DNA of 64,000 nucleotides from a virus. Lineage: Duplodnaviria; Caudoviricetes. The notes beneath the pieces were generated by a model. That model was given only the letters and a program-made list of their open reading frames with translations. It was not told where the DNA came from and did no database searches. The position numbers were made by a program, and so were the translations under genes. Below are positions 1 through 64,000 of this stretch, piece by piece (positions within the stretch are counted from its first letter, which is position 1; each line of letters opens with the position of its first letter). The stretch covers positions 32,001 to 96,000 of IMG/VR virus record IMGVR_UViG_3300044557_000104. One strand, given 5' to 3'.

Positions 1-54
1 AAACTTTTTCACAAAATATTAGGTATTTAAACCAAAGTGTGTTACAATATATAC

Positions 55-565
55 AGTAAGAAATTACAAAGCTACGGGGAAGCCTGAGATTGGTATAAAC
101 TGTAGTGACAATTGAATAGTACTATGGTAATGGGGAGAGACAAGTTCGCATTCATCATAGAGCGTTATCCCAGAGCGGTTAAAAACGTGAGGGTGGAAAG
201 AAAATGTGGGAAACAAGCTGGTTTATAACTTGTTGCGGTATAGAGTAGTATACGTTGAGCCGATTCTATAAAATCAACGGGAGGGCTATCTAAGTAGGAG
301 AGTAGGAGGATAGTCTGTGAGTGGCTGGCAGCTCATTAAATACTTGCCGTTGATGGCGTCTGGTGTCTTGAAAGAGATGGGCGCTATAATATTAGAATCA
401 AGTCTTATCAGAATACGAGAGCGGGTTCTACGGGTGTGGCTAGACAACACCCAGTTTAGTTCAAAGCAACTATTGTATTATAGCGAGGGACGATCTAAGG
501 TATTATCTATCTGAGGTTCTGGGTCAGATAATATTATGATCTAGCTGGCATCTACTCTCCTAAAA
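55..565 (+). ncRNA. Large ornate structured RNA (ROOL-like candidate)
   Basis: No credible ORF. Extended -10 TGTTACAAT at 40-48. Helices 71-77/100-106, 122-132/149-160, 212-217/229-234, 253-258/274-279, 284-290/309-315, 432-437/447-452. Loop-derived long-range pairings 295-305/552-562 (11 bp perfect), 262-268/393-399, 439-444/540-545. Family assignment is inferred from size, complexity and the Lactobacillales-phage context. Confidence 0.7.
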
Positions 566-1297
566 AAATGAAACGCGTATTGGGGCTTTTCTGGTTCTTA
601 TGTTTTATTTGAGTTGCTTTTCCCATAGTTGCTCTGTTAGTTTACCTTGTCTATTTGACATGTTTTCAGAGTATACTATGGGGACAACTCTATTTTCTCA
701 CAACGTTTAAAACTTTCTGGTTAAGTTCATAACATACATAATACTTCTAATTAACATTTCCAAATAAATACAATTTGATATAACTTCTAACAAAAATAAA
801 AATTGATTACTACATCACCGGTTCTCAGGTGATAACGTCCAGAGGTTCGTCCTCTGGTTGGAAGGTATTTGCGGGCTTTGCAAATTCCTTTCAAAGTAAA
901 GAACTTTAAAATATATAAATAAACTGAATAGATAACACAACTGAAAAAGAGAAAGTACATAAAGAGAAAAGATTAAAAGAGAAGAGACAAGTTCAAGAGA
1001 AGTATGTCAACGTCCCGTTGCCACCGTGGATTGCCCCACGGAGGGCATTAAGTGATAAATAACTTAATAGAGTTACTCTTTATTATTTTCTTTAAGTTGA
1101 AACAAAGTTAGGTTTAGTACAGGTAAAATACTTTTATTAGTAATTTAAGTAATTAATTTTAAATACAATAAATCATAACAATTTTTGTGGTCAATTTTAA
1201 AATAGTAGAGTTAGTAATACATAACAATAAATGTGGTCAATAATGAATTAAAGAATAAATATACATAAAATGAATAGATAATTAGTACAACTAGTTG

Positions 1298-1326
1298 TTG
1301 AAAAATACTGATAAATATGGTATAAT
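1298..1326 (+). promoter_or_regulatory. Sigma70/SigA-type early promoter for the RNase H gene
   Basis: TTGAAA-17 bp-TATAAT with extended TG; SD GGAGG before ATG 1386. Confidence 0.7.
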
Positions 1327-1385
1327 ATAGTAGTAAACTAGAACAGATTAGTCGTAGTATATGCAGACAGGAGGGTATAAATATT

Positions 1386-2183
1386 ATGAGTAGTTCAGCT
1401 AAATACTATTGTGTTGTATCAGGATTTGAAACAGGTATCTACAGATCATGGGAAGATACCCAAAAACAAACCAATCACTACAAATACCCAATTTATAAGT
1501 CGTTCAAAAATAGATGGGATGCAGAAGATTGGTTTAAGTCAGGATATAAGAAAGATAAACAGTATCTGATGTATCAAAGTCAAGGAGTAGACTTACAAGC
1601 CTACAAAGACTTTGTAACTCAAAATCCTACTAAACCAGATAAGTTTAATAAAAATAAGAAAGAACAAACTAAACCATATGATTATAAGGATTATGATGTA
1701 GTTGTATTCTCAGATGGTGGTAATCGAATTACTGGTAACATTAAAGGACAACACATTAATTCAAATGATCCATCAGCTTGGGCATATGAGTTAATTTATC
1801 CAGATAAAACTAAAGAGTCAGATTCCTATGGTTATCTAGGTAAGACAAATAATGCTATGGAAATTTCAGGATTAATCAATGGATTACAAACTATTATTGA
1901 TTCAGGTTATCAGCATAAGAAAGTATTATCTGTAATGGATTCTAAGTATGTAATTAACTCAGTTACTCAAAAGTGGATTGATGGATGGAAACGAGATAAC
2001 TGGACACGTCATGGTCAACCATTAAAGAATGCTGGATTATGGAAACAATTGTATGTATTATTACAACAGATGGATCACCTAGACATCATGTGGGTTAAAG
2101 GTCACACAGATAAGACTGATTTCTATAGTCAAGGCAACCAAGATGTTGATACACTTTTGAATAGAACAATGGATAACCTATAA
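1386..2183 (+). CDS. rnhA: Ribonuclease HI with N-terminal hybrid-binding (caulimovirus viroplasmin-like) domain
   Basis: N-terminal YYCV..G..GIY.SW...YKSF motif; catalytic motifs FSDG, TNNAMEI, DSKYV, W..NW, WVKGH, N..VD. Confidence 0.92.
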   Translation: MSSSAKYYCVVSGFETGIYRSWEDTQKQTNHYKYPIYKSFKNRWDAEDWFKSGYKKDKQYLMYQSQGVDLQAYKDFVTQNPTKPDKFNKNKKEQTKPYDYKDYDVVVFSDGGNRITGNIKGQHINSNDPSAWAYELIYPDKTKESDSYGYLGKTNNAMEISGLINGLQTIIDSGYQHKKVLSVMDSKYVINSVTQKWIDGWKRDNWTRHGQPLKNAGLWKQLYVLLQQMDHLDIMWVKGHTDKTDFYSQGNQDVDTLLNRTMDNL

Positions 2184-2204
2184 AACAGATATGCCAAAAT
2201 CTTT

Positions 2205-2214
2205 CTATATTATA
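2205..2214 (+). promoter_or_regulatory. Phage late promoter motif CTATATTA(TA)
   Basis: The same motif recurs upstream of late or structural genes at 5107, 8664, 10279, 11877, 14013, 18194, 22540, 30354, 40255, 46328, 52687 and 62750. Confidence 0.7.
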
Positions 2215-2257
2215 ACTAGTAAGATAATTTATAATTCAGAAAGGTTCTCGATAAGGA

Positions 2258-3547
2258 ATGAAAAAGTCCATTAAATGAACCCTTGGTATTACGACAGCTA
2301 CTCTAGCATTTGTTGTGGCAACAGGAGCATTCACAGTGTCTTCATATGCTGCAAAAGGTGATAAAGGTATTGACGTAAGTCATTATCAGAGTGCTACAAA
2401 GATCAAGGGATATGCAAGCGATAAGTTTATGATTTCCCAACTTGGTGGATATTATAATGGTACTTTCCGCCCACAGGAAACATATGCTACCCAAGTTCAG
2501 TACGCCATTGCCCAAGCAGTTCGTGCTCATACTTATATTTATCTGCAAGCATCTAATAATGCTCAGGTAGACCAAGCACTTGACTACTATTTACCTAAAG
2601 TTCAAACACCTAAAGGTTCTATTGTAGCCTTAGACGTTGAATCAGGGTCAACTACTACTAGTGCTATCCGCCATGGTTTAGATAGAGTTAAGGCAGCAGG
2701 TTACACCCCAGTGCTATATGGATATAAGAATTTCTTTGTATCACATGGTATTGATTATAATGGAATTGCTAAAGACTACACCTTGTGGTTGGCAGCATAT
2801 CCTAATTATAAGGTAACTACTGAGCCTAATTACCATATTTTCCCTAGTGCTAATAACGTTGGTATCTATCAATTTACCTCAACTTATGTAGCTGGTGGAT
2901 TAGATGGTAATATTGACCTGAATGGTATTACTGATAAAGGTTATGATGGTACATCTACTAGTGCTCAAGGTGGTACCAAGGTCGATACTAATAGTACAAC
3001 TCCTGCGATTAAAGCTGGTCAGGAAGCTAATAACACAGCTAAATCAGATATTAAAGCTGGAGATACTGTAAAGATTAACTTTAGTGCTACTCATTGGGCT
3101 AATGGTTCTAAATTGGCCAGCTTCGTTAAAGGTCACTCATATAAGGTATCTAGTGTAAGTGGTAATAAAGTATTGCTTAAATCTGGTAACACTTATATGG
3201 GATGGATGAACAAATCAGATGTTGAAATTCTTAGTGTTGGTACTCCTGTAACTACATCTACAGCTACTAAGAGCACAGCTAAGGTGTCTGGAACATTTAA
3301 AGATGGTGGATACACTATTACACGTCAACACGGTGTCTTCACTGCTGGACAGACCCTGAGAGTATTTGCTTATCCGGGTGCACAACCAACGGGAGCTAAA
3401 TATTTTAAAGGACAGCAAATTATCTATGATGGCTATGTAAGACGTGGCAACTACATTTATGTAAGCTATCAAATTAAAGGTGGCTACCACCATTATATTG
3501 CTGTTAGAAACGCAAATACACGGGTACTACTAGGTAGTATTCGTTAA
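2258..3547 (+). CDS. Endolysin: Sec signal peptide (interrupted by in-frame TGA at 2276-2278), GH25 muramidase, SH3-like cell-wall-binding domains
   Basis: GIDVSHYQ, ALDVE (DxE), LWLAAY and YQFTS...LDGN motifs of GH25; C-terminal SH3_5-like domain. ATG 2258 is in frame with the ORF-track GTG 2315 and gives MKKSIK*TLGITTATLAFVVATGAFTVSSYA|AKGD. Confidence 0.9.
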
Positions 3548-3612
3548 CATATAACAAAGCACCCTACACACCTCTTAACAATGTGTCCCATGTAGGGACT
3601 ACATATAATAAA

Positions 3613-3757
3613 TGCAGGCACAACTGCTTATAATTAACCAGATAGGAATTTACGTGGGGAAACCCCGTAGTTGGCAAGCAACAGAAAAACTTGTAATTTT
3701 AAAGGCTGGACATATTCCAGATAGTTGAGCTGGCAACGATAAAAATTGTGTGTACAT
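3613..3757 (+). ncRNA. Candidate small structured RNA of unknown class
   Basis: Closing stem 3618-3623/3746-3751, stem 3625-3629/3676-3680, GGG-GAAA-CCC hairpin 3651-3669, hairpins 3706-3720 and 3724-3737. Confidence 0.4.
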
Positions 3758-3793
3758 ATAATTAGTTATATTAAGAGTAAGGTGGTGAATACT

Positions 3794-4084
3794 ATGACAG
3801 AAGAAGAGTTAAAAGATAAACGTAAGATTATTTTATTGAGTGTTAAAAATCGCAAGGTCATTAAAACAGGCAATCATAATTTACATGGCCTAAGATTTTG
3901 TGCAGTCTGTGGACGACCATTAGTAGAGTACTTACCAGATAATCCAGATTATAAGTACCTAACCACAGTTAAACACTTTCACTATAATATCTTCGATAAT
4001 CTTAATGGTTCTATGTGTTATAGTATTGGATCATGTAGATACTATTTGAAAACAGTAAGAAGACACGTTATTTCAATAACGTGA
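3794..4084 (+). CDS. Hypothetical Zn-binding protein
   Basis: SD AAGGTGGTG before ATG 3794; CAVC plus C-x5-C cysteines. Confidence 0.65.
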   Translation: MTEEELKDKRKIILLSVKNRKVIKTGNHNLHGLRFCAVCGRPLVEYLPDNPDYKYLTTVKHFHYNIFDNLNGSMCYSIGSCRYYLKTVRRHVISIT

Positions 4085-4115
4085 TGAATTGCTGATTTGA
4101 AAGAAGGTAAGAATA

Positions 4116-4535
4116 GTGAGTAACCGTTTAATTGATGGAATTAAAAATGAGATTGATGATACTAAAGATGAAACTACCATTACTAATGTTAAAAAGACTA
4201 TTGAGTTATTATCAGGTCGGTTACTGCAACAGGCATCAGAGGGTACCATTGATTTAGATATTAAAGATTTAAAAGACCTAACGTCAGTTCTAGCTATGTT
4301 GAAAGATTCTGGTGAAGATAATGGCCAAATGGGTACTCCACCTGTAAGTGGTAGGATGACTGTTTACTTTAACTCAGCTTTAAATGGTCAGAAAGATAAC
4401 CCAGAACAATCTGATGATGAAACCGATATTAGTCAAGGCTTGGAAGATATGTCTGAGGAAGATGTCAACAAAATGCTGAATGCTCAGTTTGAAGAACAAA
4501 ACAAAGAAAACTTTGACAAAAATAATGAAGCGTGA
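4116..4535 (+). CDS. terS: Putative terminase small subunit
   Basis: 139-aa acidic helical protein and the last CDS before terL, matching Herelleviridae synteny; assignment is by position and size. Confidence 0.55.
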   Translation: MSNRLIDGIKNEIDDTKDETTITNVKKTIELLSGRLLQQASEGTIDLDIKDLKDLTSVLAMLKDSGEDNGQMGTPPVSGRMTVYFNSALNGQKDNPEQSDDETDISQGLEDMSEEDVNKMLNAQFEEQNKENFDKNNEA

Positions 4536-4541
4536 TATACT
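4513..4541 (+). promoter_or_regulatory. Strong SigA-type promoter (sRNA cassette 1)
   Basis: TTGACA-17 bp-TATACT with extended TG. Confidence 0.85.
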
Positions 4542-4547
4542 ATAATC

Positions 4548-4744
4548 AAGTTGATAGATAAACCTTTTACATTATAATATCGTGCTAATTAAGTCATAAT
4601 CTTATCTATTAACCTAGTAGTAATACTTGTTGGAGCAGGTGTTACTATGAATTGTGGCAGGTATTCAATCGTTAAGATACTTGGCATTTTTGAAAACTCC
4701 TTTTTATTGATTGCAGAGAAGAGACTGTGTGAGGTCTCTTTTTT
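4548..4744 (+). ncRNA. Putative antisense sRNA 1
   Basis: Bounded by a consensus promoter and an intrinsic terminator (4719-4744); two 5' hairpins; anti-start CAT 4685-4687 and anti-SD CTCCTT 4697-4702. Confidence 0.65.
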
Positions 4745-4762
4745 GTTTGCCTGAATAAATAG

Positions 4763-4791
4763 TTGACAAAACATTTAATTCATGCTATTAT
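4763..4791 (+). promoter_or_regulatory. Strong SigA-type promoter (sRNA cassette 2)
   Basis: TTGACA-17 bp-TATTAT with extended TG. Confidence 0.85.
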
Positions 4792-4797
4792 AGTACT

Positions 4798-4909
4798 TGT
4801 AGATGAGTAATATCATCTACACTTGCTGATTTTCATGATGTTTGTTTTCAACCTATTTATATTTTTCCTCTACTTTGCCTTCCCCTTGTGTGCAATGTAG
4901 AGGTTTTTT
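4798..4909 (+). ncRNA. Putative antisense sRNA 2
   Basis: 5' hairpin 4799-4820, U-rich single-stranded region with CAT 4834-4836 and ACCT 4851-4854, terminator 4867-4909. Confidence 0.6.
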
Positions 4910-4918
4910 GTGCTATAA

Positions 4919-4947
4919 TTGACATTTTAAACAGATCATGATATTAT
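4919..4947 (+). promoter_or_regulatory. Strong SigA-type promoter (sRNA cassette 3)
   Basis: TTGACA-17 bp-TATTAT with extended TG. Confidence 0.85.
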
Positions 4948-4952
4948 ATGTA

Positions 4953-5091
4953 CATGGTAGGATGTTAATACATCTCATAGGGGTAAACCGCATACTACCT
5001 ATGAACTACCATTACAACTCATGGTTGTATACCTCCTTTTCCATAATATAGTTTACACTGCGGTTGGTATCCCACTTGGGGTACCTTTTTT
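4953..5091 (+). ncRNA. Putative antisense sRNA 3
   Basis: 5' stem; anti-start CAT 5020-5022 in a hairpin loop; anti-SD CCTCCTTT 5032-5039; terminator 5066-5091. Confidence 0.65.
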
Positions 5092-5153
5092 AATACTGTG
5101 GTGTTGCTATATTATAAATTACAAACAAATAAGTAACAGAAAGGATTGATAAA

Positions 5154-8100
5154 TTGAATGGTAAACAACTAGATTCTATGATTAGAGATACCTTTAATCT
5201 GGGGTCTAACGATCCAATTACACCAAAGCAATTGAACTATGTAATGGGACTAATGGTACCTTCTAACTACTTGTTGCAGAACCATACTATTGATGGTAAG
5301 CCAGTGACTTACAACATTCCTAACCGTAATGAGAATATGGCACGAGGACATCGACCTTGGCAGGTAGATATAATTAACGATATGAGTAAAAATTTGGTTG
5401 TTATCAAAGGTCGCCAAATGGGTTTAAGTGAAGTTGGTATAAGTCAAATGATATGGTTCGCAGATACACACTCCTATGACCACGTGAATTGTCTATATGC
5501 TTTTCCTAAGTAAGATGTGGGACTTTTAGGAGCAATCCTAATTGAAAAACTCTGTTAAACGGGCATAGCCAAGATAACTACTATATAAACAATAGGCTGG
5601 TAAGAAAGACTAAATCCCAATAGTAGGGGACAGAGTTAATCACCGTAGTAAATCAGTATTGTATTCGATACTGTAAATCTCTAGAGACTAAATTTCTAGG
5701 TAGCTACTAAAATGGTAGTAGTAAGAACTAGATAAGAAAAATTTTAACAGAGGTAATCAATATGCCTAAATTTAAGACACAAGATGAATTTATAAATGAT
5801 GTTTATGCTAAATATGGTGATCAGTTTTCTGTTATTGGAAAATACGTTAGAAGTACTACTCGTGTAAGAATTAAGTGTAATGTATGTGGATATACATTTG
5901 ATGCTATGCCAAATACTTTGCTCACTAGAGGACGAGGTTACAAATGTAAGAAGTGTCTGATGAGTAATCCTAATTATGCTAATGAAGTATATAAGGAGTA
6001 TAATGGTAAATTTTCTGTTTTAAGTAGTTACAAGGGTTGTGATACACCTGTTTTATATAGATGTAATGTTCATAATAAGGAGTTTAAAATGAAACCAACT
6101 TCCTTTAGAAGATCAAATTTTAAATGTCCTGTATGTAAATATAACCACGCTACTGAAAAGCAGAGAAAAACAGACACCCAATTTAAGTCAGAGTTGAATA
6201 AAGCACATCATGGTAGAATAATTGCGCTTGATAAATATGTTAACACACATACTAAAATAAAATTCAAGTGTACTGTATGTGGAAGTGTATTTTGTACTGA
6301 GCCAAATGCTGTTTTGAGAATTAGCGGATGCCCAAAGTGTTCTTATAGTACTGGTGAAACTATTATAAAAGACTTGTTTGATGATGAAGGTATTGATTAT
6401 GAGTCACCAAAGAAGTTTCCAGATTGTGTATATAAAAGGCAATTGCATTTTGACTTTTACCTAGAAAAGTATAACCTTCTTATTGAATTTGATGGGGAAC
6501 AGCATAATAAAGCTGTTGACTTCTTTGGTGGGGAGGAATACTTAAAAGATTATAAAATACGAGATAGTATTAAAAATGAATATGCTATTAAAAATAATAT
6601 TAATTTAATGCGTATACCATATATTAGAGATAAAAATGAAGTTTGCAAAATAATAATGAACTTTATTAAATATAAATCATCAGATTACCTTGTTAATAAA
6701 TAAGTAAAGCAGAGACTCTTATACCAAAAGTTAAGAGTAAGAGATAGTCCACTCCCTAAATAAATATTGGGAAACCAAGGGTATAAAGAACATATAAGCA
6801 AATGAACACATTCTACAAGCAACGTCTAAAGCCTGAGTTTACATCAGGTGGGTATTATAGTAGTTTGGTAGATGAAAAGCATGGAATGTCTATGGATCAA
6901 ATGAACATTAGAGATTCGTCAGTAACATTCCGTACATCAAGTAAGGGAGCAAGTCTTGAAGGACTCAAGGTTGACCTTGCTTCGTTGGATTTATAATAAG
7001 TCCAGTATTGTAGTAATATAATAATATAAACACTGTTAAACGGGCATAGCCAATATAACTACTATATAAACAATAGGCTGGTAAGAAAGACTAAATCCTA
7101 GTAGTAGAGGGCAGAGTTAATCACCGTACTAAATTAGTAGAAATACTATACAGGTCTAACGACTATCGAACAGGGAGTTAATTAAATGGAATTAACAAGA
7201 CTTAGTAGAGTAAAACTCATAGTAATATGAGAGGAAAAGCAGTGAGTCCTACACCAAAAGGTAGGATTAAGAGATAGTCTAAACCCTAAATAAATATTGG
7301 GAAACCAAGGGTACTAATTGGAATATGACAGATTGAGTCCTTTAGCTGAGCAATCAGCTATTCAATCAATGGCATCATCTAAGTATCAATTACTAAGAAG
7401 ATGGTCAACGCCTACAACAAGCCACTATGGTATCCACAAATTGTTTGAACAATCAGATCAACGATTCTGGACTCATAAATGCCCACATTGTGGATATTGT
7501 CAAGTAATGGATTATGATAAAAATATTAAACTTCTTAATAAAGATGGTATTGATGTCATTGGTAAAAAAGTATACCCTGGAACCTTTCAATATGTTTGTC
7601 AGAAATGTGGTAAGCCACTAGACAGATGGTATGACGGATTTTGGGATATTACATCACCCGGTGATGGTGGTCGTGCTCATGGGTACTCACTATCACAAAT
7701 GGACTGTGTGTGGATCAGTGCTTCAAAACTTAAAGAATCTGAAATGAATGCACCAAGTAAATCATACTTCTACAACTATAGTTTAGGTCGCCCATATCAA
7801 GATGATAGTTTATCCTTTAAGAGTGCAGATGTTTATTCTCACATTGCAGACTATGATCGTCCATTTGATAGAAGCAACTACACCCTAGTATCCGCTGGAA
7901 TTGATTGGGGTTAAATCTTAGCTCCACTATAGAGTAATCTATAGGAAAATAAAACACTGTTAAACGGGCATAGCCAATATAACTACTATATAAACAATAG
8001 GCTGGTAAGAAAGACTAAATCCTAGTAGTAGAGGACAGAGTTAATCACCGTAGTAAATCAGTAGTATAATAAATACTGTAAATCTCTAGAGACTATCGAA

Positions 8101-10222
8101 CAGGGAGTTAATTAAATGGAATTAACAAGACTTAGTAGAGTAAAACTCATAGTAATATGAGAGGAAAAGCAGTGAGTCCTACACCAAAAGGTAGGATTAA
8201 GAGATAGTCCAAGCCCTAAACAAATATTGGGAAACCAAGGGTATAAACTGGAGCACAATCATACCCTTACCATAATGGGAATGACTGATTCTGGTAGAAT
8301 TGATTTTATGCACCTCAAGGAAATTCCAAGAGCATTAGGTGCTGAGCATATTGAGGAAGACTTAGATATGGTTGTTAGAACCCTTAACCAGTTTGCACCA
8401 GATATCATAATTGCCGATAGAGGATTAAATTAAGTCCCGTACAGAAGTAATTCTGTATGTAAAACCATGTTAAACGGGCATAGAAAAATAGCTACTATAA
8501 AAAACAATATTCTGGTAAGAAAGACTAAATCCTAATAGTAGAGGAAAGAGTTAACCTACCGTGCTAAATCAGTATTATAATTAATATTGTAAAAGCCTAG
8601 AGACTAAATTTTTGGATAGCTATACAAACAGGTGTAGTGAAAACCAAATAAAAGCATACCTTTCTATATTATAAGTATATGGAAATTATATTTATAAACT
8701 TGGAAGGTGAATTGCATTACTAGAAGACGAACGAATGAAGAATTTATTGCTGAGGTTAAAGAACTTGTAAATGACGAGTACACCTTTCTAGACGAATATG
8801 ATGGTGTTTTAACTAAAATTAGAATTAAACATAATAAGTGTGGTCATGTGTACCTTACAACACCTAATTCATTTATTAATGGTGGTTCAAGGTGTAATAT
8901 ATGTAAGTCAAAAGAAGCAGGTATAAAGAAAACAAAGGATACAGAATGGTTGAAGCAAGAAGTATATAAAATAGCAGGTGACGATTATTCTGTTATCGGT
9001 GAATACCATATGGCCAAATATAAAGTAAAGCTAAAACACAATGTCTGCGGAAATACTTTTGACATGACAATAGGACATTTTAGGAGTGGTGAACGATGTC
9101 CAAGGTGTAGCTATAAGAAGCGTGCTAAGCAAAGAATGAAGACCCAAGATGAATTTAAAAGAGATGTATTAGATACATTAGGCCCTAAATATACAGTTAT
9201 AGGAGAGTATAAAGGGGATTCCATCCCTGTAGAAATAAAGCATTCATCCTGTGGAAAATCATATTTTGCCATTCCCTCCGCAGTTAAGCAGAGGTCAAAC
9301 ACATGTCCTTATTGTAGGCCATATCATGGGGAAGAATTTATAATGAATTGGTTAGACCACAATAGCATTGACTACGAAGTTCAAAAGAAGTTTTCTGATC
9401 TACGTGATTCTAAACCCCTAAGCTATGATTTCTTTATTCCAAAGGATAAGATACTGATCGAATATCAAGGGGTACAACATTTTAGACCAACTACGCATTT
9501 TGGCGGAGTACCCAGATTTAAAGTTCAGAAAAGACATGATGATATAAAGAGAGAATATGCAGTAACTAATGGGTACACCCTAATAGAAATTCCCTATACT
9601 TATAAGTCATATGAATCAATAGCAACGTTTTTAAGTAATGCAATAAATGTGTAAAGCATGGATACCATACCTAAAATTATGGTATAAGATATAGTCCAAA
9701 CCCTTAATAAATACTAGGAAACTAGGGGTATAAATTGTTAATGGTAATTATGTGGACAAACTCATTAAGTACTATGGTGAAGGAAGAGTATATGGTTGCA
9801 TTGTTAGATCGGCTAAGACTAATAATGATCCAATAGCTCACTTCACTAATACTGATGTCACCATAGATAAGTTGACACAAAACCTAATTATGTTGTCAAA
9901 CCTCAAACGTGGAGAGATTCATTTCTGGAGAGGGTCAGAACGGGATAAAGATATTAGAACATTAATTGCTCATTGGAGTAATGTTGTATTTCGTACTGAT
10001 GAAAAAGAAGATCCAGATACTCACGAGATTGGAACGCAACAGGTTATTCTAAGAAAAGGGCCAGATCATGCAGCTCAGAGCCAATGTTATGCAAATGTTG
10101 GTCTTAATAAGTTAATGCACGACTATGCAGAACGTAATAGTAATAAGACTGAGGTTTCATTATTGAGTACTGATCTAATTGCACCAGAAAAGACCTCTAT
10201 TCAACGTGAATATGATCTATAA
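5154..10222 (+). CDS. terL: Terminase large subunit, spliced: join(5154..5507,6790..6990,7321..7911,8251..8425,9738..10222), 601 aa
   Basis: Joined exons total 1806 nt in one frame and restore Walker A (KGRQMGLSE), YAFP|TYKQM, Walker B (SLD|EYD), STPT, nuclease GIDWG|EHN and ADRG|FNGNY motifs. Confidence 0.93.
5508..6789 (+). mobile_element. Group I intron 1 of terL (carries homing endonuclease)
   Basis: P1/IGS at 5515-5522, P3 5550-5556/6708-6714, P7 GAGACTA/TAGTCC, P9 GGAAACC hairpin. The 3' boundary is ambiguous by 1 nt (see findings). Confidence 0.9.
5762..6703 (+). CDS. Intron-encoded homing endonuclease (CxxC Zn-ribbon repeats plus Vsr/DUF559-like PD-(D/E)XK-type nuclease)
   Basis: Repeated C..C/CP.C modules; C-terminal FDFY...IEFDGEQH...D..KN..A....LMRIPY. 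Confidence 0.85.
   Translation: MPKFKTQDEFINDVYAKYGDQFSVIGKYVRSTTRVRIKCNVCGYTFDAMPNTLLTRGRGYKCKKCLMSNPNYANEVYKEYNGKFSVLSSYKGCDTPVLYRCNVHNKEFKMKPTSFRRSNFKCPVCKYNHATEKQRKTDTQFKSELNKAHHGRIIALDKYVNTHTKIKFKCTVCGSVFCTEPNAVLRISGCPKCSYSTGETIIKDLFDDEGIDYESPKKFPDCVYKRQLHFDFYLEKYNLLIEFDGEQHNKAVDFFGGEEYLKDYKIRDSIKNEYAIKNNINLMRIPYIRDKNEVCKIIMNFIKYKSSDYLVNK
6991..7320 (+). mobile_element. Group I intron 2 of terL (no ORF)
   Basis: Exon TTGGAT pairs with GTCCAG (U.G at the splice site); P7 ACGACTA/TAGTCT; terminal G 7320; removal restores SLD-EYD. Confidence 0.92.
7912..8250 (+). mobile_element. Group I intron 3 of terL (no ORF)
   Basis: Exon TGGGGT pairs with GCTCCA; core nearly identical to intron 2; terminal G 8250. 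Confidence 0.92.
8426..9737 (+). mobile_element. Group I intron 4 of terL (carries homing endonuclease)
   Basis: Exon GGAT pairs with GTCC 8434-8437; P10 ATTAA/TTAAT; P7 GAGACTA/TAGTCC; terminal G 9737. Confidence 0.9.
8707..9654 (+). CDS. Intron-encoded homing endonuclease (Zn-ribbon repeats plus Vsr/DUF559-like nuclease)
   Basis: H..CG...CP.C repeats; YDFFIP...IEYQGVQH...DDIK..YA....LIEIPY. Confidence 0.85.
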   Translation: MNCITRRRTNEEFIAEVKELVNDEYTFLDEYDGVLTKIRIKHNKCGHVYLTTPNSFINGGSRCNICKSKEAGIKKTKDTEWLKQEVYKIAGDDYSVIGEYHMAKYKVKLKHNVCGNTFDMTIGHFRSGERCPRCSYKKRAKQRMKTQDEFKRDVLDTLGPKYTVIGEYKGDSIPVEIKHSSCGKSYFAIPSAVKQRSNTCPYCRPYHGEEFIMNWLDHNSIDYEVQKKFSDLRDSKPLSYDFFIPKDKILIEYQGVQHFRPTTHFGGVPRFKVQKRHDDIKREYAVTNGYTLIEIPYTYKSYESIATFLSNAINV

Positions 10223-10225
10223 ATT

Positions 10226-10259
10226 AAAGGTTCAGCTATTAAACATAGCTGGACTTTTT
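10226..10259 (+). terminator. Intrinsic terminator after terL
   Basis: GGTTCAGCTAT-loop-ATAGCTGGACT followed by a T-tract. Confidence 0.75.
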
Positions 10260-10351
10260 GTGTATCCAACATAAATTACTATATTAATATTGAGATGCAG
10301 TATAATTAAATTAATGGAAGGATTCAAAGAGAGAAGGTGGCGTACTAAACT

Positions 10352-11854
10352 ATGGGGATCCTAGATAAGGTATTCGGACGTGATAATGATGAGTACCTAG
10401 ATATGGATGAAATAACGAAGTCATTCAGATCAGGTAAATCCGATCAAAGAATAGATACAGACTATTATGATATTCCAATGGCTAATAATGGTAAGTCATC
10501 AGATAAGTCTGATGATAAACAATCTTCATTAAGTCAGGATTATTTTATAAGACATAAAAAAGACCTAAGAATGTATGCTAATGATTTATTAGTACAAGCA
10601 ATCATTCGGACACGTACTAATCAAGTACTTAGATATGCAATGCCAGCAGATTGGACAGAAGATGGTGTTGGCTTCAAAATTGTTCCTAAAGACCCAAGTA
10701 AGTTTGATAAGGATAATCCTAAATATCAAGCTAAGATTAAACAGATTGAAAAGTTTATCTATTATACGGGTAAGGATCATTTAGACTGGCGTGATGATTT
10801 TCCAACATTTTTAACTAAGATTTTATATGACTTTTATGTATATGATCAAGTTAATTTTGAACGGGTGTATGAGTCAGCACGATCAAACCAACTAAATCAC
10901 TTTAATGCGGTTGATGCTGGAACAATCTTAATTGATAAGTATCCAAAGTCAATAGACAAAAAGAAAACTTATGTCCAATATATTGAAGATAAACCAGCAC
11001 ATGAGTTTACAGAACGTGAAATGGTATTCCAAACTTATTGGGCTAGATCAAATATGGAATCAAAGGGATATGGTTTCTCACCTGTAGAAGCAGCAATCCC
11101 ACAAATTGGTTATCATATTAATACAGAACAATTTAATGCCCGTATTTTTAGCCAAGGTGGATTAACTCGTGGTGTACTTTTAGTTGATAATGGTGAAAAT
11201 GGAATGACTTCCAAAGCATCATTAGATTCTATCAGACGGGGGTTAACATCAGCTCAGGGTAACAATGGGGCATGGAAAATTCCAATAATTGCTGCTAAAG
11301 ATGCCAAGTATGTTAATATGACACAGAGTAGTAAAGACATGGAATTTGTTAATTTTCTTAATTATTTAACTAATATCATTACGGCAAACTTTAACATTCA
11401 ACCAGACGAGATTAACTTCCCTAACAAGGGTGGTGCAACCTCTAAGGGTGGTGGTACAACTCTTAATGAGGGTAATACTACCAAAACTAAGATGCATGAA
11501 TCTAAAGCTACGGGGTTAACACCAGTACTACGATTCATTGAACGTCTGATGAATGACCGTGTACTTAATTTATATGATGATGACTTCCGGTTTGTATTTA
11601 CCTCTGGTGATCCACTTTCACCAACGGATAAAGCCAAAAAGATTCAGGAGGAAGAAATTGCTGGTAAGACTTTGAATGAGGGTCGTAAAGAAATGGGACT
11701 TGATCCTATTGAAGGTGGAGATACACCGGGGACTGCTAAAGAATTTATCCAGATGCAGAATGTGCTTAATAAGGATGATTCAGAAGCTCAACAGAGTATG
11801 CAACACTCAAACGACTATAAAAAAGATGATAACAACAAAGGTGTATCAAATTAA
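10352..11854 (+). CDS. Portal protein
   Basis: AIIRTRTNQV, YDQVNFE, GYGFSPVE, FSQGGLTRG, WKIP, KDMEF motifs typical of Herelleviridae portals; follows terL. Confidence 0.92.
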   Translation: MGILDKVFGRDNDEYLDMDEITKSFRSGKSDQRIDTDYYDIPMANNGKSSDKSDDKQSSLSQDYFIRHKKDLRMYANDLLVQAIIRTRTNQVLRYAMPADWTEDGVGFKIVPKDPSKFDKDNPKYQAKIKQIEKFIYYTGKDHLDWRDDFPTFLTKILYDFYVYDQVNFERVYESARSNQLNHFNAVDAGTILIDKYPKSIDKKKTYVQYIEDKPAHEFTEREMVFQTYWARSNMESKGYGFSPVEAAIPQIGYHINTEQFNARIFSQGGLTRGVLLVDNGENGMTSKASLDSIRRGLTSAQGNNGAWKIPIIAAKDAKYVNMTQSSKDMEFVNFLNYLTNIITANFNIQPDEINFPNKGGATSKGGGTTLNEGNTTKTKMHESKATGLTPVLRFIERLMNDRVLNLYDDDFRFVFTSGDPLSPTDKAKKIQEEEIAGKTLNEGRKEMGLDPIEGGDTPGTAKEFIQMQNVLNKDDSEAQQSMQHSNDYKKDDNNKGVSN

Positions 11855-11924
11855 CACCAATCGTTCAAGTTGATTACTATATTATAAATAGAGACAAATC
11901 ATGGTACAAAGCAGGTGATATTTA

Positions 11925-12752
11925 TTGAATAAGAGCTTTGATGTCTTTTTACCTATTGACAAAGTAAGTAAGTCAAAGGACTCTGAGACATCTAACATAA
12001 CCGTCTCTGGATGGGCTAGTACCCCAGATCAAGACCTACAAGGTGAAACAATTGATTCTCATGGTATTAACGCAGACTACTTGATCAGTGATGGTTGGGT
12101 TGATTACGAACATGATCGTGATATTGTAATTGGTTTTCCAACAGAAAATAGCTTTGTTGATAGTAATAAAGGATTATTCCTAGAAGCTGAGTTATTCGGT
12201 AATGATCCACATGTTCAGGAGATTATTAAGCTATATAACAACATTAAAGAAGCAGGTGCTAATCGTAACCTTGGTTTTTCCATTGAGGGGAAAGTTGAGG
12301 AACGTGATGGTGCAGATGAAAGTATTATCCGTAAAGTAAACATTACTGGTGTTGCTGTTACTAAGAATCCAGCTAATACAGAAGCCACTTGGGAAGTCTT
12401 ACAAAAGTCAATTTTAAATGATAAGGCTTTAGAAGCTGGTTATAGTATTTCACCAAGTACCCAAACTGATGGCGCTGCATTCCGTACAGAATCATTATCC
12501 ACTTCTTTAATCAGTATAGCTCGTAATCTAGATGGTTTAGATGATACAGGATTACAAAATATAGGTAGCACAGTAGCTCAGATCTTAGATGATCGTGGGA
12601 TTACAGATGAAACTACACTTGCAACCTTCTTACAGATCTTCTCAGGGTTGTCTAAGCAGGAAGCACTAACAATAGTTAACACAAAAGATTTAACTGATTC
12701 AACGTTATCAAAATTACTTGGTAGCGGTGATGATGCAACAGATGATGATTAG
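11925..12752 (+). CDS. Prohead protease
   Basis: GWASTPDQDLQGE, DYEH, LGFSIEG, VAVTKNPAN motifs. Confidence 0.9.
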   Translation: MNKSFDVFLPIDKVSKSKDSETSNITVSGWASTPDQDLQGETIDSHGINADYLISDGWVDYEHDRDIVIGFPTENSFVDSNKGLFLEAELFGNDPHVQEIIKLYNNIKEAGANRNLGFSIEGKVEERDGADESIIRKVNITGVAVTKNPANTEATWEVLQKSILNDKALEAGYSISPSTQTDGAAFRTESLSTSLISIARNLDGLDDTGLQNIGSTVAQILDDRGITDETTLATFLQIFSGLSKQEALTIVNTKDLTDSTLSKLLGSGDDATDDD

Positions 12753-12771
12753 AAAGTGAGGTTAACAGATT

Positions 12772-13992
12772 TTGAGTAAAAGTATCTCAGATATCTACAA
12801 TAAACTTAATGATGTCCAAAAGAGTTTAGAAACTCAAGAGGAACCAGAAGTTAAGGAAGTAGAAAAATCTGTTGAAGTTGAAGATGAATCTGCAAATGGC
12901 AAAGCCCCTAAAAAGGCTGAAAAGTCAGTAGAAGCAGAAAAGTCAGATAAAGATGCAGGAATGTGTGATGACACTAAAAAGTGTGACGTTGAAGAATCAA
13001 AGGACAAAGCAAGTAAATCTGCTGAGGATGGTGATCCAGACGAAGGGGCTGAAAAGTCTCAATCTAATAAAGTAGAAAAAGATGATGAAGATGGTGACAT
13101 TGAGGAATCAGCTAAATCTACTAAGGATGTGGAGGATGACAAGCAAGACCAAGCTGAAAAGTCAATTGATGAACCAGAAGATAAATCGTTGTATTTAGAT
13201 GCTGTCAACAAGTCATTAGACATTATTAACTCATTAGTTGAAAAATCAGTTAATGTTAAACCAATGGCAGTTGCTAAATCAATTGCACCAGCAAAGGAAA
13301 GCGTTGTTAAGTCAGTTATTGATGATTATAACGACAATGTTGTTTGTGCTAAATTAGGTGCAGCATTATATGCCCTTGAAGACGCTTTCTGTGATGCTCG
13401 TTGGGACAACAATGGTGATGATAGCAAGTACTTAGATGATGTTCGTACTGCACTAGCAGAATTTACTAAGATTATGGATAATATTGAAGCTGATACTGAT
13501 GACCAAGTTGCTAAGTCAGTTAAAGAAGACAAGGAAGATGAAGCTGAAAAATCAGTAGAAGCTCCTAAAGATGATGAAGCACAAAAGTCTGCTAAAGAAT
13601 CAACTGAAAAAGATGATGATGAAGAAGACGAAGATGTAGAAGAATCAAAGAAGTCAGATGACAAAAAAGATGATGAAGCTAAGAAATCTGTAGAAGAAGC
13701 AGATGATAAAGCTGAAAAATCAATTGAAAAGTCCGAAGATGAAGTAGAAAAGTCATTACCAGAATCTAAAGCTGTTTCTTATGATGAAGGTGAAGAACCA
13801 GAAGAAGAATCAACTGGTGTTTCTAAGTCAGCATTGCAAGATGTTATTGCAGATTCAATTAACGACTTGGAAAAATCACAATTATCTATTAATCAAAACC
13901 GCGTTAACAAGCTCCGTGAACTTGCCAAATCAGTTGGTACTGGTGAAGATGATGTTGAAAAGAGCTTTATTGAACAATATAACGAAATTTAG
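12772..13992 (+). CDS. Acidic scaffold-like head protein with repeated (E/A/V)KS motifs
   Basis: Position between protease and major capsid; very D/E/K-rich low-complexity sequence. Confidence 0.7.
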   Translation: MSKSISDIYNKLNDVQKSLETQEEPEVKEVEKSVEVEDESANGKAPKKAEKSVEAEKSDKDAGMCDDTKKCDVEESKDKASKSAEDGDPDEGAEKSQSNKVEKDDEDGDIEESAKSTKDVEDDKQDQAEKSIDEPEDKSLYLDAVNKSLDIINSLVEKSVNVKPMAVAKSIAPAKESVVKSVIDDYNDNVVCAKLGAALYALEDAFCDARWDNNGDDSKYLDDVRTALAEFTKIMDNIEADTDDQVAKSVKEDKEDEAEKSVEAPKDDEAQKSAKESTEKDDDEEDEDVEESKKSDDKKDDEAKKSVEEADDKAEKSIEKSEDEVEKSLPESKAVSYDEGEEPEEESTGVSKSALQDVIADSINDLEKSQLSINQNRVNKLRELAKSVGTGEDDVEKSFIEQYNEI

Positions 13993-14055
13993 CTAATAGA
14001 CTAAACAGATTACTATATTATAAATAGAGACAAATTAGAAGGGAAGAATAGAAAT

Positions 14056-15552
14056 TTGACTGAATTAAAGACTAAAGAAGCTCGCAAGAGTTACTTTGAA
14101 CTAAATAAATCAATCACAGAAAATAAACAAGTTTCTGATACGATTGCTAAAGCGTTCACCGCTGGTACTGGTATTACACCAGAAACACAACCAGATGGTG
14201 CTGCATATCGTTTGGAATCATTAGACCATAACTTAAATATCGCAACATGGGGTGACATTGATTACACCATTTATAAGGATATCTTCCGTCAACCAGTTAA
14301 GCAAACTGTTCAAAAGTATACAGTTTACTACTCACATGGTCGTAGCGGACATCAAATGTTCCAAAATGAAATTGCTAAGCTCCAAAGTAATGAACCACAT
14401 GCAAAACAACAGACCGTAAATATCAAGTTCCTTGTTGATACTAAGGGTGCAAGTTTTGCCATGAACATGGTTGATACTACGGTTGATACCACGACATTAC
14501 TTGAAATTTCAGGTGTTAACAACTTAGCTAAGGCTATTGAATATGGTATCTTCTATGGTGATTCAGACTTAGCAGCCCAAAAGGGTGAAGGTCTTGAATT
14601 TGATGGTTTGAGTAAGTTAATCTACGAACACAACCACTTAGATGCTAAGGGTACTTCACTTACACCAGCATTGCTTAACAAAGCAGCAACGCAAATTGGT
14701 CATGTAGGATTCGGTGTTGCAACAGATGCTTACATGCCTATTGGTGTTAAAGCAGACTTCATTAACCAACACTTATCAGCACAACGTATCTTAATGCCAA
14801 ACGCAGCAGGACACGGTATGCAAGTTGGCTTTGATGTAGCTCGCTTCATCTCAGCTCGTGGTGACATCAATCTGCATGGTTCAACGATCATGGACTTGGA
14901 TAATGTCCTTGACACAGATACTGTACTGGATGTTAATGCTCCTAAAGCACCAGAATTGGTTGCTAAAGCAGAAACAGGCAAGGGTGGTAACTTCTTAGCA
15001 GAGGATCGTACATTCACTGATAAGGATGGTGTAGATCATGTATTGCTCAACAAAGAAGTTGGTACAGAACTTGAATATCGTGCAGTTGCAGTTGGATCAT
15101 CTGATTCACTTCCTACAGACGTTGTTAAAGCTACGCCAGCAAATGCTACTGATGGTGTTAAGCTGACAATTACGCTTAACCGTTTGGCATCTGTGCTTCC
15201 GGACTACGTAGCAATCTACCGTAAGTCACAAGTTCCGGGTGATGATCAATTCTTCTTAATTGACCGTATCCCTTACAGTGAATTTGATGGTGCTACACAA
15301 TCATATGATTATGAAGACCTTGGTGCTACTATTCCGGGTACTGCTGATGTGTTTGTTGGTGAATTGAAGCCAGAAACTATCCGCTTGCTTGAATTAGCTC
15401 CAATCATGAAGTTCCCACTGGCAATCCAAACGACTGCTACGAACTTCGCAATGCTCTGGTATGGTGCTATGCAACTTACCTTCCCTAAGCGTTGGGTACA
15501 AATTCATAACGTGTTGTACAACTCACAGTTTGATGATACACGCTTTGCCTAG
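14056..15552 (+). CDS. Major capsid protein
   Basis: KAFTAGTGITPETQPDGAAYRLESLD and AKAIEYGIFYGD...GLEFDGL motifs of SPO1/Twort-like capsids. Confidence 0.95.
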   Translation: MTELKTKEARKSYFELNKSITENKQVSDTIAKAFTAGTGITPETQPDGAAYRLESLDHNLNIATWGDIDYTIYKDIFRQPVKQTVQKYTVYYSHGRSGHQMFQNEIAKLQSNEPHAKQQTVNIKFLVDTKGASFAMNMVDTTVDTTTLLEISGVNNLAKAIEYGIFYGDSDLAAQKGEGLEFDGLSKLIYEHNHLDAKGTSLTPALLNKAATQIGHVGFGVATDAYMPIGVKADFINQHLSAQRILMPNAAGHGMQVGFDVARFISARGDINLHGSTIMDLDNVLDTDTVLDVNAPKAPELVAKAETGKGGNFLAEDRTFTDKDGVDHVLLNKEVGTELEYRAVAVGSSDSLPTDVVKATPANATDGVKLTITLNRLASVLPDYVAIYRKSQVPGDDQFFLIDRIPYSEFDGATQSYDYEDLGATIPGTADVFVGELKPETIRLLELAPIMKFPLAIQTTATNFAMLWYGAMQLTFPKRWVQIHNVLYNSQFDDTRFA

Positions 15553-15567
15553 TCATAAAGGCTAATT

Positions 15568-15604
15568 AAAGAGTTAAGACTTTTAATGGTCTTAGCTCTT
15601 TTTT
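15568..15604 (+). terminator. Intrinsic terminator after the major capsid gene
   Basis: AAAGAGTTAAGACT-TTTAAT-GGTCTTAGCTCTTT plus T-tract. Confidence 0.8.
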
Positions 15605-15625
15605 AATAGAGAAAGGAGATAAAGA

Positions 15626-16543
15626 ATGGGAAAATATGATGACTTAATTGACCACCTAGAATACGGGGGTAGTAATACACTATATGCTGGTAATCCAGAC
15701 TTAACGTTTGGCAAGGACTTTAGAGAAGTTACCCTAGACTCACTGGGAGTTACTATTAGTGTTATTAAAGAAGAGCTACTCGGTATGAATGAAGACCTAG
15801 TTGACCCTACTACTAATGAACCATATTCAGATCAGTTCTTTCAGGATATGCTAGAACTAGCTGTTAGTGAGACAGAAAAGAAGTTTGACTTTGTAATCCG
15901 CCCACGCTTAGTTATGGATCGCTTAGATTACCACCGTAATGACTTCACTGCTAATATGTTCATCAATTCAAATGCACGCCCTATTCTACATGTGGAACAA
16001 GCTAAGCTCTATTACAATGAACAGAGTGTTATGGACATGCCAGACTCATGGATTAAAGTTACTAACCGTATGGGACAATTACAGGTGCAACCGTCTACCT
16101 TATTTCAAGGACTGAATCAAGTAATTAATCCACTAATTTATCCTATGGGTGGTATACCTTACATGGGTAATCCATCACCATTTAATGAAACAGAGTATGC
16201 TCCACAAATGATTGGTATTGCCTATATTGCAGGAATGATGCCACAACCAGATGATGAGGTTGGAATTAATCGTGATTGGTATATTCAACCAGATGTCATT
16301 CGGTATATTGGTAAACTAGGCGCTATTGAAGTGCTAGAACGTTTTGGTCGTACTATTCTTGGCCCCGGTATTGCATCATACTCAACTAGTTTTGATGGTA
16401 TGTCCTCAAGCATTGACTCTACTCAAAGTGCTGAAAATAGTGCTACTGCTGGTGAAATTCGTAACCTTAAAGAGGATATGAAAGATATTGAAGCAGGTAT
16501 CCGTAACTTCTATGGTGCATATAATATTGGTTTAATTGGATAA
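15626..16543 (+). CDS. Head-tail adaptor / neck protein
   Basis: Synteny after capsid; GPGIAS...DG.S..IDSTQSAENSA motif. Confidence 0.7.
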   Translation: MGKYDDLIDHLEYGGSNTLYAGNPDLTFGKDFREVTLDSLGVTISVIKEELLGMNEDLVDPTTNEPYSDQFFQDMLELAVSETEKKFDFVIRPRLVMDRLDYHRNDFTANMFINSNARPILHVEQAKLYYNEQSVMDMPDSWIKVTNRMGQLQVQPSTLFQGLNQVINPLIYPMGGIPYMGNPSPFNETEYAPQMIGIAYIAGMMPQPDDEVGINRDWYIQPDVIRYIGKLGAIEVLERFGRTILGPGIASYSTSFDGMSSSIDSTQSAENSATAGEIRNLKEDMKDIEAGIRNFYGAYNIGLIG

Positions 16544-16557
16544 GGCGGTGAATAGAC

Positions 16558-17439
16558 ATGGCAAATAATGGTAATCCTAATTATACCAAACGTAATGTAC
16601 AACCATTTCAAATTGTACAAAATCATGTACAACTTATTCAGCGTAATGCTATTTCATGCACGTGGGAACAAGCAATGAAGTGTCCATGTGTGGATATTCA
16701 AACAGGACAACCAAAGCCTAATTGTCCAGTATGCCATGGTCAAGGATTTATCTATTATAATTCAGTTGATGTAGATATCTCATTGTATTCCGATGAAAAG
16801 AAATTAGCAGTCACTGAGTCAGGAACTACTAGTTTAATGGGTACCGAAGCTACCCCACAGATTACAGTCAATGGTGTAGAACAGGGCATGAAAGTTGGAG
16901 ACCGTATTACTGTTAATGGCTGGGATACAGTAGAAAATTATGTATTTAATGTTACTAAGAGTAGACTGAATAATAAGATGTTTCTACCTTATAAGGTAGA
17001 TAAGATTATTGATGCTTATGTAATTAGTAATAATGTTCTTACTAAACTAGATGTTAACACTAGTTTTAGCTTAGAAGATAATCTACTTGAGATTAAAGAT
17101 GATTCTTTACTGAATGCCACAGTTTCACTTAATTTATCTGTAATTAAACGTTTCTATATTGTGTATATGGAAAAAGAGCTACGGTACCTACAGGTATCTA
17201 AAAACTCTGATAAACTTTGGGCAACTGGACGTGGAAATAACTATTTAACTTATGACCAAGTTAAAGAAGGAAAATTTCCTAATGGTGTACAGGTATTTAG
17301 AATGTCACCTAAATTATTACTTAGACGTGAAACCCTTTATTTTTCTAATACTAATTTAATTAGTAGTGAGACTGATAATAATATGGTAATTAATGACCCT
17401 AATGTATCAGCAATGAATGACTTCTTAGGGAGTGATTAA
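16558..17439 (+). CDS. Neck / head-closure protein
   Basis: WE.A..CPC...P..NCPVCHGQG motif; synteny. Confidence 0.65.
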   Translation: MANNGNPNYTKRNVQPFQIVQNHVQLIQRNAISCTWEQAMKCPCVDIQTGQPKPNCPVCHGQGFIYYNSVDVDISLYSDEKKLAVTESGTTSLMGTEATPQITVNGVEQGMKVGDRITVNGWDTVENYVFNVTKSRLNNKMFLPYKVDKIIDAYVISNNVLTKLDVNTSFSLEDNLLEIKDDSLLNATVSLNLSVIKRFYIVYMEKELRYLQVSKNSDKLWATGRGNNYLTYDQVKEGKFPNGVQVFRMSPKLLLRRETLYFSNTNLISSETDNNMVINDPNVSAMNDFLGSD

Positions 17440-17441
17440 GT

Positions 17442-18104
17442 ATGGGTGATTCCTTTGGAGTATCAAAATTCTTAGAGGAACGGGTTGAAGAAGTTAAATC
17501 TGATTATACAAATAAGTTAAAGAAAACCTTAGCACAGGAAGTTGGAGCTAATAACATTAGAGCTTCTGATGATACTATCTCTATTACCTATAAAATATTA
17601 GATCAGCAACAACAGGAGCAAGGATCAGGTGGCTTTATTGATCTCAAACCATACTTTGCTAATTCTAGTAAGGCTAAGCCTAAAAAAGATGGTGGCTGGT
17701 ATATTAAGGTGCCTGTAGGTGGTCAGCAGAATACCACTAAGATGCGTCAAGCCTACGGACGTAAGTTATGGGACGAAATAAGTCATATGGACTTTGGTTC
17801 CACTGGTGGTGGCAATGCTGATATAGATCGAGTTAGAAAGGCTCTCACAGGTAGCACAAATGGTGGTGGTGGCTTTCTAAACTATGATTGGAAGTCTACT
17901 AACATAACTAGAACTCAAGCTGGATCTGGACGATATGGACACTATACTACCTTTAGAACCGTTAGTGATAAATCTAGTCCTACTTCATGGATTGTAGGCA
18001 GGCAAGGTATGAATAATAAAGTCAGCTCATATGATAATGGTGAAGAGATAGCTAAAGTGCTTATGCAAATAATCAGCAAAACAGCGTCAAGTATTAAAAT
18101 TTAG
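17442..18104 (+). CDS. Neck / tail completion protein
   Basis: DLKPYF...KKDGGWY..VP and FRTVSDKS...SWI motifs; synteny. Confidence 0.6.
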   Translation: MGDSFGVSKFLEERVEEVKSDYTNKLKKTLAQEVGANNIRASDDTISITYKILDQQQQEQGSGGFIDLKPYFANSSKAKPKKDGGWYIKVPVGGQQNTTKMRQAYGRKLWDEISHMDFGSTGGGNADIDRVRKALTGSTNGGGGFLNYDWKSTNITRTQAGSGRYGHYTTFRTVSDKSSPTSWIVGRQGMNNKVSSYDNGEEIAKVLMQIISKTASSIKI

Positions 18105-18119
18105 GAGGTGTAGTAGGTT

Positions 18120-18992
18120 TTGCCAATTTCTCTCGTAGATCAGCAGTTAAGTAATGAAATATCCTCATTATTAAAGGGTATTCTATCAAATTACTATATT
18201 ATAAATAGGGACATATTAGCAGAGTTACCAGATGATGTATCACAACCCTTTATAGAAACTTATGGAATAGGGGAAGGCTACAAGGGCGTTAATATACCAA
18301 TTTACTTTAATTTTCCAGACACTCCCCCAACAACTGCATTTGTGTTAATTCAGTATGAGGGTGGCGAGGAAGATACAGATTCTACATCTCTAGGAATGGT
18401 TCAAGGATCTATGGGTTCTACCTATTCTAAAGATGGTGTTTCTGAGAAGTTAAAGGTACATGTTGATACCTCTGGTGATTCTCCGAAGGCATTCATAACT
18501 CCAAGCAAAACACCATATAGTGTTGCTGGGGTACAGCAAGTTAGTAAGTACAACCTAGAAGATGATGGAAATATTTATGTTAAGTATTTTGACCTGTACA
18601 AGGATAATGATATTTACTTAGATGTTACTTACTATCCTAAAGCAGATAAGGGTAGTGATTATATTCCTCTAGGTACTGTGCTTAATGAGAAGGTGACTGT
18701 TGACTTTATAGCATCAAATACAAATACCATTAGATGTCTATCTGCATTAATGACATACATTAGTATTTATCTACGTACTACCTTAGAGAATAATGGAAAT
18801 GTATTCCTACCTAAAGTTGTTTTAAATGGTATGGATTTGTTAGAAGATATTACATCTGCTACTGATTCTGCTGAGGGACAACAGTTAAGGTATCGTAGAA
18901 TGGAGATTACTTATAAGGTAACGCAATCCATTAATATGAGTGCTGTAAAGAAAATAGAGGACATAGATATAAATAAGGAAGGTATCAGCTAA
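18120..18992 (+). CDS. Putative tail terminator protein
   Basis: Size and synteny before the sheath gene. Confidence 0.55.
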   Translation: MPISLVDQQLSNEISSLLKGILSNYYIINRDILAELPDDVSQPFIETYGIGEGYKGVNIPIYFNFPDTPPTTAFVLIQYEGGEEDTDSTSLGMVQGSMGSTYSKDGVSEKLKVHVDTSGDSPKAFITPSKTPYSVAGVQQVSKYNLEDDGNIYVKYFDLYKDNDIYLDVTYYPKADKGSDYIPLGTVLNEKVTVDFIASNTNTIRCLSALMTYISIYLRTTLENNGNVFLPKVVLNGMDLLEDITSATDSAEGQQLRYRRMEITYKVTQSINMSAVKKIEDIDINKEGIS

Positions 18993-18993
18993 T

Positions 18994-19197
18994 ATGACAT
19001 TAAACAAAAAGAAAACTGCACCGAGGAAGCTATACTCCTTAGATGCGTTTATCCAGTCCGCCATAGAATCACCTAAATATAAGGGTGTTTCTAAAGTCAA
19101 GTTGGCAGGCTTTAAATCTTTGATGGTACAACAGGACAAACAGTATGTATATGATGAATCCGAGTATGTACCAGAACTTGACAAGTATTTGAAATAG
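18994..19197 (+). CDS. Small virion-module hypothetical protein
   Basis: SD AAGGAAGG; ~67-aa gene directly before the sheath, as in related phages. Confidence 0.7.
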   Translation: MTLNKKKTAPRKLYSLDAFIQSAIESPKYKGVSKVKLAGFKSLMVQQDKQYVYDESEYVPELDKYLK

Positions 19198-19213
19198 AAA
19201 GGAAGATTAATTA

Positions 19214-21049
19214 ATGGATTTAACTACCCTAGAAGAATCAATGAAAAAGATTTTTCCTAAGACATATAATTCACGTCCACACGTAGAAGTTGGATACGAT
19301 GATTCAGCATTATCTAACAGTTCATCTGATTCAGATAAGAATATTTTCTTACTTGGGTCAGCTACTGATGGTGATCCAAGTAAAATCTATGAAGTTAACT
19401 CAAGCCTGATGGCTCGTTCCATCTTTGGCTCTGGTGACTTGGTAGATGCAATGGAGGTTATCTGGGATCCTTCAAGTAGCGGTACACAAAATGGTGGTAC
19501 AGTTTTTGCCATGCGTGTTGAAAATGCTACTCAAGGAACACTTAAAAATGGTGTTGTAACATTTAAATCTAAAGTATTTGGTTCAAACGCTAATAAGATT
19601 GCTTTAGCGCTTGATAAAGATGCTATTACAAATGCTTACCGTTTGACTGTTAACTATCCAGTTAAGAACTACAGTACAACATATACTAACATTGGGAACA
19701 TCTTTTCATTGTCATACATTGGTACCGAAGCATCTGCAGCTTATAAGGTTGATGGTAGCTTAGGTAATGCTACAAGTTTTGAACTATCAGTTGGTAATGA
19801 CACTGCCAGTTTGGCTCCAGTTGCTACCTTTGATATTTCAAGTGGTAACTATGATAGTGTTTATGACATTATTGAAGCTATTAATAAGATCCCGGGATTC
19901 CAAGCAGCACCACTTAAATCAGCTTACTCAATCTCAGCTTTCAAGTTGGATGCTACTGCTGATCGTGTACAAGTTAAGAACTCAGATGAACCAGCAATTG
20001 TTACATCACTCTATGGCGATCTAGAAAACGTTCTGGAAGATGACACTTATGTAGGTGTATCAGTATTATATGATGATCCTTCTAAGATTCAAGACCCAGA
20101 AAATGTTACTGCAACGCCAACTAATGATGGTGCTAAGGTTACTGCAACTGATAGTGAACGGACTGGTATTACTCCATTTGAACTTACTAATTTATCTGGT
20201 GGTACTGACGGTGTTGTTCCTACAAGCTGGGCTGATAAGTTTAATAACATTATTGGTCATAATGTCTATTACATTGTTCCATTAACTGCTCAAGAAAACG
20301 TTCATGCTGAATTGCGTGAGTTCCTAAATGAACAAGACTTATTGGGTTATCATTATATTGCCTTTGTTGGTGGTGGTTACAATGAAAACTATACTAAGGC
20401 TATTTCACGTCAAGCAGCATTACGTTCTAACCGAATTGCATTAGTTGCTAACTCAGGATACTACACAGCATTGAATGGTGCTACTGTTCATATTCCGGGT
20501 TATATCATGGCAGCCTTTGTAGCTGGTACTTCATCAAGTCTTCCAGTTGGATATGCCGTTACTAACAAGTACCTTGGTCTAACTAGTTTGGATCAAAACT
20601 TCTCTGGTGATGAACTTAACCAATTGGACGCATCAGGTATCATTGCTATTGAAGCAGTTATCAACCGGAATGCTAGTGGTGGATTTGCAATCGTTGAAGA
20701 TGTTACTACGTATAACTCAACTAATGAACCTGTTAAGAACTTGATTTCACTACAAGAGTTAACAGACTTCCTATTTGATGACTTACGTGTTTCGATGCGT
20801 GAAGATTACATTGGTAAGCCACTATCAACCTTGTCTGGTCAACAAATTTCATCATACATTTCAACATTCTTATCAAAGCGTGTTGCATCTGGTATGTTGG
20901 CATCATATGATCCTAACGACATTGAAGTTGATATTGTTGGTAACACTGTAATGGTTGTTTTCTCTGCAGCGCCTGCACGGGAAGCTCGCTTGATTGTGGT
21001 TAAAGGTACTTACACTAACTTCACAAGCACAACAACCTCAGCGGGTTAA
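19214..21049 (+). CDS. Contractile tail sheath protein
   Basis: SRPHVE, IFGSGDLVDA, AMRVENAT, LSGG.DG.VP.SWADKF, EDVTTYN motifs. Confidence 0.93.
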   Translation: MDLTTLEESMKKIFPKTYNSRPHVEVGYDDSALSNSSSDSDKNIFLLGSATDGDPSKIYEVNSSLMARSIFGSGDLVDAMEVIWDPSSSGTQNGGTVFAMRVENATQGTLKNGVVTFKSKVFGSNANKIALALDKDAITNAYRLTVNYPVKNYSTTYTNIGNIFSLSYIGTEASAAYKVDGSLGNATSFELSVGNDTASLAPVATFDISSGNYDSVYDIIEAINKIPGFQAAPLKSAYSISAFKLDATADRVQVKNSDEPAIVTSLYGDLENVLEDDTYVGVSVLYDDPSKIQDPENVTATPTNDGAKVTATDSERTGITPFELTNLSGGTDGVVPTSWADKFNNIIGHNVYYIVPLTAQENVHAELREFLNEQDLLGYHYIAFVGGGYNENYTKAISRQAALRSNRIALVANSGYYTALNGATVHIPGYIMAAFVAGTSSSLPVGYAVTNKYLGLTSLDQNFSGDELNQLDASGIIAIEAVINRNASGGFAIVEDVTTYNSTNEPVKNLISLQELTDFLFDDLRVSMREDYIGKPLSTLSGQQISSYISTFLSKRVASGMLASYDPNDIEVDIVGNTVMVVFSAAPAREARLIVVKGTYTNFTSTTTSAG

Positions 21050-21106
21050 ATCACCACTGATGATATAATAAAGGTAGCTTATTATATCGAGAGAAGGATG
21101 ATTTAA

Positions 21107-22057
21107 TTGGGAAGACGTTTAACTAACGAAGAGTTCACAGAACGGGTTTATAACTTAGTAGGTAATGAGTACACATTTGAAGAACCCTATAAGGGAAACA
21201 GAGAGAAGCTACTGGTGAGACATAGCAAGTGTGGTCATACCTATAAAGTTGCACCTTATGCTTTTAAATCTGGTAGAAGGTGTCCTTATTGTCTGAATAG
21301 AAATGTATTAAATCAAGAGCAGTTTATTGCTGAAATCAAGAAACACTTTGGTGATAGATATACTGTTGTGGGCAAATACATTAACAGGAGTACTAAAGTT
21401 AAAATGCACTGTAATAAGTGTGGTACAACTTGGAATGCTCTCCCGACTACCCTACTAAGTGGACATGAGTGTGAAATTTGTTCCTATAGGAAGCGTGGAG
21501 ACAATAGACGGTATACAAAAGAACAGTTTGTAGAAAATCTGGAATCTAAATATCCTCATAAATACACTATCATAGGTGAGTATAAAGGAGTCCACAAGCC
21601 TATAGAAGTAATTTATAATCATTGTGGTCACACTGGATTTGTAGACCCATCTAATCTACTAATTGGATATGGGTGCCCTATTTGTAAGAACTCTCGTGGT
21701 GAACTACTTATTGCTAAAGTATTAGATAGTTTAAATATTAAATATCAAGCTCAAAAGTGTTTTGAAGGTTGTAAGGATAAAAGAATGCTTCCCTTTGATT
21801 TTTATATTCCAGAGTATAATACATGTATTGAATATGATGGTATCCAACATTATGAACCACGTAGCTTTGGTGGATCAGACGAGGAAACTATTGAGAACTA
21901 TAATATTCAGAAATCACATGATGTTATGAAAGACAAATTTTGCAAAGCAGAGGGAATCCTTCTAGTCAGAATACCTTATAGTGTTAAAGAGTTTGAAGAT
22001 TTAAAAAATATTATACTAGATAATATAGTTTTTAAAACTAGAAAGGATTGTGATTAA
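21107..22057 (+). CDS. Free-standing homing endonuclease (same family as the terL intron ORFs)
   Basis: H.KCGH...CPYC repeats; LPFDFYIP...IEYDGIQH; no intron core in the flanks. Confidence 0.82.
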   Translation: MGRRLTNEEFTERVYNLVGNEYTFEEPYKGNREKLLVRHSKCGHTYKVAPYAFKSGRRCPYCLNRNVLNQEQFIAEIKKHFGDRYTVVGKYINRSTKVKMHCNKCGTTWNALPTTLLSGHECEICSYRKRGDNRRYTKEQFVENLESKYPHKYTIIGEYKGVHKPIEVIYNHCGHTGFVDPSNLLIGYGCPICKNSRGELLIAKVLDSLNIKYQAQKCFEGCKDKRMLPFDFYIPEYNTCIEYDGIQHYEPRSFGGSDEETIENYNIQKSHDVMKDKFCKAEGILLVRIPYSVKEFEDLKNIILDNIVFKTRKDCD

Positions 22058-22490
22058 AATTAGTACAGAAGCCGGACAAACAGTTTCAACTGGGAATCGT
22101 ATCTACATCATGGCTAAGAATACATTGATTGGTCGTGCTCAATCACTTACCGCTGATGTATCATTTGGTACAGAAGGGGTTTATGAATTAGGTTCAATTA
22201 TGCCACAGGAACATGTATACTTAAAGTATACTGGGACTGTAACACTTGAACGTTTCCGTATGATTGATTTAAACTTTGCTAACTCATCATTGGGAATTGC
22301 AGCACTTGGTGAGGATATTCTCCAAAAAGATGTCATTGACATTAACGTTATGGATGATATTACAAAGGGTGTTATTGAAACATATCGTGGATGTACTGCT
22401 GATTCACACAACACGTCAATGCGTGCGAACCAGATTGTTACAGAAAACATGCGTTTCTTCTTCCTAACATGCTCTACACAAGGAGCATAA
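22050..22490 (+). CDS. Tail tube protein (start codon uncertain)
   Basis: QTVSTGN.I, GRAQS, FGTEGVYELGSIMPQEHVYLKY.G motifs. Confidence 0.9.
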   Translation: MIKISTEAGQTVSTGNRIYIMAKNTLIGRAQSLTADVSFGTEGVYELGSIMPQEHVYLKYTGTVTLERFRMIDLNFANSSLGIAALGEDILQKDVIDINVMDDITKGVIETYRGCTADSHNTSMRANQIVTENMRFFFLTCSTQGA

Positions 22491-22502
22491 ACTAATTAAA
22501 TT

Positions 22503-22539
22503 AAGAGACAGCTATCTTAACGGGTGGTTGTCTCTTTTT
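22503..22539 (+). terminator. Intrinsic terminator fused to the next late promoter
   Basis: AAGAGACAGCTATC-TTAACG-GGTGGTTGTCTCTT plus T-tract, directly followed by CTATATTA. Confidence 0.8.
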
Positions 22540-22641
22540 CTATATTAAATGATAGATAATTCAGACTTAACAGATAAAAAGGCGATATATTGTATAATTA
22601 GATTAGAGTTTAAATTTAATTATATAGAGGGAGACATATAA

Positions 22642-23256
22642 ATGGCTTTATCAGAAGAAGAAAAACGTAAGGCAATGCAGCAATTGCGTGACCAAGATAA
22701 ACAACGTCAAGCAAAAGAAGCGGAAGCTAATAAAGATGCTAAACCAGTTGATGTAATTAAGCAGGAATCTAAGGACGATAAGGATGCCATTATTGAATCA
22801 TTAAAATCTCAGATTGCTAAGAAAGATGAAACAATTGGTAGTTTAAAGAGTCAAGCTAATGATCAATTTAGTGAAAAGACATTCTTGCAGGAGAATGAAG
22901 CGCTTAATGCAGTTCTTAAAGGTAATGATGGTAAGAACTTTGTTAAGGAATATAACTTAGATGTTGAAAATAGTGATAACAAATTACATTTCATTGTTAA
23001 GATGCACTTACCTAATGTTATGGAAATTTCAGCTATTGAACAGGAATTTGTAGACTTAACTAAGGGGCGTGGAAATAGCTTTAGTCAAACTAACCAAATG
23101 TTATTCCGTGCCATCTCATACTTCCGTGTAGTGGGAGATGAAGTTCCAGAATGGTTTAAAGACCCAGAAAGTACCTACCGTTGGGATATTATCCTAAGTA
23201 CATGGTTGGATTACGAGGAATGGGAAGACTCCTTTCGAGACCAGCAATTCAAGTAA
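22642..23256 (+). CDS. Tail assembly chaperone (G)
   Basis: Between tube and tape measure; FRVVG..VPEWF...W.D...SFR motif. Confidence 0.75.
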   Translation: MALSEEEKRKAMQQLRDQDKQRQAKEAEANKDAKPVDVIKQESKDDKDAIIESLKSQIAKKDETIGSLKSQANDQFSEKTFLQENEALNAVLKGNDGKNFVKEYNLDVENSDNKLHFIVKMHLPNVMEISAIEQEFVDLTKGRGNSFSQTNQMLFRAISYFRVVGDEVPEWFKDPESTYRWDIILSTWLDYEEWEDSFRDQQFK

Positions 23257-23773
23257 AAACAACCCAAATAGTAACCCTAACCTACCAAGAGCAATTAATG
23301 AACTTGGGGGTATGGAAAAAGTAGCTCGGTCTACCGCTGGTCGTAACATGTGGCTTATTATGAAGATGTTTAATGCACTTCCTAATGACCCATTAATTAA
23401 AAGTTTAACTTATGCTCAACGTGAGTTTATTGTGGCAAGTATTACACAGGATAATCGTGAAGCAGAACTTGGTGACAACACTAAGGAAGTTTCGCATGTA
23501 GTTGATAACTCAGACTACAAAGATAAGTTCTACTCTAATGATAATATTGATCTGCTTGAAGATGGGGATAACTTAGATGATATCTACAATCAAGTTCAAA
23601 AACTTACTAATGATCCTAGATTTGAAATGGACATTGATAACAAGATTGAACATGCTTTGGAAGATAAGAAGTCTGAGAATAAGAATGCAGATCAAATCAT
23701 TAAAGAATCATGGGATAAAATTGAACAGGATGCTAAGCAAGCTATTAGTGATGAGGAATGGGCTGAAATCTAA
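23234..23773 (+). CDS. Tail assembly chaperone extension (T), probably expressed by +1 frameshift
   Basis: The +1 frame is open from 23198 to 23773 and overlaps TCC TTT CGA at 23230-23238; LGGM..AR....N.W motif. Confidence 0.65.
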   Translation, partial: FETSNSSKNNPNSNPNLPRAINELGGMEKVARSTAGRNMWLIMKMFNALPNDPLIKSLTYAQREFIVASITQDNREAELGDNTKEVSHVVDNSDYKDKFYSNDNIDLLEDGDNLDDIYNQVQKLTNDPRFEMDIDNKIEHALEDKKSENKNADQIIKESWDKIEQDAKQAISDEEWAEI

Positions 23774-23790
23774 AGAGGGGAAGTGATCTA

Positions 23791-26700
23791 GTGTCCGACA
23801 GCAAAGATGTCGATCTGAATATAAAATTTAATGCTAATGAAGTATTATCACAAATTCGTCAAGTAGACCAAGCAATTGCAAACACACAGAATAGAGTTAA
23901 CCAGCTTAATCGAAAAGCAAGTAACAACAATGGCACTATTTCTGCCCGTGACCAAGCTAATGTTGCTGGACAACTTGGTGACTCCCAAGAGATGCTCCGA
24001 GCAATTCAGGAGCTTTCTAAGGTAACAGCCCAGACACTGGACTATCAACGTGCTAATCATGCTGATACTAGTACTGTGTCTAATAACCAAAATGTTTATA
24101 AGATGTTACAAGATGCTTTGGATCGTGGACACTCCTCAATTGGATATAGTCAAACCACAGGCAATGTCAACCCTAATGAATCCTTTCAGCAGACTCAAGG
24201 TTATAAGACAAATGCTTCAAAAGCGTATAGTAATTATAATGATACTGATTTACAGCATGAGCGTGATGAGTTAAACCGTTCCATGAAAGACTTTGTAAGG
24301 TCTATCAGCTTACAAGTTGGTAATACCTCAAGGTCAATCACTCGTACATCAGGTACACTAGATACAACTATTCGATCTGGACACATGTCTGGTGAACGCT
24401 ATGACAAGTATAATAATGGTTTTGCTACTGCTAATGAAAATATTAAATCTACCAGTGTTTCTATTGATGATAAAATTAGAGAATATACAGGTAGACGTGA
24501 TCAAGTCCAAGGCAGAATTGATAGCATTAATAACAATAATGCTAAAGGACAGTATTCACGAGATGATGCTAGTGAGAAAGCCGCAGCCACTGAACAGGTT
24601 AAAGAGATTCAAAAGAACATTGATTCTCTACGAACTTTCCGTGAGCAACTTGATAAAGCTAGTGACACTAATAAGACTAATCAAAACAAGCTAAATACAG
24701 CGGTAGATTCAGATGCTGTTGGTGTTGATCCCTATAAGAACTCATTAAGAGGGATTATTAATAGTCGTCTTCCATCTATTGGACGTGGGGCGGTTGCTGC
24801 AGGGACTGCTACTGCTACTGGGTTAGTTTCCTCTGGTAGTCAAGCCCGTCTGCAAATGGAAGAGCAAGTTAATCCAATTATGTATGCACAGGCACAGCAA
24901 AATGGTGTCACTAAACATGCAGATAATACAATTGAGAACAACCTAGCAGACATTAGTAAAAAGAATGGTACTAACTACAAGCAAACAGAAATGGCTCAAT
25001 TTGCTAGTGCATATACTGGTAGTACAGGTAACTCAAACTATCAATCAGGTGCTAATAATTGGTCACAGTTTGCTCGTTATAGTGGAGTATCAAATGATAC
25101 TGCTCTAGCTCTAGAAAACACTGTTGGTCAGTCTGGTGGTGGTAGTGATTCCGCAGCGGTCACTCATGCTATTCAGAACTCTATTACTAATTCTGGTATG
25201 ACTGCTAAAGCTAATGTGCAGGGACAAGCTCTTAACTCCCTTATTAGTAATGCTTCTAACCTAAACTTATCTAAGACCAATATCAAAGATATGGCTGGTT
25301 TCCAAGGAATAATGGCCAAACAAGGTTCTGATCTCCAAGGACAAAATGGTGCTAATGCTCTTACCGCTACTACTAAAGCAGTAACTAATTTTAATGATCC
25401 AGTTGCTCGTATGTGGTTTGGTGGTAACTCAGATAAGTACCAAGGTGTTGATGGACAAGTTAAGTTAATGGATGATATGCAACAAGCTGCTAAAGATCCA
25501 TTAAAACTTAATAACCCTATTGCTCGTGGATTGGCAAGCAACCATGGTAATGTTGAACGTACTGCTGGACAGTTATCACAAATGGCTCAAGCTAATGGCC
25601 AAGACCTAACAGTTGCACAAGCTCGTAAGCTGATTAACTTGCAAAAGAATGGTCAGTGGACTAAAAAAGCTGTTAACGATATTGTTAAACCTAAAGGCAA
25701 GAGTGATAAGAATAAAGCCCAGTATGATAAATCTGGTGTAGCTACTATTAATGCCAAGGAAGCTATTATTCAAGCAGCTTCTATTAAATCTAGTCAAGCT
25801 ATGGATACTCCTCGTGCTATTGGCAATACCCTTATGGGAATGAGTAGTGGTTTAACCGCTACTATGTTGACTGGTGGTAGTATTGGTGCATCAGCACTCC
25901 AAAGTATTGGGGGTACTGCTATTGGTAGTATGTTCCAAGGTAAAGGTGAACATACTGCTCCTCGTGGTGGTCGTCACATGGATAAATCAGGTAGATTTAC
26001 TAGTAGGGTAGGGTCAAAAATTAGGAGCACTGCTTCTACTATTGGTGAATCAGGAATATTTAAGGGTGCCACTAAGTATGCTAAGCGTGCTGGCGGGTTC
26101 CTTAAAAATAGTAGAATTGGTGGATTTGCAGTAAGTGTAGGAACTGGTATTCTCACCCATGGTAAGAGTTTAAAATCTAGAACAATGCAACGATTTGCAC
26201 GTAATGGTTCTCACTTTGCAACTAAGGGTGCAACCAAAGAAGCAGAATCAGTTGCTACTCGTGCTACTAGATTTGCTAAAACCAGTAGAGCATCTTCACT
26301 GCTAAGCAAGGGTGGCAGCGTTCTAAGAGGTGCTGGTAAAATTGGTGGTGGAGCATTAAGTGCTGCGTTAGCTGTTGGTAGTATCTACACTGATTTAAAA
26401 ACCACTAAAAAAGGTTCTAAAGAACGTCATAAAGCAGTTGGATCATCAGTAGGTTCAGGTGTTGGTGGTACAGTTGGTTCTGTACTTGGATCAGCACTTG
26501 GCCCCCTTGGTACAATAGCTGGGGGTGCAGCAGGATCATGGATTGGTGGAAAAATTGGTGGATTTGCTGGTGGGCTACTGCCTGCTAATAATAAAAAGAG
26601 TGTTGTTGAACGTGCCAAAGAGAAACAAAAGAAGGATATGAAAAAGTTCTTTGGTGGGGATAAAGATGATAAGAATCTAACTAAGATGGGTAAGAGTAAG

Positions 26701-27654
26701 AACACCAGCAACAATAAGAAAAATGATGTTCTTAGTCGTGCTAAATCCCTGCTCAAAGGTTTCAATGATATGCTTGACAAAGCCCTTAAAGTTATTGCCG
26801 CAGCCAAAGAGATTAAAGGCGGAGACTCTAATAGTGACTCAGACTCTAATTCTGATGTAACTGGAACAAGTGGCAAAGGCTCAGAAGCACTTAAAAGCAT
26901 TGCAAAAAAAGTTGGTAAGGATTTGGGGGTTGACCCAAGCTATATCTATGCACAACTAGCGTTAGAATCAGCAGATGGAACATCCAAATTGTCTTCCCAC
27001 AATAACTTTGGTGGTATAAAGTACCAAAGTGGGGCAGCCGGTGAAACAAAAGGGTCAATAAGTCCAGAGCATGATGCCTACGCATACTTTGACTCAACAG
27101 ATGCTTTTGCCAGTAAGTATGAAGCAACATTAAAGAGTAAAGGAATACAGAACTCATCAAGCCTAGAAGACTTTAATAATAAGCTCAAAGCTGGTGGGTA
27201 TTATACAGATAACTCTGCGCATTACTTATCTATGTTAAAGTCAAAAGTAAAAGACTATAATGCTATGGGTGGTGTAAAACTTCATTCCACTGGTGGTATG
27301 AGTATTGCTAACCAAGCCACTTATGCTAATGGTGGCAACGTCTATGGTGAAGCTGGTACCGAAGCATATGTTCCATTAAATGCTGGACACTTCTATGATG
27401 GTATGTCTACTGTTAATGATCTAGCTGGTATGTTTGGCAAACGTCTGGTAGATCATAGCGCTACTGATAATTCAAGTAATGCACGTAATGTTTCTGTATC
27501 ACCATCTTATAACATTAATATTGATGCTAGTGGTAGTAATGGTGTTGATGAGAATAAGATTAAACAAGTGGTTATGCAAGCATTACAGTCCTATACTAAT
27601 GATATTAAAAATCAAACTACAAGTGCATTCTTTGGTAATGCCTTTGTACAATAA
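23791..27654 (+). CDS. Tape measure protein with C-terminal glucosaminidase (GH73-like) domain
   Basis: Long coiled-coil and Gly/Ala-rich regions; AQLALES...NNFGGIK...GYYTD. Confidence 0.88.
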   Translation: MSDSKDVDLNIKFNANEVLSQIRQVDQAIANTQNRVNQLNRKASNNNGTISARDQANVAGQLGDSQEMLRAIQELSKVTAQTLDYQRANHADTSTVSNNQNVYKMLQDALDRGHSSIGYSQTTGNVNPNESFQQTQGYKTNASKAYSNYNDTDLQHERDELNRSMKDFVRSISLQVGNTSRSITRTSGTLDTTIRSGHMSGERYDKYNNGFATANENIKSTSVSIDDKIREYTGRRDQVQGRIDSINNNNAKGQYSRDDASEKAAATEQVKEIQKNIDSLRTFREQLDKASDTNKTNQNKLNTAVDSDAVGVDPYKNSLRGIINSRLPSIGRGAVAAGTATATGLVSSGSQARLQMEEQVNPIMYAQAQQNGVTKHADNTIENNLADISKKNGTNYKQTEMAQFASAYTGSTGNSNYQSGANNWSQFARYSGVSNDTALALENTVGQSGGGSDSAAVTHAIQNSITNSGMTAKANVQGQALNSLISNASNLNLSKTNIKDMAGFQGIMAKQGSDLQGQNGANALTATTKAVTNFNDPVARMWFGGNSDKYQGVDGQVKLMDDMQQAAKDPLKLNNPIARGLASNHGNVERTAGQLSQMAQANGQDLTVAQARKLINLQKNGQWTKKAVNDIVKPKGKSDKNKAQYDKSGVATINAKEAIIQAASIKSSQAMDTPRAIGNTLMGMSSGLTATMLTGGSIGASALQSIGGTAIGSMFQGKGEHTAPRGGRHMDKSGRFTSRVGSKIRSTASTIGESGIFKGATKYAKRAGGFLKNSRIGGFAVSVGTGILTHGKSLKSRTMQRFARNGSHFATKGATKEAESVATRATRFAKTSRASSLLSKGGSVLRGAGKIGGGALSAALAVGSIYTDLKTTKKGSKERHKAVGSSVGSGVGGTVGSVLGSALGPLGTIAGGAAGSWIGGKIGGFAGGLLPANNKKSVVERAKEKQKKDMKKFFGGDKDDKNLTKMGKSKNTSNNKKNDVLSRAKSLLKGFNDMLDKALKVIAAAKEIKGGDSNSDSDSNSDVTGTSGKGSEALKSIAKKVGKDLGVDPSYIYAQLALESADGTSKLSSHNNFGGIKYQSGAAGETKGSISPEHDAYAYFDSTDAFASKYEATLKSKGIQNSSSLEDFNNKLKAGGYYTDNSAHYLSMLKSKVKDYNAMGGVKLHSTGGMSIANQATYANGGNVYGEAGTEAYVPLNAGHFYDGMSTVNDLAGMFGKRLVDHSATDNSSNARNVSVSPSYNINIDASGSNGVDENKIKQVVMQALQSYTNDIKNQTTSAFFGNAFVQ

Positions 27655-27718
27655 AATGATACCTCTCGGTTTATTCTGGGAGGTATTCCTACATAATCCT
27701 AAGTAAAAGGAGAAAATT

Positions 27719-30301
27719 ATGAGAAATTTATATACACTTAAAGCAAATATGACCATTACTTTTTATACTGTAGATGGATCATATCCTGTTGTATCTCGTG
27801 CAGTTGATAATCAAGTTAGTCCGGGTTCACACCAAGCATTTTATAATGGATTAATATCATTTCAAACTAAAAATGATACTAGCGAAGATATTCCTACAGC
27901 AACCATTGTATTAACTGATGACTATGACTGGTCATCTATTCTAGTTCCTAATGACTATGTGGTAATTACTGCTGGTTATCGTGGAGACATGCCATACTCT
28001 GATAAAAACACAACTGTTAACAGTACTCTTTACTGTGGACTAGTTACTGATATCATGAAGACTGGTAGCTACGGGGATAATAATGCTAACAGAACCTTTA
28101 CCATTACAGTACAAGGAATGGCCAAGGTTCTACAAAGTATGAACCTATCTACTTTCTCTGAAATTACATCTACATTAAATGGATACCAAATGTTACCTGA
28201 TGATGAAAAGACAGGGATTGCTTTTTCCGGTAAGTCCTCTGCTGTTTTAATTGATGAAGTTTTAAAAAAGTTTATTCTTAACAACAATGAGTATACAAAG
28301 TATTTATTCCAAGATGAAAATGGTCAACAGTTCTCATTGGAATCATTACTACAAACACAATTGCAACCTAACACAGATGAAGCCTTTGCAAGTAATAGTA
28401 ATAATCAGTTTATGAACTATAATGGTACTATTCTGCAAATGGTTAAAGATATGGCTGTACGCCCTTTTAATGAGTTATATTGGACACATGAGCAAGGTGT
28501 AGCTACTCTTCATTATCGACCAACACCATTTGAGCAGTCTGAATGGACAGCATTAGAAGAGATCGACCTTAGTTCAGATAACATTATTTCTGAGGAAGTA
28601 CGTGCTAATGATGCTGAGCAGAGTTCTATTTTTAAACTATTAGCCACTGATGATGCAGGTTCACAATTAACAACTACTGGATTTTCTGGATCAATTTATC
28701 CATTAACTAATAGAGCGTTGATTCAACGATATGGGTATAAAACAATGGAAGTTCAAACCCCATATTTCAGTGGTGAATCTAACTCTGATGATTCCTCCTA
28801 TGGTGGAACTAGTGAAGCTGGTAAAGGTAAGACTGAATCAGAAGCTCAACTTCATTATCCCTCATATGGTAATATTCAAGATTACTTTGCTTTAGCTCGT
28901 GGAGTAAATGGAACAGATGATTATGATGTGCCCCCAGAACATGGTGGCAACCACACTTATGATTCCTTGTTAAGTTCACTTAAAGGTGGGGCTAGTCAAT
29001 CAGCATTTGTATCACAAGCTACTGATACTGGATTTATATCAGAGACACAAGCTAACAACTTATATGCTAAATATAAATCTTCTGGTAATGGAACTCTCAA
29101 TAAACAAGCGTACCTTTCGATCGTTGCACCTAACTATAATCCGACATCTACTAATGTTAGTTACAGCTCTACTTATTTAAAGAGTGTTAGTAAAATGAAA
29201 GATGACCCGGAGAAAGCTGCCATGGAGCTTATGCAGGAATCTAAATATACCTTGGGTTCTAAGCAGGCTTATGATCTAGTACAGGCAGCTATTGCAAGCA
29301 AGGGTAATGTAAGTAAGGCAACCTACCAAAAGATACTTGGTGAAGGTTATAACGCTAAACAAGATGGTGTTGACATATTATCAGCAGATGGTAGTGGGAA
29401 TCAAGACGCTGTTTCTCTACTTTTCCAAATGTATACACAAAAACTATTTAACTGGTATGCAGATAACAGTAAGTTTCACTCAGGAACAATTACAGTGCAA
29501 GGAACATTAGGCATCGAAAATGGTAAGCGTCTAGTGGTCTATGACAACAAAGAAAAAGTATACTGGGAGTACTATATTGAGTCAGTAGGGCATAACTTTA
29601 GTTACACTCAAGGCTGGACAACTCAAATTGGTGTTACCCGTGGGTTAGCCTTACCTAATCAAGGTGATACTACTAGGCGTTATGGATTCCCTTATAGTTT
29701 TTGGGGAACCTATGAACAATTTGTTGGTGGATACTTTGGTGAACAATCTATGGCTGATGCTGTGGCTGCTGCTGATTCTGCTAGTGGAGGTAGTGATGAT
29801 ACCTCTGGTGGTAGTGTTAGTGGTGGTGGAGATGATAAGTTTAGTTCTGGGGGTAAAACAGCTACAAAGGCTGTTGAACTAGCTAGTGGATTGAGTAAAA
29901 AAGCTGGAGCTGGTAGCTATAATCAAAGTTATCATACCCAAGACCCGTTTAATATGAGTAGTCCAAAAGGTGATTGTTCTAGTCTTGTGTACTTTGCATA
30001 TAAACACGCAGGCGTTAATTTAAGCAATGGTGGATGGACTACATGGAAACTGGCTAAAAGTGATAAACTAAAAACTATTGGTAGCTCTGGTAGTAATAAA
30101 GATGATGTTTATAAAAAGATGCACGTTGGTGACTTAATATTTTTCAAGACAACTGCAAAAGATGATAGCCATGTTGGGTTAGTTATGAGTGATGGAATCA
30201 TTGCTTGGAATACTAAAAAGGGGGTCTCTACCTTCTCATTAAAGAGTTCAAATTATTGGTGGAATGCGTGGAGGGGTCATTGCATGAGACTAAAAGAGTA
30301 A
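27719..30301 (+). CDS. Baseplate hub / tail-associated lysin with C-terminal NlpC/P60 peptidase
   Basis: RPFNELY, RPTPF, FNWYADN hub motifs; DCSSLV, GDLIFF and HVG NlpC/P60 motifs. Confidence 0.85.
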   Translation: MRNLYTLKANMTITFYTVDGSYPVVSRAVDNQVSPGSHQAFYNGLISFQTKNDTSEDIPTATIVLTDDYDWSSILVPNDYVVITAGYRGDMPYSDKNTTVNSTLYCGLVTDIMKTGSYGDNNANRTFTITVQGMAKVLQSMNLSTFSEITSTLNGYQMLPDDEKTGIAFSGKSSAVLIDEVLKKFILNNNEYTKYLFQDENGQQFSLESLLQTQLQPNTDEAFASNSNNQFMNYNGTILQMVKDMAVRPFNELYWTHEQGVATLHYRPTPFEQSEWTALEEIDLSSDNIISEEVRANDAEQSSIFKLLATDDAGSQLTTTGFSGSIYPLTNRALIQRYGYKTMEVQTPYFSGESNSDDSSYGGTSEAGKGKTESEAQLHYPSYGNIQDYFALARGVNGTDDYDVPPEHGGNHTYDSLLSSLKGGASQSAFVSQATDTGFISETQANNLYAKYKSSGNGTLNKQAYLSIVAPNYNPTSTNVSYSSTYLKSVSKMKDDPEKAAMELMQESKYTLGSKQAYDLVQAAIASKGNVSKATYQKILGEGYNAKQDGVDILSADGSGNQDAVSLLFQMYTQKLFNWYADNSKFHSGTITVQGTLGIENGKRLVVYDNKEKVYWEYYIESVGHNFSYTQGWTTQIGVTRGLALPNQGDTTRRYGFPYSFWGTYEQFVGGYFGEQSMADAVAAADSASGGSDDTSGGSVSGGGDDKFSSGGKTATKAVELASGLSKKAGAGSYNQSYHTQDPFNMSSPKGDCSSLVYFAYKHAGVNLSNGGWTTWKLAKSDKLKTIGSSGSNKDDVYKKMHVGDLIFFKTTAKDDSHVGLVMSDGIIAWNTKKGVSTFSLKSSNYWWNAWRGHCMRLKE

Positions 30302-30323
30302 AAGTGTCTATTAAGTATATAGT

Positions 30324-30352
30324 AGAGCAGGGATTAAGTTCTCTGCTCTTTT
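30324..30352 (+). terminator. Intrinsic terminator fused to a late promoter
   Basis: AGAGCAGGGA-TTAAGT-TCTCTGCTCT plus T-tract, then CTATATTA. Confidence 0.7.
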
Positions 30353-30446
30353 CCTATATTAAACTCTAGTCAATTAAAATACAGAGAATAGTATTAAAAC
30401 TATGCTAAAATAGATTTATAAGGAAATGAAAGGCAGGGTGTAATCT

Positions 30447-33400
30447 TTGGCAAATGTAATTATTCCTAAATCAGAGAACCCTCTTAGAATGCAAGCTAGT
30501 CTTGGAGGAAAAAATGTATTTAGATCAACCTCTGGTCTAGATGGAAACAGTTACCTATTATCAGGGACTGTATCAAAGGTTTACTACCAAAAAGGAACCC
30601 TTGATTTTAAATTAGACGGGTCTAATATCCCAGTACAGGTTGTTGAAGGTGATGATGGTACATTTAGTGCCCCTATCCCAGTAGACTTCTTTGGGGAGAA
30701 CTCAGAAGGTCAAACATATGGGCATTACCGGCCAATACAAACAGGAAGTAAAATTGTAGTTGCTTATCTTAGTGGTAAGTTAAATAATCCTATTGTTATT
30801 GGTGTATACCCTAGTGACTCTGCTAGTTATGAATTAGTAGGGGGTATTAGTCGTAATACCCAAGACGATACACAGGAAGATGTGCAAGACGAAGTACTAA
30901 GTGAAAAGCATGTATATCCAAGTGGACAAATCCTATATCGTGCAGGTTCTGGGGATATAGCAGAGAGTTTACAAGGTAAATCATTTAGACTGATTCAACA
31001 AGATTCTATGGGGTATATGGACGACATTTGGTATACCTATGATGCTCTAGGGCTATTTAATGATGGTAATAATGATCCAATTACATCTAAACAAACATTG
31101 GCTGGATCATGGTTATTAGTTCATGAAGATAATAACCAAGCTAATGATGAAGCAGATGGACATATGACTCGCTTCTATGTTGATCCACACGGTAAATTCC
31201 AGATGGTCTTTGGTAACTATAATGATGCAAGTAACCTTGCAGTCTTAGAAGGTTCTAAAGATGCTGGATTCACCTTAACTAAGTTTTATGATAGTAATGA
31301 ACCAACAGATAGCTCAAAAGACTATGTAATGATGACCCTTGGTGATGAAAACAAGTCAATTAAGTTTACTGCTAGTTCAGAAGCAGAATCTGCTGATCAA
31401 TCATCTACTCTAGAAGTTAAGTCTGATGATGTCTATGTGAACGGTAAGAAACTTAGTGATTACATTAATGGAGTCACTAATATTGATGATGCTCTTAAAA
31501 ACTCAGATGAATACAATAGTACTAAAGACAAAGTAAATCAAGCTACCAATGACATTAGTGAATTATCTAAGCAAACAAGTGAAGCAGGAATTGTTGCGAG
31601 CCAAGCAGCAGAACAGGCTTCTCAAGCTGGTGAAGCCGCAGCTCAAGCTGGTGTAGATGCTAAAGCAGCAGGTCAAGCAGCATTAGACGGTGCTAATGAT
31701 ATCAAGAATAAAATTATTTACTATACCTCTATCTCACCTGAATCTGATGGAGACAATTATATTCCGGGTAAGTTTATTCATCTAACTACAACTACACTGA
31801 TTGATGAAGGTATTATTAAAAATGCCTATATTGAAAATGAAGCTGTTGATAACTCTAAGATTGCTAATCTAGCTGTTGATAGCGGTAAGATTACAGACTT
31901 AGCTGTTACTACTAGTAAAATTGCTAACTTAGCTGTTAACTCTGCACAGATTGCAGACTTGGCTGTTACAGATGCTAAGGTTGGTACCCTTAGTTTTGAC
32001 CACATGATTGGACAGACATTAGATGCTAGTCAAATTAATGTGGTTAACTTAAAGGGTGAAAGCATTGAAGCTGGAACTATCAGAGCGGATAAACTTATTA
32101 TTAATTCACTTGGTGAAATAACAAGTAATTTAGGTAGTGTTACTAACGGTGAAATTAATGCTGGTACTGATAGTAGTAGCTCAGTTGTCATTAAGAATCT
32201 ACCAGCTGATAATCCTAATGAATATACACCACAAAAGAAATCAGATTTAAAACACCAGATTGCTGTGGTAGAATCACAAGCCAATGCTGCAATTTCATAT
32301 GGCAATTCAACTGGTAATGATGTTACTGATGTTACTAAAGCTCGTGACGCTCTACTTAGTGGTACCTCAGAGTTGTTAGCAGATATGACAGCTACTACTT
32401 CTGCTAATGCAGATGATATTAGTAAGTTAATAAAAGCAGTTTCTGATGCTGTAACTGCATTTCAGAATACCGTTAATAGTTCACTATCAGCTAAAATTGG
32501 GTCAACTGCTGATGGTAAGAATGCCATTTATACAGGTACTAAAGCCCCTGCTTCCCCACATGAAAATGATATGTGGTTAAAAGATAATGGTGATGGCACA
32601 GTTAATATTCAGATTTATGGTAGTGGTGCTTGGTATACCCCAGCTCAACAAGCTATTCAACAAGTAGCAGACAAGGTAGATACATTGCCTAAATCATATT
32701 TTAGCATATCAATGCCAACAGGTACTGATTATAAAGATGGTGATTTATGGTATAAAACGACTACTGATAAAGATACTAACCGAATTGTATATACTGCATA
32801 TAAATGGAATCATGATACTAATACTTGGGAACCTATGCTTGATCAAAATTCAAGTAAGAACTATGTAGGTTCTGAACCAGCTAGTCCGCTGGAAGGTGAC
32901 TTTTGGATGGACAATGGTGTTCTCAAACAGTACCAATCTGGTACATGGACAACTATTCCTACTAAGGGTGATGATGGTGTAGCTGGTACTACTTACTACA
33001 CTCATATTGCTTATGCAAATAGTGCAGATGGAAAAACTGATTTTAGCACTACTGCATTTACTGGATCAATCTACATTGGTCTGCTGAGTGATACAACTCA
33101 GGAGGATAGTACTGATCCTACTAAGTATACATGGTCAAAGATGCGTGGTGATGATGGTACTAATGGTAGAGATGGTATTGAAGGTAAGCCGGGTGCAGAT
33201 GGTAAGTCAACCTATGTTCACTTTGCCTACGCTAATAGTGCAGATGGTAAAACCGACTTCAATGTTGAATACTTTTCTGGAGCACTCTATGTAGGTACCC
33301 TTACAGACACGACACAAGCAGATAGCAATACCTATACTGATTACACATGGGCACGTTTAAAAGGTGCTGATGGTGAAGCAGGGGCTAATGGGAATGGTAT

Positions 33401-36400
33401 TGCATCTACTCTTATTGCTTATCAGGTAAGTACAGAGGGGACTGATGTTCCTAATGGTACTTGGGTTGATACAATTCCTACTATTCCATCAGGACAATAT
33501 TTGTGGACAAGGACTACTATTACTTTAGATGATGGAACTGCTAAAGTTGCTTATAGTGTATCTAGAGATGGTAAGGACGGATCTGATGGTAAAGATGGTG
33601 TAGCAGGTAAAGACGGTGTTGGTTTATCAAGCACAACAGTAACTTACCAAGCAAGTGCTAATGGAAATACAGCACCAACGGGTACTTGGACTACTACAGT
33701 TCCTAATGTCCCTAAAGGACAGTACCTATGGACTAAAACAGTTTGGGCTTACTCAGATTCAACAAGTGAAACTGGATATAGTGTAGCTTATGTAGGTACA
33801 GATGGTAATGATGGTACAGATGGAGTTGCAGGTAAAGATGGTGTAGGTATTAAAACAACTACTATCACTTATGCGGTGTCAAGCTCTGGAACTACTGCAC
33901 CAACAGAAAATTGGACTGCAACAATACCTGTAGCTAACCCCGGACAATATGTATGGACTAAAACTGTTTGGACGTATACAGACAATACATCTGAAACAGG
34001 GTATAGTGTTGCTAAGTATGGTACCAATGGTGCTAAAGGTGCAGATGGGTCTGATGGTAAAGACGGTGTTGGTGTATCTGGATCAACAGTTACTTATCAA
34101 GTTTCAGACAATGGGACAACTGTTCCAGCAGGTGATTGGGTAACTGCTATTCCAACAGTTCCAGCAGGTAAATTTCTCTGGACTAAGACAGTATTTAAAT
34201 ATACGGATAACACAAATAGCACTGCTTATAGTGTATCCAGTGCTGGTACTAATGGTACTAACGGTAAAGATGGATCTGATGGTAAAGATGGGCGTGGAAT
34301 TAAATCCTCTAGTATAGCTTATCAATTAAGTAACTCTGGGGTAACGATCCCAACAGGAACTTGGTTGAGTGCTCCTGCTGAACAAACAAATGCACAACCA
34401 TATCTGTGGACTCAAACCACTGTTTCATACACAGATAATACTAATTCAACTAGCTATTCTGTATCTCGTAAGGGTGATACTGGAGCAACTGGAGCTGCGG
34501 GTAAAACTTATTACACATGGATTAAGTATGCTACTGATTCTAGTGGTTCTAATATAAGTGATTCACCAACGGGTATGACTTACATGGGATTAGCTTATAA
34601 TAAGGAAACTGCTACTGAATCAAGTACGGCTACTGATTATACATGGAGTTTAATTAAAGGTGCAGATGGTAAACCGGGTACCAATGGTACTAATGGTAAA
34701 GATGGGAAGACCTACTACTTCCACATTGCGTATGCTCAAAGTGCTGATGGCAAGACAGGATTTACTATTACACCAGATACTAAGGTTTCTTATAACTACA
34801 TGGGTACTTATACAGATACTACTGCAACTGGGTCAACCGATACTACTAAATACACATGGGTAGCAATGTTTGACTCAACTAAGAAACGTAACTTTACCAC
34901 TCAACCAACCACGCCTTATGCAGTAGGTGATACTTGGATGCAATCAGGTGCTACTTATTTCTGTACAACAGCACGTAATAGTGGTGCTTTTACAGCTAGT
35001 GATTGGACTATGCAACAATTAACAATTCAGTCGCTGGATAGTAGTATCAAAGAAGGACTAAGTGGAAATAATATACTATTAGATACCCAGTATTTTAATA
35101 ATAATGGTATATGGTTACCATTTTCTGGTACAGCGTCTAATGGTGAGTATCATTTTGTGTCAGCGATTCCTACAACAGACTTAGATTTTCTACAGCAAGC
35201 CGTTTCATTGGAGAGTGGTACAACATACACTTTCTCATTTTATGCAAAAGGGACTACTAAGGTATCATGCTTTATTTACAACACGGGAACAACTAGTGAT
35301 TATGCAGATAATTTTCATAAATTTAGTCTAACTTCTAGTTACCAGAGATTTACAATGACGTTCACTACTGGCAAGCCAATGGCTGAACAAATTCAACGTG
35401 TTTTATTCAGAAAAAGTAGTACCGATAACGAAGCAATTGACATAACTATTAAAGAGATGAAGTTGGAAAAGGGTAGTGTGGCAACACCTTGGTGTTTATC
35501 ACAATCAGAAATTACCACTAAAACAGGTGTTTATAAAGGTGTTACCCTTAATGATTCTGGATTAACTGCTACCGCTGGAAGTACAACGGTTGCTATGAAC
35601 TCTACAGATGGCTTCCTTATTAAGAAGAATAGTGGACAGGTATTTCACGTAGATACCGCTGGTAACTTGACTATGCAGGGTGACATTACTGCGGGTAACA
35701 TTTCTGGGGTTAACTTTACTGGTAATACTCTTAATTTAAATACAACACTTGCTATTGGTGCCAATGGTGTTTTATCTGCTAATGGTGGAAAAACTGTTAT
35801 TAATAATAGTGGACTAACTATTAAAGATGGTGGATTATCAGTAGAGGATAGCAAGGGTAATCAGACCACTTATGTTGGTAGTGATGGTACATTTGTTACT
35901 AACAAGGGTGTTTTCTCTGGTGATGTTACTACTAATAAGCTAATATTAAAGGGTAATGATTCTGATATTAATATGGGTGGTAAGTTTCATGTAGATAACG
36001 AGGGTAATTTAACTGCTAAATCTGCTACCTTAGCAGATGGGACTATTAATTCATCAACTATCAATGGATCCGAATTTTTAGTTGGTAATGAGTATTACTC
36101 ACCATTAGAGGGAAGTACACATAATGCACTATCTGCAACTAATATAGGACTAAGAACTGGAACTTCATTTTCTCGAAAAACTAATTTAGCCACTGTGTCT
36201 AATAGTATAAATGATAACTATTTATTAAAAACAGGTAATCCTATTAGGTTTGTAGGAAAAGGGGAGGCTGATAATGGTTCTGATACTAGTGCCACAAGTA
36301 GCACTAAACTTTATCAAGTAGTTAATAGTAATGTTTACGGAAAATTGGTAACAATATCTGCAACTTATACCATAAGTAATGCGATACCTAGTAATGGTCG

Positions 36401-38468
36401 AATTCAGCTTCAACAATTTGGTGACCCTAATTGGTTCCAATACTGTATATTACCCGGAGGAACTTCCGCGGGAACACACACAATAACTCAGACTGTAACT
36501 CTTCCTACTGTTAGCAGTTCTAATACAGATAACTTACGTTTCCGTGGAGAAACTAATAATTATACAGGTGATGTTATAATATCACATGTTAAACTTGAAT
36601 TAGGATCAGAAGCAACACCATGGAATGCTAGTGAGTCTGATAATGAGGCTAATGCTCAAATATCGGGAATTCCTAATATAATCTCTCCCTTAACTGATGC
36701 TGATGATCTTTTATGGAAATCTTATGGTAATGCTGAATTATATGGATTGAATAGTTATGATACTACACCCACTGCACAAACTATAGATGCTAGTTGGCCC
36801 TCTGATAAATATATTGTTCACGCATATAATGACTGGAGTGCTATGCGTTATACTAGTCCAAGTGGAGAGGTATTTAAAGCAGGTCAAACTTATACCGTTG
36901 CATTTAGAGCTAGAACTTATACAGGAACAAAAACTACTGGTCTTACTTTTAGTGTATATGCACTCAGTACATCTACTGAAATAGCTCATATAATTAATCC
37001 AATAATTACTCCACAGTTTACATGGTATCAGGTATCATTTACTTTAACCTCTGATATTCCTATTGATAATTTTAGAATTGAGCCTCACGGAGACTGGAGT
37101 GATACTGGTGGTTCTATATATTTATGTGATATGTCTATAATTAAAGGAAATATTGTTTATGGTGTTGATTTGAGGTTTCCCTTTCAGATAACTTCACAAA
37201 ATCCAACAGATATATCGGTAACACCTGTTACAATAGATACACGTAATTTATCTAGTGGAAGAACCTTAATAATTACAACTGAGGTTTTATATAATAATAA
37301 TTATAGTTCCATTGGGGGAACTATACAAGTACAAATTGGGGACACAATAAAAAGCATACTTGCACAAAAATATTCTATTATAAATGGGTATGAAACATTT
37401 ACTTATAGTATAGACTGGAATGATACTTATCAAGTAGGAAGTAATGTTCCTGTAACTTTACTTTTTTCGTCTTTGGAATCAGGAAATATTTTTGTAAACT
37501 ATGTGAATGCATATTCTGTATCAACCACACTAGATACTAATGCCCCTATTGCAGACTCGTATGGATATATTACTCCATATGGTGAGCTTAGACTAGGATA
37601 TTCAACTACTAGCACTAATGCTGATAATAACAATATGTTGTCTGATACTAGTACACTAAACTATTATGGGGGAATACTGAAACTAAATAGTACTAATTAT
37701 GATACTATATCTGCTAAAGGTATTGACTATAGGACTGATGTAATATATGGTGGGTATACAACTAACGAGTATAATGGTGATACCTTCTACTCATCCTCTA
37801 TAGATGCTTCAGGTTTATCCTATGTTAAAACCTCAGATAATCCTAATATTACCTCTAAACAAGTTGCATGGGGCTGGGATGAAATTGCTAATAGTTCTCC
37901 TTCTGGTATTGGCATGGGCAAGGCTGAGGGAGCATATTCATGGTTTGACACTAGAGACGGATTTGATGTATATCCTAATTTAATATCAAACAGTTCTTTC
38001 CTTAATAAGATAACCAATTGGAATATAAACAATGGAAAATTCTATTGGACAGGTAGTTCATTAAGTGATGGATGCTTTTGTGTAGAGTTTAATAATGGAG
38101 GAGGAGGAGATGATATGTGGCAGCATATTTATACTTTTCCTTCTGCCGGACATTATCTAACCTTATCATTTTGGGCTTTTTGCTGGGACTCTGACACATC
38201 AAACTATGGTAGCCACGGAATGCAATTAATTTTTGAACAGTCTAATGGAAATAGTAATGCAGGTGCAACATTCAAAATGTATAAGCAGCCAGCAGCCCAT
38301 AAGTGGACTAGATATAGTTTTTCCCCAATAGAGATAACGAGTACAATGACATCAAATTTAGATCATTTATCTCTTATGTTCCATACTGATAACGCTAATG
38401 GTCATTGGACATTTGCTAGACCTATGTTAAATATAGGTAAGGATCCTAAACCATATAAATTTACTTAG
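30447..38468 (+). CDS. Giant central spike / tail fibre protein with collagen-like repeats and carbohydrate-binding modules
   Basis: N-terminal OB-fold-like spike region, KIANLAV decamer repeats, GxxGxDG collagen triplets between YLWTKT and YAxSADG modules, several CBM-like domains ending KLE.G..ATPW. Confidence 0.8.
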   Translation: MANVIIPKSENPLRMQASLGGKNVFRSTSGLDGNSYLLSGTVSKVYYQKGTLDFKLDGSNIPVQVVEGDDGTFSAPIPVDFFGENSEGQTYGHYRPIQTGSKIVVAYLSGKLNNPIVIGVYPSDSASYELVGGISRNTQDDTQEDVQDEVLSEKHVYPSGQILYRAGSGDIAESLQGKSFRLIQQDSMGYMDDIWYTYDALGLFNDGNNDPITSKQTLAGSWLLVHEDNNQANDEADGHMTRFYVDPHGKFQMVFGNYNDASNLAVLEGSKDAGFTLTKFYDSNEPTDSSKDYVMMTLGDENKSIKFTASSEAESADQSSTLEVKSDDVYVNGKKLSDYINGVTNIDDALKNSDEYNSTKDKVNQATNDISELSKQTSEAGIVASQAAEQASQAGEAAAQAGVDAKAAGQAALDGANDIKNKIIYYTSISPESDGDNYIPGKFIHLTTTTLIDEGIIKNAYIENEAVDNSKIANLAVDSGKITDLAVTTSKIANLAVNSAQIADLAVTDAKVGTLSFDHMIGQTLDASQINVVNLKGESIEAGTIRADKLIINSLGEITSNLGSVTNGEINAGTDSSSSVVIKNLPADNPNEYTPQKKSDLKHQIAVVESQANAAISYGNSTGNDVTDVTKARDALLSGTSELLADMTATTSANADDISKLIKAVSDAVTAFQNTVNSSLSAKIGSTADGKNAIYTGTKAPASPHENDMWLKDNGDGTVNIQIYGSGAWYTPAQQAIQQVADKVDTLPKSYFSISMPTGTDYKDGDLWYKTTTDKDTNRIVYTAYKWNHDTNTWEPMLDQNSSKNYVGSEPASPLEGDFWMDNGVLKQYQSGTWTTIPTKGDDGVAGTTYYTHIAYANSADGKTDFSTTAFTGSIYIGLLSDTTQEDSTDPTKYTWSKMRGDDGTNGRDGIEGKPGADGKSTYVHFAYANSADGKTDFNVEYFSGALYVGTLTDTTQADSNTYTDYTWARLKGADGEAGANGNGIASTLIAYQVSTEGTDVPNGTWVDTIPTIPSGQYLWTRTTITLDDGTAKVAYSVSRDGKDGSDGKDGVAGKDGVGLSSTTVTYQASANGNTAPTGTWTTTVPNVPKGQYLWTKTVWAYSDSTSETGYSVAYVGTDGNDGTDGVAGKDGVGIKTTTITYAVSSSGTTAPTENWTATIPVANPGQYVWTKTVWTYTDNTSETGYSVAKYGTNGAKGADGSDGKDGVGVSGSTVTYQVSDNGTTVPAGDWVTAIPTVPAGKFLWTKTVFKYTDNTNSTAYSVSSAGTNGTNGKDGSDGKDGRGIKSSSIAYQLSNSGVTIPTGTWLSAPAEQTNAQPYLWTQTTVSYTDNTNSTSYSVSRKGDTGATGAAGKTYYTWIKYATDSSGSNISDSPTGMTYMGLAYNKETATESSTATDYTWSLIKGADGKPGTNGTNGKDGKTYYFHIAYAQSADGKTGFTITPDTKVSYNYMGTYTDTTATGSTDTTKYTWVAMFDSTKKRNFTTQPTTPYAVGDTWMQSGATYFCTTARNSGAFTASDWTMQQLTIQSLDSSIKEGLSGNNILLDTQYFNNNGIWLPFSGTASNGEYHFVSAIPTTDLDFLQQAVSLESGTTYTFSFYAKGTTKVSCFIYNTGTTSDYADNFHKFSLTSSYQRFTMTFTTGKPMAEQIQRVLFRKSSTDNEAIDITIKEMKLEKGSVATPWCLSQSEITTKTGVYKGVTLNDSGLTATAGSTTVAMNSTDGFLIKKNSGQVFHVDTAGNLTMQGDITAGNISGVNFTGNTLNLNTTLAIGANGVLSANGGKTVINNSGLTIKDGGLSVEDSKGNQTTYVGSDGTFVTNKGVFSGDVTTNKLILKGNDSDINMGGKFHVDNEGNLTAKSATLADGTINSSTINGSEFLVGNEYYSPLEGSTHNALSATNIGLRTGTSFSRKTNLATVSNSINDNYLLKTGNPIRFVGKGEADNGSDTSATSSTKLYQVVNSNVYGKLVTISATYTISNAIPSNGRIQLQQFGDPNWFQYCILPGGTSAGTHTITQTVTLPTVSSSNTDNLRFRGETNNYTGDVIISHVKLELGSEATPWNASESDNEANAQISGIPNIISPLTDADDLLWKSYGNAELYGLNSYDTTPTAQTIDASWPSDKYIVHAYNDWSAMRYTSPSGEVFKAGQTYTVAFRARTYTGTKTTGLTFSVYALSTSTEIAHIINPIITPQFTWYQVSFTLTSDIPIDNFRIEPHGDWSDTGGSIYLCDMSIIKGNIVYGVDLRFPFQITSQNPTDISVTPVTIDTRNLSSGRTLIITTEVLYNNNYSSIGGTIQVQIGDTIKSILAQKYSIINGYETFTYSIDWNDTYQVGSNVPVTLLFSSLESGNIFVNYVNAYSVSTTLDTNAPIADSYGYITPYGELRLGYSTTSTNADNNNMLSDTSTLNYYGGILKLNSTNYDTISAKGIDYRTDVIYGGYTTNEYNGDTFYSSSIDASGLSYVKTSDNPNITSKQVAWGWDEIANSSPSGIGMGKAEGAYSWFDTRDGFDVYPNLISNSSFLNKITNWNINNGKFYWTGSSLSDGCFCVEFNNGGGGDDMWQHIYTFPSAGHYLTLSFWAFCWDSDTSNYGSHGMQLIFEQSNGNSNAGATFKMYKQPAAHKWTRYSFSPIEITSTMTSNLDHLSLMFHTDNANGHWTFARPMLNIGKDPKPYKFT

Positions 38469-38479
38469 GAGGTGAGAAA

Positions 38480-38860
38480 ATGGGTGTTTCAGATTTAATT
38501 TCTCAAGTTACTAAAGGAAATAATGATGTAGTTTCTAAAAATGGAGAATCTATAAATTCATTATGGGATTCTATATCTCAAACTGTGCTATCAGATTTAG
38601 CCGACGCAGCAGCCAAGGTTCAGGGGGATAATAGTATTGTTTCTACTCTTTATGTTAACTACGATAAATCCTCTTCAATATATACAGATTTAGACCAGAT
38701 ATGTTTGTTAAAGGCTGCTACCCCATCTGCATATGCACTGGATGTTGACATATATAGGGATATTCATGTAGGATCTTATAAAGCAGATACTGATGTAAAT
38801 GATTCTCACGAGTATATTACAGTTAGTTTAGCAATATCCACAACAAATAAAGGAAGTTGA
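38480..38860 (+). CDS. Hypothetical protein
   Basis: SD AGGAGGTG; operon context. Confidence 0.7.
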   Translation: MGVSDLISQVTKGNNDVVSKNGESINSLWDSISQTVLSDLADAAAKVQGDNSIVSTLYVNYDKSSSIYTDLDQICLLKAATPSAYALDVDIYRDIHVGSYKADTDVNDSHEYITVSLAISTTNKGS

Positions 38861-39075
38861 AAATAACTATGGAAAATAAAGATAATGAAAAATATGAAGT
38901 AAATACAGAAGCTCTTTTAAATTCATATCGTGGAAAATATTTAGAGGAGGTTGATAAAGTTGCCAAGCTCGATGGCGCACTTATATATGCAAAAGCCAAA
39001 CAAAGTATGTTAGAAGATACTTTGTCTAAATATAAGGATAAATACGGGGACATTAACAAAGAAGAGGATGAATAG
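38857..39075 (+). CDS. Hypothetical coiled-coil protein (possible fibre chaperone)
   Basis: Short helical ORF coupled to its neighbours; start may be ATG 38869. Confidence 0.6.
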   Translation: MKITMENKDNEKYEVNTEALLNSYRGKYLEEVDKVAKLDGALIYAKAKQSMLEDTLSKYKDKYGDINKEEDE

Positions 39076-39077
39076 CT

Positions 39078-39686
39078 ATGGCAATGGCAGATGGTAGATA
39101 CTACCTAGATCGAATTGCACTAGAGATACAAGAAGCTGGTGCTACTGTTGCAGTTTATAAGTTTGCGGTTAACCCCCAACAGATTCAGGATACTACTCCA
39201 TCTCGTACCTATGTGCAGGAAACTGCTACTGCTGGTACAGTTCAACGGTTCGGTGCAGGTGTAGAAGCCTTCACCATTACTGGGACTACTGGGTGGAGAC
39301 ATGGTAAGGGTTTTGATGAAATTAATCAGCTTAAAGAGTTTGTTGGCTCTTATATGAATGAGTTCTCAGATAATATTGCTAAAGACTATACTTTCTTATT
39401 TCATAATTACACACAAGGCTATGATTATGTAGTGGACTTTGCACAGGAAGGTATCTCATTCTCCCAAGATGTTGCTAAGCCTTTATTTACTAACTACACG
39501 CTCCAATTGATTGTAGTTCGTCAAGCAGATCAAGCATCTTCCGGTGAGATTAGTAATACTACACTAGGTAATGACGCATCTTCCTTGGGTGGTGGAACAT
39601 CATCTAATGGGTACGTTAACCCTAATGTTTCTACTAAGGCAACATCATTAGCATATAATCAAATCTCATCTTCACTAGGATCCTAA
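39078..39686 (+). CDS. Baseplate / tail tube initiator protein
   Basis: MA.ADG...L.RIA, YKFAVNPQ, ITGTTG, FHNYT motifs of Herelleviridae baseplate genes. Confidence 0.7.
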   Translation: MAMADGRYYLDRIALEIQEAGATVAVYKFAVNPQQIQDTTPSRTYVQETATAGTVQRFGAGVEAFTITGTTGWRHGKGFDEINQLKEFVGSYMNEFSDNIAKDYTFLFHNYTQGYDYVVDFAQEGISFSQDVAKPLFTNYTLQLIVVRQADQASSGEISNTTLGNDASSLGGGTSSNGYVNPNVSTKATSLAYNQISSSLGS

Positions 39687-39701
39687 AGGTGGTGAAACCT
39701 A

Positions 39702-40211
39702 TTGAATTATGCCGTTGGCTTATATCTAACTTATCCCCAATATGATAGTGGACGAAACCTAATAATTTCAGAAACTGAATACAATGCTGATTTTACTAAT
39801 GAGGATAAGCAACCAGAGTTAAAGATATCTAAGTTAGCCTATAACTATTGGAAAACTAATATTTATACTAATGAATTAACATTTACACAATTAGATAACC
39901 ATTATATTATTAAGCAGTTCCTAGAATCAGATATAATGTCATCTCACCCCGGATATGACCGGGTGATAAAAATGTGTATGTTAGAGTTATCTGCACTCCA
40001 ATATTGTATGGCAAATAACACTGCTGATATTGAGTATATGTCTACCTCAGATATGGATCGAATTAAATCTAATTTAGAGATCATGTGTGATTATCTAGCA
40101 AATTATGATAAGTATCAAAAGTTTGTACCACGATTAAGAGAGTTTGAAGTATCAATTGGATATCTTCGTAACCAGCTCTACTTTATCTCAACCGCCACAA
40201 ATTATCGTTAG
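39702..40211 (+). CDS. Virion (baseplate-module) hypothetical protein
   Basis: Synteny; SD AAGGTGGTG. Confidence 0.65.
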   Translation: MNYAVGLYLTYPQYDSGRNLIISETEYNADFTNEDKQPELKISKLAYNYWKTNIYTNELTFTQLDNHYIIKQFLESDIMSSHPGYDRVIKMCMLELSALQYCMANNTADIEYMSTSDMDRIKSNLEIMCDYLANYDKYQKFVPRLREFEVSIGYLRNQLYFISTATNYR

Positions 40212-40321
40212 ACCACAGAATGTGTCCAACTCCTATAAGAGGCTGGGCATTTTTCTATATTAAAGATAGAGTTGATAAATCAGAATTGTAGTATAATAAG
40301 TATATGGAGGTGTAACCACAA

Positions 40322-41026
40322 GTGTCAATTTATCGTAAGTATTTAATTAAACAAGGTGATACTATTCAAAATGTCGCCTTTATTATGCTTAATGATATAG
40401 ACCGTTGGGAAGATATTGTAACCCTTAACGATCTAGAATATCCATATATTGTGCAGACTAATGCAGAACGTATGAAAAACCCCGAACACCTCCGGACATT
40501 AGGTGATGAGGTTTTAATCCCTAATGATGGGGTAACACTAGAAGAGATAGAAAAACGCAATTTAACCTTGTCTAATAAAGGACGAATTGCAAATAACTAC
40601 TATGATATGACTATGGGAATGGATATGTATTTAGATGTATCCAAAGGTGATCGAAGAGAGTTTATTGGACAGCTAGTTGGTAACAACCGAGATGTAGCTA
40701 CTGTAACTGGAATTAATAATTTAAGACAAAGTTTAGTATTACGTCTATTAACTCGTTATGGGACTCTTTATCGACACCCTAACTATGGGTCACGAATCCC
40801 TAATTATATAGGAAAACCAATTGAATCAAATACCTTACAGGATATAACCACGGAAGCTAAGCGTACCATTACAACAGATGAGCGTGTTAAAACAGTTAAG
40901 ATTGCCCAAGCAATTGCAGATGGAGACACAATCTATATGGAGTTCTATATTACCCCGTTGAATGAAGACGAAGCCTTTACCTTATTCCTGTATCGAGCAG
41001 AGGACGGTGATATTCACATTGAGTAA
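40322..41026 (+). CDS. Baseplate wedge protein (LysM-like N-terminus plus gp25-like domain)
   Basis: IKQGDTIQ..A...W..I..LN.L.YP; G..NL.QS...RLLT..G.L..HPNYGS. Confidence 0.85.
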   Translation: MSIYRKYLIKQGDTIQNVAFIMLNDIDRWEDIVTLNDLEYPYIVQTNAERMKNPEHLRTLGDEVLIPNDGVTLEEIEKRNLTLSNKGRIANNYYDMTMGMDMYLDVSKGDRREFIGQLVGNNRDVATVTGINNLRQSLVLRLLTRYGTLYRHPNYGSRIPNYIGKPIESNTLQDITTEAKRTITTDERVKTVKIAQAIADGDTIYMEFYITPLNEDEAFTLFLYRAEDGDIHIE

Positions 41027-42386
41027 TGATCTTTTAAATGTATCTACAGATGATAATGAAATGACTTATAAGAAAGCATCTCAAGTCTTATCTAGTCTGA
41101 TTGATGATACATTAATTAACACAGATAAAATTAATGATTTTACAGAAGGTAGTATCTCACGAACCCTATATGAAGCAGAAGCTACTGAATTAGAAATGCT
41201 TTATTATTTAACTCGTGAGAACATGAAGACTGCAATTGATAAGTCAGTCCTTACTAGTTTTGGTTTTGAACCAAAGAAAGCTACTTATGCTTATGGCAAT
41301 GTCCGTGTGTCATTTAATAATCCTTTAGCTAATACGATATACTTACCTAAAGGAACTATTTTTACTAGTAGTCAAGACATTTATGACCAACGTTATGTCA
41401 CCATGGACGAGTATAAGATTCCTAAGGGTACAGGAGCGTTTGAGGTTCCAGTGTACTGTACTGAAACAGGTACCTATGGAAATGTACCAGAGGGTGTTAT
41501 AGACACCACCAGCAGTATGTCAGGTATCTCTGAGGTAACTAACCCACAATCGTTCTTGACTGGTACTGATAATGAGACCAGTGCAGATATGAAAGTAAGA
41601 TTCCGTGACATGCTCCAAGCGTTAAATCGTGGGACTACTCAATCATTAAAGAATGCAGTTATGAATGTAGAAGGTATTGCTGGTTGTTACGTCTATGAAT
41701 CTACCTATGGTGCAGTTGGGATTTATTGCCATGATAATAATGGTGACCTAAGTACAGATTTACAAAAAGCAGTTGCTAACGCTCTAGTAGATTGGCGACC
41801 GGCAGGTATTCGAGTTTATGTATTCCCAACTCATAAATCTATTGTTCAAGCCCAGATTGGAATTTCAGTATCTGATATCGGTCTAGAAGACCCCAACTTT
41901 CTTACTATGGTTAAGCAAAAGATTGAAGCTTATATTAATAGTTTGAGCGTGGGAGTATCAATTTATAAAAGTGACCTAATTCAGAAAGTAATGGATATTA
42001 GTGATTTAGGAATTGTAAACTGTACCATGGATTTATCAGTTACCCCAGATGAAGCTCTATTAGATAAACAATACATTGGTGATGAAACTGTTATTAATGT
42101 TAAGGGTGTAGAAGTTAATCAAAAGTATTTACGAGCACCTGATATTACTAATGATGCCACGTATGGTATGGTAGGGGTCACAAACACCAATATAGATGAT
42201 TATGGCAAGGTTAGCTATAAAGATGCCAATGTAATTAAAAATGGCACCACGACTACTTTAGACCCTGTGGTGGTAACAGACCATTACAATACTAATCCCA
42301 ATGAGATTTTACGTGCAGGAACTATTACAGTTAACTTGTTAACTACTAATGACACAACCCTAGATGATAATGAAACAGGAAAGTAG
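41019..42386 (+). CDS. Baseplate J-like protein
   Basis: DFTEGS..R...EA, GT.GNV..G.I, TNPQSF.TGTD.E, RPAGI motifs; TTG 41019 has an SD. Confidence 0.88.
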   Translation: MSNDLLNVSTDDNEMTYKKASQVLSSLIDDTLINTDKINDFTEGSISRTLYEAEATELEMLYYLTRENMKTAIDKSVLTSFGFEPKKATYAYGNVRVSFNNPLANTIYLPKGTIFTSSQDIYDQRYVTMDEYKIPKGTGAFEVPVYCTETGTYGNVPEGVIDTTSSMSGISEVTNPQSFLTGTDNETSADMKVRFRDMLQALNRGTTQSLKNAVMNVEGIAGCYVYESTYGAVGIYCHDNNGDLSTDLQKAVANALVDWRPAGIRVYVFPTHKSIVQAQIGISVSDIGLEDPNFLTMVKQKIEAYINSLSVGVSIYKSDLIQKVMDISDLGIVNCTMDLSVTPDEALLDKQYIGDETVINVKGVEVNQKYLRAPDITNDATYGMVGVTNTNIDDYGKVSYKDANVIKNGTTTTLDPVVVTDHYNTNPNEILRAGTITVNLLTTNDTTLDDNETGK

Positions 42387-42397
42387 GTGATATCTAA

Positions 42398-45163
42398 ATG
42401 TCAATTGAAGACTTTCTGCACCCATTGTGGAAACGTAGCTTAGAACTAGACAAAAATAATCTAAATACTACTGTATTACGTGAAATTCAAAAGCCACTTT
42501 CACAAGCAGAACAGGATATCATAGCTTCCCGTATTCAATTATCTGTGGACACTGCTACTTCCTACTGGTTAGATTATTGGGGTAGCTGGTTAGGATTACA
42601 CCGAATTAATGGTTGGACAGATGATGAATATCGTGAGCACCTAAAACACCATGTGTTACACCCTAGGAACACTATTCCTGCTTTGCAACAAGCAGTAGCA
42701 GACTTCCTAAATACAGATAAAGCTAATATCCATATCTATGAACCATTTATGGATATGCTAATCTGGAATAAGTCCAACTATAATAGTTTTGCTTACTTCC
42801 CTAGCACTTACTACAGATATGCAGTGATTGATGTTCAAATTGATGCACCTTATGATAAAACAGTAGCAGAGATTATTAATCTGTTTCGACCTGCTGGGGT
42901 AATTTGGGTAATTACATCTAAGATTAATAGTTTTAGTGATGAAGCTCCCATTATTCCTATGGGAATTAGAAATGCTAGATACCCATTTTTATCATATGAT
43001 ACGAATTATGCTGGATTTGAATCACGAGATACCGGACGGATTGTTCCTAGCTTAGATAATACCTTAACAGTAGATGATCCGTTTATCTACAACGACAATA
43101 AATCATTACTTAATGAAGGTAAAAAGTATGCTGGTGGTAATAGTAACCATAATAATGTAGCCAGTGTAGGACAATTAGTTAGAAGCTACACTCCACTAGG
43201 AACAGATGAGTTTAGTGATACTAGAGCATATGTAGAACAACTTACCCACCAAGACCGAGTTGCTGTTTCTACTCGCGATAACAATGCTAAAACATTTACA
43301 CTTTCACCAGCTAAACTTAACTTAGTGCAAGGCACTACTAGTGATGACATTAACTATAACCTATTCACAGGAACTTCTGGACCATTTGTAATGGGCTATG
43401 GTATTCCTAATACGTCATGGAACGATGGCTATGCTTACCTGAAATTACCAACCACCCTTATAAATGCTGATGAAATTCTTCCGCAAGACCCACACACCTT
43501 TTACCATACCCTGACTCAAGGAGTAACCTATACTCAAACAATATGGTTTGAGACCGATGCAACTGTCAAAGATTTGGGTGCGACTCAAATTACATGGTTT
43601 ACGGGGGCAGGGCATGATGTCCAACCGGCAATGATTCAAAAGCTAGGTCAAAATAGCTATAAGCTCTACTCGACTTATATGTGGCCCGGCAAGAGTAATA
43701 ATGATGTGCGATTGTTTGATATTGAAAATTTAAATTCCGCTTTTGATTTAAGCACAGGAACATATTTGAAGTTTGGAAAGCTCAAATTAGAAAAAGGTAG
43801 TGTAGCTACTCCGTGGTGCCTGTCACAATCTGAAATTACTGATCCACAGTATTTTCGTAAGCAAACATTAGCTGGTAAATCACCTAACACTATTCCAGAT
43901 GTGGTAGGAACCAACCTATTAATGGGTACTGATCAAGATTTTGTGGTTGATGATACTGCTAACACCGGTACGCAAGGTTGGTGTTTCCATGTATTTAGCT
44001 TAACGCAACAGCTCAGAGTTGGTGATCAGATTACTGTGTCTGCCGAGGGGACGTTAAGTGGTCGAGGAGATCTAAGCACCTATGAGGCAATCTTGTATGA
44101 TTCTAATATAAGTACTTCGCGGAGCAATTCTAAGCGTTTAACCGCTGGGAAAAGATCAAGCGCAACCCTTGAAGTTAATAATCTTAATGGTACGGGTGAT
44201 ACAGTCCTACTTATTTATGCGGGTAATATCACTGATACTGAGGGCAAAAAGAATGTCATTCATCATCTAAAAGTTGAAAAAGGCAGTGTAGCTACTGATT
44301 GGTGTCCTAATATTAAAGACTCCCTAGTTAACTCTTTGGCATATAAAGGATACCTTTTAGATGCTTCATTAAAAACAAATACTACTTATGATATTGGATT
44401 AACTGGATATAGCTCCTCTACCTTTACTCAATCAAATGTTAAGTTCTACATTAATGGCAATACTCCTATTAGTGCAGTACTGAAATCATCCTTAGATAAT
44501 AAATCTACTTGGTATACTGCTAGTTTTACTACCCCAGAGGACTTTGTAAGTGATAGGATAATTGCTATATCTTTAGAGGGGATTGATAGTGCTCCTGATT
44601 TCACCTATTCTAACCTAGTAGTTAGGGAACATGATGCTACTAGACCACTGTATTATAGTATGAATAAGAATGATACCCAGAAGGATTATGGACTTACTGG
44701 TATCTATGATGTTAAAGGGTTTATTAACACTTATAAAACACCATTAGATAGTAATGCTACTAACCAAACAATCAACGATATGTTCTCAAGTAAAAATATG
44801 ATGTTTACTGTTAAGAGCTTAGCTACTACTAATGATGTAACTATTAAAATTCAGATGTATAATTTTAAAATTAATATGTGGGTAACTCAAGACACTCAAA
44901 TAGTCACTAAAGACTATAAAGATATCATGTTAACAATTAATGATATTACCCCATATTTAAACGATAATGGTGTTCTGTTCTACCAAGTAATCCCAGAGAC
45001 TAAAAACTATCTAGTAGTTAATTATCTAGGATTATCAGTAACTAAACGAAGTGACACCCCAGATACTAGCTATCTAGTTAACCAAGATGGGTGTGGAGCA
45101 GAAATACCAGAAGCACCTAATACAATTGGTAGTGCAGTAATAGGTGAATCTGAACTAGCTTAA
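42398..45163 (+). CDS. Baseplate wedge (gpI-like) protein with inserted carbohydrate-binding modules
   Basis: LHPLW, TAT..WLDYWG.W.G..R, YYRYAVID, FRPAGV N-terminal motifs; internal NL..GT...KLEKGSVATPW domains. Confidence 0.8.
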   Translation: MSIEDFLHPLWKRSLELDKNNLNTTVLREIQKPLSQAEQDIIASRIQLSVDTATSYWLDYWGSWLGLHRINGWTDDEYREHLKHHVLHPRNTIPALQQAVADFLNTDKANIHIYEPFMDMLIWNKSNYNSFAYFPSTYYRYAVIDVQIDAPYDKTVAEIINLFRPAGVIWVITSKINSFSDEAPIIPMGIRNARYPFLSYDTNYAGFESRDTGRIVPSLDNTLTVDDPFIYNDNKSLLNEGKKYAGGNSNHNNVASVGQLVRSYTPLGTDEFSDTRAYVEQLTHQDRVAVSTRDNNAKTFTLSPAKLNLVQGTTSDDINYNLFTGTSGPFVMGYGIPNTSWNDGYAYLKLPTTLINADEILPQDPHTFYHTLTQGVTYTQTIWFETDATVKDLGATQITWFTGAGHDVQPAMIQKLGQNSYKLYSTYMWPGKSNNDVRLFDIENLNSAFDLSTGTYLKFGKLKLEKGSVATPWCLSQSEITDPQYFRKQTLAGKSPNTIPDVVGTNLLMGTDQDFVVDDTANTGTQGWCFHVFSLTQQLRVGDQITVSAEGTLSGRGDLSTYEAILYDSNISTSRSNSKRLTAGKRSSATLEVNNLNGTGDTVLLIYAGNITDTEGKKNVIHHLKVEKGSVATDWCPNIKDSLVNSLAYKGYLLDASLKTNTTYDIGLTGYSSSTFTQSNVKFYINGNTPISAVLKSSLDNKSTWYTASFTTPEDFVSDRIIAISLEGIDSAPDFTYSNLVVREHDATRPLYYSMNKNDTQKDYGLTGIYDVKGFINTYKTPLDSNATNQTINDMFSSKNMMFTVKSLATTNDVTIKIQMYNFKINMWVTQDTQIVTKDYKDIMLTINDITPYLNDNGVLFYQVIPETKNYLVVNYLGLSVTKRSDTPDTSYLVNQDGCGAEIPEAPNTIGSAVIGESELA

Positions 45164-45188
45164 AACAAGAAAGGATGTGCAACAATAA

Positions 45189-45379
45189 TTGGCATTAGAT
45201 CAATGGGAAGATAAAGAACTGATTACAAAGGCTAAAATGAATGCAATGGTGGACGCCATTAATGAAAATACCACTAGAATTGCTCAGGTACCTGACGATA
45301 CTATTAATTTCATATCGTCACCCAATCACAGTATGATGCACTAACTGACAAGTCCGGCGTCTATTTTATTGAGGGGTGA
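45189..45379 (+). pseudogene. Small tail-associated gene with a frame break near 45310
   Basis: TTG 45189 (SD AAGGA) reads MALDQWEDKELITKAKMN... to a stop at 45344, while a HIVTQSQYDALTDKSGVYFIEG* tail-fibre-like motif lies in another frame ending at 45379. Confidence 0.5.
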
Positions 45380-45383
45380 GCGA

Positions 45384-45887
45384 ATGACAACAATAAATGG
45401 TAGAGTGTGTGTTGTTAATGGCGTGGCAGTAGACAAGGTGTTCAGCAATGGCAAGCAAGTTTATGGACGTAACTTACTATTAGACACGCAGAGCTTTGAA
45501 AGTAACTGGTCATGGAACAGTATCGAGCACATTTTTGCTAATGGATTTCTCACGCTATCTAGTACGAACAATGGCAGAATGTATCAAGCTATAGCCAGTG
45601 GAAATCCTAATGGTAAGACTGTCTCGGTATCTTTCAATGCAAAAATTAGTGCCGATTGTGACAGCCAGTCAGTACAAGTAAATGTTGGCCCTTATGACGC
45701 CAATAAATTGATCAATATAACTAGTAAAGATTCCCAACTCTATAAAGTAGAAAATTGGCAATGGGCAAGCCAAACTAGAACGTTCAGTTTATATGTTATT
45801 AATGGAAAAGTTGATATATCCAATCTGAAGTTGGAGTATGGTGTAGCTACACCTTGGACGCCTGCACCAGAAGACGTATTAAAATAG
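45384..45887 (+). CDS. Tail-associated protein with a carbohydrate-binding-like domain
   Basis: SD GAGGGG; VYGRNLL...LKLEYGVATPWTPAPED, a module typical of lactic-acid-bacteria siphophage tail proteins. Confidence 0.75.
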   Translation: MTTINGRVCVVNGVAVDKVFSNGKQVYGRNLLLDTQSFESNWSWNSIEHIFANGFLTLSSTNNGRMYQAIASGNPNGKTVSVSFNAKISADCDSQSVQVNVGPYDANKLINITSKDSQLYKVENWQWASQTRTFSLYVINGKVDISNLKLEYGVATPWTPAPEDVLK

Positions 45888-45951
45888 GAAGTAGACAATT
45901 GAACAAGCACAATTTAAAGGCACCCATCTTAACGGTGGGCGCCCTTTTTAT

Positions 45952-46210
45952 AAAGAAAAGTTGAGAAAACACGTTACTTTAGTTGCGTGATAAATCAACT
46001 AGTAGTATACTAAGAACCATAAAGACATTGAGTGACCTTAGATGCGAAAACCAAGTATCTTAATAAGTTGCTTAAAAGTCTTTAAGTAAACTAATATGGG
46101 CTGGGACAGCCCTTAGTAAATAGCTGTAACCTCTACCTAGAGTTAGTAATAACCTAGGCAAGTATGCAGTGTTCCTAGAAGCATGGGAATTTATTCCCAG
46201 AGTAGTTCAC
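45952..46210 (+). mobile_element. Non-autonomous IS200/IS605-family mini-element carrying only an omegaRNA scaffold
   Basis: Inserted after TTTAT (45947-45951); left-end hairpin 45970-45989; right-end hairpin 46184-46199; terminal TTCAC; 46096-46210 is homologous to the tnpB 3' region. Confidence 0.75.
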
Positions 46211-46226
46211 GACACCCAAGTAATTG
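46096..46226 (+). ncRNA. TnpB omegaRNA (reRNA) copy 1, guide starting GACACCCAAG
   Basis: Shares ATGGGCTGGGACAGCCCTTAGTAAATAGC..TAACCTCTAC...GCAAGTATG...TGTTCCTAGAA...GAGTAGT with 47685-47803, including compensatory changes. Confidence 0.72.
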
Positions 46227-46297
46227 TAGATAATCCAACAGATGTAACTGTAGATAATACTAATGATTCTACTGGGGTAACAGCTAAATAAATGATT

Positions 46298-46327
46298 AAT
46301 ACCCACCTAATCAATGGTGGGTATTTT
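46298..46327 (+). terminator. Intrinsic terminator fused to a late promoter
   Basis: AATACCCACC-loop-GGTGGGTATT-TT then CTATATTA. Confidence 0.7.
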
Positions 46328-46428
46328 CTATATTAATAAGTAGCGAGAATGCCTTAGCGAAACTAATGGAATACATGAATGCTAATGGTAGGTCAATCAA
46401 CAACACAAACTATTTAAAAATAATATCG

Positions 46429-46437
46429 TGTTATAAT
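46429..46437 (+). promoter_or_regulatory. Extended -10 promoter upstream of tnpB
   Basis: TG-T-TATAAT. Confidence 0.6.
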
Positions 46438-46528
46438 AGAATATGAGGAGTTACCTATAACATTGTTACCCTCTATAGGGTACAATGTGTACATAAACAC
46501 AATAATTCTTGAAAAGAGGTGGCACAGC

Positions 46529-47668
46529 ATGACTTTAAAAGGAGTTAAACTAAGAATATATCCTAATAAAGAGCAACAGTTAAAAATTAAACTTAATTTT
46601 GGGTATAACAGATTCGTTTGGAATCAAATGTTAAATATGATGATTACTAGATATAAGAATAATCCAGAATTAAGATTTCCAAGTGCTTTCACCCTTAACT
46701 ATTTGTTACCAGCAATGAAGGAAGAGTATCCTTGGTTAAAAGATGCAGAGAGTCAGAGTTTGCAACAAACCTGTAAAGACTTAGTAGAATCCTATAAGAA
46801 GTTCTTTAAATTACATCAAGGCTTTCCTAAATTTAAATCTCGTAAGTATCCTAAGAAAAGCTACCGGTCTACTACGCGTATTAGGTTAATTGATAACCAT
46901 CATATTAGATTACCTAAACTTGATATTGTATATTTTAAATCTGGAAGATACCCTAAAGGTAAAATCAAGAATGTAACTATCAGATTGTCTTCAACTGGTA
47001 AGTATTATGCAGTTTTACTAGTTGATACAGATATTAATAGTCTTCCTAAAACTACTGAATCTGTAGGAATTGATATGGGAGTAGCTGATCTAATGGTTAC
47101 TAGTGATGGTACCAAATACCCCACGATTAGATTTGATAAAATCCTAAGTAAAAAGAAACACTATTGGGAGAAACGGTTAGCACGTAGGAGACTACAAGCA
47201 CAAGCTCAAATAGCTTGGGATAAGCATAATAAAGTACTGGAACCACGTGAGTTATCAGACTTTAATAATTATCTAAAAGCTAAGTGCATGGTAGCTAAGT
47301 ACAATGAAAAGATTGCTAATCAAAGAAAAGATTATCTCCATAAACTAACAAAGTCTCTAGTAGAACAATATGATGTGATTAAGATTGAAGATTTGAAAAC
47401 CAAAAATCTTCTTAAAAATCATAAATTATCTAGAGCAATTGCTAATCAGTCATGGAGAGAATTACGTACTCAGTTAGAATATAAATGTGAATGGTATGGA
47501 AAACAATTAGTCATTGTTAACCCCCGTAAAACATCACAAATTTGTTCTAATTGTGGTTATGATGATGGTAAACATACATTAGACATTAGACAGTGGGCTT
47601 GTCCACAATGTCATACTCATCATGATAGAGACATCAACGCTGCTAAGAATATCTTAGCTAGTGAATAA
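46529..47668 (+). CDS. tnpB: RNA-guided endonuclease TnpB (IS200/IS605 family, IS1341-like, no tnpA in window)
   Basis: HTH KLRIYPN.EQ; RuvC-I VGIDMG, RuvC-II IEDL, Zn finger CSNC/CPQC, RuvC-III DRDINAA all intact; SD AGAGGTGG before ATG 46529. Confidence 0.95.
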   Translation: MTLKGVKLRIYPNKEQQLKIKLNFGYNRFVWNQMLNMMITRYKNNPELRFPSAFTLNYLLPAMKEEYPWLKDAESQSLQQTCKDLVESYKKFFKLHQGFPKFKSRKYPKKSYRSTTRIRLIDNHHIRLPKLDIVYFKSGRYPKGKIKNVTIRLSSTGKYYAVLLVDTDINSLPKTTESVGIDMGVADLMVTSDGTKYPTIRFDKILSKKKHYWEKRLARRRLQAQAQIAWDKHNKVLEPRELSDFNNYLKAKCMVAKYNEKIANQRKDYLHKLTKSLVEQYDVIKIEDLKTKNLLKNHKLSRAIANQSWRELRTQLEYKCEWYGKQLVIVNPRKTSQICSNCGYDDGKHTLDIRQWACPQCHTHHDRDINAAKNILASE

Positions 47669-47684
47669 CTAATAAAGGACTAAC

Positions 47685-47820
47685 ATGGGCTGGGACAGCC
47701 CTTAGTAAATAGCCATAACCTCTACTTGATTATCTTAGATATTTAAGCAAGTATGTGGTGTTCCTAGAAACTCAATAAAATAATAAAGCAATGAGTAGTC
47801 CATAATAGAATATAGATAGT
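47685..47820 (+). ncRNA. TnpB omegaRNA copy 2, guide starting AATAGAATAT
   Basis: Directly downstream of tnpB; aligns with copy 1 up to GAGTAGTCCAT (47803). Confidence 0.72.
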
Positions 47821-47836
47821 AAGGAGGCTACAAAGT

Positions 47837-48367
47837 TTGGCAATTGAAACAAACGTAGGGCACATTACACAAGCAATTAATTTTAGTGCCCATAAAGACC
47901 TGTTCCTAGAATTAGGAAAACCTACTGATTGGACAGACCCTAAAAATCCAGATAATGAAAATGCAACAACTACGGATTTAGCAGATTCACAAGCATTTAT
48001 TAAGATAAATTCTGTGTATTTAGTAGCAGAAAGTGATGTTACTGATAGTACTGAGGTGGCTGGTGATTCCTATATTATATATAAAGGAAAGCATTGGTTA
48101 ATTAGTACCACGGATAAGGCAATTGCAGATAACGCATGTTATGTATTGGTAGAAGGAACATTGGGTGTTAGTGCGCTTGAACCGTTTAAGTTTACACAGA
48201 TTGGTGTTCGTCAAGGAACTGTATTTGCAGACTCTGTTAAAAATAACACGGTTGCTAAGTCTAGTGATGTTACTACTAAAGGTAGCTTATTGTTCTATGA
48301 AAATAGAATGTTAGAAACCTATACAGATGCTACTGCTAAAGATATTAAATATCTAATGAGATTTTAG
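47837..48367 (+). CDS. Baseplate structural protein
   Basis: MAIETN..H, LGK.T.W.D..NP, YKGK.W, FYENR motifs; synteny. Confidence 0.75.
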   Translation: MAIETNVGHITQAINFSAHKDLFLELGKPTDWTDPKNPDNENATTTDLADSQAFIKINSVYLVAESDVTDSTEVAGDSYIIYKGKHWLISTTDKAIADNACYVLVEGTLGVSALEPFKFTQIGVRQGTVFADSVKNNTVAKSSDVTTKGSLLFYENRMLETYTDATAKDIKYLMRF

Positions 48368-48383
48368 AAAGTGAGGGACATGA

Positions 48384-51300
48384 ATGCCAGTCTATGATGA
48401 CTCAGCAATAAATAAATTTGATCCCAAAAAGCAATATGATAAGATTCTATTTAATGCAGGACGACCTGTATTTAACTTTGAAGTGAACGAACTTCAATCA
48501 ATGGAACAATACCAACTTGAAATGCTGGGAGATACAATTTTTCAAGAAGGTGCTATTATCTCTGGAATGGATATTATTCCACAACCAGACAATGAAGGCA
48601 CTGATACTGGTTTACCTAACTCATTTAGTGTAGCCAGCTTAGATACATCTTTTGGATCAGTTAAGACAGATACATATACTAATGATAGTAAATTAACCTT
48701 TACTTCTATTAGTAACTTGTCTACTGATTACCCCGCCCTATCATTTAATGGGACAGTTACCAAAGGTGTATATTCTACTATGAGTTTTACTGTTAAGAAA
48801 ACCTCTGGTACTTTATCTAAGATGAGTCTTGGGTACCCAATGAATATGTTAACACCTATCACTTATACTATTGATGGTGCAAAAATTGCTACTGCTATTA
48901 ATGATATGAGCGGTGATCCAATTGTAAATTCAGATGGTGCTCAGGTTAATTTAAATGATGGTAAAGACCATAAAATTGTTGTAACGTTTAAAACACTAGA
49001 TTCTGGTTCCCCTAGTTTTACATTACATTTTAACCCCAATTATAATGCTCTAACTACATCAGTTGGTTTAGACATTACTGGACTTTATATCCAAGATGGT
49101 AAGGAAGCTACTGATTGGGTTATTAATGTTAATGATACTGGAACAACATCAAGTGTTGATCGTGTAAAGAATTATAGTGTTACATCAGGTACTATCTGGT
49201 TAAATGGTGCTATACGTAACTTTGCAACTCAAGATGTATCTATTAAGGGTACTGGTACTGAAAATATTGGTGTTACTCTAACTGAAAATAAGGTTACATC
49301 AGCAGATGATCCAGACCTAGTTGACGACACAGAAAACTCATTGACAAATGGTATGAGTGGTGCAGATCGTGTTAAGTATAATGTTGACCTTACTTATAAT
49401 GATGATACTGCAACAACTATCTTTGTTTTTCAAGATAATAAGATTAACCCAGATGCAGTTAAGCCAGATTACTCTAACCTAGCTCCTATCTTAGCTAAGC
49501 GTACATTTGATCAGTCTGGTTCATTCCGTACCTCTGGATTTAATGCTACTCCAACAGATTACAAGTTGGACTCAAGTAAAATTAAACTTAATATTGATGC
49601 CGGTCAAGCCTATGTTCGTGGTTACTCAATCAGTACCTCAAGTACTACTGGCGTGTTGCTAGATAAAGCTAGTTCAACAGATACCTCTACTAACGAAGGT
49701 ATTATTTACAATAATGGTAGTGGTGATATTACTTTAGCTAATCAACCAGTACAAAAGATTACTAATATTACTGCTAATGTGGAAGGTACTAATAACTCAG
49801 TTAGTCGTTCTACTTCTGGCAATACAGATACTTTTACTACTAATAATGCTTATCGAATTGTTAGTGTAAAACAAGGTTCTATAACCTATGCGGAAGGTAC
49901 TGATTTTACCCGTGCTGGTAATACTATTATCTGGGGTGCTGATTCTGCTGGTAACATTTTACCTAATGCAACTATGCCAACGGCCGGTACATCATACTCA
50001 GTTGTTTATGACTACAACTATAATATGGTCGAAGGTACAGATTATGCAGTTAAGACAGCAGATGAAATTACTAGTATTGATATTGATACCCAAAAGGGTG
50101 TTAAGCCAATTAATGGTAGTGTCATTAGTGTAACCTATATCTACTTCTTAGCTCGGATTGATATGATTATGATTACCTCGGATCAAGCTAACCCATTTAA
50201 GGTTATTAAAGGTGATCCAATGCCACTTGCTACTGCTACTCCACCAGTTGTTAAGGATAATTATTCACTGGAATTGGGTTATGTATTGATCTACCCTAAC
50301 TCAGATAAAGCAGTCTTCACCATGCAAACAATCACACGGATTCCATTCTCAGGATTGCAAGCATGGAACACTCGTATCTCTAACCTAGAGTACAATGTTT
50401 CTGTATCCGCATTAGCTGATAGTGTTGAGAAGTCAGAAGATCCAATTACTATTCGCGATGCCTTTGCTGATGCGTTTAACAACTTGAACTATGCTAACTC
50501 AACTCATGATGGATTTAATGTAGCTTATGATCCAGAATATGGTGAAATTACAATCCCACCTAAGTCATATGCTGATTTAGTTCCAACACTGAATGAGTCT
50601 AAATCTGATGTCAATGTTAGTGGTAACCTAGTCACTGCTCCCTATACAGAAGAGAAGTCCATTGGTCAAGATCTAATTACGGGAACTACTAATGTTAATG
50701 AATACCAAATTTTTAATGTTAATGGTACCCTATCAATTGACCCCGCTAGTGATAATTGGATTGACACAAAGTCAACTACTGTATACGCTAATGGTGGTAG
50801 CAAGTCAATCACTGCCAGTCGTTGGTGGATGCACTTGGGTGCTAATAATGAATCAAGTAGTATTCAGAATACTCTTAATGAGTTACAAGGTGTCCAAGGA
50901 ATTGACTATAATAGCTGGTCAGGTTCACAAGCAGCACAAAATAACTGGTCATCAACGCAAACTGGATATATCATTTCTGATGGTGGTTCTAAGACAGTTG
51001 AGTCAGCTATTGAATATATGCGTCAACGAACAATTACTTTTGAAGCTAAAAACTTCTTACCATATGAAGATGGATTTGAAATTACTATTGAAGGCACTAG
51101 TGTTATTAATCCAACACCAGCATCATCTACTTATAAAGGTAGTTTAGCAAATAGTTTCAAAGCGGATTCTGCTGGTACTATTAAGGGGTCATTTGACATT
51201 CCTGCTGGTGTTATCCAATGTGGTAATCGTTCTATTAAGATTGAGAACTCTAATGGTAGTTTGGCCAGCGCTAGTTACCAAGCCTATGGTACTATGAAAG

Positions 51301-52580
51301 ATGTTCAATCAATTATTAATAAAACCACAGTTAGTGTTACCCTTTATGACCCATTGGCACAATCATTTACCTTAACTCAGAATAAGTCATTGACATCAGT
51401 TGACTTATACTTTGCTACAAAGCCAACGTCAACTAGTGCTAGTCATACCTCCGATATGATTGTACAAATTCGTGAGTTATCAGATGATGGTTATCCTAAC
51501 CGGAATGTTAAGGGTGAACAAACATTAACTCCAGATCAAATTAATGTATCTCAAGATGGGAATACTGCTACTAAGGTTACATTTGATCAGGCTATCCAAT
51601 TAACTGGGAACCAAGGTTACTGTATTACATTGATCAGTGATTCAGATGCTTACAATGTGTACACTGCAACTAAGGGTCAGATGGTTATTGGAGATAACCC
51701 TTATAAGCTAACTGGTGCTCCTAACGCTAATGGTAACTTATTCAAGTCAAATAACGCCCAAACATGGATTGCAGATGGTACTAGTTCATTGAAGTTTGGT
51801 GTAAATACTGCTCACTACAATGATGGTGGTACAATTATGTTCGACCCTATTGTACTTAAAGACCAACAATTTGTTGATTCAGGTACTGGATCTGTTGTTG
51901 ATATTGATCGTTTAGCAGCATTAACATCATACCTTACACCGGGAACTACAGGGTTAAGTTGGTTTATCCGCATTTTACCAAACTCATCAAGTGCAACAAT
52001 TGACACTATGCAATGGTCAGCATTGACAGTTACAAATGATAATATGCCAAGTGTTACCCCTGCTGCCACTAATGATGCTATTACTAATGAAGTTCATTTG
52101 TTTGAACAGTCAAAGGCAATTCAATTAAAAGCAACTTTTGCATCTGAGAAGTTTGTCAGCCCGATCTTAACTACCGAAGATTTATCACTAGTTGGTGTGC
52201 TTACTGGTACAGAAGGTAAGTACTACTCAATTAACTTAGATGAATCCGGTGATGCGCAGTTTGATACTGTTAAGATTCAGTATGATGCTTATACTCCTAA
52301 TGGAACATCGGTAACCCCTTACTACTCAGTTGATGGTGGGAACACATGGTATACTCTTGCTAATGATGGTAAATCTGTGGCTACTCCGATTAGTACACAA
52401 AAGATCAGTACCTACTTCACTCGTTACATTTACCAAGCTAAGGTTCCGGGTGCAGTTGATCAAAACCATTTAGCAAAGCAGATTATGTACTATCTGGATA
52501 TGAAGGCAAGTACTAACTTCCTAACTCCACGTGTACGTAAGTTAACCTCATTGCTGCAGAACAACTCTGCTGAATCATAA
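48384..52580 (+). CDS. Tail fibre / adsorption-associated baseplate protein (DUF4815-like)
   Basis: FDP.K....LFN..RP....E.NELQS, LAKRTFDQSGS, DAG.AYV.GY, DPLAQSF, PRVRKL motifs. Confidence 0.85.
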   Translation: MPVYDDSAINKFDPKKQYDKILFNAGRPVFNFEVNELQSMEQYQLEMLGDTIFQEGAIISGMDIIPQPDNEGTDTGLPNSFSVASLDTSFGSVKTDTYTNDSKLTFTSISNLSTDYPALSFNGTVTKGVYSTMSFTVKKTSGTLSKMSLGYPMNMLTPITYTIDGAKIATAINDMSGDPIVNSDGAQVNLNDGKDHKIVVTFKTLDSGSPSFTLHFNPNYNALTTSVGLDITGLYIQDGKEATDWVINVNDTGTTSSVDRVKNYSVTSGTIWLNGAIRNFATQDVSIKGTGTENIGVTLTENKVTSADDPDLVDDTENSLTNGMSGADRVKYNVDLTYNDDTATTIFVFQDNKINPDAVKPDYSNLAPILAKRTFDQSGSFRTSGFNATPTDYKLDSSKIKLNIDAGQAYVRGYSISTSSTTGVLLDKASSTDTSTNEGIIYNNGSGDITLANQPVQKITNITANVEGTNNSVSRSTSGNTDTFTTNNAYRIVSVKQGSITYAEGTDFTRAGNTIIWGADSAGNILPNATMPTAGTSYSVVYDYNYNMVEGTDYAVKTADEITSIDIDTQKGVKPINGSVISVTYIYFLARIDMIMITSDQANPFKVIKGDPMPLATATPPVVKDNYSLELGYVLIYPNSDKAVFTMQTITRIPFSGLQAWNTRISNLEYNVSVSALADSVEKSEDPITIRDAFADAFNNLNYANSTHDGFNVAYDPEYGEITIPPKSYADLVPTLNESKSDVNVSGNLVTAPYTEEKSIGQDLITGTTNVNEYQIFNVNGTLSIDPASDNWIDTKSTTVYANGGSKSITASRWWMHLGANNESSSIQNTLNELQGVQGIDYNSWSGSQAAQNNWSSTQTGYIISDGGSKTVESAIEYMRQRTITFEAKNFLPYEDGFEITIEGTSVINPTPASSTYKGSLANSFKADSAGTIKGSFDIPAGVIQCGNRSIKIENSNGSLASASYQAYGTMKDVQSIINKTTVSVTLYDPLAQSFTLTQNKSLTSVDLYFATKPTSTSASHTSDMIVQIRELSDDGYPNRNVKGEQTLTPDQINVSQDGNTATKVTFDQAIQLTGNQGYCITLISDSDAYNVYTATKGQMVIGDNPYKLTGAPNANGNLFKSNNAQTWIADGTSSLKFGVNTAHYNDGGTIMFDPIVLKDQQFVDSGTGSVVDIDRLAALTSYLTPGTTGLSWFIRILPNSSSATIDTMQWSALTVTNDNMPSVTPAATNDAITNEVHLFEQSKAIQLKATFASEKFVSPILTTEDLSLVGVLTGTEGKYYSINLDESGDAQFDTVKIQYDAYTPNGTSVTPYYSVDGGNTWYTLANDGKSVATPISTQKISTYFTRYIYQAKVPGAVDQNHLAKQIMYYLDMKASTNFLTPRVRKLTSLLQNNSAES

Positions 52581-52586
52581 ATATTG

Positions 52587-52627
52587 AAGCATTTCTCTAA
52601 AGTGTTTAACTAGAGAGGTGCTTTTTT
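52587..52627 (+). terminator. Intrinsic terminator
   Basis: AAGCATTTCTCTA...TAGAGAGGTGCTT plus T-tract. Confidence 0.75.
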
Positions 52628-52725
52628 ATTGCCTTTTTTGTATACAAATATGAATAAAATGTGAATTAAGTCTGATAAAACCCTGTCTATATTATAGAGT
52701 AGCAAAATATATATAGAAGAGGAGT

Positions 52726-53010
52726 GTGGTAACTGTGGCGGATAATAATCAGGAATTTACAGATGAAATGAAGATGCTAATGGATATTCAACAGCGTATC
52801 GCCCGTGTTGAAGCTAATACATCTGATTTGAAGAGTATTGAAAGTAAGGCTGATCAGGCGGTAACACAAGCTAACGCATCATATAGTCTTGCACAAGAAG
52901 CAATACATAGAACGGAGAGTCAGAAGACTACGTTGTATGCTGTAATTGGCTTTGTTGCTGTAAGTGTATTAGCCCCCCTACTGATCGAAATTGCAACTAA
53001 GATGTTCTAG
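52726..53010 (+). CDS. XhlA/hemolysin-like lysis membrane protein
   Basis: N-terminal coiled coil (RIARVEAN) plus one C-terminal transmembrane helix; late promoter at 52687. Confidence 0.65.
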   Translation: MVTVADNNQEFTDEMKMLMDIQQRIARVEANTSDLKSIESKADQAVTQANASYSLAQEAIHRTESQKTTLYAVIGFVAVSVLAPLLIEIATKMF

Positions 53011-53019
53011 TAAGAAAGG

Positions 53020-53526
53020 GTGAAACCTCATATGTATAAATCAAGTAATAAAACGGGTCGTGATAATAAAAAGGTATATAATATAAAGAAGAGAGAGATT
53101 GCTAAGTATAAGAAGGAATTAGTTGCTTACGTTAGATCAGTATCAGAGATAGCTTTTGCTACATTGGCTGGTTTAGGTGAAACAACTTATACTGGAAAAC
53201 TTGGTGAGGGTAAGTTAGGAACACTTCTAGCTAATCCCCCAGAACTTGGTACATTATCATTACCTGCTTTCTTAGGACAAGGGTCAAAGATAGATAAGGA
53301 CGATCAGGAATTAATTGATGCAAAGAAAGGTTATTTATATATTAGTCGTGATAAAGAAACCATGACTTATACTGTTACCTTCCACATGGAGAAACCAGAT
53401 CAATTTAATCCTTACCTTGATGCTCATAAGACTTTTAAACAAGCATTACCAATGATTATTAGAGATAACGGGATTATTACAACCCAGTTATATTCTATTA
53501 CTAAGATTCTGAATCTCTTTAAGTAA
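53020..53526 (+). CDS. Hypothetical protein
   Basis: Intact ORF in the operon. Confidence 0.65.
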   Translation: MKPHMYKSSNKTGRDNKKVYNIKKREIAKYKKELVAYVRSVSEIAFATLAGLGETTYTGKLGEGKLGTLLANPPELGTLSLPAFLGQGSKIDKDDQELIDAKKGYLYISRDKETMTYTVTFHMEKPDQFNPYLDAHKTFKQALPMIIRDNGIITTQLYSITKILNLFK

Positions 53527-53561
53527 TTGTTACCCTGGTTTGCATAAGGAGATACAGATAT

Positions 53562-54203
53562 ATGGACACATTTTTAAATGTACTACCCGATATTATTGGG
53601 ATCATTGCTACACTTGTATTTAGTTACTTAGGGATCGCTTTGAAAAAGAACTCATCAAAAAATACAACACTGGCAGCGATTCAGAATGTAGCTAAGGAAG
53701 CTGTAACTATAGCAGAGAAGACTGGGATAGCTCAAGGTCTAACTGGTAGTGAACAGTTTAAACACGCTACAATGAAGGCTCAGGACTTACTAGACTCAAT
53801 GGGAGTTAAGGGTGTTTCAGTAGAAAAGATTGAAGCTGCGATTGAAACAGCCTATGCACAATCTAAGACTACATTAAATGAAGCCTATCCTAAGGGTGTA
53901 GAGTCATCTGATGACAAGGTTGCTAAAGCACAGGAAGCCCAAGCTAAAGCAGAAGCTCAAGTGCAAGCATTAAAGCAATCAATGGACACCATTACCAAAG
54001 CACTTAATTTTGCACAGTCCACAGAAAATACAGTAGAAACTAGTAAAGCTCCTCAAAGTGAAACTGATCCTGCTAGTCAATCTACTGCTAATGTAGAAAG
54101 TGAGAGTGCTACACCAGTAGAATCAACTAGTGCAAGTGTTACTACACCAGATAGTGCTAGTGAATCAGCTACTACACAGGATTCTCAAGTAGCAACTAAA
54201 TAG
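53562..54203 (+). CDS. Holin, LL-H family-like, with S/T-rich tail
   Basis: N-terminal transmembrane helix; AV..AEK.G....G..QF..A and IEAAIE.A motifs. Confidence 0.78.
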   Translation: MDTFLNVLPDIIGIIATLVFSYLGIALKKNSSKNTTLAAIQNVAKEAVTIAEKTGIAQGLTGSEQFKHATMKAQDLLDSMGVKGVSVEKIEAAIETAYAQSKTTLNEAYPKGVESSDDKVAKAQEAQAKAEAQVQALKQSMDTITKALNFAQSTENTVETSKAPQSETDPASQSTANVESESATPVESTSASVTTPDSASESATTQDSQVATK

Positions 54204-54212
54204 TATTACACC

Positions 54213-54241
54213 AAGGCATCTCTTAACTGAGGTGTCTTTTT
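54213..54241 (+). terminator. Intrinsic terminator ending the late region
   Basis: AAGGCATCTC-TTAACT-GAGGTGTCTT plus T-tract. Confidence 0.8.
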
Positions 54242-54246
54242 GTGTG

Positions 54247-54276
54247 TTGACAAAACACCCTTAACCATGCTATACT
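54247..54276 (+). promoter_or_regulatory. SigA-type early promoter of the replication operon
   Basis: TTGACA-18 bp-TATACT with extended TG. Confidence 0.75.
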
Positions 54277-54304
54277 ATTAACATTAAGGGAATGGGGTGA
54301 AGTT

Positions 54305-55063
54305 TTGGAGTTAGAAATTGAATGCAGAATGTTTGAGTTAGCTTTTGATAATTTTCAATATATATTACAAGGACGACAAAACTTTGATTTATTTGAAACA
54401 CCTCTTAAATCCCGTGAGACCAGAATACATAATATAATAGCTTATATGAAAGAGCAGAATATTAATCCTATTTATGGGTTATCAGCGTGTTTCTCCTACT
54501 ACTCATATAAGAACAGAAAAAGAAAGAAACTTCCTATCCTAACTTTAGGGACACTAACACCAGATTATATCCATCATGCTTATATGAACCAACGTAGATA
54601 TGATAATAAATATCACATGGGATATGACACTTTAATCTTTCTAGACTCTATTTATCTTAGAGGTAGTTACACTTACTTCAATATGAGTGATACTTACCTA
54701 TTACAGTTAAATGAGATGAAAGAACACTTGATTAATGATTTCTACCTAAGACCATACTTAGAACAAACTAAGGAACAGTTAAGGCGATCCATGCTTAATA
54801 AAAACAATGATTATCTAGTATGGAAAGATATTATCTTAATTGAGGGTGCTATGAATATATCACCAGTACTACTTATGTTTGATCCAGACTTTAGCAAAAT
54901 TATCTCTGGTTTAACCAATGAGGAGTACTTTTGGTTTCTTAATGGAATAGGTTCAGATACTAGCCTAGATGCTTCTATTGAAGATGAAAAGTATCTACTT
55001 AAATTTAATGAATCGTTAAAGATTGAGGGAGTCAGCTATGTCAGAGAATGCCACACGAGTTAA
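54305..55063 (+). CDS. Hypothetical protein upstream of the helicase
   Basis: Intact ORF with SD GGGGTG; no recognisable motif. Confidence 0.65.
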   Translation: MELEIECRMFELAFDNFQYILQGRQNFDLFETPLKSRETRIHNIIAYMKEQNINPIYGLSACFSYYSYKNRKRKKLPILTLGTLTPDYIHHAYMNQRRYDNKYHMGYDTLIFLDSIYLRGSYTYFNMSDTYLLQLNEMKEHLINDFYLRPYLEQTKEQLRRSMLNKNNDYLVWKDIILIEGAMNISPVLLMFDPDFSKIISGLTNEEYFWFLNGIGSDTSLDASIEDEKYLLKFNESLKIEGVSYVRECHTS

Positions 55064-56522
55064 AGAAAAACAGATTCTTATTCGAGCTATCCATGATAGT
55101 TACTTTACTAAAACAGTACTCAGTAAAAATGTATCAGCATTAATTAATAACCCTAATTTACAGTTAATGGCCAATGTGCTAGTTCGATACTATGCAACTA
55201 ATACAGAACCATTATCATTAGAAACATTTAATCTCAAGTTAGAAAACTATGTTAATTTAACTAATCGAAAACGAGAACAATCGCATCAACCCATTATTGA
55301 TGGTGAGCTACTTAATCAATACTTTGTAGCAACTAAGGTATTATACAATGCCCAACCAGACACATCAGATGAGATGCTTGATTCTCTTACATCTTACATC
55401 AGAGAGAACCTAACTAATTATGCTATCTTAGAAGAAGCTACTAATAAGAGTAGTAACCTAAGTGAACGTGTTGAGAAACGTATGACCGACATCAATGCCA
55501 TTAACTTACGTGGTGAAGAGACTAAGTATATTGATATTCTTAATGATGTTGACACTAAGACAGAGTTATATAAGAAGTTTAATACTGGACGTGTTCCTTC
55601 TGGATTAAAGCCATTTGATGTGTTAACTGGTGGAGGATTAGAAAAGGGACAAGTTGGTATGATAGCGGGGCCACAAGGCGGCGGTAAATCTGCCATGCTA
55701 ACTAACCTATCTTACTACTATGCTATGGTATCGAAAAAGAATGTTTTACATATCTCACTTGAAGAATTAGATAATGATCAAAACTTACGATTTGACCGTA
55801 TTATTACTGATTCTGGTATGAAAGATGTGTTTGACAAAGAAGGTAATGCTCGTCAGGATTACTTAAATAAGATGAAGACGACCTATCGTGAAATGGATAA
55901 ATCACAGTACGGCAAGTTAATTTTTGAAAAACATATGACACATACTTTAACAGTAGATGACTTAGATAATCGGATTAAAGTAATTGAGCGAGAAGCTAAC
56001 GTCAAATTTGATGTTCTTATCCTAGATTATGCAGACTTACTTAAATTCAAAAAGGGTAACTTTGACGCAGCTTCTGTATCCAATGCAGGGGAAGATTTAT
56101 TTGAAGAGTTAACTCGTATAGCACAGGAACATGAAATTGTTATTATGACTGGGGCACAACTTAACCGTGGGGTAGCAGATAGTGATACTCTAACTATGGA
56201 ATTAGTTCAAGGGTCATATAAGAAAAAGAACGTTATTGCTTTTGGTGCTACTATCAATGCCACTCGTGAGGAAAAGCAACAAGGGTATGTAAGACTATAC
56301 CTAGATAAAGTTCGTAATGATTATGGGTTTGAAGATAGATTCCTATATATGCAATATGATCGTAAGACTATGAAGTTACATGCAGAGAGTGCAGATCAAG
56401 TTGAGGAACACAAAGCACTAGTCAGTCAAGGCATCTCACCTAATCGAAATGCTAATGTTAAGAAGGAAGATAAGACTGATACTATGATGGACGTTATCAA
56501 CAAAGCTATGGAGGGTAAGTAA
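55038..56522 (+). CDS. Replicative DnaB-like helicase
   Basis: GGLEKG, Walker A GPQGGGKS, ISLEE, ILDYADL, AQLNR motifs. Confidence 0.9.
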   Translation: MSENATRVKEKQILIRAIHDSYFTKTVLSKNVSALINNPNLQLMANVLVRYYATNTEPLSLETFNLKLENYVNLTNRKREQSHQPIIDGELLNQYFVATKVLYNAQPDTSDEMLDSLTSYIRENLTNYAILEEATNKSSNLSERVEKRMTDINAINLRGEETKYIDILNDVDTKTELYKKFNTGRVPSGLKPFDVLTGGGLEKGQVGMIAGPQGGGKSAMLTNLSYYYAMVSKKNVLHISLEELDNDQNLRFDRIITDSGMKDVFDKEGNARQDYLNKMKTTYREMDKSQYGKLIFEKHMTHTLTVDDLDNRIKVIEREANVKFDVLILDYADLLKFKKGNFDAASVSNAGEDLFEELTRIAQEHEIVIMTGAQLNRGVADSDTLTMELVQGSYKKKNVIAFGATINATREEKQQGYVRLYLDKVRNDYGFEDRFLYMQYDRKTMKLHAESADQVEEHKALVSQGISPNRNANVKKEDKTDTMMDVINKAMEGK

Positions 56523-56523
56523 A

Positions 56524-59500
56524 ATGATTACATTTAAAGAAGTATCTGCACATAACTTTAGATCATATAAAGATTTTAAATTAAATTTAGATAATCAAGG
56601 TCTTTCTATGATTATTGGTAATGACCTAGATCGTGGTGAAGGAAGTTCTAACTCTAGCGGCAAGGCACAACCAATAACTACGTTAGTTATGACACCTAAT
56701 GGAAAGAAAAAAATGGGTGATCTAAATGTAGGCGACTACGTGATGAATGAAGAGGGGGAACCCGTAAAGGTACTTGGTGTTTATGATAAAGGTGACTTAC
56801 CTTTATACAAACTCACTTTAGAAGATGGTAGAAAAATATTTGTTAATAATGAACATTTATTTGAGTATTATGATAAAGATAAAAAAGATTTTACGCAAAA
56901 GCCAATAGTAGGAACGTTACAAAGTTTAATTGATAAGGGTATCAGCAGACCCAATGTTAGTAAAAAGGGAACAACAAGATATATCTTTAGAATAAAAGCG
57001 CCAAAGGCGATTAGGTATAACAAAATTAATATTAAATATGATCCATATACATTAGGAGCACTTCTTGGAGATGGATATTTAGTTGGTGATCATATTCAGA
57101 TATCAGCTAGTAATGAAAAGATTGAGATACTAGATAAAATTGTTAATAACAATGACGTTCCAATTGGGTACCGTAGACATAGTGAAAAAAATTATACTTG
57201 GAGTTTTTTCTCATCATACAATAAAAATGGGACACACCGGTTAACCCATGCCCATGATTTTAATCTACCAGAGTCTGCATTGCATACATCTCTTGATAAA
57301 AGTATTCCTAGTGAATTAATGACAGGAAGCATAGAGCAAAGGTTACAGTTGCTACAAGGATTATTCGATACAGATGGATACGCAAGTCTCGCAAGAAAAG
57401 ATAGGGGCGGATGTATTAATGTAAGTTATAGTACAAATAGTAAACTAATGGGATACCAAGTTAGAGAACTACTATGGTCATTAGGTTATCGTTCAAGCAT
57501 CTATGTGAATGATCGTAGAGGAAAAACACATAAAGGGCCACAAGGAAAACTCTATAAATATAAAAGTATTGAATATAAAGTTTCTGCCAATGGTTCTAAG
57601 GATATGTTGCTTAATTTATTTACTATAAAAGCAAAAAGAGAAATAATTGAATCAGGGAGAACCGCTAAATACAAAAGATATGATCTTCTTTCCATTGTTA
57701 ATATTGAAAATATGAATAAAAAGGTTCCAATGAGATGTATCTATGTTGATAGCCCTAAGCATCTGTATGTATCAGATGACTATGTTGTTTCACACAATAC
57801 TACCCTATACTTTGCTATTCTTTACTCGTTATATGGTGAGTTACCAGATGGTACTAAAGGTGATGATGTCATTAATAAAGATGTAGGTAAGGATTCCTAC
57901 ACTCAATTAAAGTTTAGTAAGTCTAATCATGATTATACAGTAACTAGATACCGTAAGAATAAGAAGTATAAAAATAAGGTTATCCTAGAAATTGATGGTA
58001 AAGATGCTACCCCACCTACTATTAAAGAAACAGATAGTAAGATTGTGGAGATTATGGGATTTGATTCATTTACCCTATTAAATTCCTTAGTATTTAGCCC
58101 AGAACGAGTTGGTGGATTTGTTGACGCTACTGATAAGCAACGTAAGGAATTATTAGAGCAACTTACTAATACTAAGATTTACAAAGATTGTTTACTATTA
58201 GTACGAGATGATTATAAAACTACTTATGGGCAACAACAGGAAACTCAGAAAGAGATTGATAAGTATAAACTTCTCATTGAAAACAGTGAAGGGGTTATGA
58301 ACACTTATTATCAACAAGTGAAGGAACATAATGATGCAATCACAGCAACTAAGGCTAAAGTACAGCAGGGTAATAAAGAGTTAAAACATAGACACAGTGT
58401 TGCTGAAACCGAGACTAAGATTAAAGAACTAGAGTTAAAGGAAGAGCAGCAACGTAAAGTAGTTAATGCAATTACCTTCCAAGACACTAAGGATTTAAAT
58501 GCTTCTTACAATAAATTAAGTAGTGCTTATACCCAGTTATCTAACAAGGTTAAAGATTTAGAGACTAGGTTAACTGAGGATAAAGATAACCTAAGTAAGA
58601 TTGAGAATGGTGAAATTACAACATGTATTATGTGTGGTAGTCCTTTAAATGAGGAACACCGGAATAAAGAAATCACTAATCTAACTAATAGTATTAAGGA
58701 AAATCAGTTAGCACTAAATGCTAATAGCCAAGCCCTAGATAAAGTTGCTACTATGGGTAAACAAGTACGTGCTTCTCTAGATAAGATTGACAAGGCTAAT
58801 GCAGTAGTTAATGAATCACTTAATTACCAACATAAAATTCTAGTTGAATACAGTGACCAGTTAACTAAACTTAATAACAACCTTGTTCAAACACAGATGT
58901 TAATTAAAAACTTAGACAATGATAAACAACACTTAGAGGATTTAAAACAACAAACAATTGCTAAGCCACAGCAGGCGGAGAGTGTTGCTCAATATGAGGA
59001 TAAAATTAAGTCATTACAGGACACCTTGTTAAAGCAATCAGACCTATTAGATAAATATAAGCAGTTAGAAAAGGTTTATGGGGATCAAGGTGTTAAGTCA
59101 CAAGCTCTAGGTTTATCAATTCCTTATCTTAATACTAAACTTAATGAGTATATGACAGTATTAACTGAGGGTACCTTTACTGCACAACTTACTAATACCT
59201 CAGAAACTAAGTCTGGTAGTAAGAATAATAAAATTGACATTGTAATTAACTCGGTTAACTCAGGTAGCTCATATCAAGACTTATCTTCTGGTGAGAAGAG
59301 ACGAGTTGCTGTGGCGCTTCACTTAGCATTTATGTCGTATTTAAAGAGTAACATTGGTGGTATTAATCTATTAGTATTTGATGAAGTATTTGATGCTTTA
59401 GACACTACTGGGATAGATGCAGTTATTAAGCTATTAAAGCAATTATCTAAAGAGATTGGAACTATCCTAGTTATTTCACATAATTCAGAACTAAAATTAA

Positions 59501-59568
59501 ATGATGCTTTTGATAACATCATCACAGTAGAAAAAGATAGCAATACAAGCTACATTAAGGACGTGTAA
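56524..59568 (+). CDS. SbcC/Rad50/gp46-like recombination ATPase containing an intein
   Basis: NFRSY, Walker A N.SGK|TT, Zn-hook CIMC, signature LSSGE, Walker B/D-loop FDEVFDALD, ISH. Confidence 0.92.
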   Translation: MITFKEVSAHNFRSYKDFKLNLDNQGLSMIIGNDLDRGEGSSNSSGKAQPITTLVMTPNGKKKMGDLNVGDYVMNEEGEPVKVLGVYDKGDLPLYKLTLEDGRKIFVNNEHLFEYYDKDKKDFTQKPIVGTLQSLIDKGISRPNVSKKGTTRYIFRIKAPKAIRYNKINIKYDPYTLGALLGDGYLVGDHIQISASNEKIEILDKIVNNNDVPIGYRRHSEKNYTWSFFSSYNKNGTHRLTHAHDFNLPESALHTSLDKSIPSELMTGSIEQRLQLLQGLFDTDGYASLARKDRGGCINVSYSTNSKLMGYQVRELLWSLGYRSSIYVNDRRGKTHKGPQGKLYKYKSIEYKVSANGSKDMLLNLFTIKAKREIIESGRTAKYKRYDLLSIVNIENMNKKVPMRCIYVDSPKHLYVSDDYVVSHNTTLYFAILYSLYGELPDGTKGDDVINKDVGKDSYTQLKFSKSNHDYTVTRYRKNKKYKNKVILEIDGKDATPPTIKETDSKIVEIMGFDSFTLLNSLVFSPERVGGFVDATDKQRKELLEQLTNTKIYKDCLLLVRDDYKTTYGQQQETQKEIDKYKLLIENSEGVMNTYYQQVKEHNDAITATKAKVQQGNKELKHRHSVAETETKIKELELKEEQQRKVVNAITFQDTKDLNASYNKLSSAYTQLSNKVKDLETRLTEDKDNLSKIENGEITTCIMCGSPLNEEHRNKEITNLTNSIKENQLALNANSQALDKVATMGKQVRASLDKIDKANAVVNESLNYQHKILVEYSDQLTKLNNNLVQTQMLIKNLDNDKQHLEDLKQQTIAKPQQAESVAQYEDKIKSLQDTLLKQSDLLDKYKQLEKVYGDQGVKSQALGLSIPYLNTKLNEYMTVLTEGTFTAQLTNTSETKSGSKNNKIDIVINSVNSGSSYQDLSSGEKRRVAVALHLAFMSYLKSNIGGINLLVFDEVFDALDTTGIDAVIKLLKQLSKEIGTILVISHNSELKLNDAFDNIITVEKDSNTSYIKDV
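56665..57798 (+). mobile_element. Intein (378 aa, Ala1) with LAGLIDADG endonuclease
   Basis: GK|AQPITT...MGDL.VGD.V; LGALLGDG and LLQGLFDTDG; MRCIYVD...VSHN|T. Confidence 0.92.
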
Positions 59569-59570
59569 TT

Positions 59571-60176
59571 ATTTTAAATTTAAATTCAGTTAATGGACTA
59601 CGCTTAACATGTATCAAACGAGATAATGCAGTGGTGATGCACGCTTTTGCACAGTCTGGTAGTAATAACAGTTTTACTATTGATCTTCCACCAGAATCAG
59701 GTATCTATTGGTACCCCCTAGCATTCTACTTCGATTATTACTATATGTTTAGTGCTAATGATTTAGTACTAAAAATTGATGATTCTGCACCACAATCTAT
59801 TAAGGATAATTTTCCGGGTGTCACTCGTTTATCTGATTTATATGATTATGCAGATAACGAACAAGGAAATAATTTAGGAATGTACTTGCAAAACCTAGCA
59901 GTAACGACTAAACTAAAGTCAATGGGATTAGTAACGTGGGACACCTATTATAACAAACAAGATGTTGCAGAAAACTTTGCTAAGCTCCGTAATGCTATGG
60001 ACAGCATTGAGCGTAATATCGTTGAGAAGCGCTCTGAGGACGTGGATATTAACTTGTTAGATAACATTGTAGAATATGCAGATGATCAAGATGCAGTAGG
60101 TCTGGTGGACATTGGTATGGGATATAAGATGAATCAGTACATGAAAAAGGTTGTGGACGTTAAGTACCACGTATAG
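59571..60176 (+). CDS. Hypothetical protein between SbcC and primase (start uncertain; frame open from an ATT at 59571)
   Basis: SD AAGGA at 59557-59561; the ORF-track GTG at 59631 has no SD. Confidence 0.6.
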   Translation: MLNLNSVNGLRLTCIKRDNAVVMHAFAQSGSNNSFTIDLPPESGIYWYPLAFYFDYYYMFSANDLVLKIDDSAPQSIKDNFPGVTRLSDLYDYADNEQGNNLGMYLQNLAVTTKLKSMGLVTWDTYYNKQDVAENFAKLRNAMDSIERNIVEKRSEDVDINLLDNIVEYADDQDAVGLVDIGMGYKMNQYMKKVVDVKYHV

Positions 60177-60188
60177 AAGGTGAAGGGT

Positions 60189-61253
60189 ATGTTAAGTAGA
60201 GGTCAATCTGATGTATTATCAATCATAGGTTCAAGTGATTACCTAGAGACACCAGATGGGGACATTCGGATTAACTGCCCTTTTTGCGGTAATGATAATC
60301 ACAAACTGTATGTAAGCAAGGGTCTACTCTATCACTGTTGGGTCTGTGACACCAGTGGTGGCAGTTTAGCATCATTCGTGATGAAGTACCACGAGTGCTC
60401 CTATAAGGAAGCTATGACGTTTTTAAAGACCTCTGAGATGACTAATGAATCATCTATTAATCCAGTTAGAATCACAGAGGAAAATGATTTACTATCAACC
60501 TTGTTTGACGCTAATAATGATATAATAGTAGAAGAGAAGACAAAGATGCCTAAACTTCCTACTAATGCTAAGTCACTATTAAAGAATCTAGCTAATCCAG
60601 AGGTAATTCCATTTATTAATTATTTAGGTAGTCGTAAGCTAACTAAAGAACAGGTCATATACTTAGACCCTATGTATGTAATTTCAGGGGAGATTGAACG
60701 AGAGGATAAACCAAATATTCCGATTTCAAATAGTATTATATTTATTACTCGTGGGCACGGCGGAAAACCTATTTATTGGTCTACTCGTTCAATTGAAAAA
60801 GACCCCTTTGTTAAGTCACTTAATGCACCGGCTAAAGATGATGAGTATAGTAAAGCAGATATCTTCTTTAATATTAATTTAATTAATGAATCTACTAAGG
60901 TAGTAATTTGTGAAGGTATCTTTAATGCTATGATGGTAACACAAGGTGATTATGTAGGAATTGCAACCTTTGGGAAAGCTATTACGGATAGTCAACTACA
61001 AAAACTCATTAGTTATCACCCCAAAGAGTATATCTTATTTCTAGATAATGATGCTAAGGATTTAGAGATGAAACTAATTAAACGGTTAAACAATTATGGC
61101 ATTCCCTATGATAATATTAAGTTTGTTAATAACCCCTATGAAGATAAAGATGCTAATGATTTAGGAACTAAGGTTAGTATGGAATTAGTTAAGCAAGCAA
61201 AGCCAAGTAGCCCTATGGTACTTATGAGCTATGCTATTAAAGAAAGGATGTGA
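60189..61253 (+). CDS. DNA primase
   Basis: CPFC...HCWVC Zn finger; TOPRIM EG.F.A, ATFGK, LDND, DAND. Confidence 0.9.
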   Translation: MLSRGQSDVLSIIGSSDYLETPDGDIRINCPFCGNDNHKLYVSKGLLYHCWVCDTSGGSLASFVMKYHECSYKEAMTFLKTSEMTNESSINPVRITEENDLLSTLFDANNDIIVEEKTKMPKLPTNAKSLLKNLANPEVIPFINYLGSRKLTKEQVIYLDPMYVISGEIEREDKPNIPISNSIIFITRGHGGKPIYWSTRSIEKDPFVKSLNAPAKDDEYSKADIFFNINLINESTKVVICEGIFNAMMVTQGDYVGIATFGKAITDSQLQKLISYHPKEYILFLDNDAKDLEMKLIKRLNNYGIPYDNIKFVNNPYEDKDANDLGTKVSMELVKQAKPSSPMVLMSYAIKERM

Positions 61254-61257
61254 TTCT

Positions 61258-61593
61258 TTGCCAGAAGTACGTAACTTATCACAATTGTCTTTTGAAGATT
61301 ACTTTAGAATTAAACAATTACTTAAAGAAAAAGATCAGTTACCAACAGTTGAAGTAACTCAGCATGATTCAGACATTGTTACTTATCAGGACGCTTATGA
61401 TATTATTAATCGAACAATTGATTCATTATCTGATTATGTAACTCAACGGACAGATTTTGACTATGATGTAGTAGCATTACTAATGTCAGTATTAATGTCT
61501 AAGAAAGTATTGACTGAAAAAGAAGTTAATGCTATACTTAAAAATGCAGAACGAATATTAGAAAAGAAGGATGACACAGATGAAGCAGAATAA
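61258..61593 (+). CDS. Hypothetical protein
   Basis: SD AAAGGA before TTG 61258. Confidence 0.6.
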   Translation: MPEVRNLSQLSFEDYFRIKQLLKEKDQLPTVEVTQHDSDIVTYQDAYDIINRTIDSLSDYVTQRTDFDYDVVALLMSVLMSKKVLTEKEVNAILKNAERILEKKDDTDEAE

Positions 61594-61963
61594 TTTAGAT
61601 CAACAACAATTACTTACAGCATTACGGGTACATAAGAACTTACCTAGTTACTATACAGAACAAGACCTAGCAGATGCTAAGATTATTCTTAAAAAGAAGA
61701 TTAACTTAGGTGAAGCCTTTGATGTAGTTGATTTACTGGTTTACCCATATAGTAAGCAATTAGACAAACTTAACCACGACTTGAGTATTGCTAATATGGT
61801 ACTTGATAAATTAGGAGCTACTCCAGAACAATGGGAGGAAGCTCAAGCTGAGTTTGAAAAGGCTGATCGAGAAAACAAGGAAAAGGCTCAGGCAGAGTTT
61901 AAAGAATTGTTAGAAAAAGAAAAAGCTGAAATGGAAGCAGAAGGTACTAAGGGGGGTAAGTAA
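61571..61963 (+). CDS. Hypothetical protein
   Basis: Intact coupled ORF; start may be ATG 61580. Confidence 0.65.
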   Translation: MTQMKQNNLDQQQLLTALRVHKNLPSYYTEQDLADAKIILKKKINLGEAFDVVDLLVYPYSKQLDKLNHDLSIANMVLDKLGATPEQWEEAQAEFEKADRENKEKAQAEFKELLEKEKAEMEAEGTKGGK

Positions 61964-62655
61964 TGGATACCCTACAATTTGTTAAATCAGAATTTAAAGA
62001 AAAGGGAGATGTCCCTAACTTTGCTGATTTACTAAGTAAAGATAATACTAAGGTAATTAGTTATAAGAAGCTCATTAATACTTATAACTTAACCTTGTTA
62101 TCAAGTATGTCAGAAGATGAACTGATGGAAGATGATGTATCAACCTATGATACTTTCTACCAGAGTTTCATTAAACCAGCTAACCACTTCACCATTAACT
62201 TTCAGACAGGTAGAACTGATACTAATTTAACTGGTATGCAAACCATCCTAGCTAGACTTATCTTTGAAAAGATGGGAGTTAAGGAAGGGTTTAAGTACTT
62301 TGATATTGATAAGTACCTAGTAGATCAACTTAATGCGGGGACTCTAGCAATTTATTTAATCCGAATGGATAGTGAACCTAATGAAAACTATGTTAAGTTT
62401 GCTTTGATCTTTACAGAACCTCTACCAGATGAAGCAGAGGTTGATAAGTTATATAATATCATGCAAAATGAACCAGAGAAAACATCTGATCCAGAGGTAA
62501 TTGAATTATATAAGAAGTTAACTAAGCAGTTTAAGCAACGTGCTGGGTATCTCAGTAAGCTCAATGATATTCATCAATCACGAGCATTATATGATGAAGA
62601 CTCACTACGATTTGTTAAATATTATAATAAGGTAGCCATGATTATTGGATACTAA
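61963..62655 (+). CDS. Hypothetical protein
   Basis: TAATG coupling; SD GGGGG. Confidence 0.7.
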   Translation: MDTLQFVKSEFKEKGDVPNFADLLSKDNTKVISYKKLINTYNLTLLSSMSEDELMEDDVSTYDTFYQSFIKPANHFTINFQTGRTDTNLTGMQTILARLIFEKMGVKEGFKYFDIDKYLVDQLNAGTLAIYLIRMDSEPNENYVKFALIFTEPLPDEAEVDKLYNIMQNEPEKTSDPEVIELYKKLTKQFKQRAGYLSKLNDIHQSRALYDEDSLRFVKYYNKVAMIIGY

Positions 62656-62659
62656 CACA

Positions 62660-62688
62660 AAGGACTCACCTTAATTGGTGGGTCTTTT
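62660..62688 (+). terminator. Intrinsic terminator
   Basis: AAGGACTCACC-TTAATT-GGTGGGTCTTT. Confidence 0.75.
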
Positions 62689-62797
62689 ACTTTCATATAG
62701 GTTTATACATATAGATGTTATAATAGAGTTAAGGAAAGATAACATTTTTCTATATTATAAATATGAAAGATACAATAAAGAGTAAAGAAGTGATAAA

Positions 62798-63451
62798 ATG
62801 TCAGCATCACGTGGAAAAGGATCTTCAAAAAAAGGAAAAAATTTTGAATTAGGCATTGCACATAAGCTATCAGATGCTTATAAAATCAATGTTAACCGTG
62901 TTCCTATGTCAGGGGCATGGAGAGGTTCAAATAACAACTATGCACTACGAGATGATAGCAATTATATTGGGGATTTATTTTTCCCTAGTGGGCACCCCTT
63001 ATCTATTTTTAACTATGAATTAAAGAACCACGCAGGGATTAAGTTACGAAACTTCTTTATGTGTAACAGTGAGATCCCACAGTTCATGCAACAGGTAACA
63101 ACTGATTCATATCGGATTGGTGGAGTTGGAAGCTCTATTCCATGTTTAATTGTCCATGTGGAACGGGAAGATGATTATGTAGCAATCCCTTATGAACAAC
63201 ATATGTATGAAGCACTTGTTAAAGAAGATTATCCAGCTATAGAATTAACTTTAGGGTACATAGATGAACGAACCCAAGTTAAATATCAGTATCAAATGTT
63301 ATTAACTAACTTGAAGTCCTTTACTGCTATTGATCCTATTAAAGTTAACACATGGTACCATGATCTAGACTGGGATATTCTTAATGATAATACAAGTCAG
63401 GAACAGAACAACTCAGAGGTAGACAAATTTTTAGATGGTATTGAGGACTAA
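62798..63451 (+). CDS. Holliday junction resolvase (Hjc-like PD-(D/E)XK)
   Basis: S.KKG..FE..IA..L, R.PMSGA, GD, YELKN motifs. Confidence 0.8.
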   Translation: MSASRGKGSSKKGKNFELGIAHKLSDAYKINVNRVPMSGAWRGSNNNYALRDDSNYIGDLFFPSGHPLSIFNYELKNHAGIKLRNFFMCNSEIPQFMQQVTTDSYRIGGVGSSIPCLIVHVEREDDYVAIPYEQHMYEALVKEDYPAIELTLGYIDERTQVKYQYQMLLTNLKSFTAIDPIKVNTWYHDLDWDILNDNTSQEQNNSEVDKFLDGIED

Positions 63452-63454
63452 ATA

Positions 63455-64000
63455 ATGAGATTAATTAAACAGTTAAATATTGGCAATACACACCGAGCAC
63501 TTAACTTTAATCAGTTTAGGGCTGGTACAGATAAGTTCATTAAGGTGTGTAACCAAAACAAAGCTCAAGTAGAAGAGAGCTTAAAGAAAAATAAAGGTAA
63601 AGGTAATACCTATTTGATTATTCATGATTCAGTAGATGAAGATACACAACTTAATAAAAAGGTATATGAGTCTAAGGGAACTATCATTTACTATACTGCA
63701 ACTACAATTCCTATTTATACTATGTTATCTATGGGAACTAATCAACGACTATACTTAGTGTATGAATACCGCAATACTTTTACTAAGGAACAATTACTTA
63801 ATATTAAAACAGCATTTGAACTTAGCACAGTTATTATCTATATTCCACACGTAGATGTAAGTGCAAGTCCCTATAAGTATTTATTTAGTGTATATGACGT
63901 AAGGTATATTGCAGATGCAGTTTACTATGACTTTACCCCATGTGAATATGATGATATTGATAATTATAGCTACTACGATAAGCTACCATCAGCTAAACCA
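63455..64000 (+). CDS. Hypothetical protein, truncated by the window end
   Basis: SD GAGG; ATG 63455; frame open to 64000 (MRLIKQLNIGNTHRAL...). Confidence 0.7.
   Translation, partial: MRLIKQLNIGNTHRALNFNQFRAGTDKFIKVCNQNKAQVEESLKKNKGKGNTYLIIHDSVDEDTQLNKKVYESKGTIIYYTATTIPIYTMLSMGTNQRLYLVYEYRNTFTKEQLLNIKTAFELSTVIIYIPHVDVSASPYKYLFSVYDVRYIADAVYYDFTPCEYDDIDNYSYYDKLPSAKP

Follow-up and report, generated by a model that had tools for sequence, protein, structure and literature searches.

The spacer between the genes for the small and large terminase subunits (terS and terL) of a lytic phage of Lactobacillaceae contains three tandem units (positions 4513-5093 of the window), each with a promoter, hairpin, pyrimidine-rich region and terminator, as was described in the initial annotation of this DNA. 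These units, referred to here as cassettes, are very probably genuine non-coding RNA (ncRNA) genes that have been maintained by selection. The RNA of cassette 3 is predicted to pair with translation-initiation regions (TIRs) of the phage's own genes and could act in trans as an anti-start-site repressor, a reading to which we give slightly less than even chances.

Genomic context and promoters

The window is the 64,000-nt stretch of DNA that was analysed, corresponding to positions 32001-96000 of a 118,436-bp IMG/VR virus record (IMGVR_UViG_3300044557_000104; completeness estimate 87%); positions are those of the window unless given as genome positions. The phage is Herelleviridae-like; terL exon 1 has identities of 56% or less with Herelleviridae phages, among which Lactobacillus phage LfeInf is the best match. 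On the plus strand, terS (4116-4535; PHROG 1063, E = 5.5e-14) is followed, after a spacer of 618 bp, by terL exon 1 (5154-5513; PHROG 9315/675), and the terL introns contain HNH endonuclease ORFs (5762-6703 and 8707-9654; PHROG 559). No such spacer separates terS from terL in the phages LfeInf, Brochothrix A9 and Aerococcus AVP, where the two genes abut or overlap, and therefore the 618-bp spacer represents inserted material. A late-type promoter of its own serves terL, 3' of the array; the late-promoter-like motif (TGCTATATTATAAAT, 5105-5119, plus strand) lies just 5' of terL, and the motif T[ATG]CTATATTATAAAT is repeated upstream of many plus-strand structural genes.

Each cassette is preceded by a promoter of the sigma-A extended -10 type on the plus strand, namely P1 (4513-4541; TTGACA-17-TATACT), P2 (4763-4791; TTGACA-17-TATTAT) and P3 (4919-4947; TTGACA-17-TATTAT). 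All three have the TG extension and match 11 of the 12 positions of the model that was scored (TTGACA-17-TGnTAnnnT). P1 is kept in relatives, and the TGn of its extended -10 element is provided by the terS stop codon TGA (4533-4535). A stringent search on both strands of all 118,436 bp revealed only five extended -10 promoters, three of which are found here within 430 bp. The fourth (54247) drives a protein gene, while the fifth (genome position 23149, minus strand) drives a structured leader of ~200 nt upstream of a gene that encodes a 676-aa protein. The promoter type suggests that the cassettes would be transcribed early in infection by the host RNA polymerase.

Anatomy of the cassette RNAs

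As read from the sequence, each unit has its own promoter and Rho-independent terminator, which bound a short transcript. The three RNAs share the same arrangement, with one or more 5' hairpins, a single-stranded CU-rich stretch and a stem-loop and U-tract terminator, and their free energies are 3.3-4.5 standard deviations below those of dinucleotide shuffles. The cassette 1 ncRNA (~200 nt; 4548-4747, plus strand; fold z = -3.6) contains hairpins at 4550-4613 (5'), 4617-4648 and 4654-4687, the last with CAU at its 3' base, followed by a single strand (ACUCCUUUU..AUUGAUUGC, 4688-4712) and the terminator (4713-4747). The cassette 2 ncRNA (~113 nt; 4798-4910, plus strand; z = -4.5) has a 5' hairpin (4798-4821), a long U-rich single strand with CAU and a weak anti-Shine-Dalgarno (anti-SD) sequence, and a terminator (4867-4910). 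In the cassette 3 ncRNA (~140 nt; 4954-5093, plus strand; z = -3.3) a three-way 5' domain (4954-5012) precedes a hairpin with CAU in its loop (5013-5029), a single strand that holds ACCUCCUUU (5030-5065) and the terminator (5066-5093). Given the 5'-end-dependent decay of RNA known in Firmicutes, the 5' hairpin would be expected to stabilise each RNA.

The reverse complements of the cassettes resemble translation starts, as had been pointed out previously: AAAGGAG-9-ATG at 4687, AGGT-14-ATG, and AAAAGGAGG-9-ATG at 5023. The exposed stretch of each RNA would thus mirror a ribosome-binding site. The array is strongly enriched in anti-SD words: of the five copies of CTCCTT on the plus strand of the 85-kb block of plus-strand genes, two are within the 546-nt array, and the only copy of the 9-mer ACCTCCTTT in the genome is that of cassette 3. 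Both this 9-mer and ACCUCCUUU, which is also found once only in this genome, match the 3'-terminal anti-SD tail of Firmicute 16S rRNA. Searches of the window with Rfam 15 gave no matches at the gathering score, and at E values up to 10 only spurious sub-threshold matches were obtained in 4400-5900; a search for tRNA and tmRNA genes found none.

Distribution in related phages

Searches with the DNA, the terS protein and the exact core of cassette 3 revealed no close relatives among the GenBank phages or in IMG/VR. Thirteen related loci, with terS at least 90% identical, were obtained from Logan and ENA metagenome assemblies by exact-protein look-up. Comparison of cassette number and content across these relatives, which the initial annotation had proposed, showed one to three cassettes per locus together with insertions of a TnpB gene, an omegaRNA-like unit and a Dps gene, in keeping with its description of the array as modular.

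All three cassettes are present in L034, L037, L039, L040 and L041, and also in L042, where a deletion shortens the 5' hairpin of cassette 1 but preserves it as a hairpin. Cassette 1 is absent from L031-L033, which have cassette 3 only; here P3 has the TGATATA box of P1 joined directly to its -35 element. In the three-cassette genomes the spot of this fusion is occupied by the TGCTATAAT box (4911-4919, plus strand), directly 3' of the cassette 2 terminator. These junctions suggest that -10-like boxes have recombined with each other, and the TGCTATAAT box is the likely recombination junction for cassette gain and loss. More generally, units may be gained and lost by recombination at the repeated promoter and terminator boxes.

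In L038, cassette 2 is interrupted by a TnpB (IS605 OrfB) gene. L035 and L036 have an extra promoter-driven unit ("cassette X") that aligns with omegaRNA scaffolds of this genome; cassettes 1-3 are without the scaffold, ending in GAGTAGTYCAY beside a guide, of TnpB omegaRNAs. The L035 spacer contains a Dps gene that is 91% identical to Dps from Paucilactobacillus vaccinostercus, and this provides the best lead to the host, namely Paucilactobacillus. The terS-terL spacer is therefore hyperplastic, a hot spot comparable to the PeSL regions of T4, and one that may also attract TnpB/omegaRNA elements. Cassette 3 is present in each of the 11 relatives with a contig that extends to this position, at an identity of at least 98.6% even in the lineage where the start of terL is only 85% identical.

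Sequence conservation

Variable sites were compared in five full-length genomes. They make up 24.5% of terS third-codon positions, 26% of the P1 segment and 32% of the spacer plus P2, while the values are 17% for cassette 1, 8% for cassette 2 and 2.9% for cassette 3. The stems are kept through changes while the loops vary, at a divergence that is too low for strong covariation statistics. For the 50 base pairs of cassette 1, 38 are invariant, 11 are kept by a one-sided change and one by a compensatory change, and three have a break; the terminator stem of cassette 2 shows a compensatory T-A to A-T swap and that of cassette 3 a change from G.U to A-U. A packaging site or other role at the DNA level is disfavoured by the variable number of cassettes and by the pairing-preserving changes in the stems, which argue for selection at the RNA level.

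Complementarity of cassette 3 to phage start regions

The best contiguous helix of cassette 3 with the minus strand of the genome is 18 bp long, including two G.U pairs, and is formed by positions 5019-5036 with GGGGGUAUACAACUAUGA. The latter is the exact SD-spacer-AUG of the 676-aa gene (genome positions 22922-22905, start at 22908, minus strand), 14 kb away. On the plus strand of the genome the best helix (17 bp) is with the start region of a gene for a 207-aa protein (genome position 117157), and by eye extends to ~25 bp across a one-base bulge. The best helix genome-wide is thus, on each strand, located on a TIR and in register. A gene for a 114-aa protein (genome position 24250, minus strand) can form 14 bp with cassette 3 plus a further run of ~6. 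The anti-TIR segment of cassette 3 (UCAUGGUUGUAUACCUCCUUUUCC, 5019-5042, plus strand), which would pair with these phage TIRs, lies in part inside a 7-bp hairpin.

The significance of the pairing depends on the null model. When the test was restricted to TIRs (394 SD-bearing start regions), the cassette 3 scores of 41, 35 and 33 were equalled by 0, 1 and 0 of 400 dinucleotide shuffles, respectively. With CCUCC and CAU held fixed, 4/2000 shuffles reached a score of 41, as did 5/394 reverse-complemented real TIRs. In the whole-genome null, 5/60 shuffles matched the helix score of cassette 3, and in the reciprocal test a partner that was just as good could be found in the genome for 5/60 other TIRs. 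The p value of the cassette 3 seed is ~0.002-0.013 in the TIR-restricted nulls compared with ~0.08 in the whole-genome and reciprocal nulls. RNAduplex energies of the cassettes with TIRs were no better than those of shuffles, a ranking that does not discriminate because shuffled CU-rich RNAs bind purine-rich TIRs equally well.

In the relative L081, the TIR of the 676-aa gene has three substitutions inside the duplex, all three of which keep the pairing (G.U to A-U, and C-G to U.G twice); cassette 3 of L042, from the same sample as L081, is identical to that of the window. In three distant phages with the 676-aa gene family no anti-TIR partner above background was found. Cassettes 1 and 2 showed no enrichment for any of the 394 phage TIRs. 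The earlier suggestion that each cassette holds a captured antisense gene start, with complements of SD and ATG to be sought in the rest of the phage, therefore has statistical support for cassette 3 in the TIR-restricted nulls, with the 676-aa, 207-aa and 114-aa genes as partners, and does not extend to cassettes 1 and 2.

The 676-aa gene is located 3' of the fifth strong promoter and its leader, which contains a terminator, and upstream of SbcD-like, helicase and DNA-polymerase genes. Its product is a member of a large phage protein family that lacks a Pfam domain, and has no sequence match in Pfam or the PDB; the AlphaFold model (pLDDT 78) consists of helical repeats and a C-terminal sandwich that is TerD-like according to Foldseek. 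The 207-aa protein is nucleotidyltransferase-like, and its label as Gad2-like is based on a precomputed Pfam Gad2 match in a close relative, the family not having been returned by Pfam run locally. Gad2 is an anti-Gabija protein (bioRxiv 10.1101/2023.05.01.538930).

These findings can be accommodated in a model in which the terS-terL spacer would be a small "RNA island" of three separately transcribed, structured ncRNA genes with strong host sigma-A-type promoters and intrinsic terminators. Cassette 3 would be the core unit, a trans-acting antisense RNA that represses the translation of genes of the phage itself. Segment 5019-5042 of this RNA is predicted to pair across the SD, spacer and AUG of the 676-aa gene that heads the SbcD/helicase/DNA-polymerase operon, and likewise with the starts of the Gad2-like nucleotidyltransferase gene and the 114-aa gene. 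Cassettes 1 and 2 may be optional units of the same design, with targets that might be located in the ~13% of the phage genome absent from the record or in the actual host. An extension of this model, which is speculative and which we regard as improbable, is that of an evolvable "anti-start-site" system in which each cassette would originate when an inverted copy of a junction between terminator and translation start comes under the control of a host-type promoter. In such a system, cassette 3 would be the RNA counterpart of a translational repressor such as T4 RegA, shutting off early or middle phage genes, among them the one for the Gad2-like anti-defence enzyme and the one that opens the replication operon, and cassettes 1 and 2 would serve as exchangeable modules directed against the mRNAs of hosts or competitors.

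Comparison with known antisense and regulatory RNAs

Phage antisense RNAs that occlude ribosome-binding sites include c4 of P1 and P7 (acting on the ant leader), sar of P22 and OOP of lambda, all of which belong to the immunity circuits of temperate phages and are either cis-encoded or processed from the target operon. Cassette 3 is similar in being a short phage RNA with an exposed segment that, by prediction, pairs with the SD and start of a phage mRNA. The arrangement here differs, however, in that there are three stand-alone promoter-to-terminator genes, located in the packaging module of a lytic phage, and in that the candidate targets are 14 kb and 80 kb away. The Firmicute sRNAs with C/U-rich seeds (RNAIII and the Rsa RNAs of Staphylococcus aureus, RoxS of Bacillus subtilis and LhrC of Listeria) pair with the SD in an Hfq-independent style and end in a terminator hairpin; they are chromosomal regulators of stress responses and virulence. 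The cassettes resemble them in the C/U-rich single strand and the terminator, with no relationship found in sequence or Rfam.

To our knowledge, the regulatory RNAs of strictly lytic Gram-positive phages are almost unexplored. Here, a testable regulator-target pair, consisting of cassette 3 and the starts of the replication-operon gene and the Gad2-like gene, has been obtained from sequence alone, and a natural series of phages is available in which the number of cassettes ranges from one to three. If the model is correct, lytic phages would time or limit the expression of their own genes by means of trans-acting RNAs, and RNA genes would be mobile, as promoter-to-terminator modules, at a recombination hot spot that TnpB/omegaRNA elements also use.

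Alternative roles of the cassettes

A fold-dependent function is unlikely but credible. The RNAs would in this case be decoys or ligands for a host RNase, an RNA-binding protein, an immune sensor or a phage protein (e.g. the 676-aa product), or would mimic the 3' tail of 16S rRNA, with which the anti-SD resemblance of the unique ACCUCCUUU is consistent. The whole 140 nt of cassette 3 is under constraint, including the 59-nt three-way 5' domain, which is more than a simple seed-pairing RNA requires; this conservation allows for a role that depends on the fold or is additional, and hints at one added to, or different from, seed pairing. There are also precedents in other phages. The terS-terL region of staphylococcal phages gives rise to cabRNA, a structured, CBASS-activating RNA that is part of the terminase mRNA within coding sequence and is bound by the host cyclase (PMC10686824). 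The parallel with the discrete, hairpin-rich RNAs predicted here at the terS/terL boundary is one of position only, since cabRNA, unlike the cassettes, has neither a dedicated promoter and terminator nor the anti-SD design. The closest precedent in the family is Listeria phage CKA15, in which three adjacent, promoter-bearing loci without an SD (CKA15_059-061, ~490 bp) are regarded as probable ncRNAs and are hyper-abundant (PMC12282133). These three adjacent loci, in contrast to the cassettes, are on the opposite strand, in a tRNA cluster ~7 kb away from the terminase genes, and reportedly lack intrinsic terminators and UCCC motifs (PMC12282133); by eye, they have no sequence resemblance to the cassettes of the window. 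Against a role for the fold, no Rfam family was matched at the gathering score, no protein partner can be named, and the in-register complementarity to TIRs would have to be a coincidence. A Ro60/Y-RNA reading of the 676-aa gene was rejected, as BLASTP against the Rsr-like CKA15_055 gave only E = 0.07, and Foldseek recovered the TerD-like C-terminal fold with no Ro60/TROVE protein among the matches listed.

Repression of the phage's own genes by cassette 3 also has to be weighed against the model of the initial annotation, in which early RNAs cover the ribosome-binding sites on mRNAs from the host, from prophages or from defence genes, and each cassette holds an antisense copy of a foreign gene start that was captured. 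The sigma-A-type promoters fit early expression and the anti-SD/anti-AUG design is real; moreover, no phage target was found for cassette 1 or 2 in this 87%-complete record, so that these two may have targets in the host. Nevertheless, we consider this model to be distinctly unlikely. The 24-nt "source" start of cassette 3 had no match with up to three mismatches in 301 Lactobacillaceae genomes, and those of cassettes 1 and 2 (24-25 nt, same limit) had none in seven genomes of Paucilactobacillus, the likely host genus. When the array was compared by BLAST with two Paucilactobacillus genomes, 72,556 PLSDB plasmids and 50,697 GenBank phages, all matches were at the level of chance. The search for complementary gene starts in Lactobacillaceae genomes and plasmids that had been suggested thus returned nothing near-perfect. 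As the best partners of cassette 3 are phage genes, located outside the window, the view of the locus as an RNA-based anti-defence array finds no support.

It is also possible, but with a low probability, that the transcripts have no function of their own, the units being promoter/terminator cassettes of the PeSL kind with roles in insulating terS from terL transcription and in modular recombination. PeSLs (promoter-early stem-loops) are mobile cassettes of T4-type phages which combine a strong sigma-70-like promoter with a terminator stem-loop in hyperplastic regions, where recombination between units adds or removes modules (Arbiol et al. 2010, PMC2839356). The array shares the repeated strong promoters and terminator stem-loops, the indels with end-points at promoter and terminator boxes, and a location that is an insertion hot spot for TnpB, omegaRNA and Dps in relatives. 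By contrast, PeSLs are short junctions that flank small ORFs, beside small protein genes in the genomes of T4-like coliphages, whereas the units here enclose a conserved, structured ncRNA of about 110-200 nt as cargo. Furthermore, the transcribed parts of cassettes 3 and 2 vary 3-8 times less than synonymous sites, and less than the P1/P2 promoter and spacer segments, and stems are kept by compensatory changes.

Coding potential

No conserved protein is encoded on either strand of the array. The statement of the initial annotation that there is no plus-strand ORF needs qualification, as ORFs of 35-42 aa do exist, although none is conserved in relatives. The ATG of the 35-aa ORF (4647) is ACG in relatives. 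The 42-aa ORF (5021) is hydrophobic, overlaps cassette 3, has no SD and extends through the terminator; it is interrupted by a stop in L036 and every substitution in it is non-synonymous. On the minus strand, the 32-aa ORF of cassette 1 is limited to the window, a 1-nt indel giving the four-codon MPST* or MPSI* in every relative, and the ORFs of cassettes 2 and 3 have seven codons. The resemblance of the N-terminus of the cassette 1 ORF to RelE/YafQ toxins, to which attention had been drawn, is spurious because of this truncation. Promoter matches on the minus strand are weak and confined to AT palindromes, and there is no conserved small toxin ORF overlapped by an antisense RNA, as is found in type I toxin-antitoxin systems. 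Thus, despite the SD-like motifs upstream of the minus-strand ATGs and the hydrophobic 42-aa ORF, coding readings of the array, whether as a type I toxin-antitoxin-like arrangement or as micropeptides, are rejected as having a negligible probability, the ORFs being broken or lost in relatives. With no omegaRNA scaffold adjoining it, a 17-nt perfect repeat of part of cassette 1 is located at genome positions 103534-103550.

TnpB elements and omegaRNA-like scaffolds

TnpB (IS605 OrfB) elements appear to be very active in this phage lineage. Among the related loci, which were drawn from metagenome contigs, one such element lies inside cassette 2 (L038:3718-4594), another upstream of terS (L034:1677-2825), and a third within the leader that precedes the 676-aa gene in the relatives L078/L079 (L078:1-300). 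The terS-terL spacer of two further loci contains orphan omegaRNA-like scaffolds, which are promoter-driven, end in ..AGTAGTYCAC (L035:1330-1610 and 2150-2355; L036:800-1085) and can be aligned to three scaffolds of the window's own genome. The scaffold end in L036 is followed by CTATTAACCTAGTAGTAAT, a stretch known from cassette 1, where it has TTAT before it in the window copy (about 4602-4605). A Dps gene with 91% identity to its Paucilactobacillus vaccinostercus counterpart is also present in L035.

A perfect 17-nt repeat, TCTATTAACCTAGTAGT, is present on the same strand at window positions 4605-4621, where it overlaps the 3' arm of the 5' hairpin in cassette 1, and at genome positions 103534-103550 (BLAST E 0.018), in an intergenic region 66 kb from cassette 1. 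The flanks of the two copies showed no relatedness and are not omegaRNA scaffold sequence.

The 676-aa gene and its leader

The fifth consensus extended -10 promoter of the record is located outside the window, on the minus strand, and drives a leader of ~200 nt, with which it spans genome positions 23149-22909 (L073:8909-9149, L073 being the sequence that holds this region). The leader, in which a 16-bp hairpin resembling a terminator occurs together with a pair of imperfect repeats of ~60 nt each, could be an attenuator or another ncRNA. Directly downstream of it is the 676-aa gene (genome 20878-22908, L073:6878-8908, minus strand), whose start region is predicted to pair with cassette 3. 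No Pfam domain was detected in the encoded protein, and members of its family occur on over 200 phage contigs of IMG/VR. The protein is modelled as helical repeats plus a TerD-like beta-sandwich at the C terminus, which matches TerD structures with a Foldseek E of 4e-4 and a TM of 0.57.

An Rfam RF03014 'Transposase-1 RNA' match, barely at the gathering score (43.2 versus 42.8 bits), adjoins a 397-aa ORF on the minus strand (L073:11222-11282, genome 25222-25282, minus strand).

Organisation of the terL region and structural genes

The terL gene comprises at least three exons (window 5154-5513, 7318-7914 and 9752-10222), split by two inserts (within 5514-9751) that each carry one HNH endonuclease ORF (5762-6703 and 8707-9654). 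Exon 1 is shorter in L034 and L037 (88-96 aa), and thus the intron positions are not the same among close relatives.

A recurrent motif, T[ATG]CTATATTATAAAT, was identified upstream of plus-strand structural genes (window 2203, 5105, 8662, 11875, 14011, 18192 and 62748; genome 104476) and is probably the late (or middle) promoter consensus of the phage.

The GH25 endolysin ORF (window 2315-3547) encodes 410 aa from a GTG start. As the protein is called at 429 aa in several relatives, the true start may lie farther upstream or the ORF may be interrupted.

Follow-up and report, generated by a model that had tools for sequence, protein, structure and literature searches.

A predicted RNA-guided nuclease gene of transposon origin in a phage baseplate gene promoter, with a self-match that appears to be a scar of its arrival

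A tnpB gene of transposon origin, predicted to encode an RNA-guided nuclease, is located within a phage baseplate gene promoter. Its guide shows a short match to the gene's own promoter and, judged from comparison with relatives, this match is a scar left by the arrival of the element. The gene lies in a window of 64,000 nt (the whole stretch of DNA that was analysed), part of a 118-kb record that is 87% complete; the genome is AT-rich (35% GC). The unit, referred to as copy 2, is read here as an ordinary IS200/IS605 tnpB insertion bearing a recombination scar, possibly a homing scar. An earlier note on this DNA had proposed that TnpB represses its own promoter through the match, an interpretation that is partly supported. 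The features of the locus are:

45952-46210 (+), mini-element (copy 1, 259 bp) with left-end hairpin, omegaRNA scaffold and right-end hairpin, no gene
46211-46434 (+), native phage DNA: 3' remnant of an XkdX-like gene, terminator (46298-46325) and upstream half of the BW3TFN promoter, ending TGTTAT
46429-46437 (+), extended -10 box TGTTATAAT, in which native TGTTAT is completed by AAT of the duplicated 10-mer
46435-46444 (+), left 10-mer AATAGAATAT, a duplicate of target positions P1-P10, present as a single copy in relatives
46445-46528 (+), residual element 5' region: linker GAGGAGTTACCTATAA (46445-46460), inverted repeat CATTGTTACCC...GGGTACAATG and ribosome-binding site AAAGAGGTG
46529-47668 (+), tnpB, 379 aa, predicted active nuclease
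47644-47803 (+), omegaRNA scaffold and right end (5' boundary approximate), with a degraded right-end hairpin (47770-47796) and the element end GTAGTCCAT at 47803
47804-47827 (+), guide region with the right 10-mer copy (47804-47813), reaching the BW3TFN ribosome-binding site TAAGGAGG (47820-47827)
47837-48367 (+), BW3TFN baseplate-wedge gene (Pfam PF25691, E = 5e-35), whose promoter was split by the insertion

Copy 2, a tnpB/omegaRNA unit that lacks a left end, has the 12-nt sequence ATAATAGAATAT directly repeated on either side, at 46433-46444 and 47802-47813. The 10-mer AATAGAATAT contained in it occupies 46435-46444 and 47804-47813; the earlier note had placed it at both the promoter and the guide start, which is confirmed, the shared repeat being in fact 12 nt long. 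The left copy lies, as had also been described, directly 3' of TTAT (46431-46434), the insertion site and putative TAM, and overlaps the extended -10 box.

The tnpB-less relatives L022 and L023 carry the exact empty site, ...CGTGTTAT/AATAGAATATAGATAGTAAGGAGG (with a longer left flank, ATATCGTGTTAT/AATAGAATATAGATAGTAAGGAGG; the slash marks the junction), with only one copy of the 10-mer. Deletion of 46435-47803 in silico gives an ungapped 788-nt alignment to these alleles at 88% identity, in which the joined flanks are 100% identical over 30 nt on either side of the junction. To the left, 46211-46434 is collinear with L022 (84-100% identity in 50-nt bins); to the right, all 24 nt of the guide region (47804-47827) are identical to the sequence that follows TTAT in L022 and L023. 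These uninterrupted alleles also have TGTTATAAT, and in the relatives a promoter lies directly upstream of the BW3TFN gene: TGnTATAAT with the conserved upstream 34 nt is found in five of six distinct tnpB-less alleles (in L111, TAGTATAAT). The exact empty site and the restored collinearity thus indicate that the promoter is the native BW3TFN promoter and that the element entered after TTAT. On this comparison the left 10-mer is target-derived, i.e. a duplicated piece of the native promoter. L022 and L023 also carry TTATAATAGAATATAGATAG exactly, as the earlier note had envisaged for tnpB-less relatives, so that a natural target of full length exists for the guide. In five other tnpB-less alleles the TAM is lost and there are mismatches to the guide at seed positions P4-P9. 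The locus is in addition a mosaic breakpoint, with an L022-like left flank and an L106-like BW3TFN gene. Contig L021 begins exactly at ATAATAG..., which may point to two alleles branching there but proves nothing. In IMG/VR neither the empty-site string nor the 5' UTR block was found, and BW3TFN relatives there are only 42-44% identical and lack the intergenic region; the region upstream of copy 2 had no match in the phage database. As a general phage promoter motif TATAATAGAATAT was rejected in the 118-kb genome with up to two mismatches allowed.

The TnpB protein matches three Pfam families, all above cut-offs: PF12323 (HTH_OrfB_IS605, 2.5e-13), PF01385 (OrfB_IS605, 1.2e-16) and PF07282 (Cas12f1-like TNB, 2e-27). 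ISDra2 TnpB structures match it with E = 1.5e-57. The RuvC D/E/D triad, previously described as intact, is so: GIDMG, IKIEDLK and HDRDINAA align with ISDra2 D191, E278 and D361, and both CxxC pairs are present. The nearest homologues, at 80-84% identity, belong to Lactobacillaceae and their phages. The omegaRNA shows covariation, with compensatory changes in 20 of 27 consensus pairs in a 28-sequence alignment, and copy 2 keeps every helix except the upper stem of the right-end hairpin. There the upper stem and loop have become an A/T-rich loop, and the lower stem (ACTC...GAGT) is retained. No Rfam family was found in the window or the copy 4 locus. About 55 family members end in ...GTAGTTCAC and then diverge at once, which supports the boundary at 47803 and makes its earlier placement sound. 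In a mobile IS200/IS605 element the right-end hairpin stands 10 nt from a TTCAC cleavage site; the right end of copy 2 reads TCCAT, not TTCAC. As TCCAC is already the end of two other copies in the phage and of the relative L019, the end is only one C-to-T step from these and not two from TTCAC. Of the loss of TTCAC and the right-end hairpin described in the earlier note, the changed end and the missing upper stem stand, but the lower stem is kept and the end is a single step from TCCAC.

In place of the left-end hairpin, which is absent from copy 2, there is AATAGAATAT followed by the 16-nt linker. Y1 TnpA (PF01797) found no match in the 118-kb record (87% complete), with controls positive, and both absences agree with what had been noted. 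The two, together with the degraded right-end hairpin, support the prediction that copy 2 is immobilised. In normal relatives (L016, L018 and L019) the same CATTGTTACCC block is preceded by a complete left-end hairpin, which in mobile elements is subterminal and about 19 nt from the cleavage site. Copy 2 begins to resemble these normal elements in the linker at 46445, with agreement at 10-12 of 16 positions, and from 46461 onwards the sequences are nearly the same. AGAATATG aligns with the 3' arm of the hairpin (AGAATGTG in L018, AGGACATG in L016 and L019), and the sequence following the 10-mer is of left-end origin. The 10-mer meets element sequence inside a 7-of-8-nt microhomology with this arm, and the crossover from target to element falls within AGAATAT(G). 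The internal promoter of copy 2, the -35 of which starts inside the linker, is weakened, reading TAACAT-17-TACAAT (46458-46486) compared with TTGCAT-17-TACAAT in relatives (TTGCAT read from L018, L019 and copy 4).

A survey of junctions bears out TTTAT/TTAT as the insertion motif of the family. The motif is TTTAT or TCTAT; copy 2 follows TTAT, yet a 10-12-nt target duplication is present, and no such flanking repeat occurs in about 11 bacterial copies with defined TTTAT or TCTAT junctions. The junction motifs of relatives are mixed, with TTTAT or TCTAT for class-A left ends and TTGAT for tnpB-only relatives. The class-B tnpB-only relatives whose left end is most like that of copy 2 sit after TTGAT and not TTAT, and for this reason the TAM preference of copy 2 TnpB is not certain.

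Further copies are present in the same phage. The mini-element follows TTTAT (45947-45951) and ends GAGTAGTTCAC; its guide, which starts GACACCCAAG at 46211, matches the 3' end of the XkdX-like gene of L022 and L023 after GATTAT with two mismatches in 20 nt. In the orphan copy 3 the TTAT that precedes the element belongs to a late-promoter motif (ACTATATTAT/AA), and the 8 nt with which the copy begins, AAGAAGAG, recur as its right flank; the mini-element start differs (AAAGAAAAG). Copy 4 is a diverged tnpB paralogue at an unrelated locus (83% amino acid and about 80% nucleotide identity to copy 2), with tnpB identity that is mosaic (68-91%). It carries the same AATAGAATATG junction as copy 2, after GCTAT, and the same 10-mer follows CTAT in its perfect promoter, TTGAAT-17-TGCTATAAT. 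The common junction fits either shared descent or selection. Because it recurs at an unrelated locus, a one-locus history is insufficient and an extra transfer or gene-conversion step is needed. Copy 4 also has an extra leader of about 100 nt, which is not a tRNA and for which neither significant structure (z = -0.86) nor a phage database match was found. Its similarity to the right flank of copy 2 beyond about 21 nt is not significant, as 445 of 500 shuffles score as well.

A history of imprecise repair or insertion is the probable explanation of these observations. An IS200/IS605-family tnpB-omegaRNA element inserted, in a Lactobacillus-type myophage, immediately 3' of the TTAT in the extended -10 box (TGTTAT/AAT) of the BW3TFN promoter, and its left end would have been rebuilt later or during the same event. 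In the rebuilding, the first 3-10 nt of the target (AATAGAATAT) would have been joined to the left-end interior at the microhomology with the hairpin 3' arm. Such a junction would have deleted the left-end hairpin, i.e. the sequence that TnpA needs, immobilising the element, and recreated TATAAT, so that the phage promoter would now drive tnpB. It would also have given the 10-12-nt direct repeat and left TTAT with a 10-nt partial self-target, predicted to be too short to license cleavage. We infer that the junction arose in the repair of a TnpB-cut empty allele from an element-bearing genome during mixed infection, which would make it an imprecise homing scar. At 10 nt in copy 2 and 8 nt in copy 3, the repeats are no longer than the pairing with which a TnpB that has a TTAT TAM binds DNA but does not cut it (PMC13507860). 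Most likely the unit now works in the canonical way, in which TnpB and omegaRNA would cut tnpB-free alleles that keep TTAT and the matching sequence, biasing inheritance to the unit. As a plausible side effect, the complex may bind its own promoter and exert negative feedback.

That the match reflects an evolved RNA-guided autoregulation or domestication, as first proposed, is unlikely. Selection would here keep TTAT and the 10-nt match, and TnpB-omegaRNA would bind over the -10 box and transcription start without cutting and repress its own promoter; the paralogue promoter and other TTATAATAGA promoters may also be repressed, and the further site cited in the earlier note, TGTTATAATAGAG at 62716-62728, is real. 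The geometry is right, since the TAM and P1-P10 span about -9 to +1 of TGTTATAAT. Seed-only binding has an experimental precedent in ISDge10 TnpB, which is nuclease-active, has a TTAT TAM and engages DNA uncut with a 10-nt guide (PMC13507860). Because of this, autorepression of tnpB is mechanistically plausible and could act as a brake on expression. TldR guides are similarly of 9-11 nt, with a seed of about 6 nt (10.1101/2023.11.30.569447). The same 10-mer lies in the promoter of copy 4, and the equivalent positions vary freely in tnpB-less alleles, yet all three copies here are identical. The weakened internal promoter would also make tnpB depend more on the targeted promoter. However, the junction-scar origin fully explains the match, which is carried by one genome only. 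Against a background identity of about 80%, agreement with copy 4 at 8 unconstrained nt is not significant (roughly 0.17), and tnpB identity is mosaic. The intact RuvC means that TnpB is not a TldR-type dead repressor, and a library search on omegaRNA-guided TnpB autoregulation yielded only a report that IS605 promoters are repressed by the Arc protein (10.64898/2026.09.24.754181). There is no sign that autoregulation gave rise to the match or keeps it in place. The earlier note had itself named a recombination scar as the finding that would count against it, and this is largely what is seen, the left 10-mer being a duplicated native promoter piece joined at a microhomology. Somewhat more doubtful still is a combination in which one guide has two roles, cutting tnpB-free competitor alleles and, via the 10-nt homing scar, binding its own and the paralogue promoter uncut to give negative feedback.

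It is improbable that the locus descends from a tandem dimer, formed by template switching or unequal exchange at the AGAAT(A/G)T microhomology, from which TnpA supplied by the host precisely excised the intact first copy. The immobile second copy would then stay, beginning with P1-P10 and lacking the 5' part of the left end. This route predicts exactly TTAT, AATAGAATAT, G...right end and AATAGAATAT in succession, and tandem duplication followed by TnpA excision giving the same product is a point against the imprecise-repair history. The TnpA of this family excises precisely at TTTAT/TTCAC-type sites, and host Lactobacillaceae have many full copies with tnpA (e.g. CL1). Nevertheless, it requires two rare steps against one for double-strand break repair, tandem intermediates are absent among about 60 related loci, and it leaves unexplained both the occurrence of the two cases in promoters and the mosaic breakpoint at the locus. 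Finally, chance resemblance or a generic phage promoter motif at both places, for which the AT-rich genome and the recurrence of TGTTATAATAGA at 62716 might speak, is effectively refuted, as the 12-mer is seen three times in the window against 0.09 expected (three being reached by none of 100 shuffles) and relatives show one copy to be ancestral and one derived.

Among known systems, copy 2 resembles IS200/IS605 tnpB elements with omegaRNA-guided homing, such as ISDra2 and the Geobacillus IS605-family elements (Meers et al., PMC10055086). It shares with them the three Pfam domains, the intact RuvC triad, an omegaRNA that overlaps the tnpB 3' end and the right end, and a guide that is the right flank and matches the empty allele. 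Its insertion point likewise lies 3' of a T-rich motif, presumably without any duplication made by a transposase. Unlike them, copy 2 is phage-borne and without tnpA, its tnpB is under a captured phage promoter, its left-end hairpin is replaced by duplicated target and its right-end hairpin is degraded, and it is flanked by a 12-nt direct repeat that is not a product of IS200/IS605 transposition.

The homing endonuclease genes of T-even phages show intronless homing and marker exclusion. They resemble the present case in being nuclease genes in a lytic-type phage genome, where alleles that lack the nuclease have a predicted cleavage site, the insertion has mosaic flanks and some variant alleles are without the recognition site; recognition there is by protein, whereas in copy 2 it would be by RNA-guided TAM and guide, with homing presumed. 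In Cas9 autorepression by long-form tracrRNA, an active nuclease is sent to its own promoter by a partial match and binds without cutting. Copy 2 has a candidate partial match of this type and an active nuclease, but belongs to another protein family with another RNA, and it is a single instance of scar origin compared with conservation across many loci. TldRs (10.1101/2023.11.30.569447) also belong to the TnpB family and occur in a phage context; their guide is likewise complementary to a TAM-adjacent promoter, over a comparable effective length of 9-11 nt. They differ in that copy 2 keeps its catalytic residues and a full-length guide with a perfect natural target elsewhere, its promoter match appearing to be a by-product of insertion and repression being putative. 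The ISDge10 dual-mode tool (PMC13507860) has a TTAT TAM and nuclease competence and, with 10-nt pairing, binds without double-strand breaks, as is predicted for copy 2, a likeness of TAM and guide features and not of directly compared proteins; it uses an engineered truncated guide in human cells, whereas the guide here is natural and full-length and meets a promoter target that matches at P1-P10 only.

Natural evidence on the role of TnpB outside the laboratory is scarce. The present set from public metagenomes is matched, comprising a tnpB-bearing allele, a perfectly matching empty allele that is predicted to be cleavable and several TAM-less seed-variant alleles, and with it RNA-guided homing and escape can be tested directly in phage populations. 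If confirmed, the exchange of the left end for target sequence, observed in two cases here and in none of about 11 bacterial copies, would be a signature of imprecise homing, and a route to a fixed, promoter-fused and partly self-targeting element, i.e. the starting conditions for domestication into a regulator. Were repression absent, the locus would simply be a decayed IS in a phage promoter. If one guide does serve two roles, the unit would represent a stage found in nature between selfish TnpB and TldR-type regulators, and the hypervariable TAM/seed patch of related phages would be the trace of an arms race still under way.

The phage record (118,436 bp, the window being its bases 32001-96000), whose window DNA matches only Lactobacillus phages in a phage database search, encodes several TnpB genes, and four of its loci share one omegaRNA and right-end family:

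Window 45952-46210: copy 1, a mini-element of 259 bp
Window 46529-47668: coding sequence of copy 2, the tnpB under study
Genome 104477-104714 (~104.5 kb; contig L002), ~8.5 kb past the window end: copy 3, an orphan mini-element
Genome 29643-30788, minus strand: copy 4, a second tnpB, with 83% amino acid identity to copy 2

The TnpB of copy 2 contains all three Pfam domains, and its RuvC D/E/D residues align with D191, E278 and D361 of ISDra2. In a 28-sequence alignment 20 of the 27 consensus pairs of the omegaRNA show compensatory changes, and of these helices copy 2 has lost only the upper stem of the right-end hairpin. The record encodes no Y1 transposase.

Across ~55 related loci of Lactobacillaceae and Lactobacillaceae phages the element terminus consists of the hairpin followed by (A)GTAGTTCAC, with immediate divergence beyond, and this places the end of copy 2 (GTAGTCCAT) firmly at 47803. 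Copies 3 and 4 and the relative L019 end in TCCAC, from which copy 2 is one C-to-T change away. The sequence AATAGAATAT is found both at the start of the guide (47804-47813) and in the tnpB promoter (46435-46444), the full shared repeat being the 12-mer ATAATAGAATAT (46433-46444 and 47802-47813), which occurs three times in the window against 0.09 expected. Directly before the left 10-mer stands the TAM, TTAT (46431-46434), and part of the 10-mer falls within the extended -10 box TGTTATAAT.

To find the empty site, close homologues of the downstream baseplate protein, BW3TFN, were identified and their contigs fetched. Two of these (L022/L023) lack tnpB and encode a BW3TFN protein 90% identical to that of the studied phage. 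Their intergenic region reads ...AACTATTTAAAAATAATATCGTGTTAT|AATAGAATATAGATAGTAAGGAGG... before a TTG start; in it the two flanks of copy 2 meet directly, with a single 10-mer. Once 46435-47803 (1369 bp) is removed, the window aligns with L022 over 788 nt ungapped at 88% identity, and the 30 nt on each side of the junction are 100% identical. The empty site thus identifies TGTTATAAT as the native BW3TFN promoter, and the comparison places the entry of the copy 2 element after TTAT, within its -10 box. The guide of copy 2 matches L022/L023 over 24 nt after the TAM, as had been correctly predicted for tnpB-less alleles.

Full tnpB-only relatives (L016, L018 and L019; 81-84% amino acid identity) have a normal left end, in the order target motif, 19 nt, imperfect hairpin (CACGTTC-TTTT-AAGGACATG), ATGAATTGCCTATTG and a block CATTGTTACCC...GGGTACAATG...TTGAAAAGAGGTG-ATG. 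In copy 2 this block is retained, starting at 46461; of the 16 positions of the copy 2 linker (46445-46460), 10-12 agree with the normal left end, and the AGAATATG of copy 2 aligns with the 3' arm of the left-end hairpin (AGAATGTG in L018). The hairpin itself is gone and target-derived sequence stands in its place. As aligned, the target contributed what lies left of the crossover (TTAT-AAT...) and the normal left end what lies right of it, and the crossover itself falls within a 7-of-8-nt microhomology. This explains why guide identity ends after 10 nt, why the hairpin was lost and why an intact TATAAT precedes tnpB. The earlier note had recognized the intact RuvC residues, the missing tnpA, the 10-mer at both sites, the end at 47803 and the absent left end, all of which are borne out; its observation is confirmed and its interpretation partly supported. 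Copy 2 is an IS200/IS605 tnpB unit that has decayed and become fused to a promoter, with a target-derived scar at its junction.

The element's own promoter, TTGCAT-17-TACAAT in L018, L019 and copy 4, has its -35 weakened to TAACAT in copy 2, so that the captured phage promoter likely drives transcription of tnpB. Terminator prediction gave none between tnpB and BW3TFN, and the baseplate gene is probably served by read-through; the right junction of copy 2 reads CATAAT as well.

Copy 3 was inserted after TTAT of a late-promoter-like motif, ACTATATTAT|AA, a motif also found, together with ...AAATAGAGACAAAT, where several other genes begin. The 8 nt with which copy 3 opens (AAGAAGAG) are repeated at the beginning of its right flank, while the sister mini-element begins AAAGAAAAG; judged by this comparison, copy 3 is, after copy 2, the second element whose left end was replaced by target sequence. 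Such a repeat is absent from ~11 bacterial copies whose TTTAT or TCTAT junctions are well defined. In copies 2 and 3 the duplicated piece restores the promoter half lost to insertion, and the repeat lengths (10 and 8 nt, respectively) stay within the match length that lets a TTAT-TAM TnpB bind without cutting (PMC13507860). Copy 4, ~80% identical to copy 2 in DNA but mosaic (68-91% per 100 nt), shares the AATAGAATATG junction, which here follows GCTAT and forms part of a perfect promoter, TTGAAT-17-TGCTATAAT (genome 30790-31000, minus strand; L006 2647-2868). An extra segment of ~100 nt between junction and shared block, bounded by the inverted 7-mers GGTAAGG and CCTTACC, gave no database match and no significant fold, and the right flank is unrelated to that of copy 2. 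Since the 10-mer belongs natively to the baseplate promoter, copy 4 must owe its 5' part to the baseplate-locus junction, by descent through transfer or gene conversion.

We infer that the junction arose when TnpB made a TAM-distal cut in an empty allele. The left of the two ends would retain TTAT and the proximal protospacer and, not trimmed back, would prime at the left-end microhomology while copying an element-bearing genome, leaving a 5'-truncated, promoter-fused element between short protospacer repeats. Scars long enough for cleavage would be self-destructive and would not survive. An alternative two-step route, in which template switching makes a tandem dimer and TnpA then excises an intact copy, yields the same product as cutting and repair.

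The earlier note had proposed that copy 2 TnpB represses its own promoter through a seed-only guide match. Mechanistically this autoregulation is reasonable: the TAM of the left site is the same TTAT as that of the homing target, and the first ten target positions (P1-P10) span about -9 to +1 of the promoter. With 10 matching nt an active TTAT-TAM TnpB binds and does not cut (PMC13507860), and TldRs repress promoters with 9-11-nt guides and a ~6-nt seed (10.1101/2023.11.30.569447). However, the match is fully explained by its origin as a junction scar and is carried by the studied genome alone, and the identity of the 10-mer with copy 4 is not statistically compelling. Evolved autoregulation seems unlikely; measurable incidental repression by copy 2 TnpB would, on our analysis, be somewhat more probable. 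A literature search found no report of omegaRNA-guided TnpB autoregulation; one paper it found reports repression of IS605 promoters by the Arc protein (10.64898/2026.09.24.754181).

Several other sites in the window were recorded. A second TGTTATAATAGAG extended -10 box, to which the earlier note had pointed, lies at 62716-62728; a terminator-like hairpin immediately precedes it, and a TCTATATTATAAAT late-type motif follows it at 20 nt. This box has the TAM and a 6-nt seed in common with the copy 2 guide. A third exact TTTAT plus AATAGAATAT site (37370-37383, minus strand; 13-mer TATAATAGAATAT, expected 0.03 times in the window) is antisense within a 2673-aa ORF (30447-38468), and may be either a potential off-target or binding site of the copy 2 guide, or chance. 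Within the same ORF, repeats at 32970-34770 (periods 9, 18 and 225 nt) with abundant GGT-NNN-GAT-GGT indicate predicted collagen-like Gly-X-Y tracts of a giant tail or fibre protein. Direct-repeat families of 53-182 nt (D2, D3, D6-D8 and D10) at 5500-9750, alternating with ORFs of ~200-315 aa, look like repeated structured non-coding modules. In L022/L023 the 3' end of an XkdX-like gene contains, after GATTAT, a match to the guide of the mini-element (GACACCCAAGTAATTG...; window 45947-46291 vs L022 2860-2941). This gene is intact in L022/L023; only its last 81 nt are left in the studied phage, where the upstream genes differ, and the mini-element thus marks a junction at which tail modules were exchanged.

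Another five alleles without tnpB were retrieved (L106/L107, L108/L109, L110, L111 and L024/L025), the BW3TFN protein of L106/L107 being identical to that of the studied phage. TGnTATAAT is retained in four of them (L111 has TAGTATAAT) and the next 15 nt (TAGATAGTAAGGAGG) in all five, with at most two changes. All five have G or A in place of the first T of TTAT, four positions before the insertion point, so that the TAM is lost (GTAT or ATAT). Every lineage also differs at P4-P9.

Mean pairwise difference per site among tnpB-less alleles
34 nt upstream: 0.09
First T of TAM: 0.73
-10 hexamer: 0
P4-P9: 0.63
Next 15 nt: 0.06

The hypervariable patch falls on the first TAM base and protospacer P4-P9 (alignment A4 columns 96 and 103-108; equivalents of window 46431 and 47807-47812). 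Its position on TAM and seed fits escape from RNA-guided cutting, but this is suggestive only, as the patch is also the least constrained stretch of a promoter and the spacer between ribosome-binding site and start codon is variable too (0.42).

The locus also contains a mosaic breakpoint, the left flank being L022-like and the BW3TFN gene L106-like. In L108, a close relative, a different TnpB of 363 aa lies upstream of BW3TFN (L108 2020-3111; ENA ERZ28613554 scaffold), and an IS607-type serine recombinase with a split TnpB lies directly downstream (4128-5919). A contig from a relative with a 97% identical BW3TFN protein (L021; Logan SRR19631153) begins exactly at ATAATAGAATAT, the first base common to filled and empty alleles; coexistence of the two in that sample would be expected to give a break of this kind. 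The baseplate/fibre junction is an insertion-sequence hotspot, a recurrent landing site for TnpB elements. For the copy 2 unit a natural target allele can be demonstrated and candidate alleles for escape exist, and with sensitive and resistant alleles already available its locus merits experiment.
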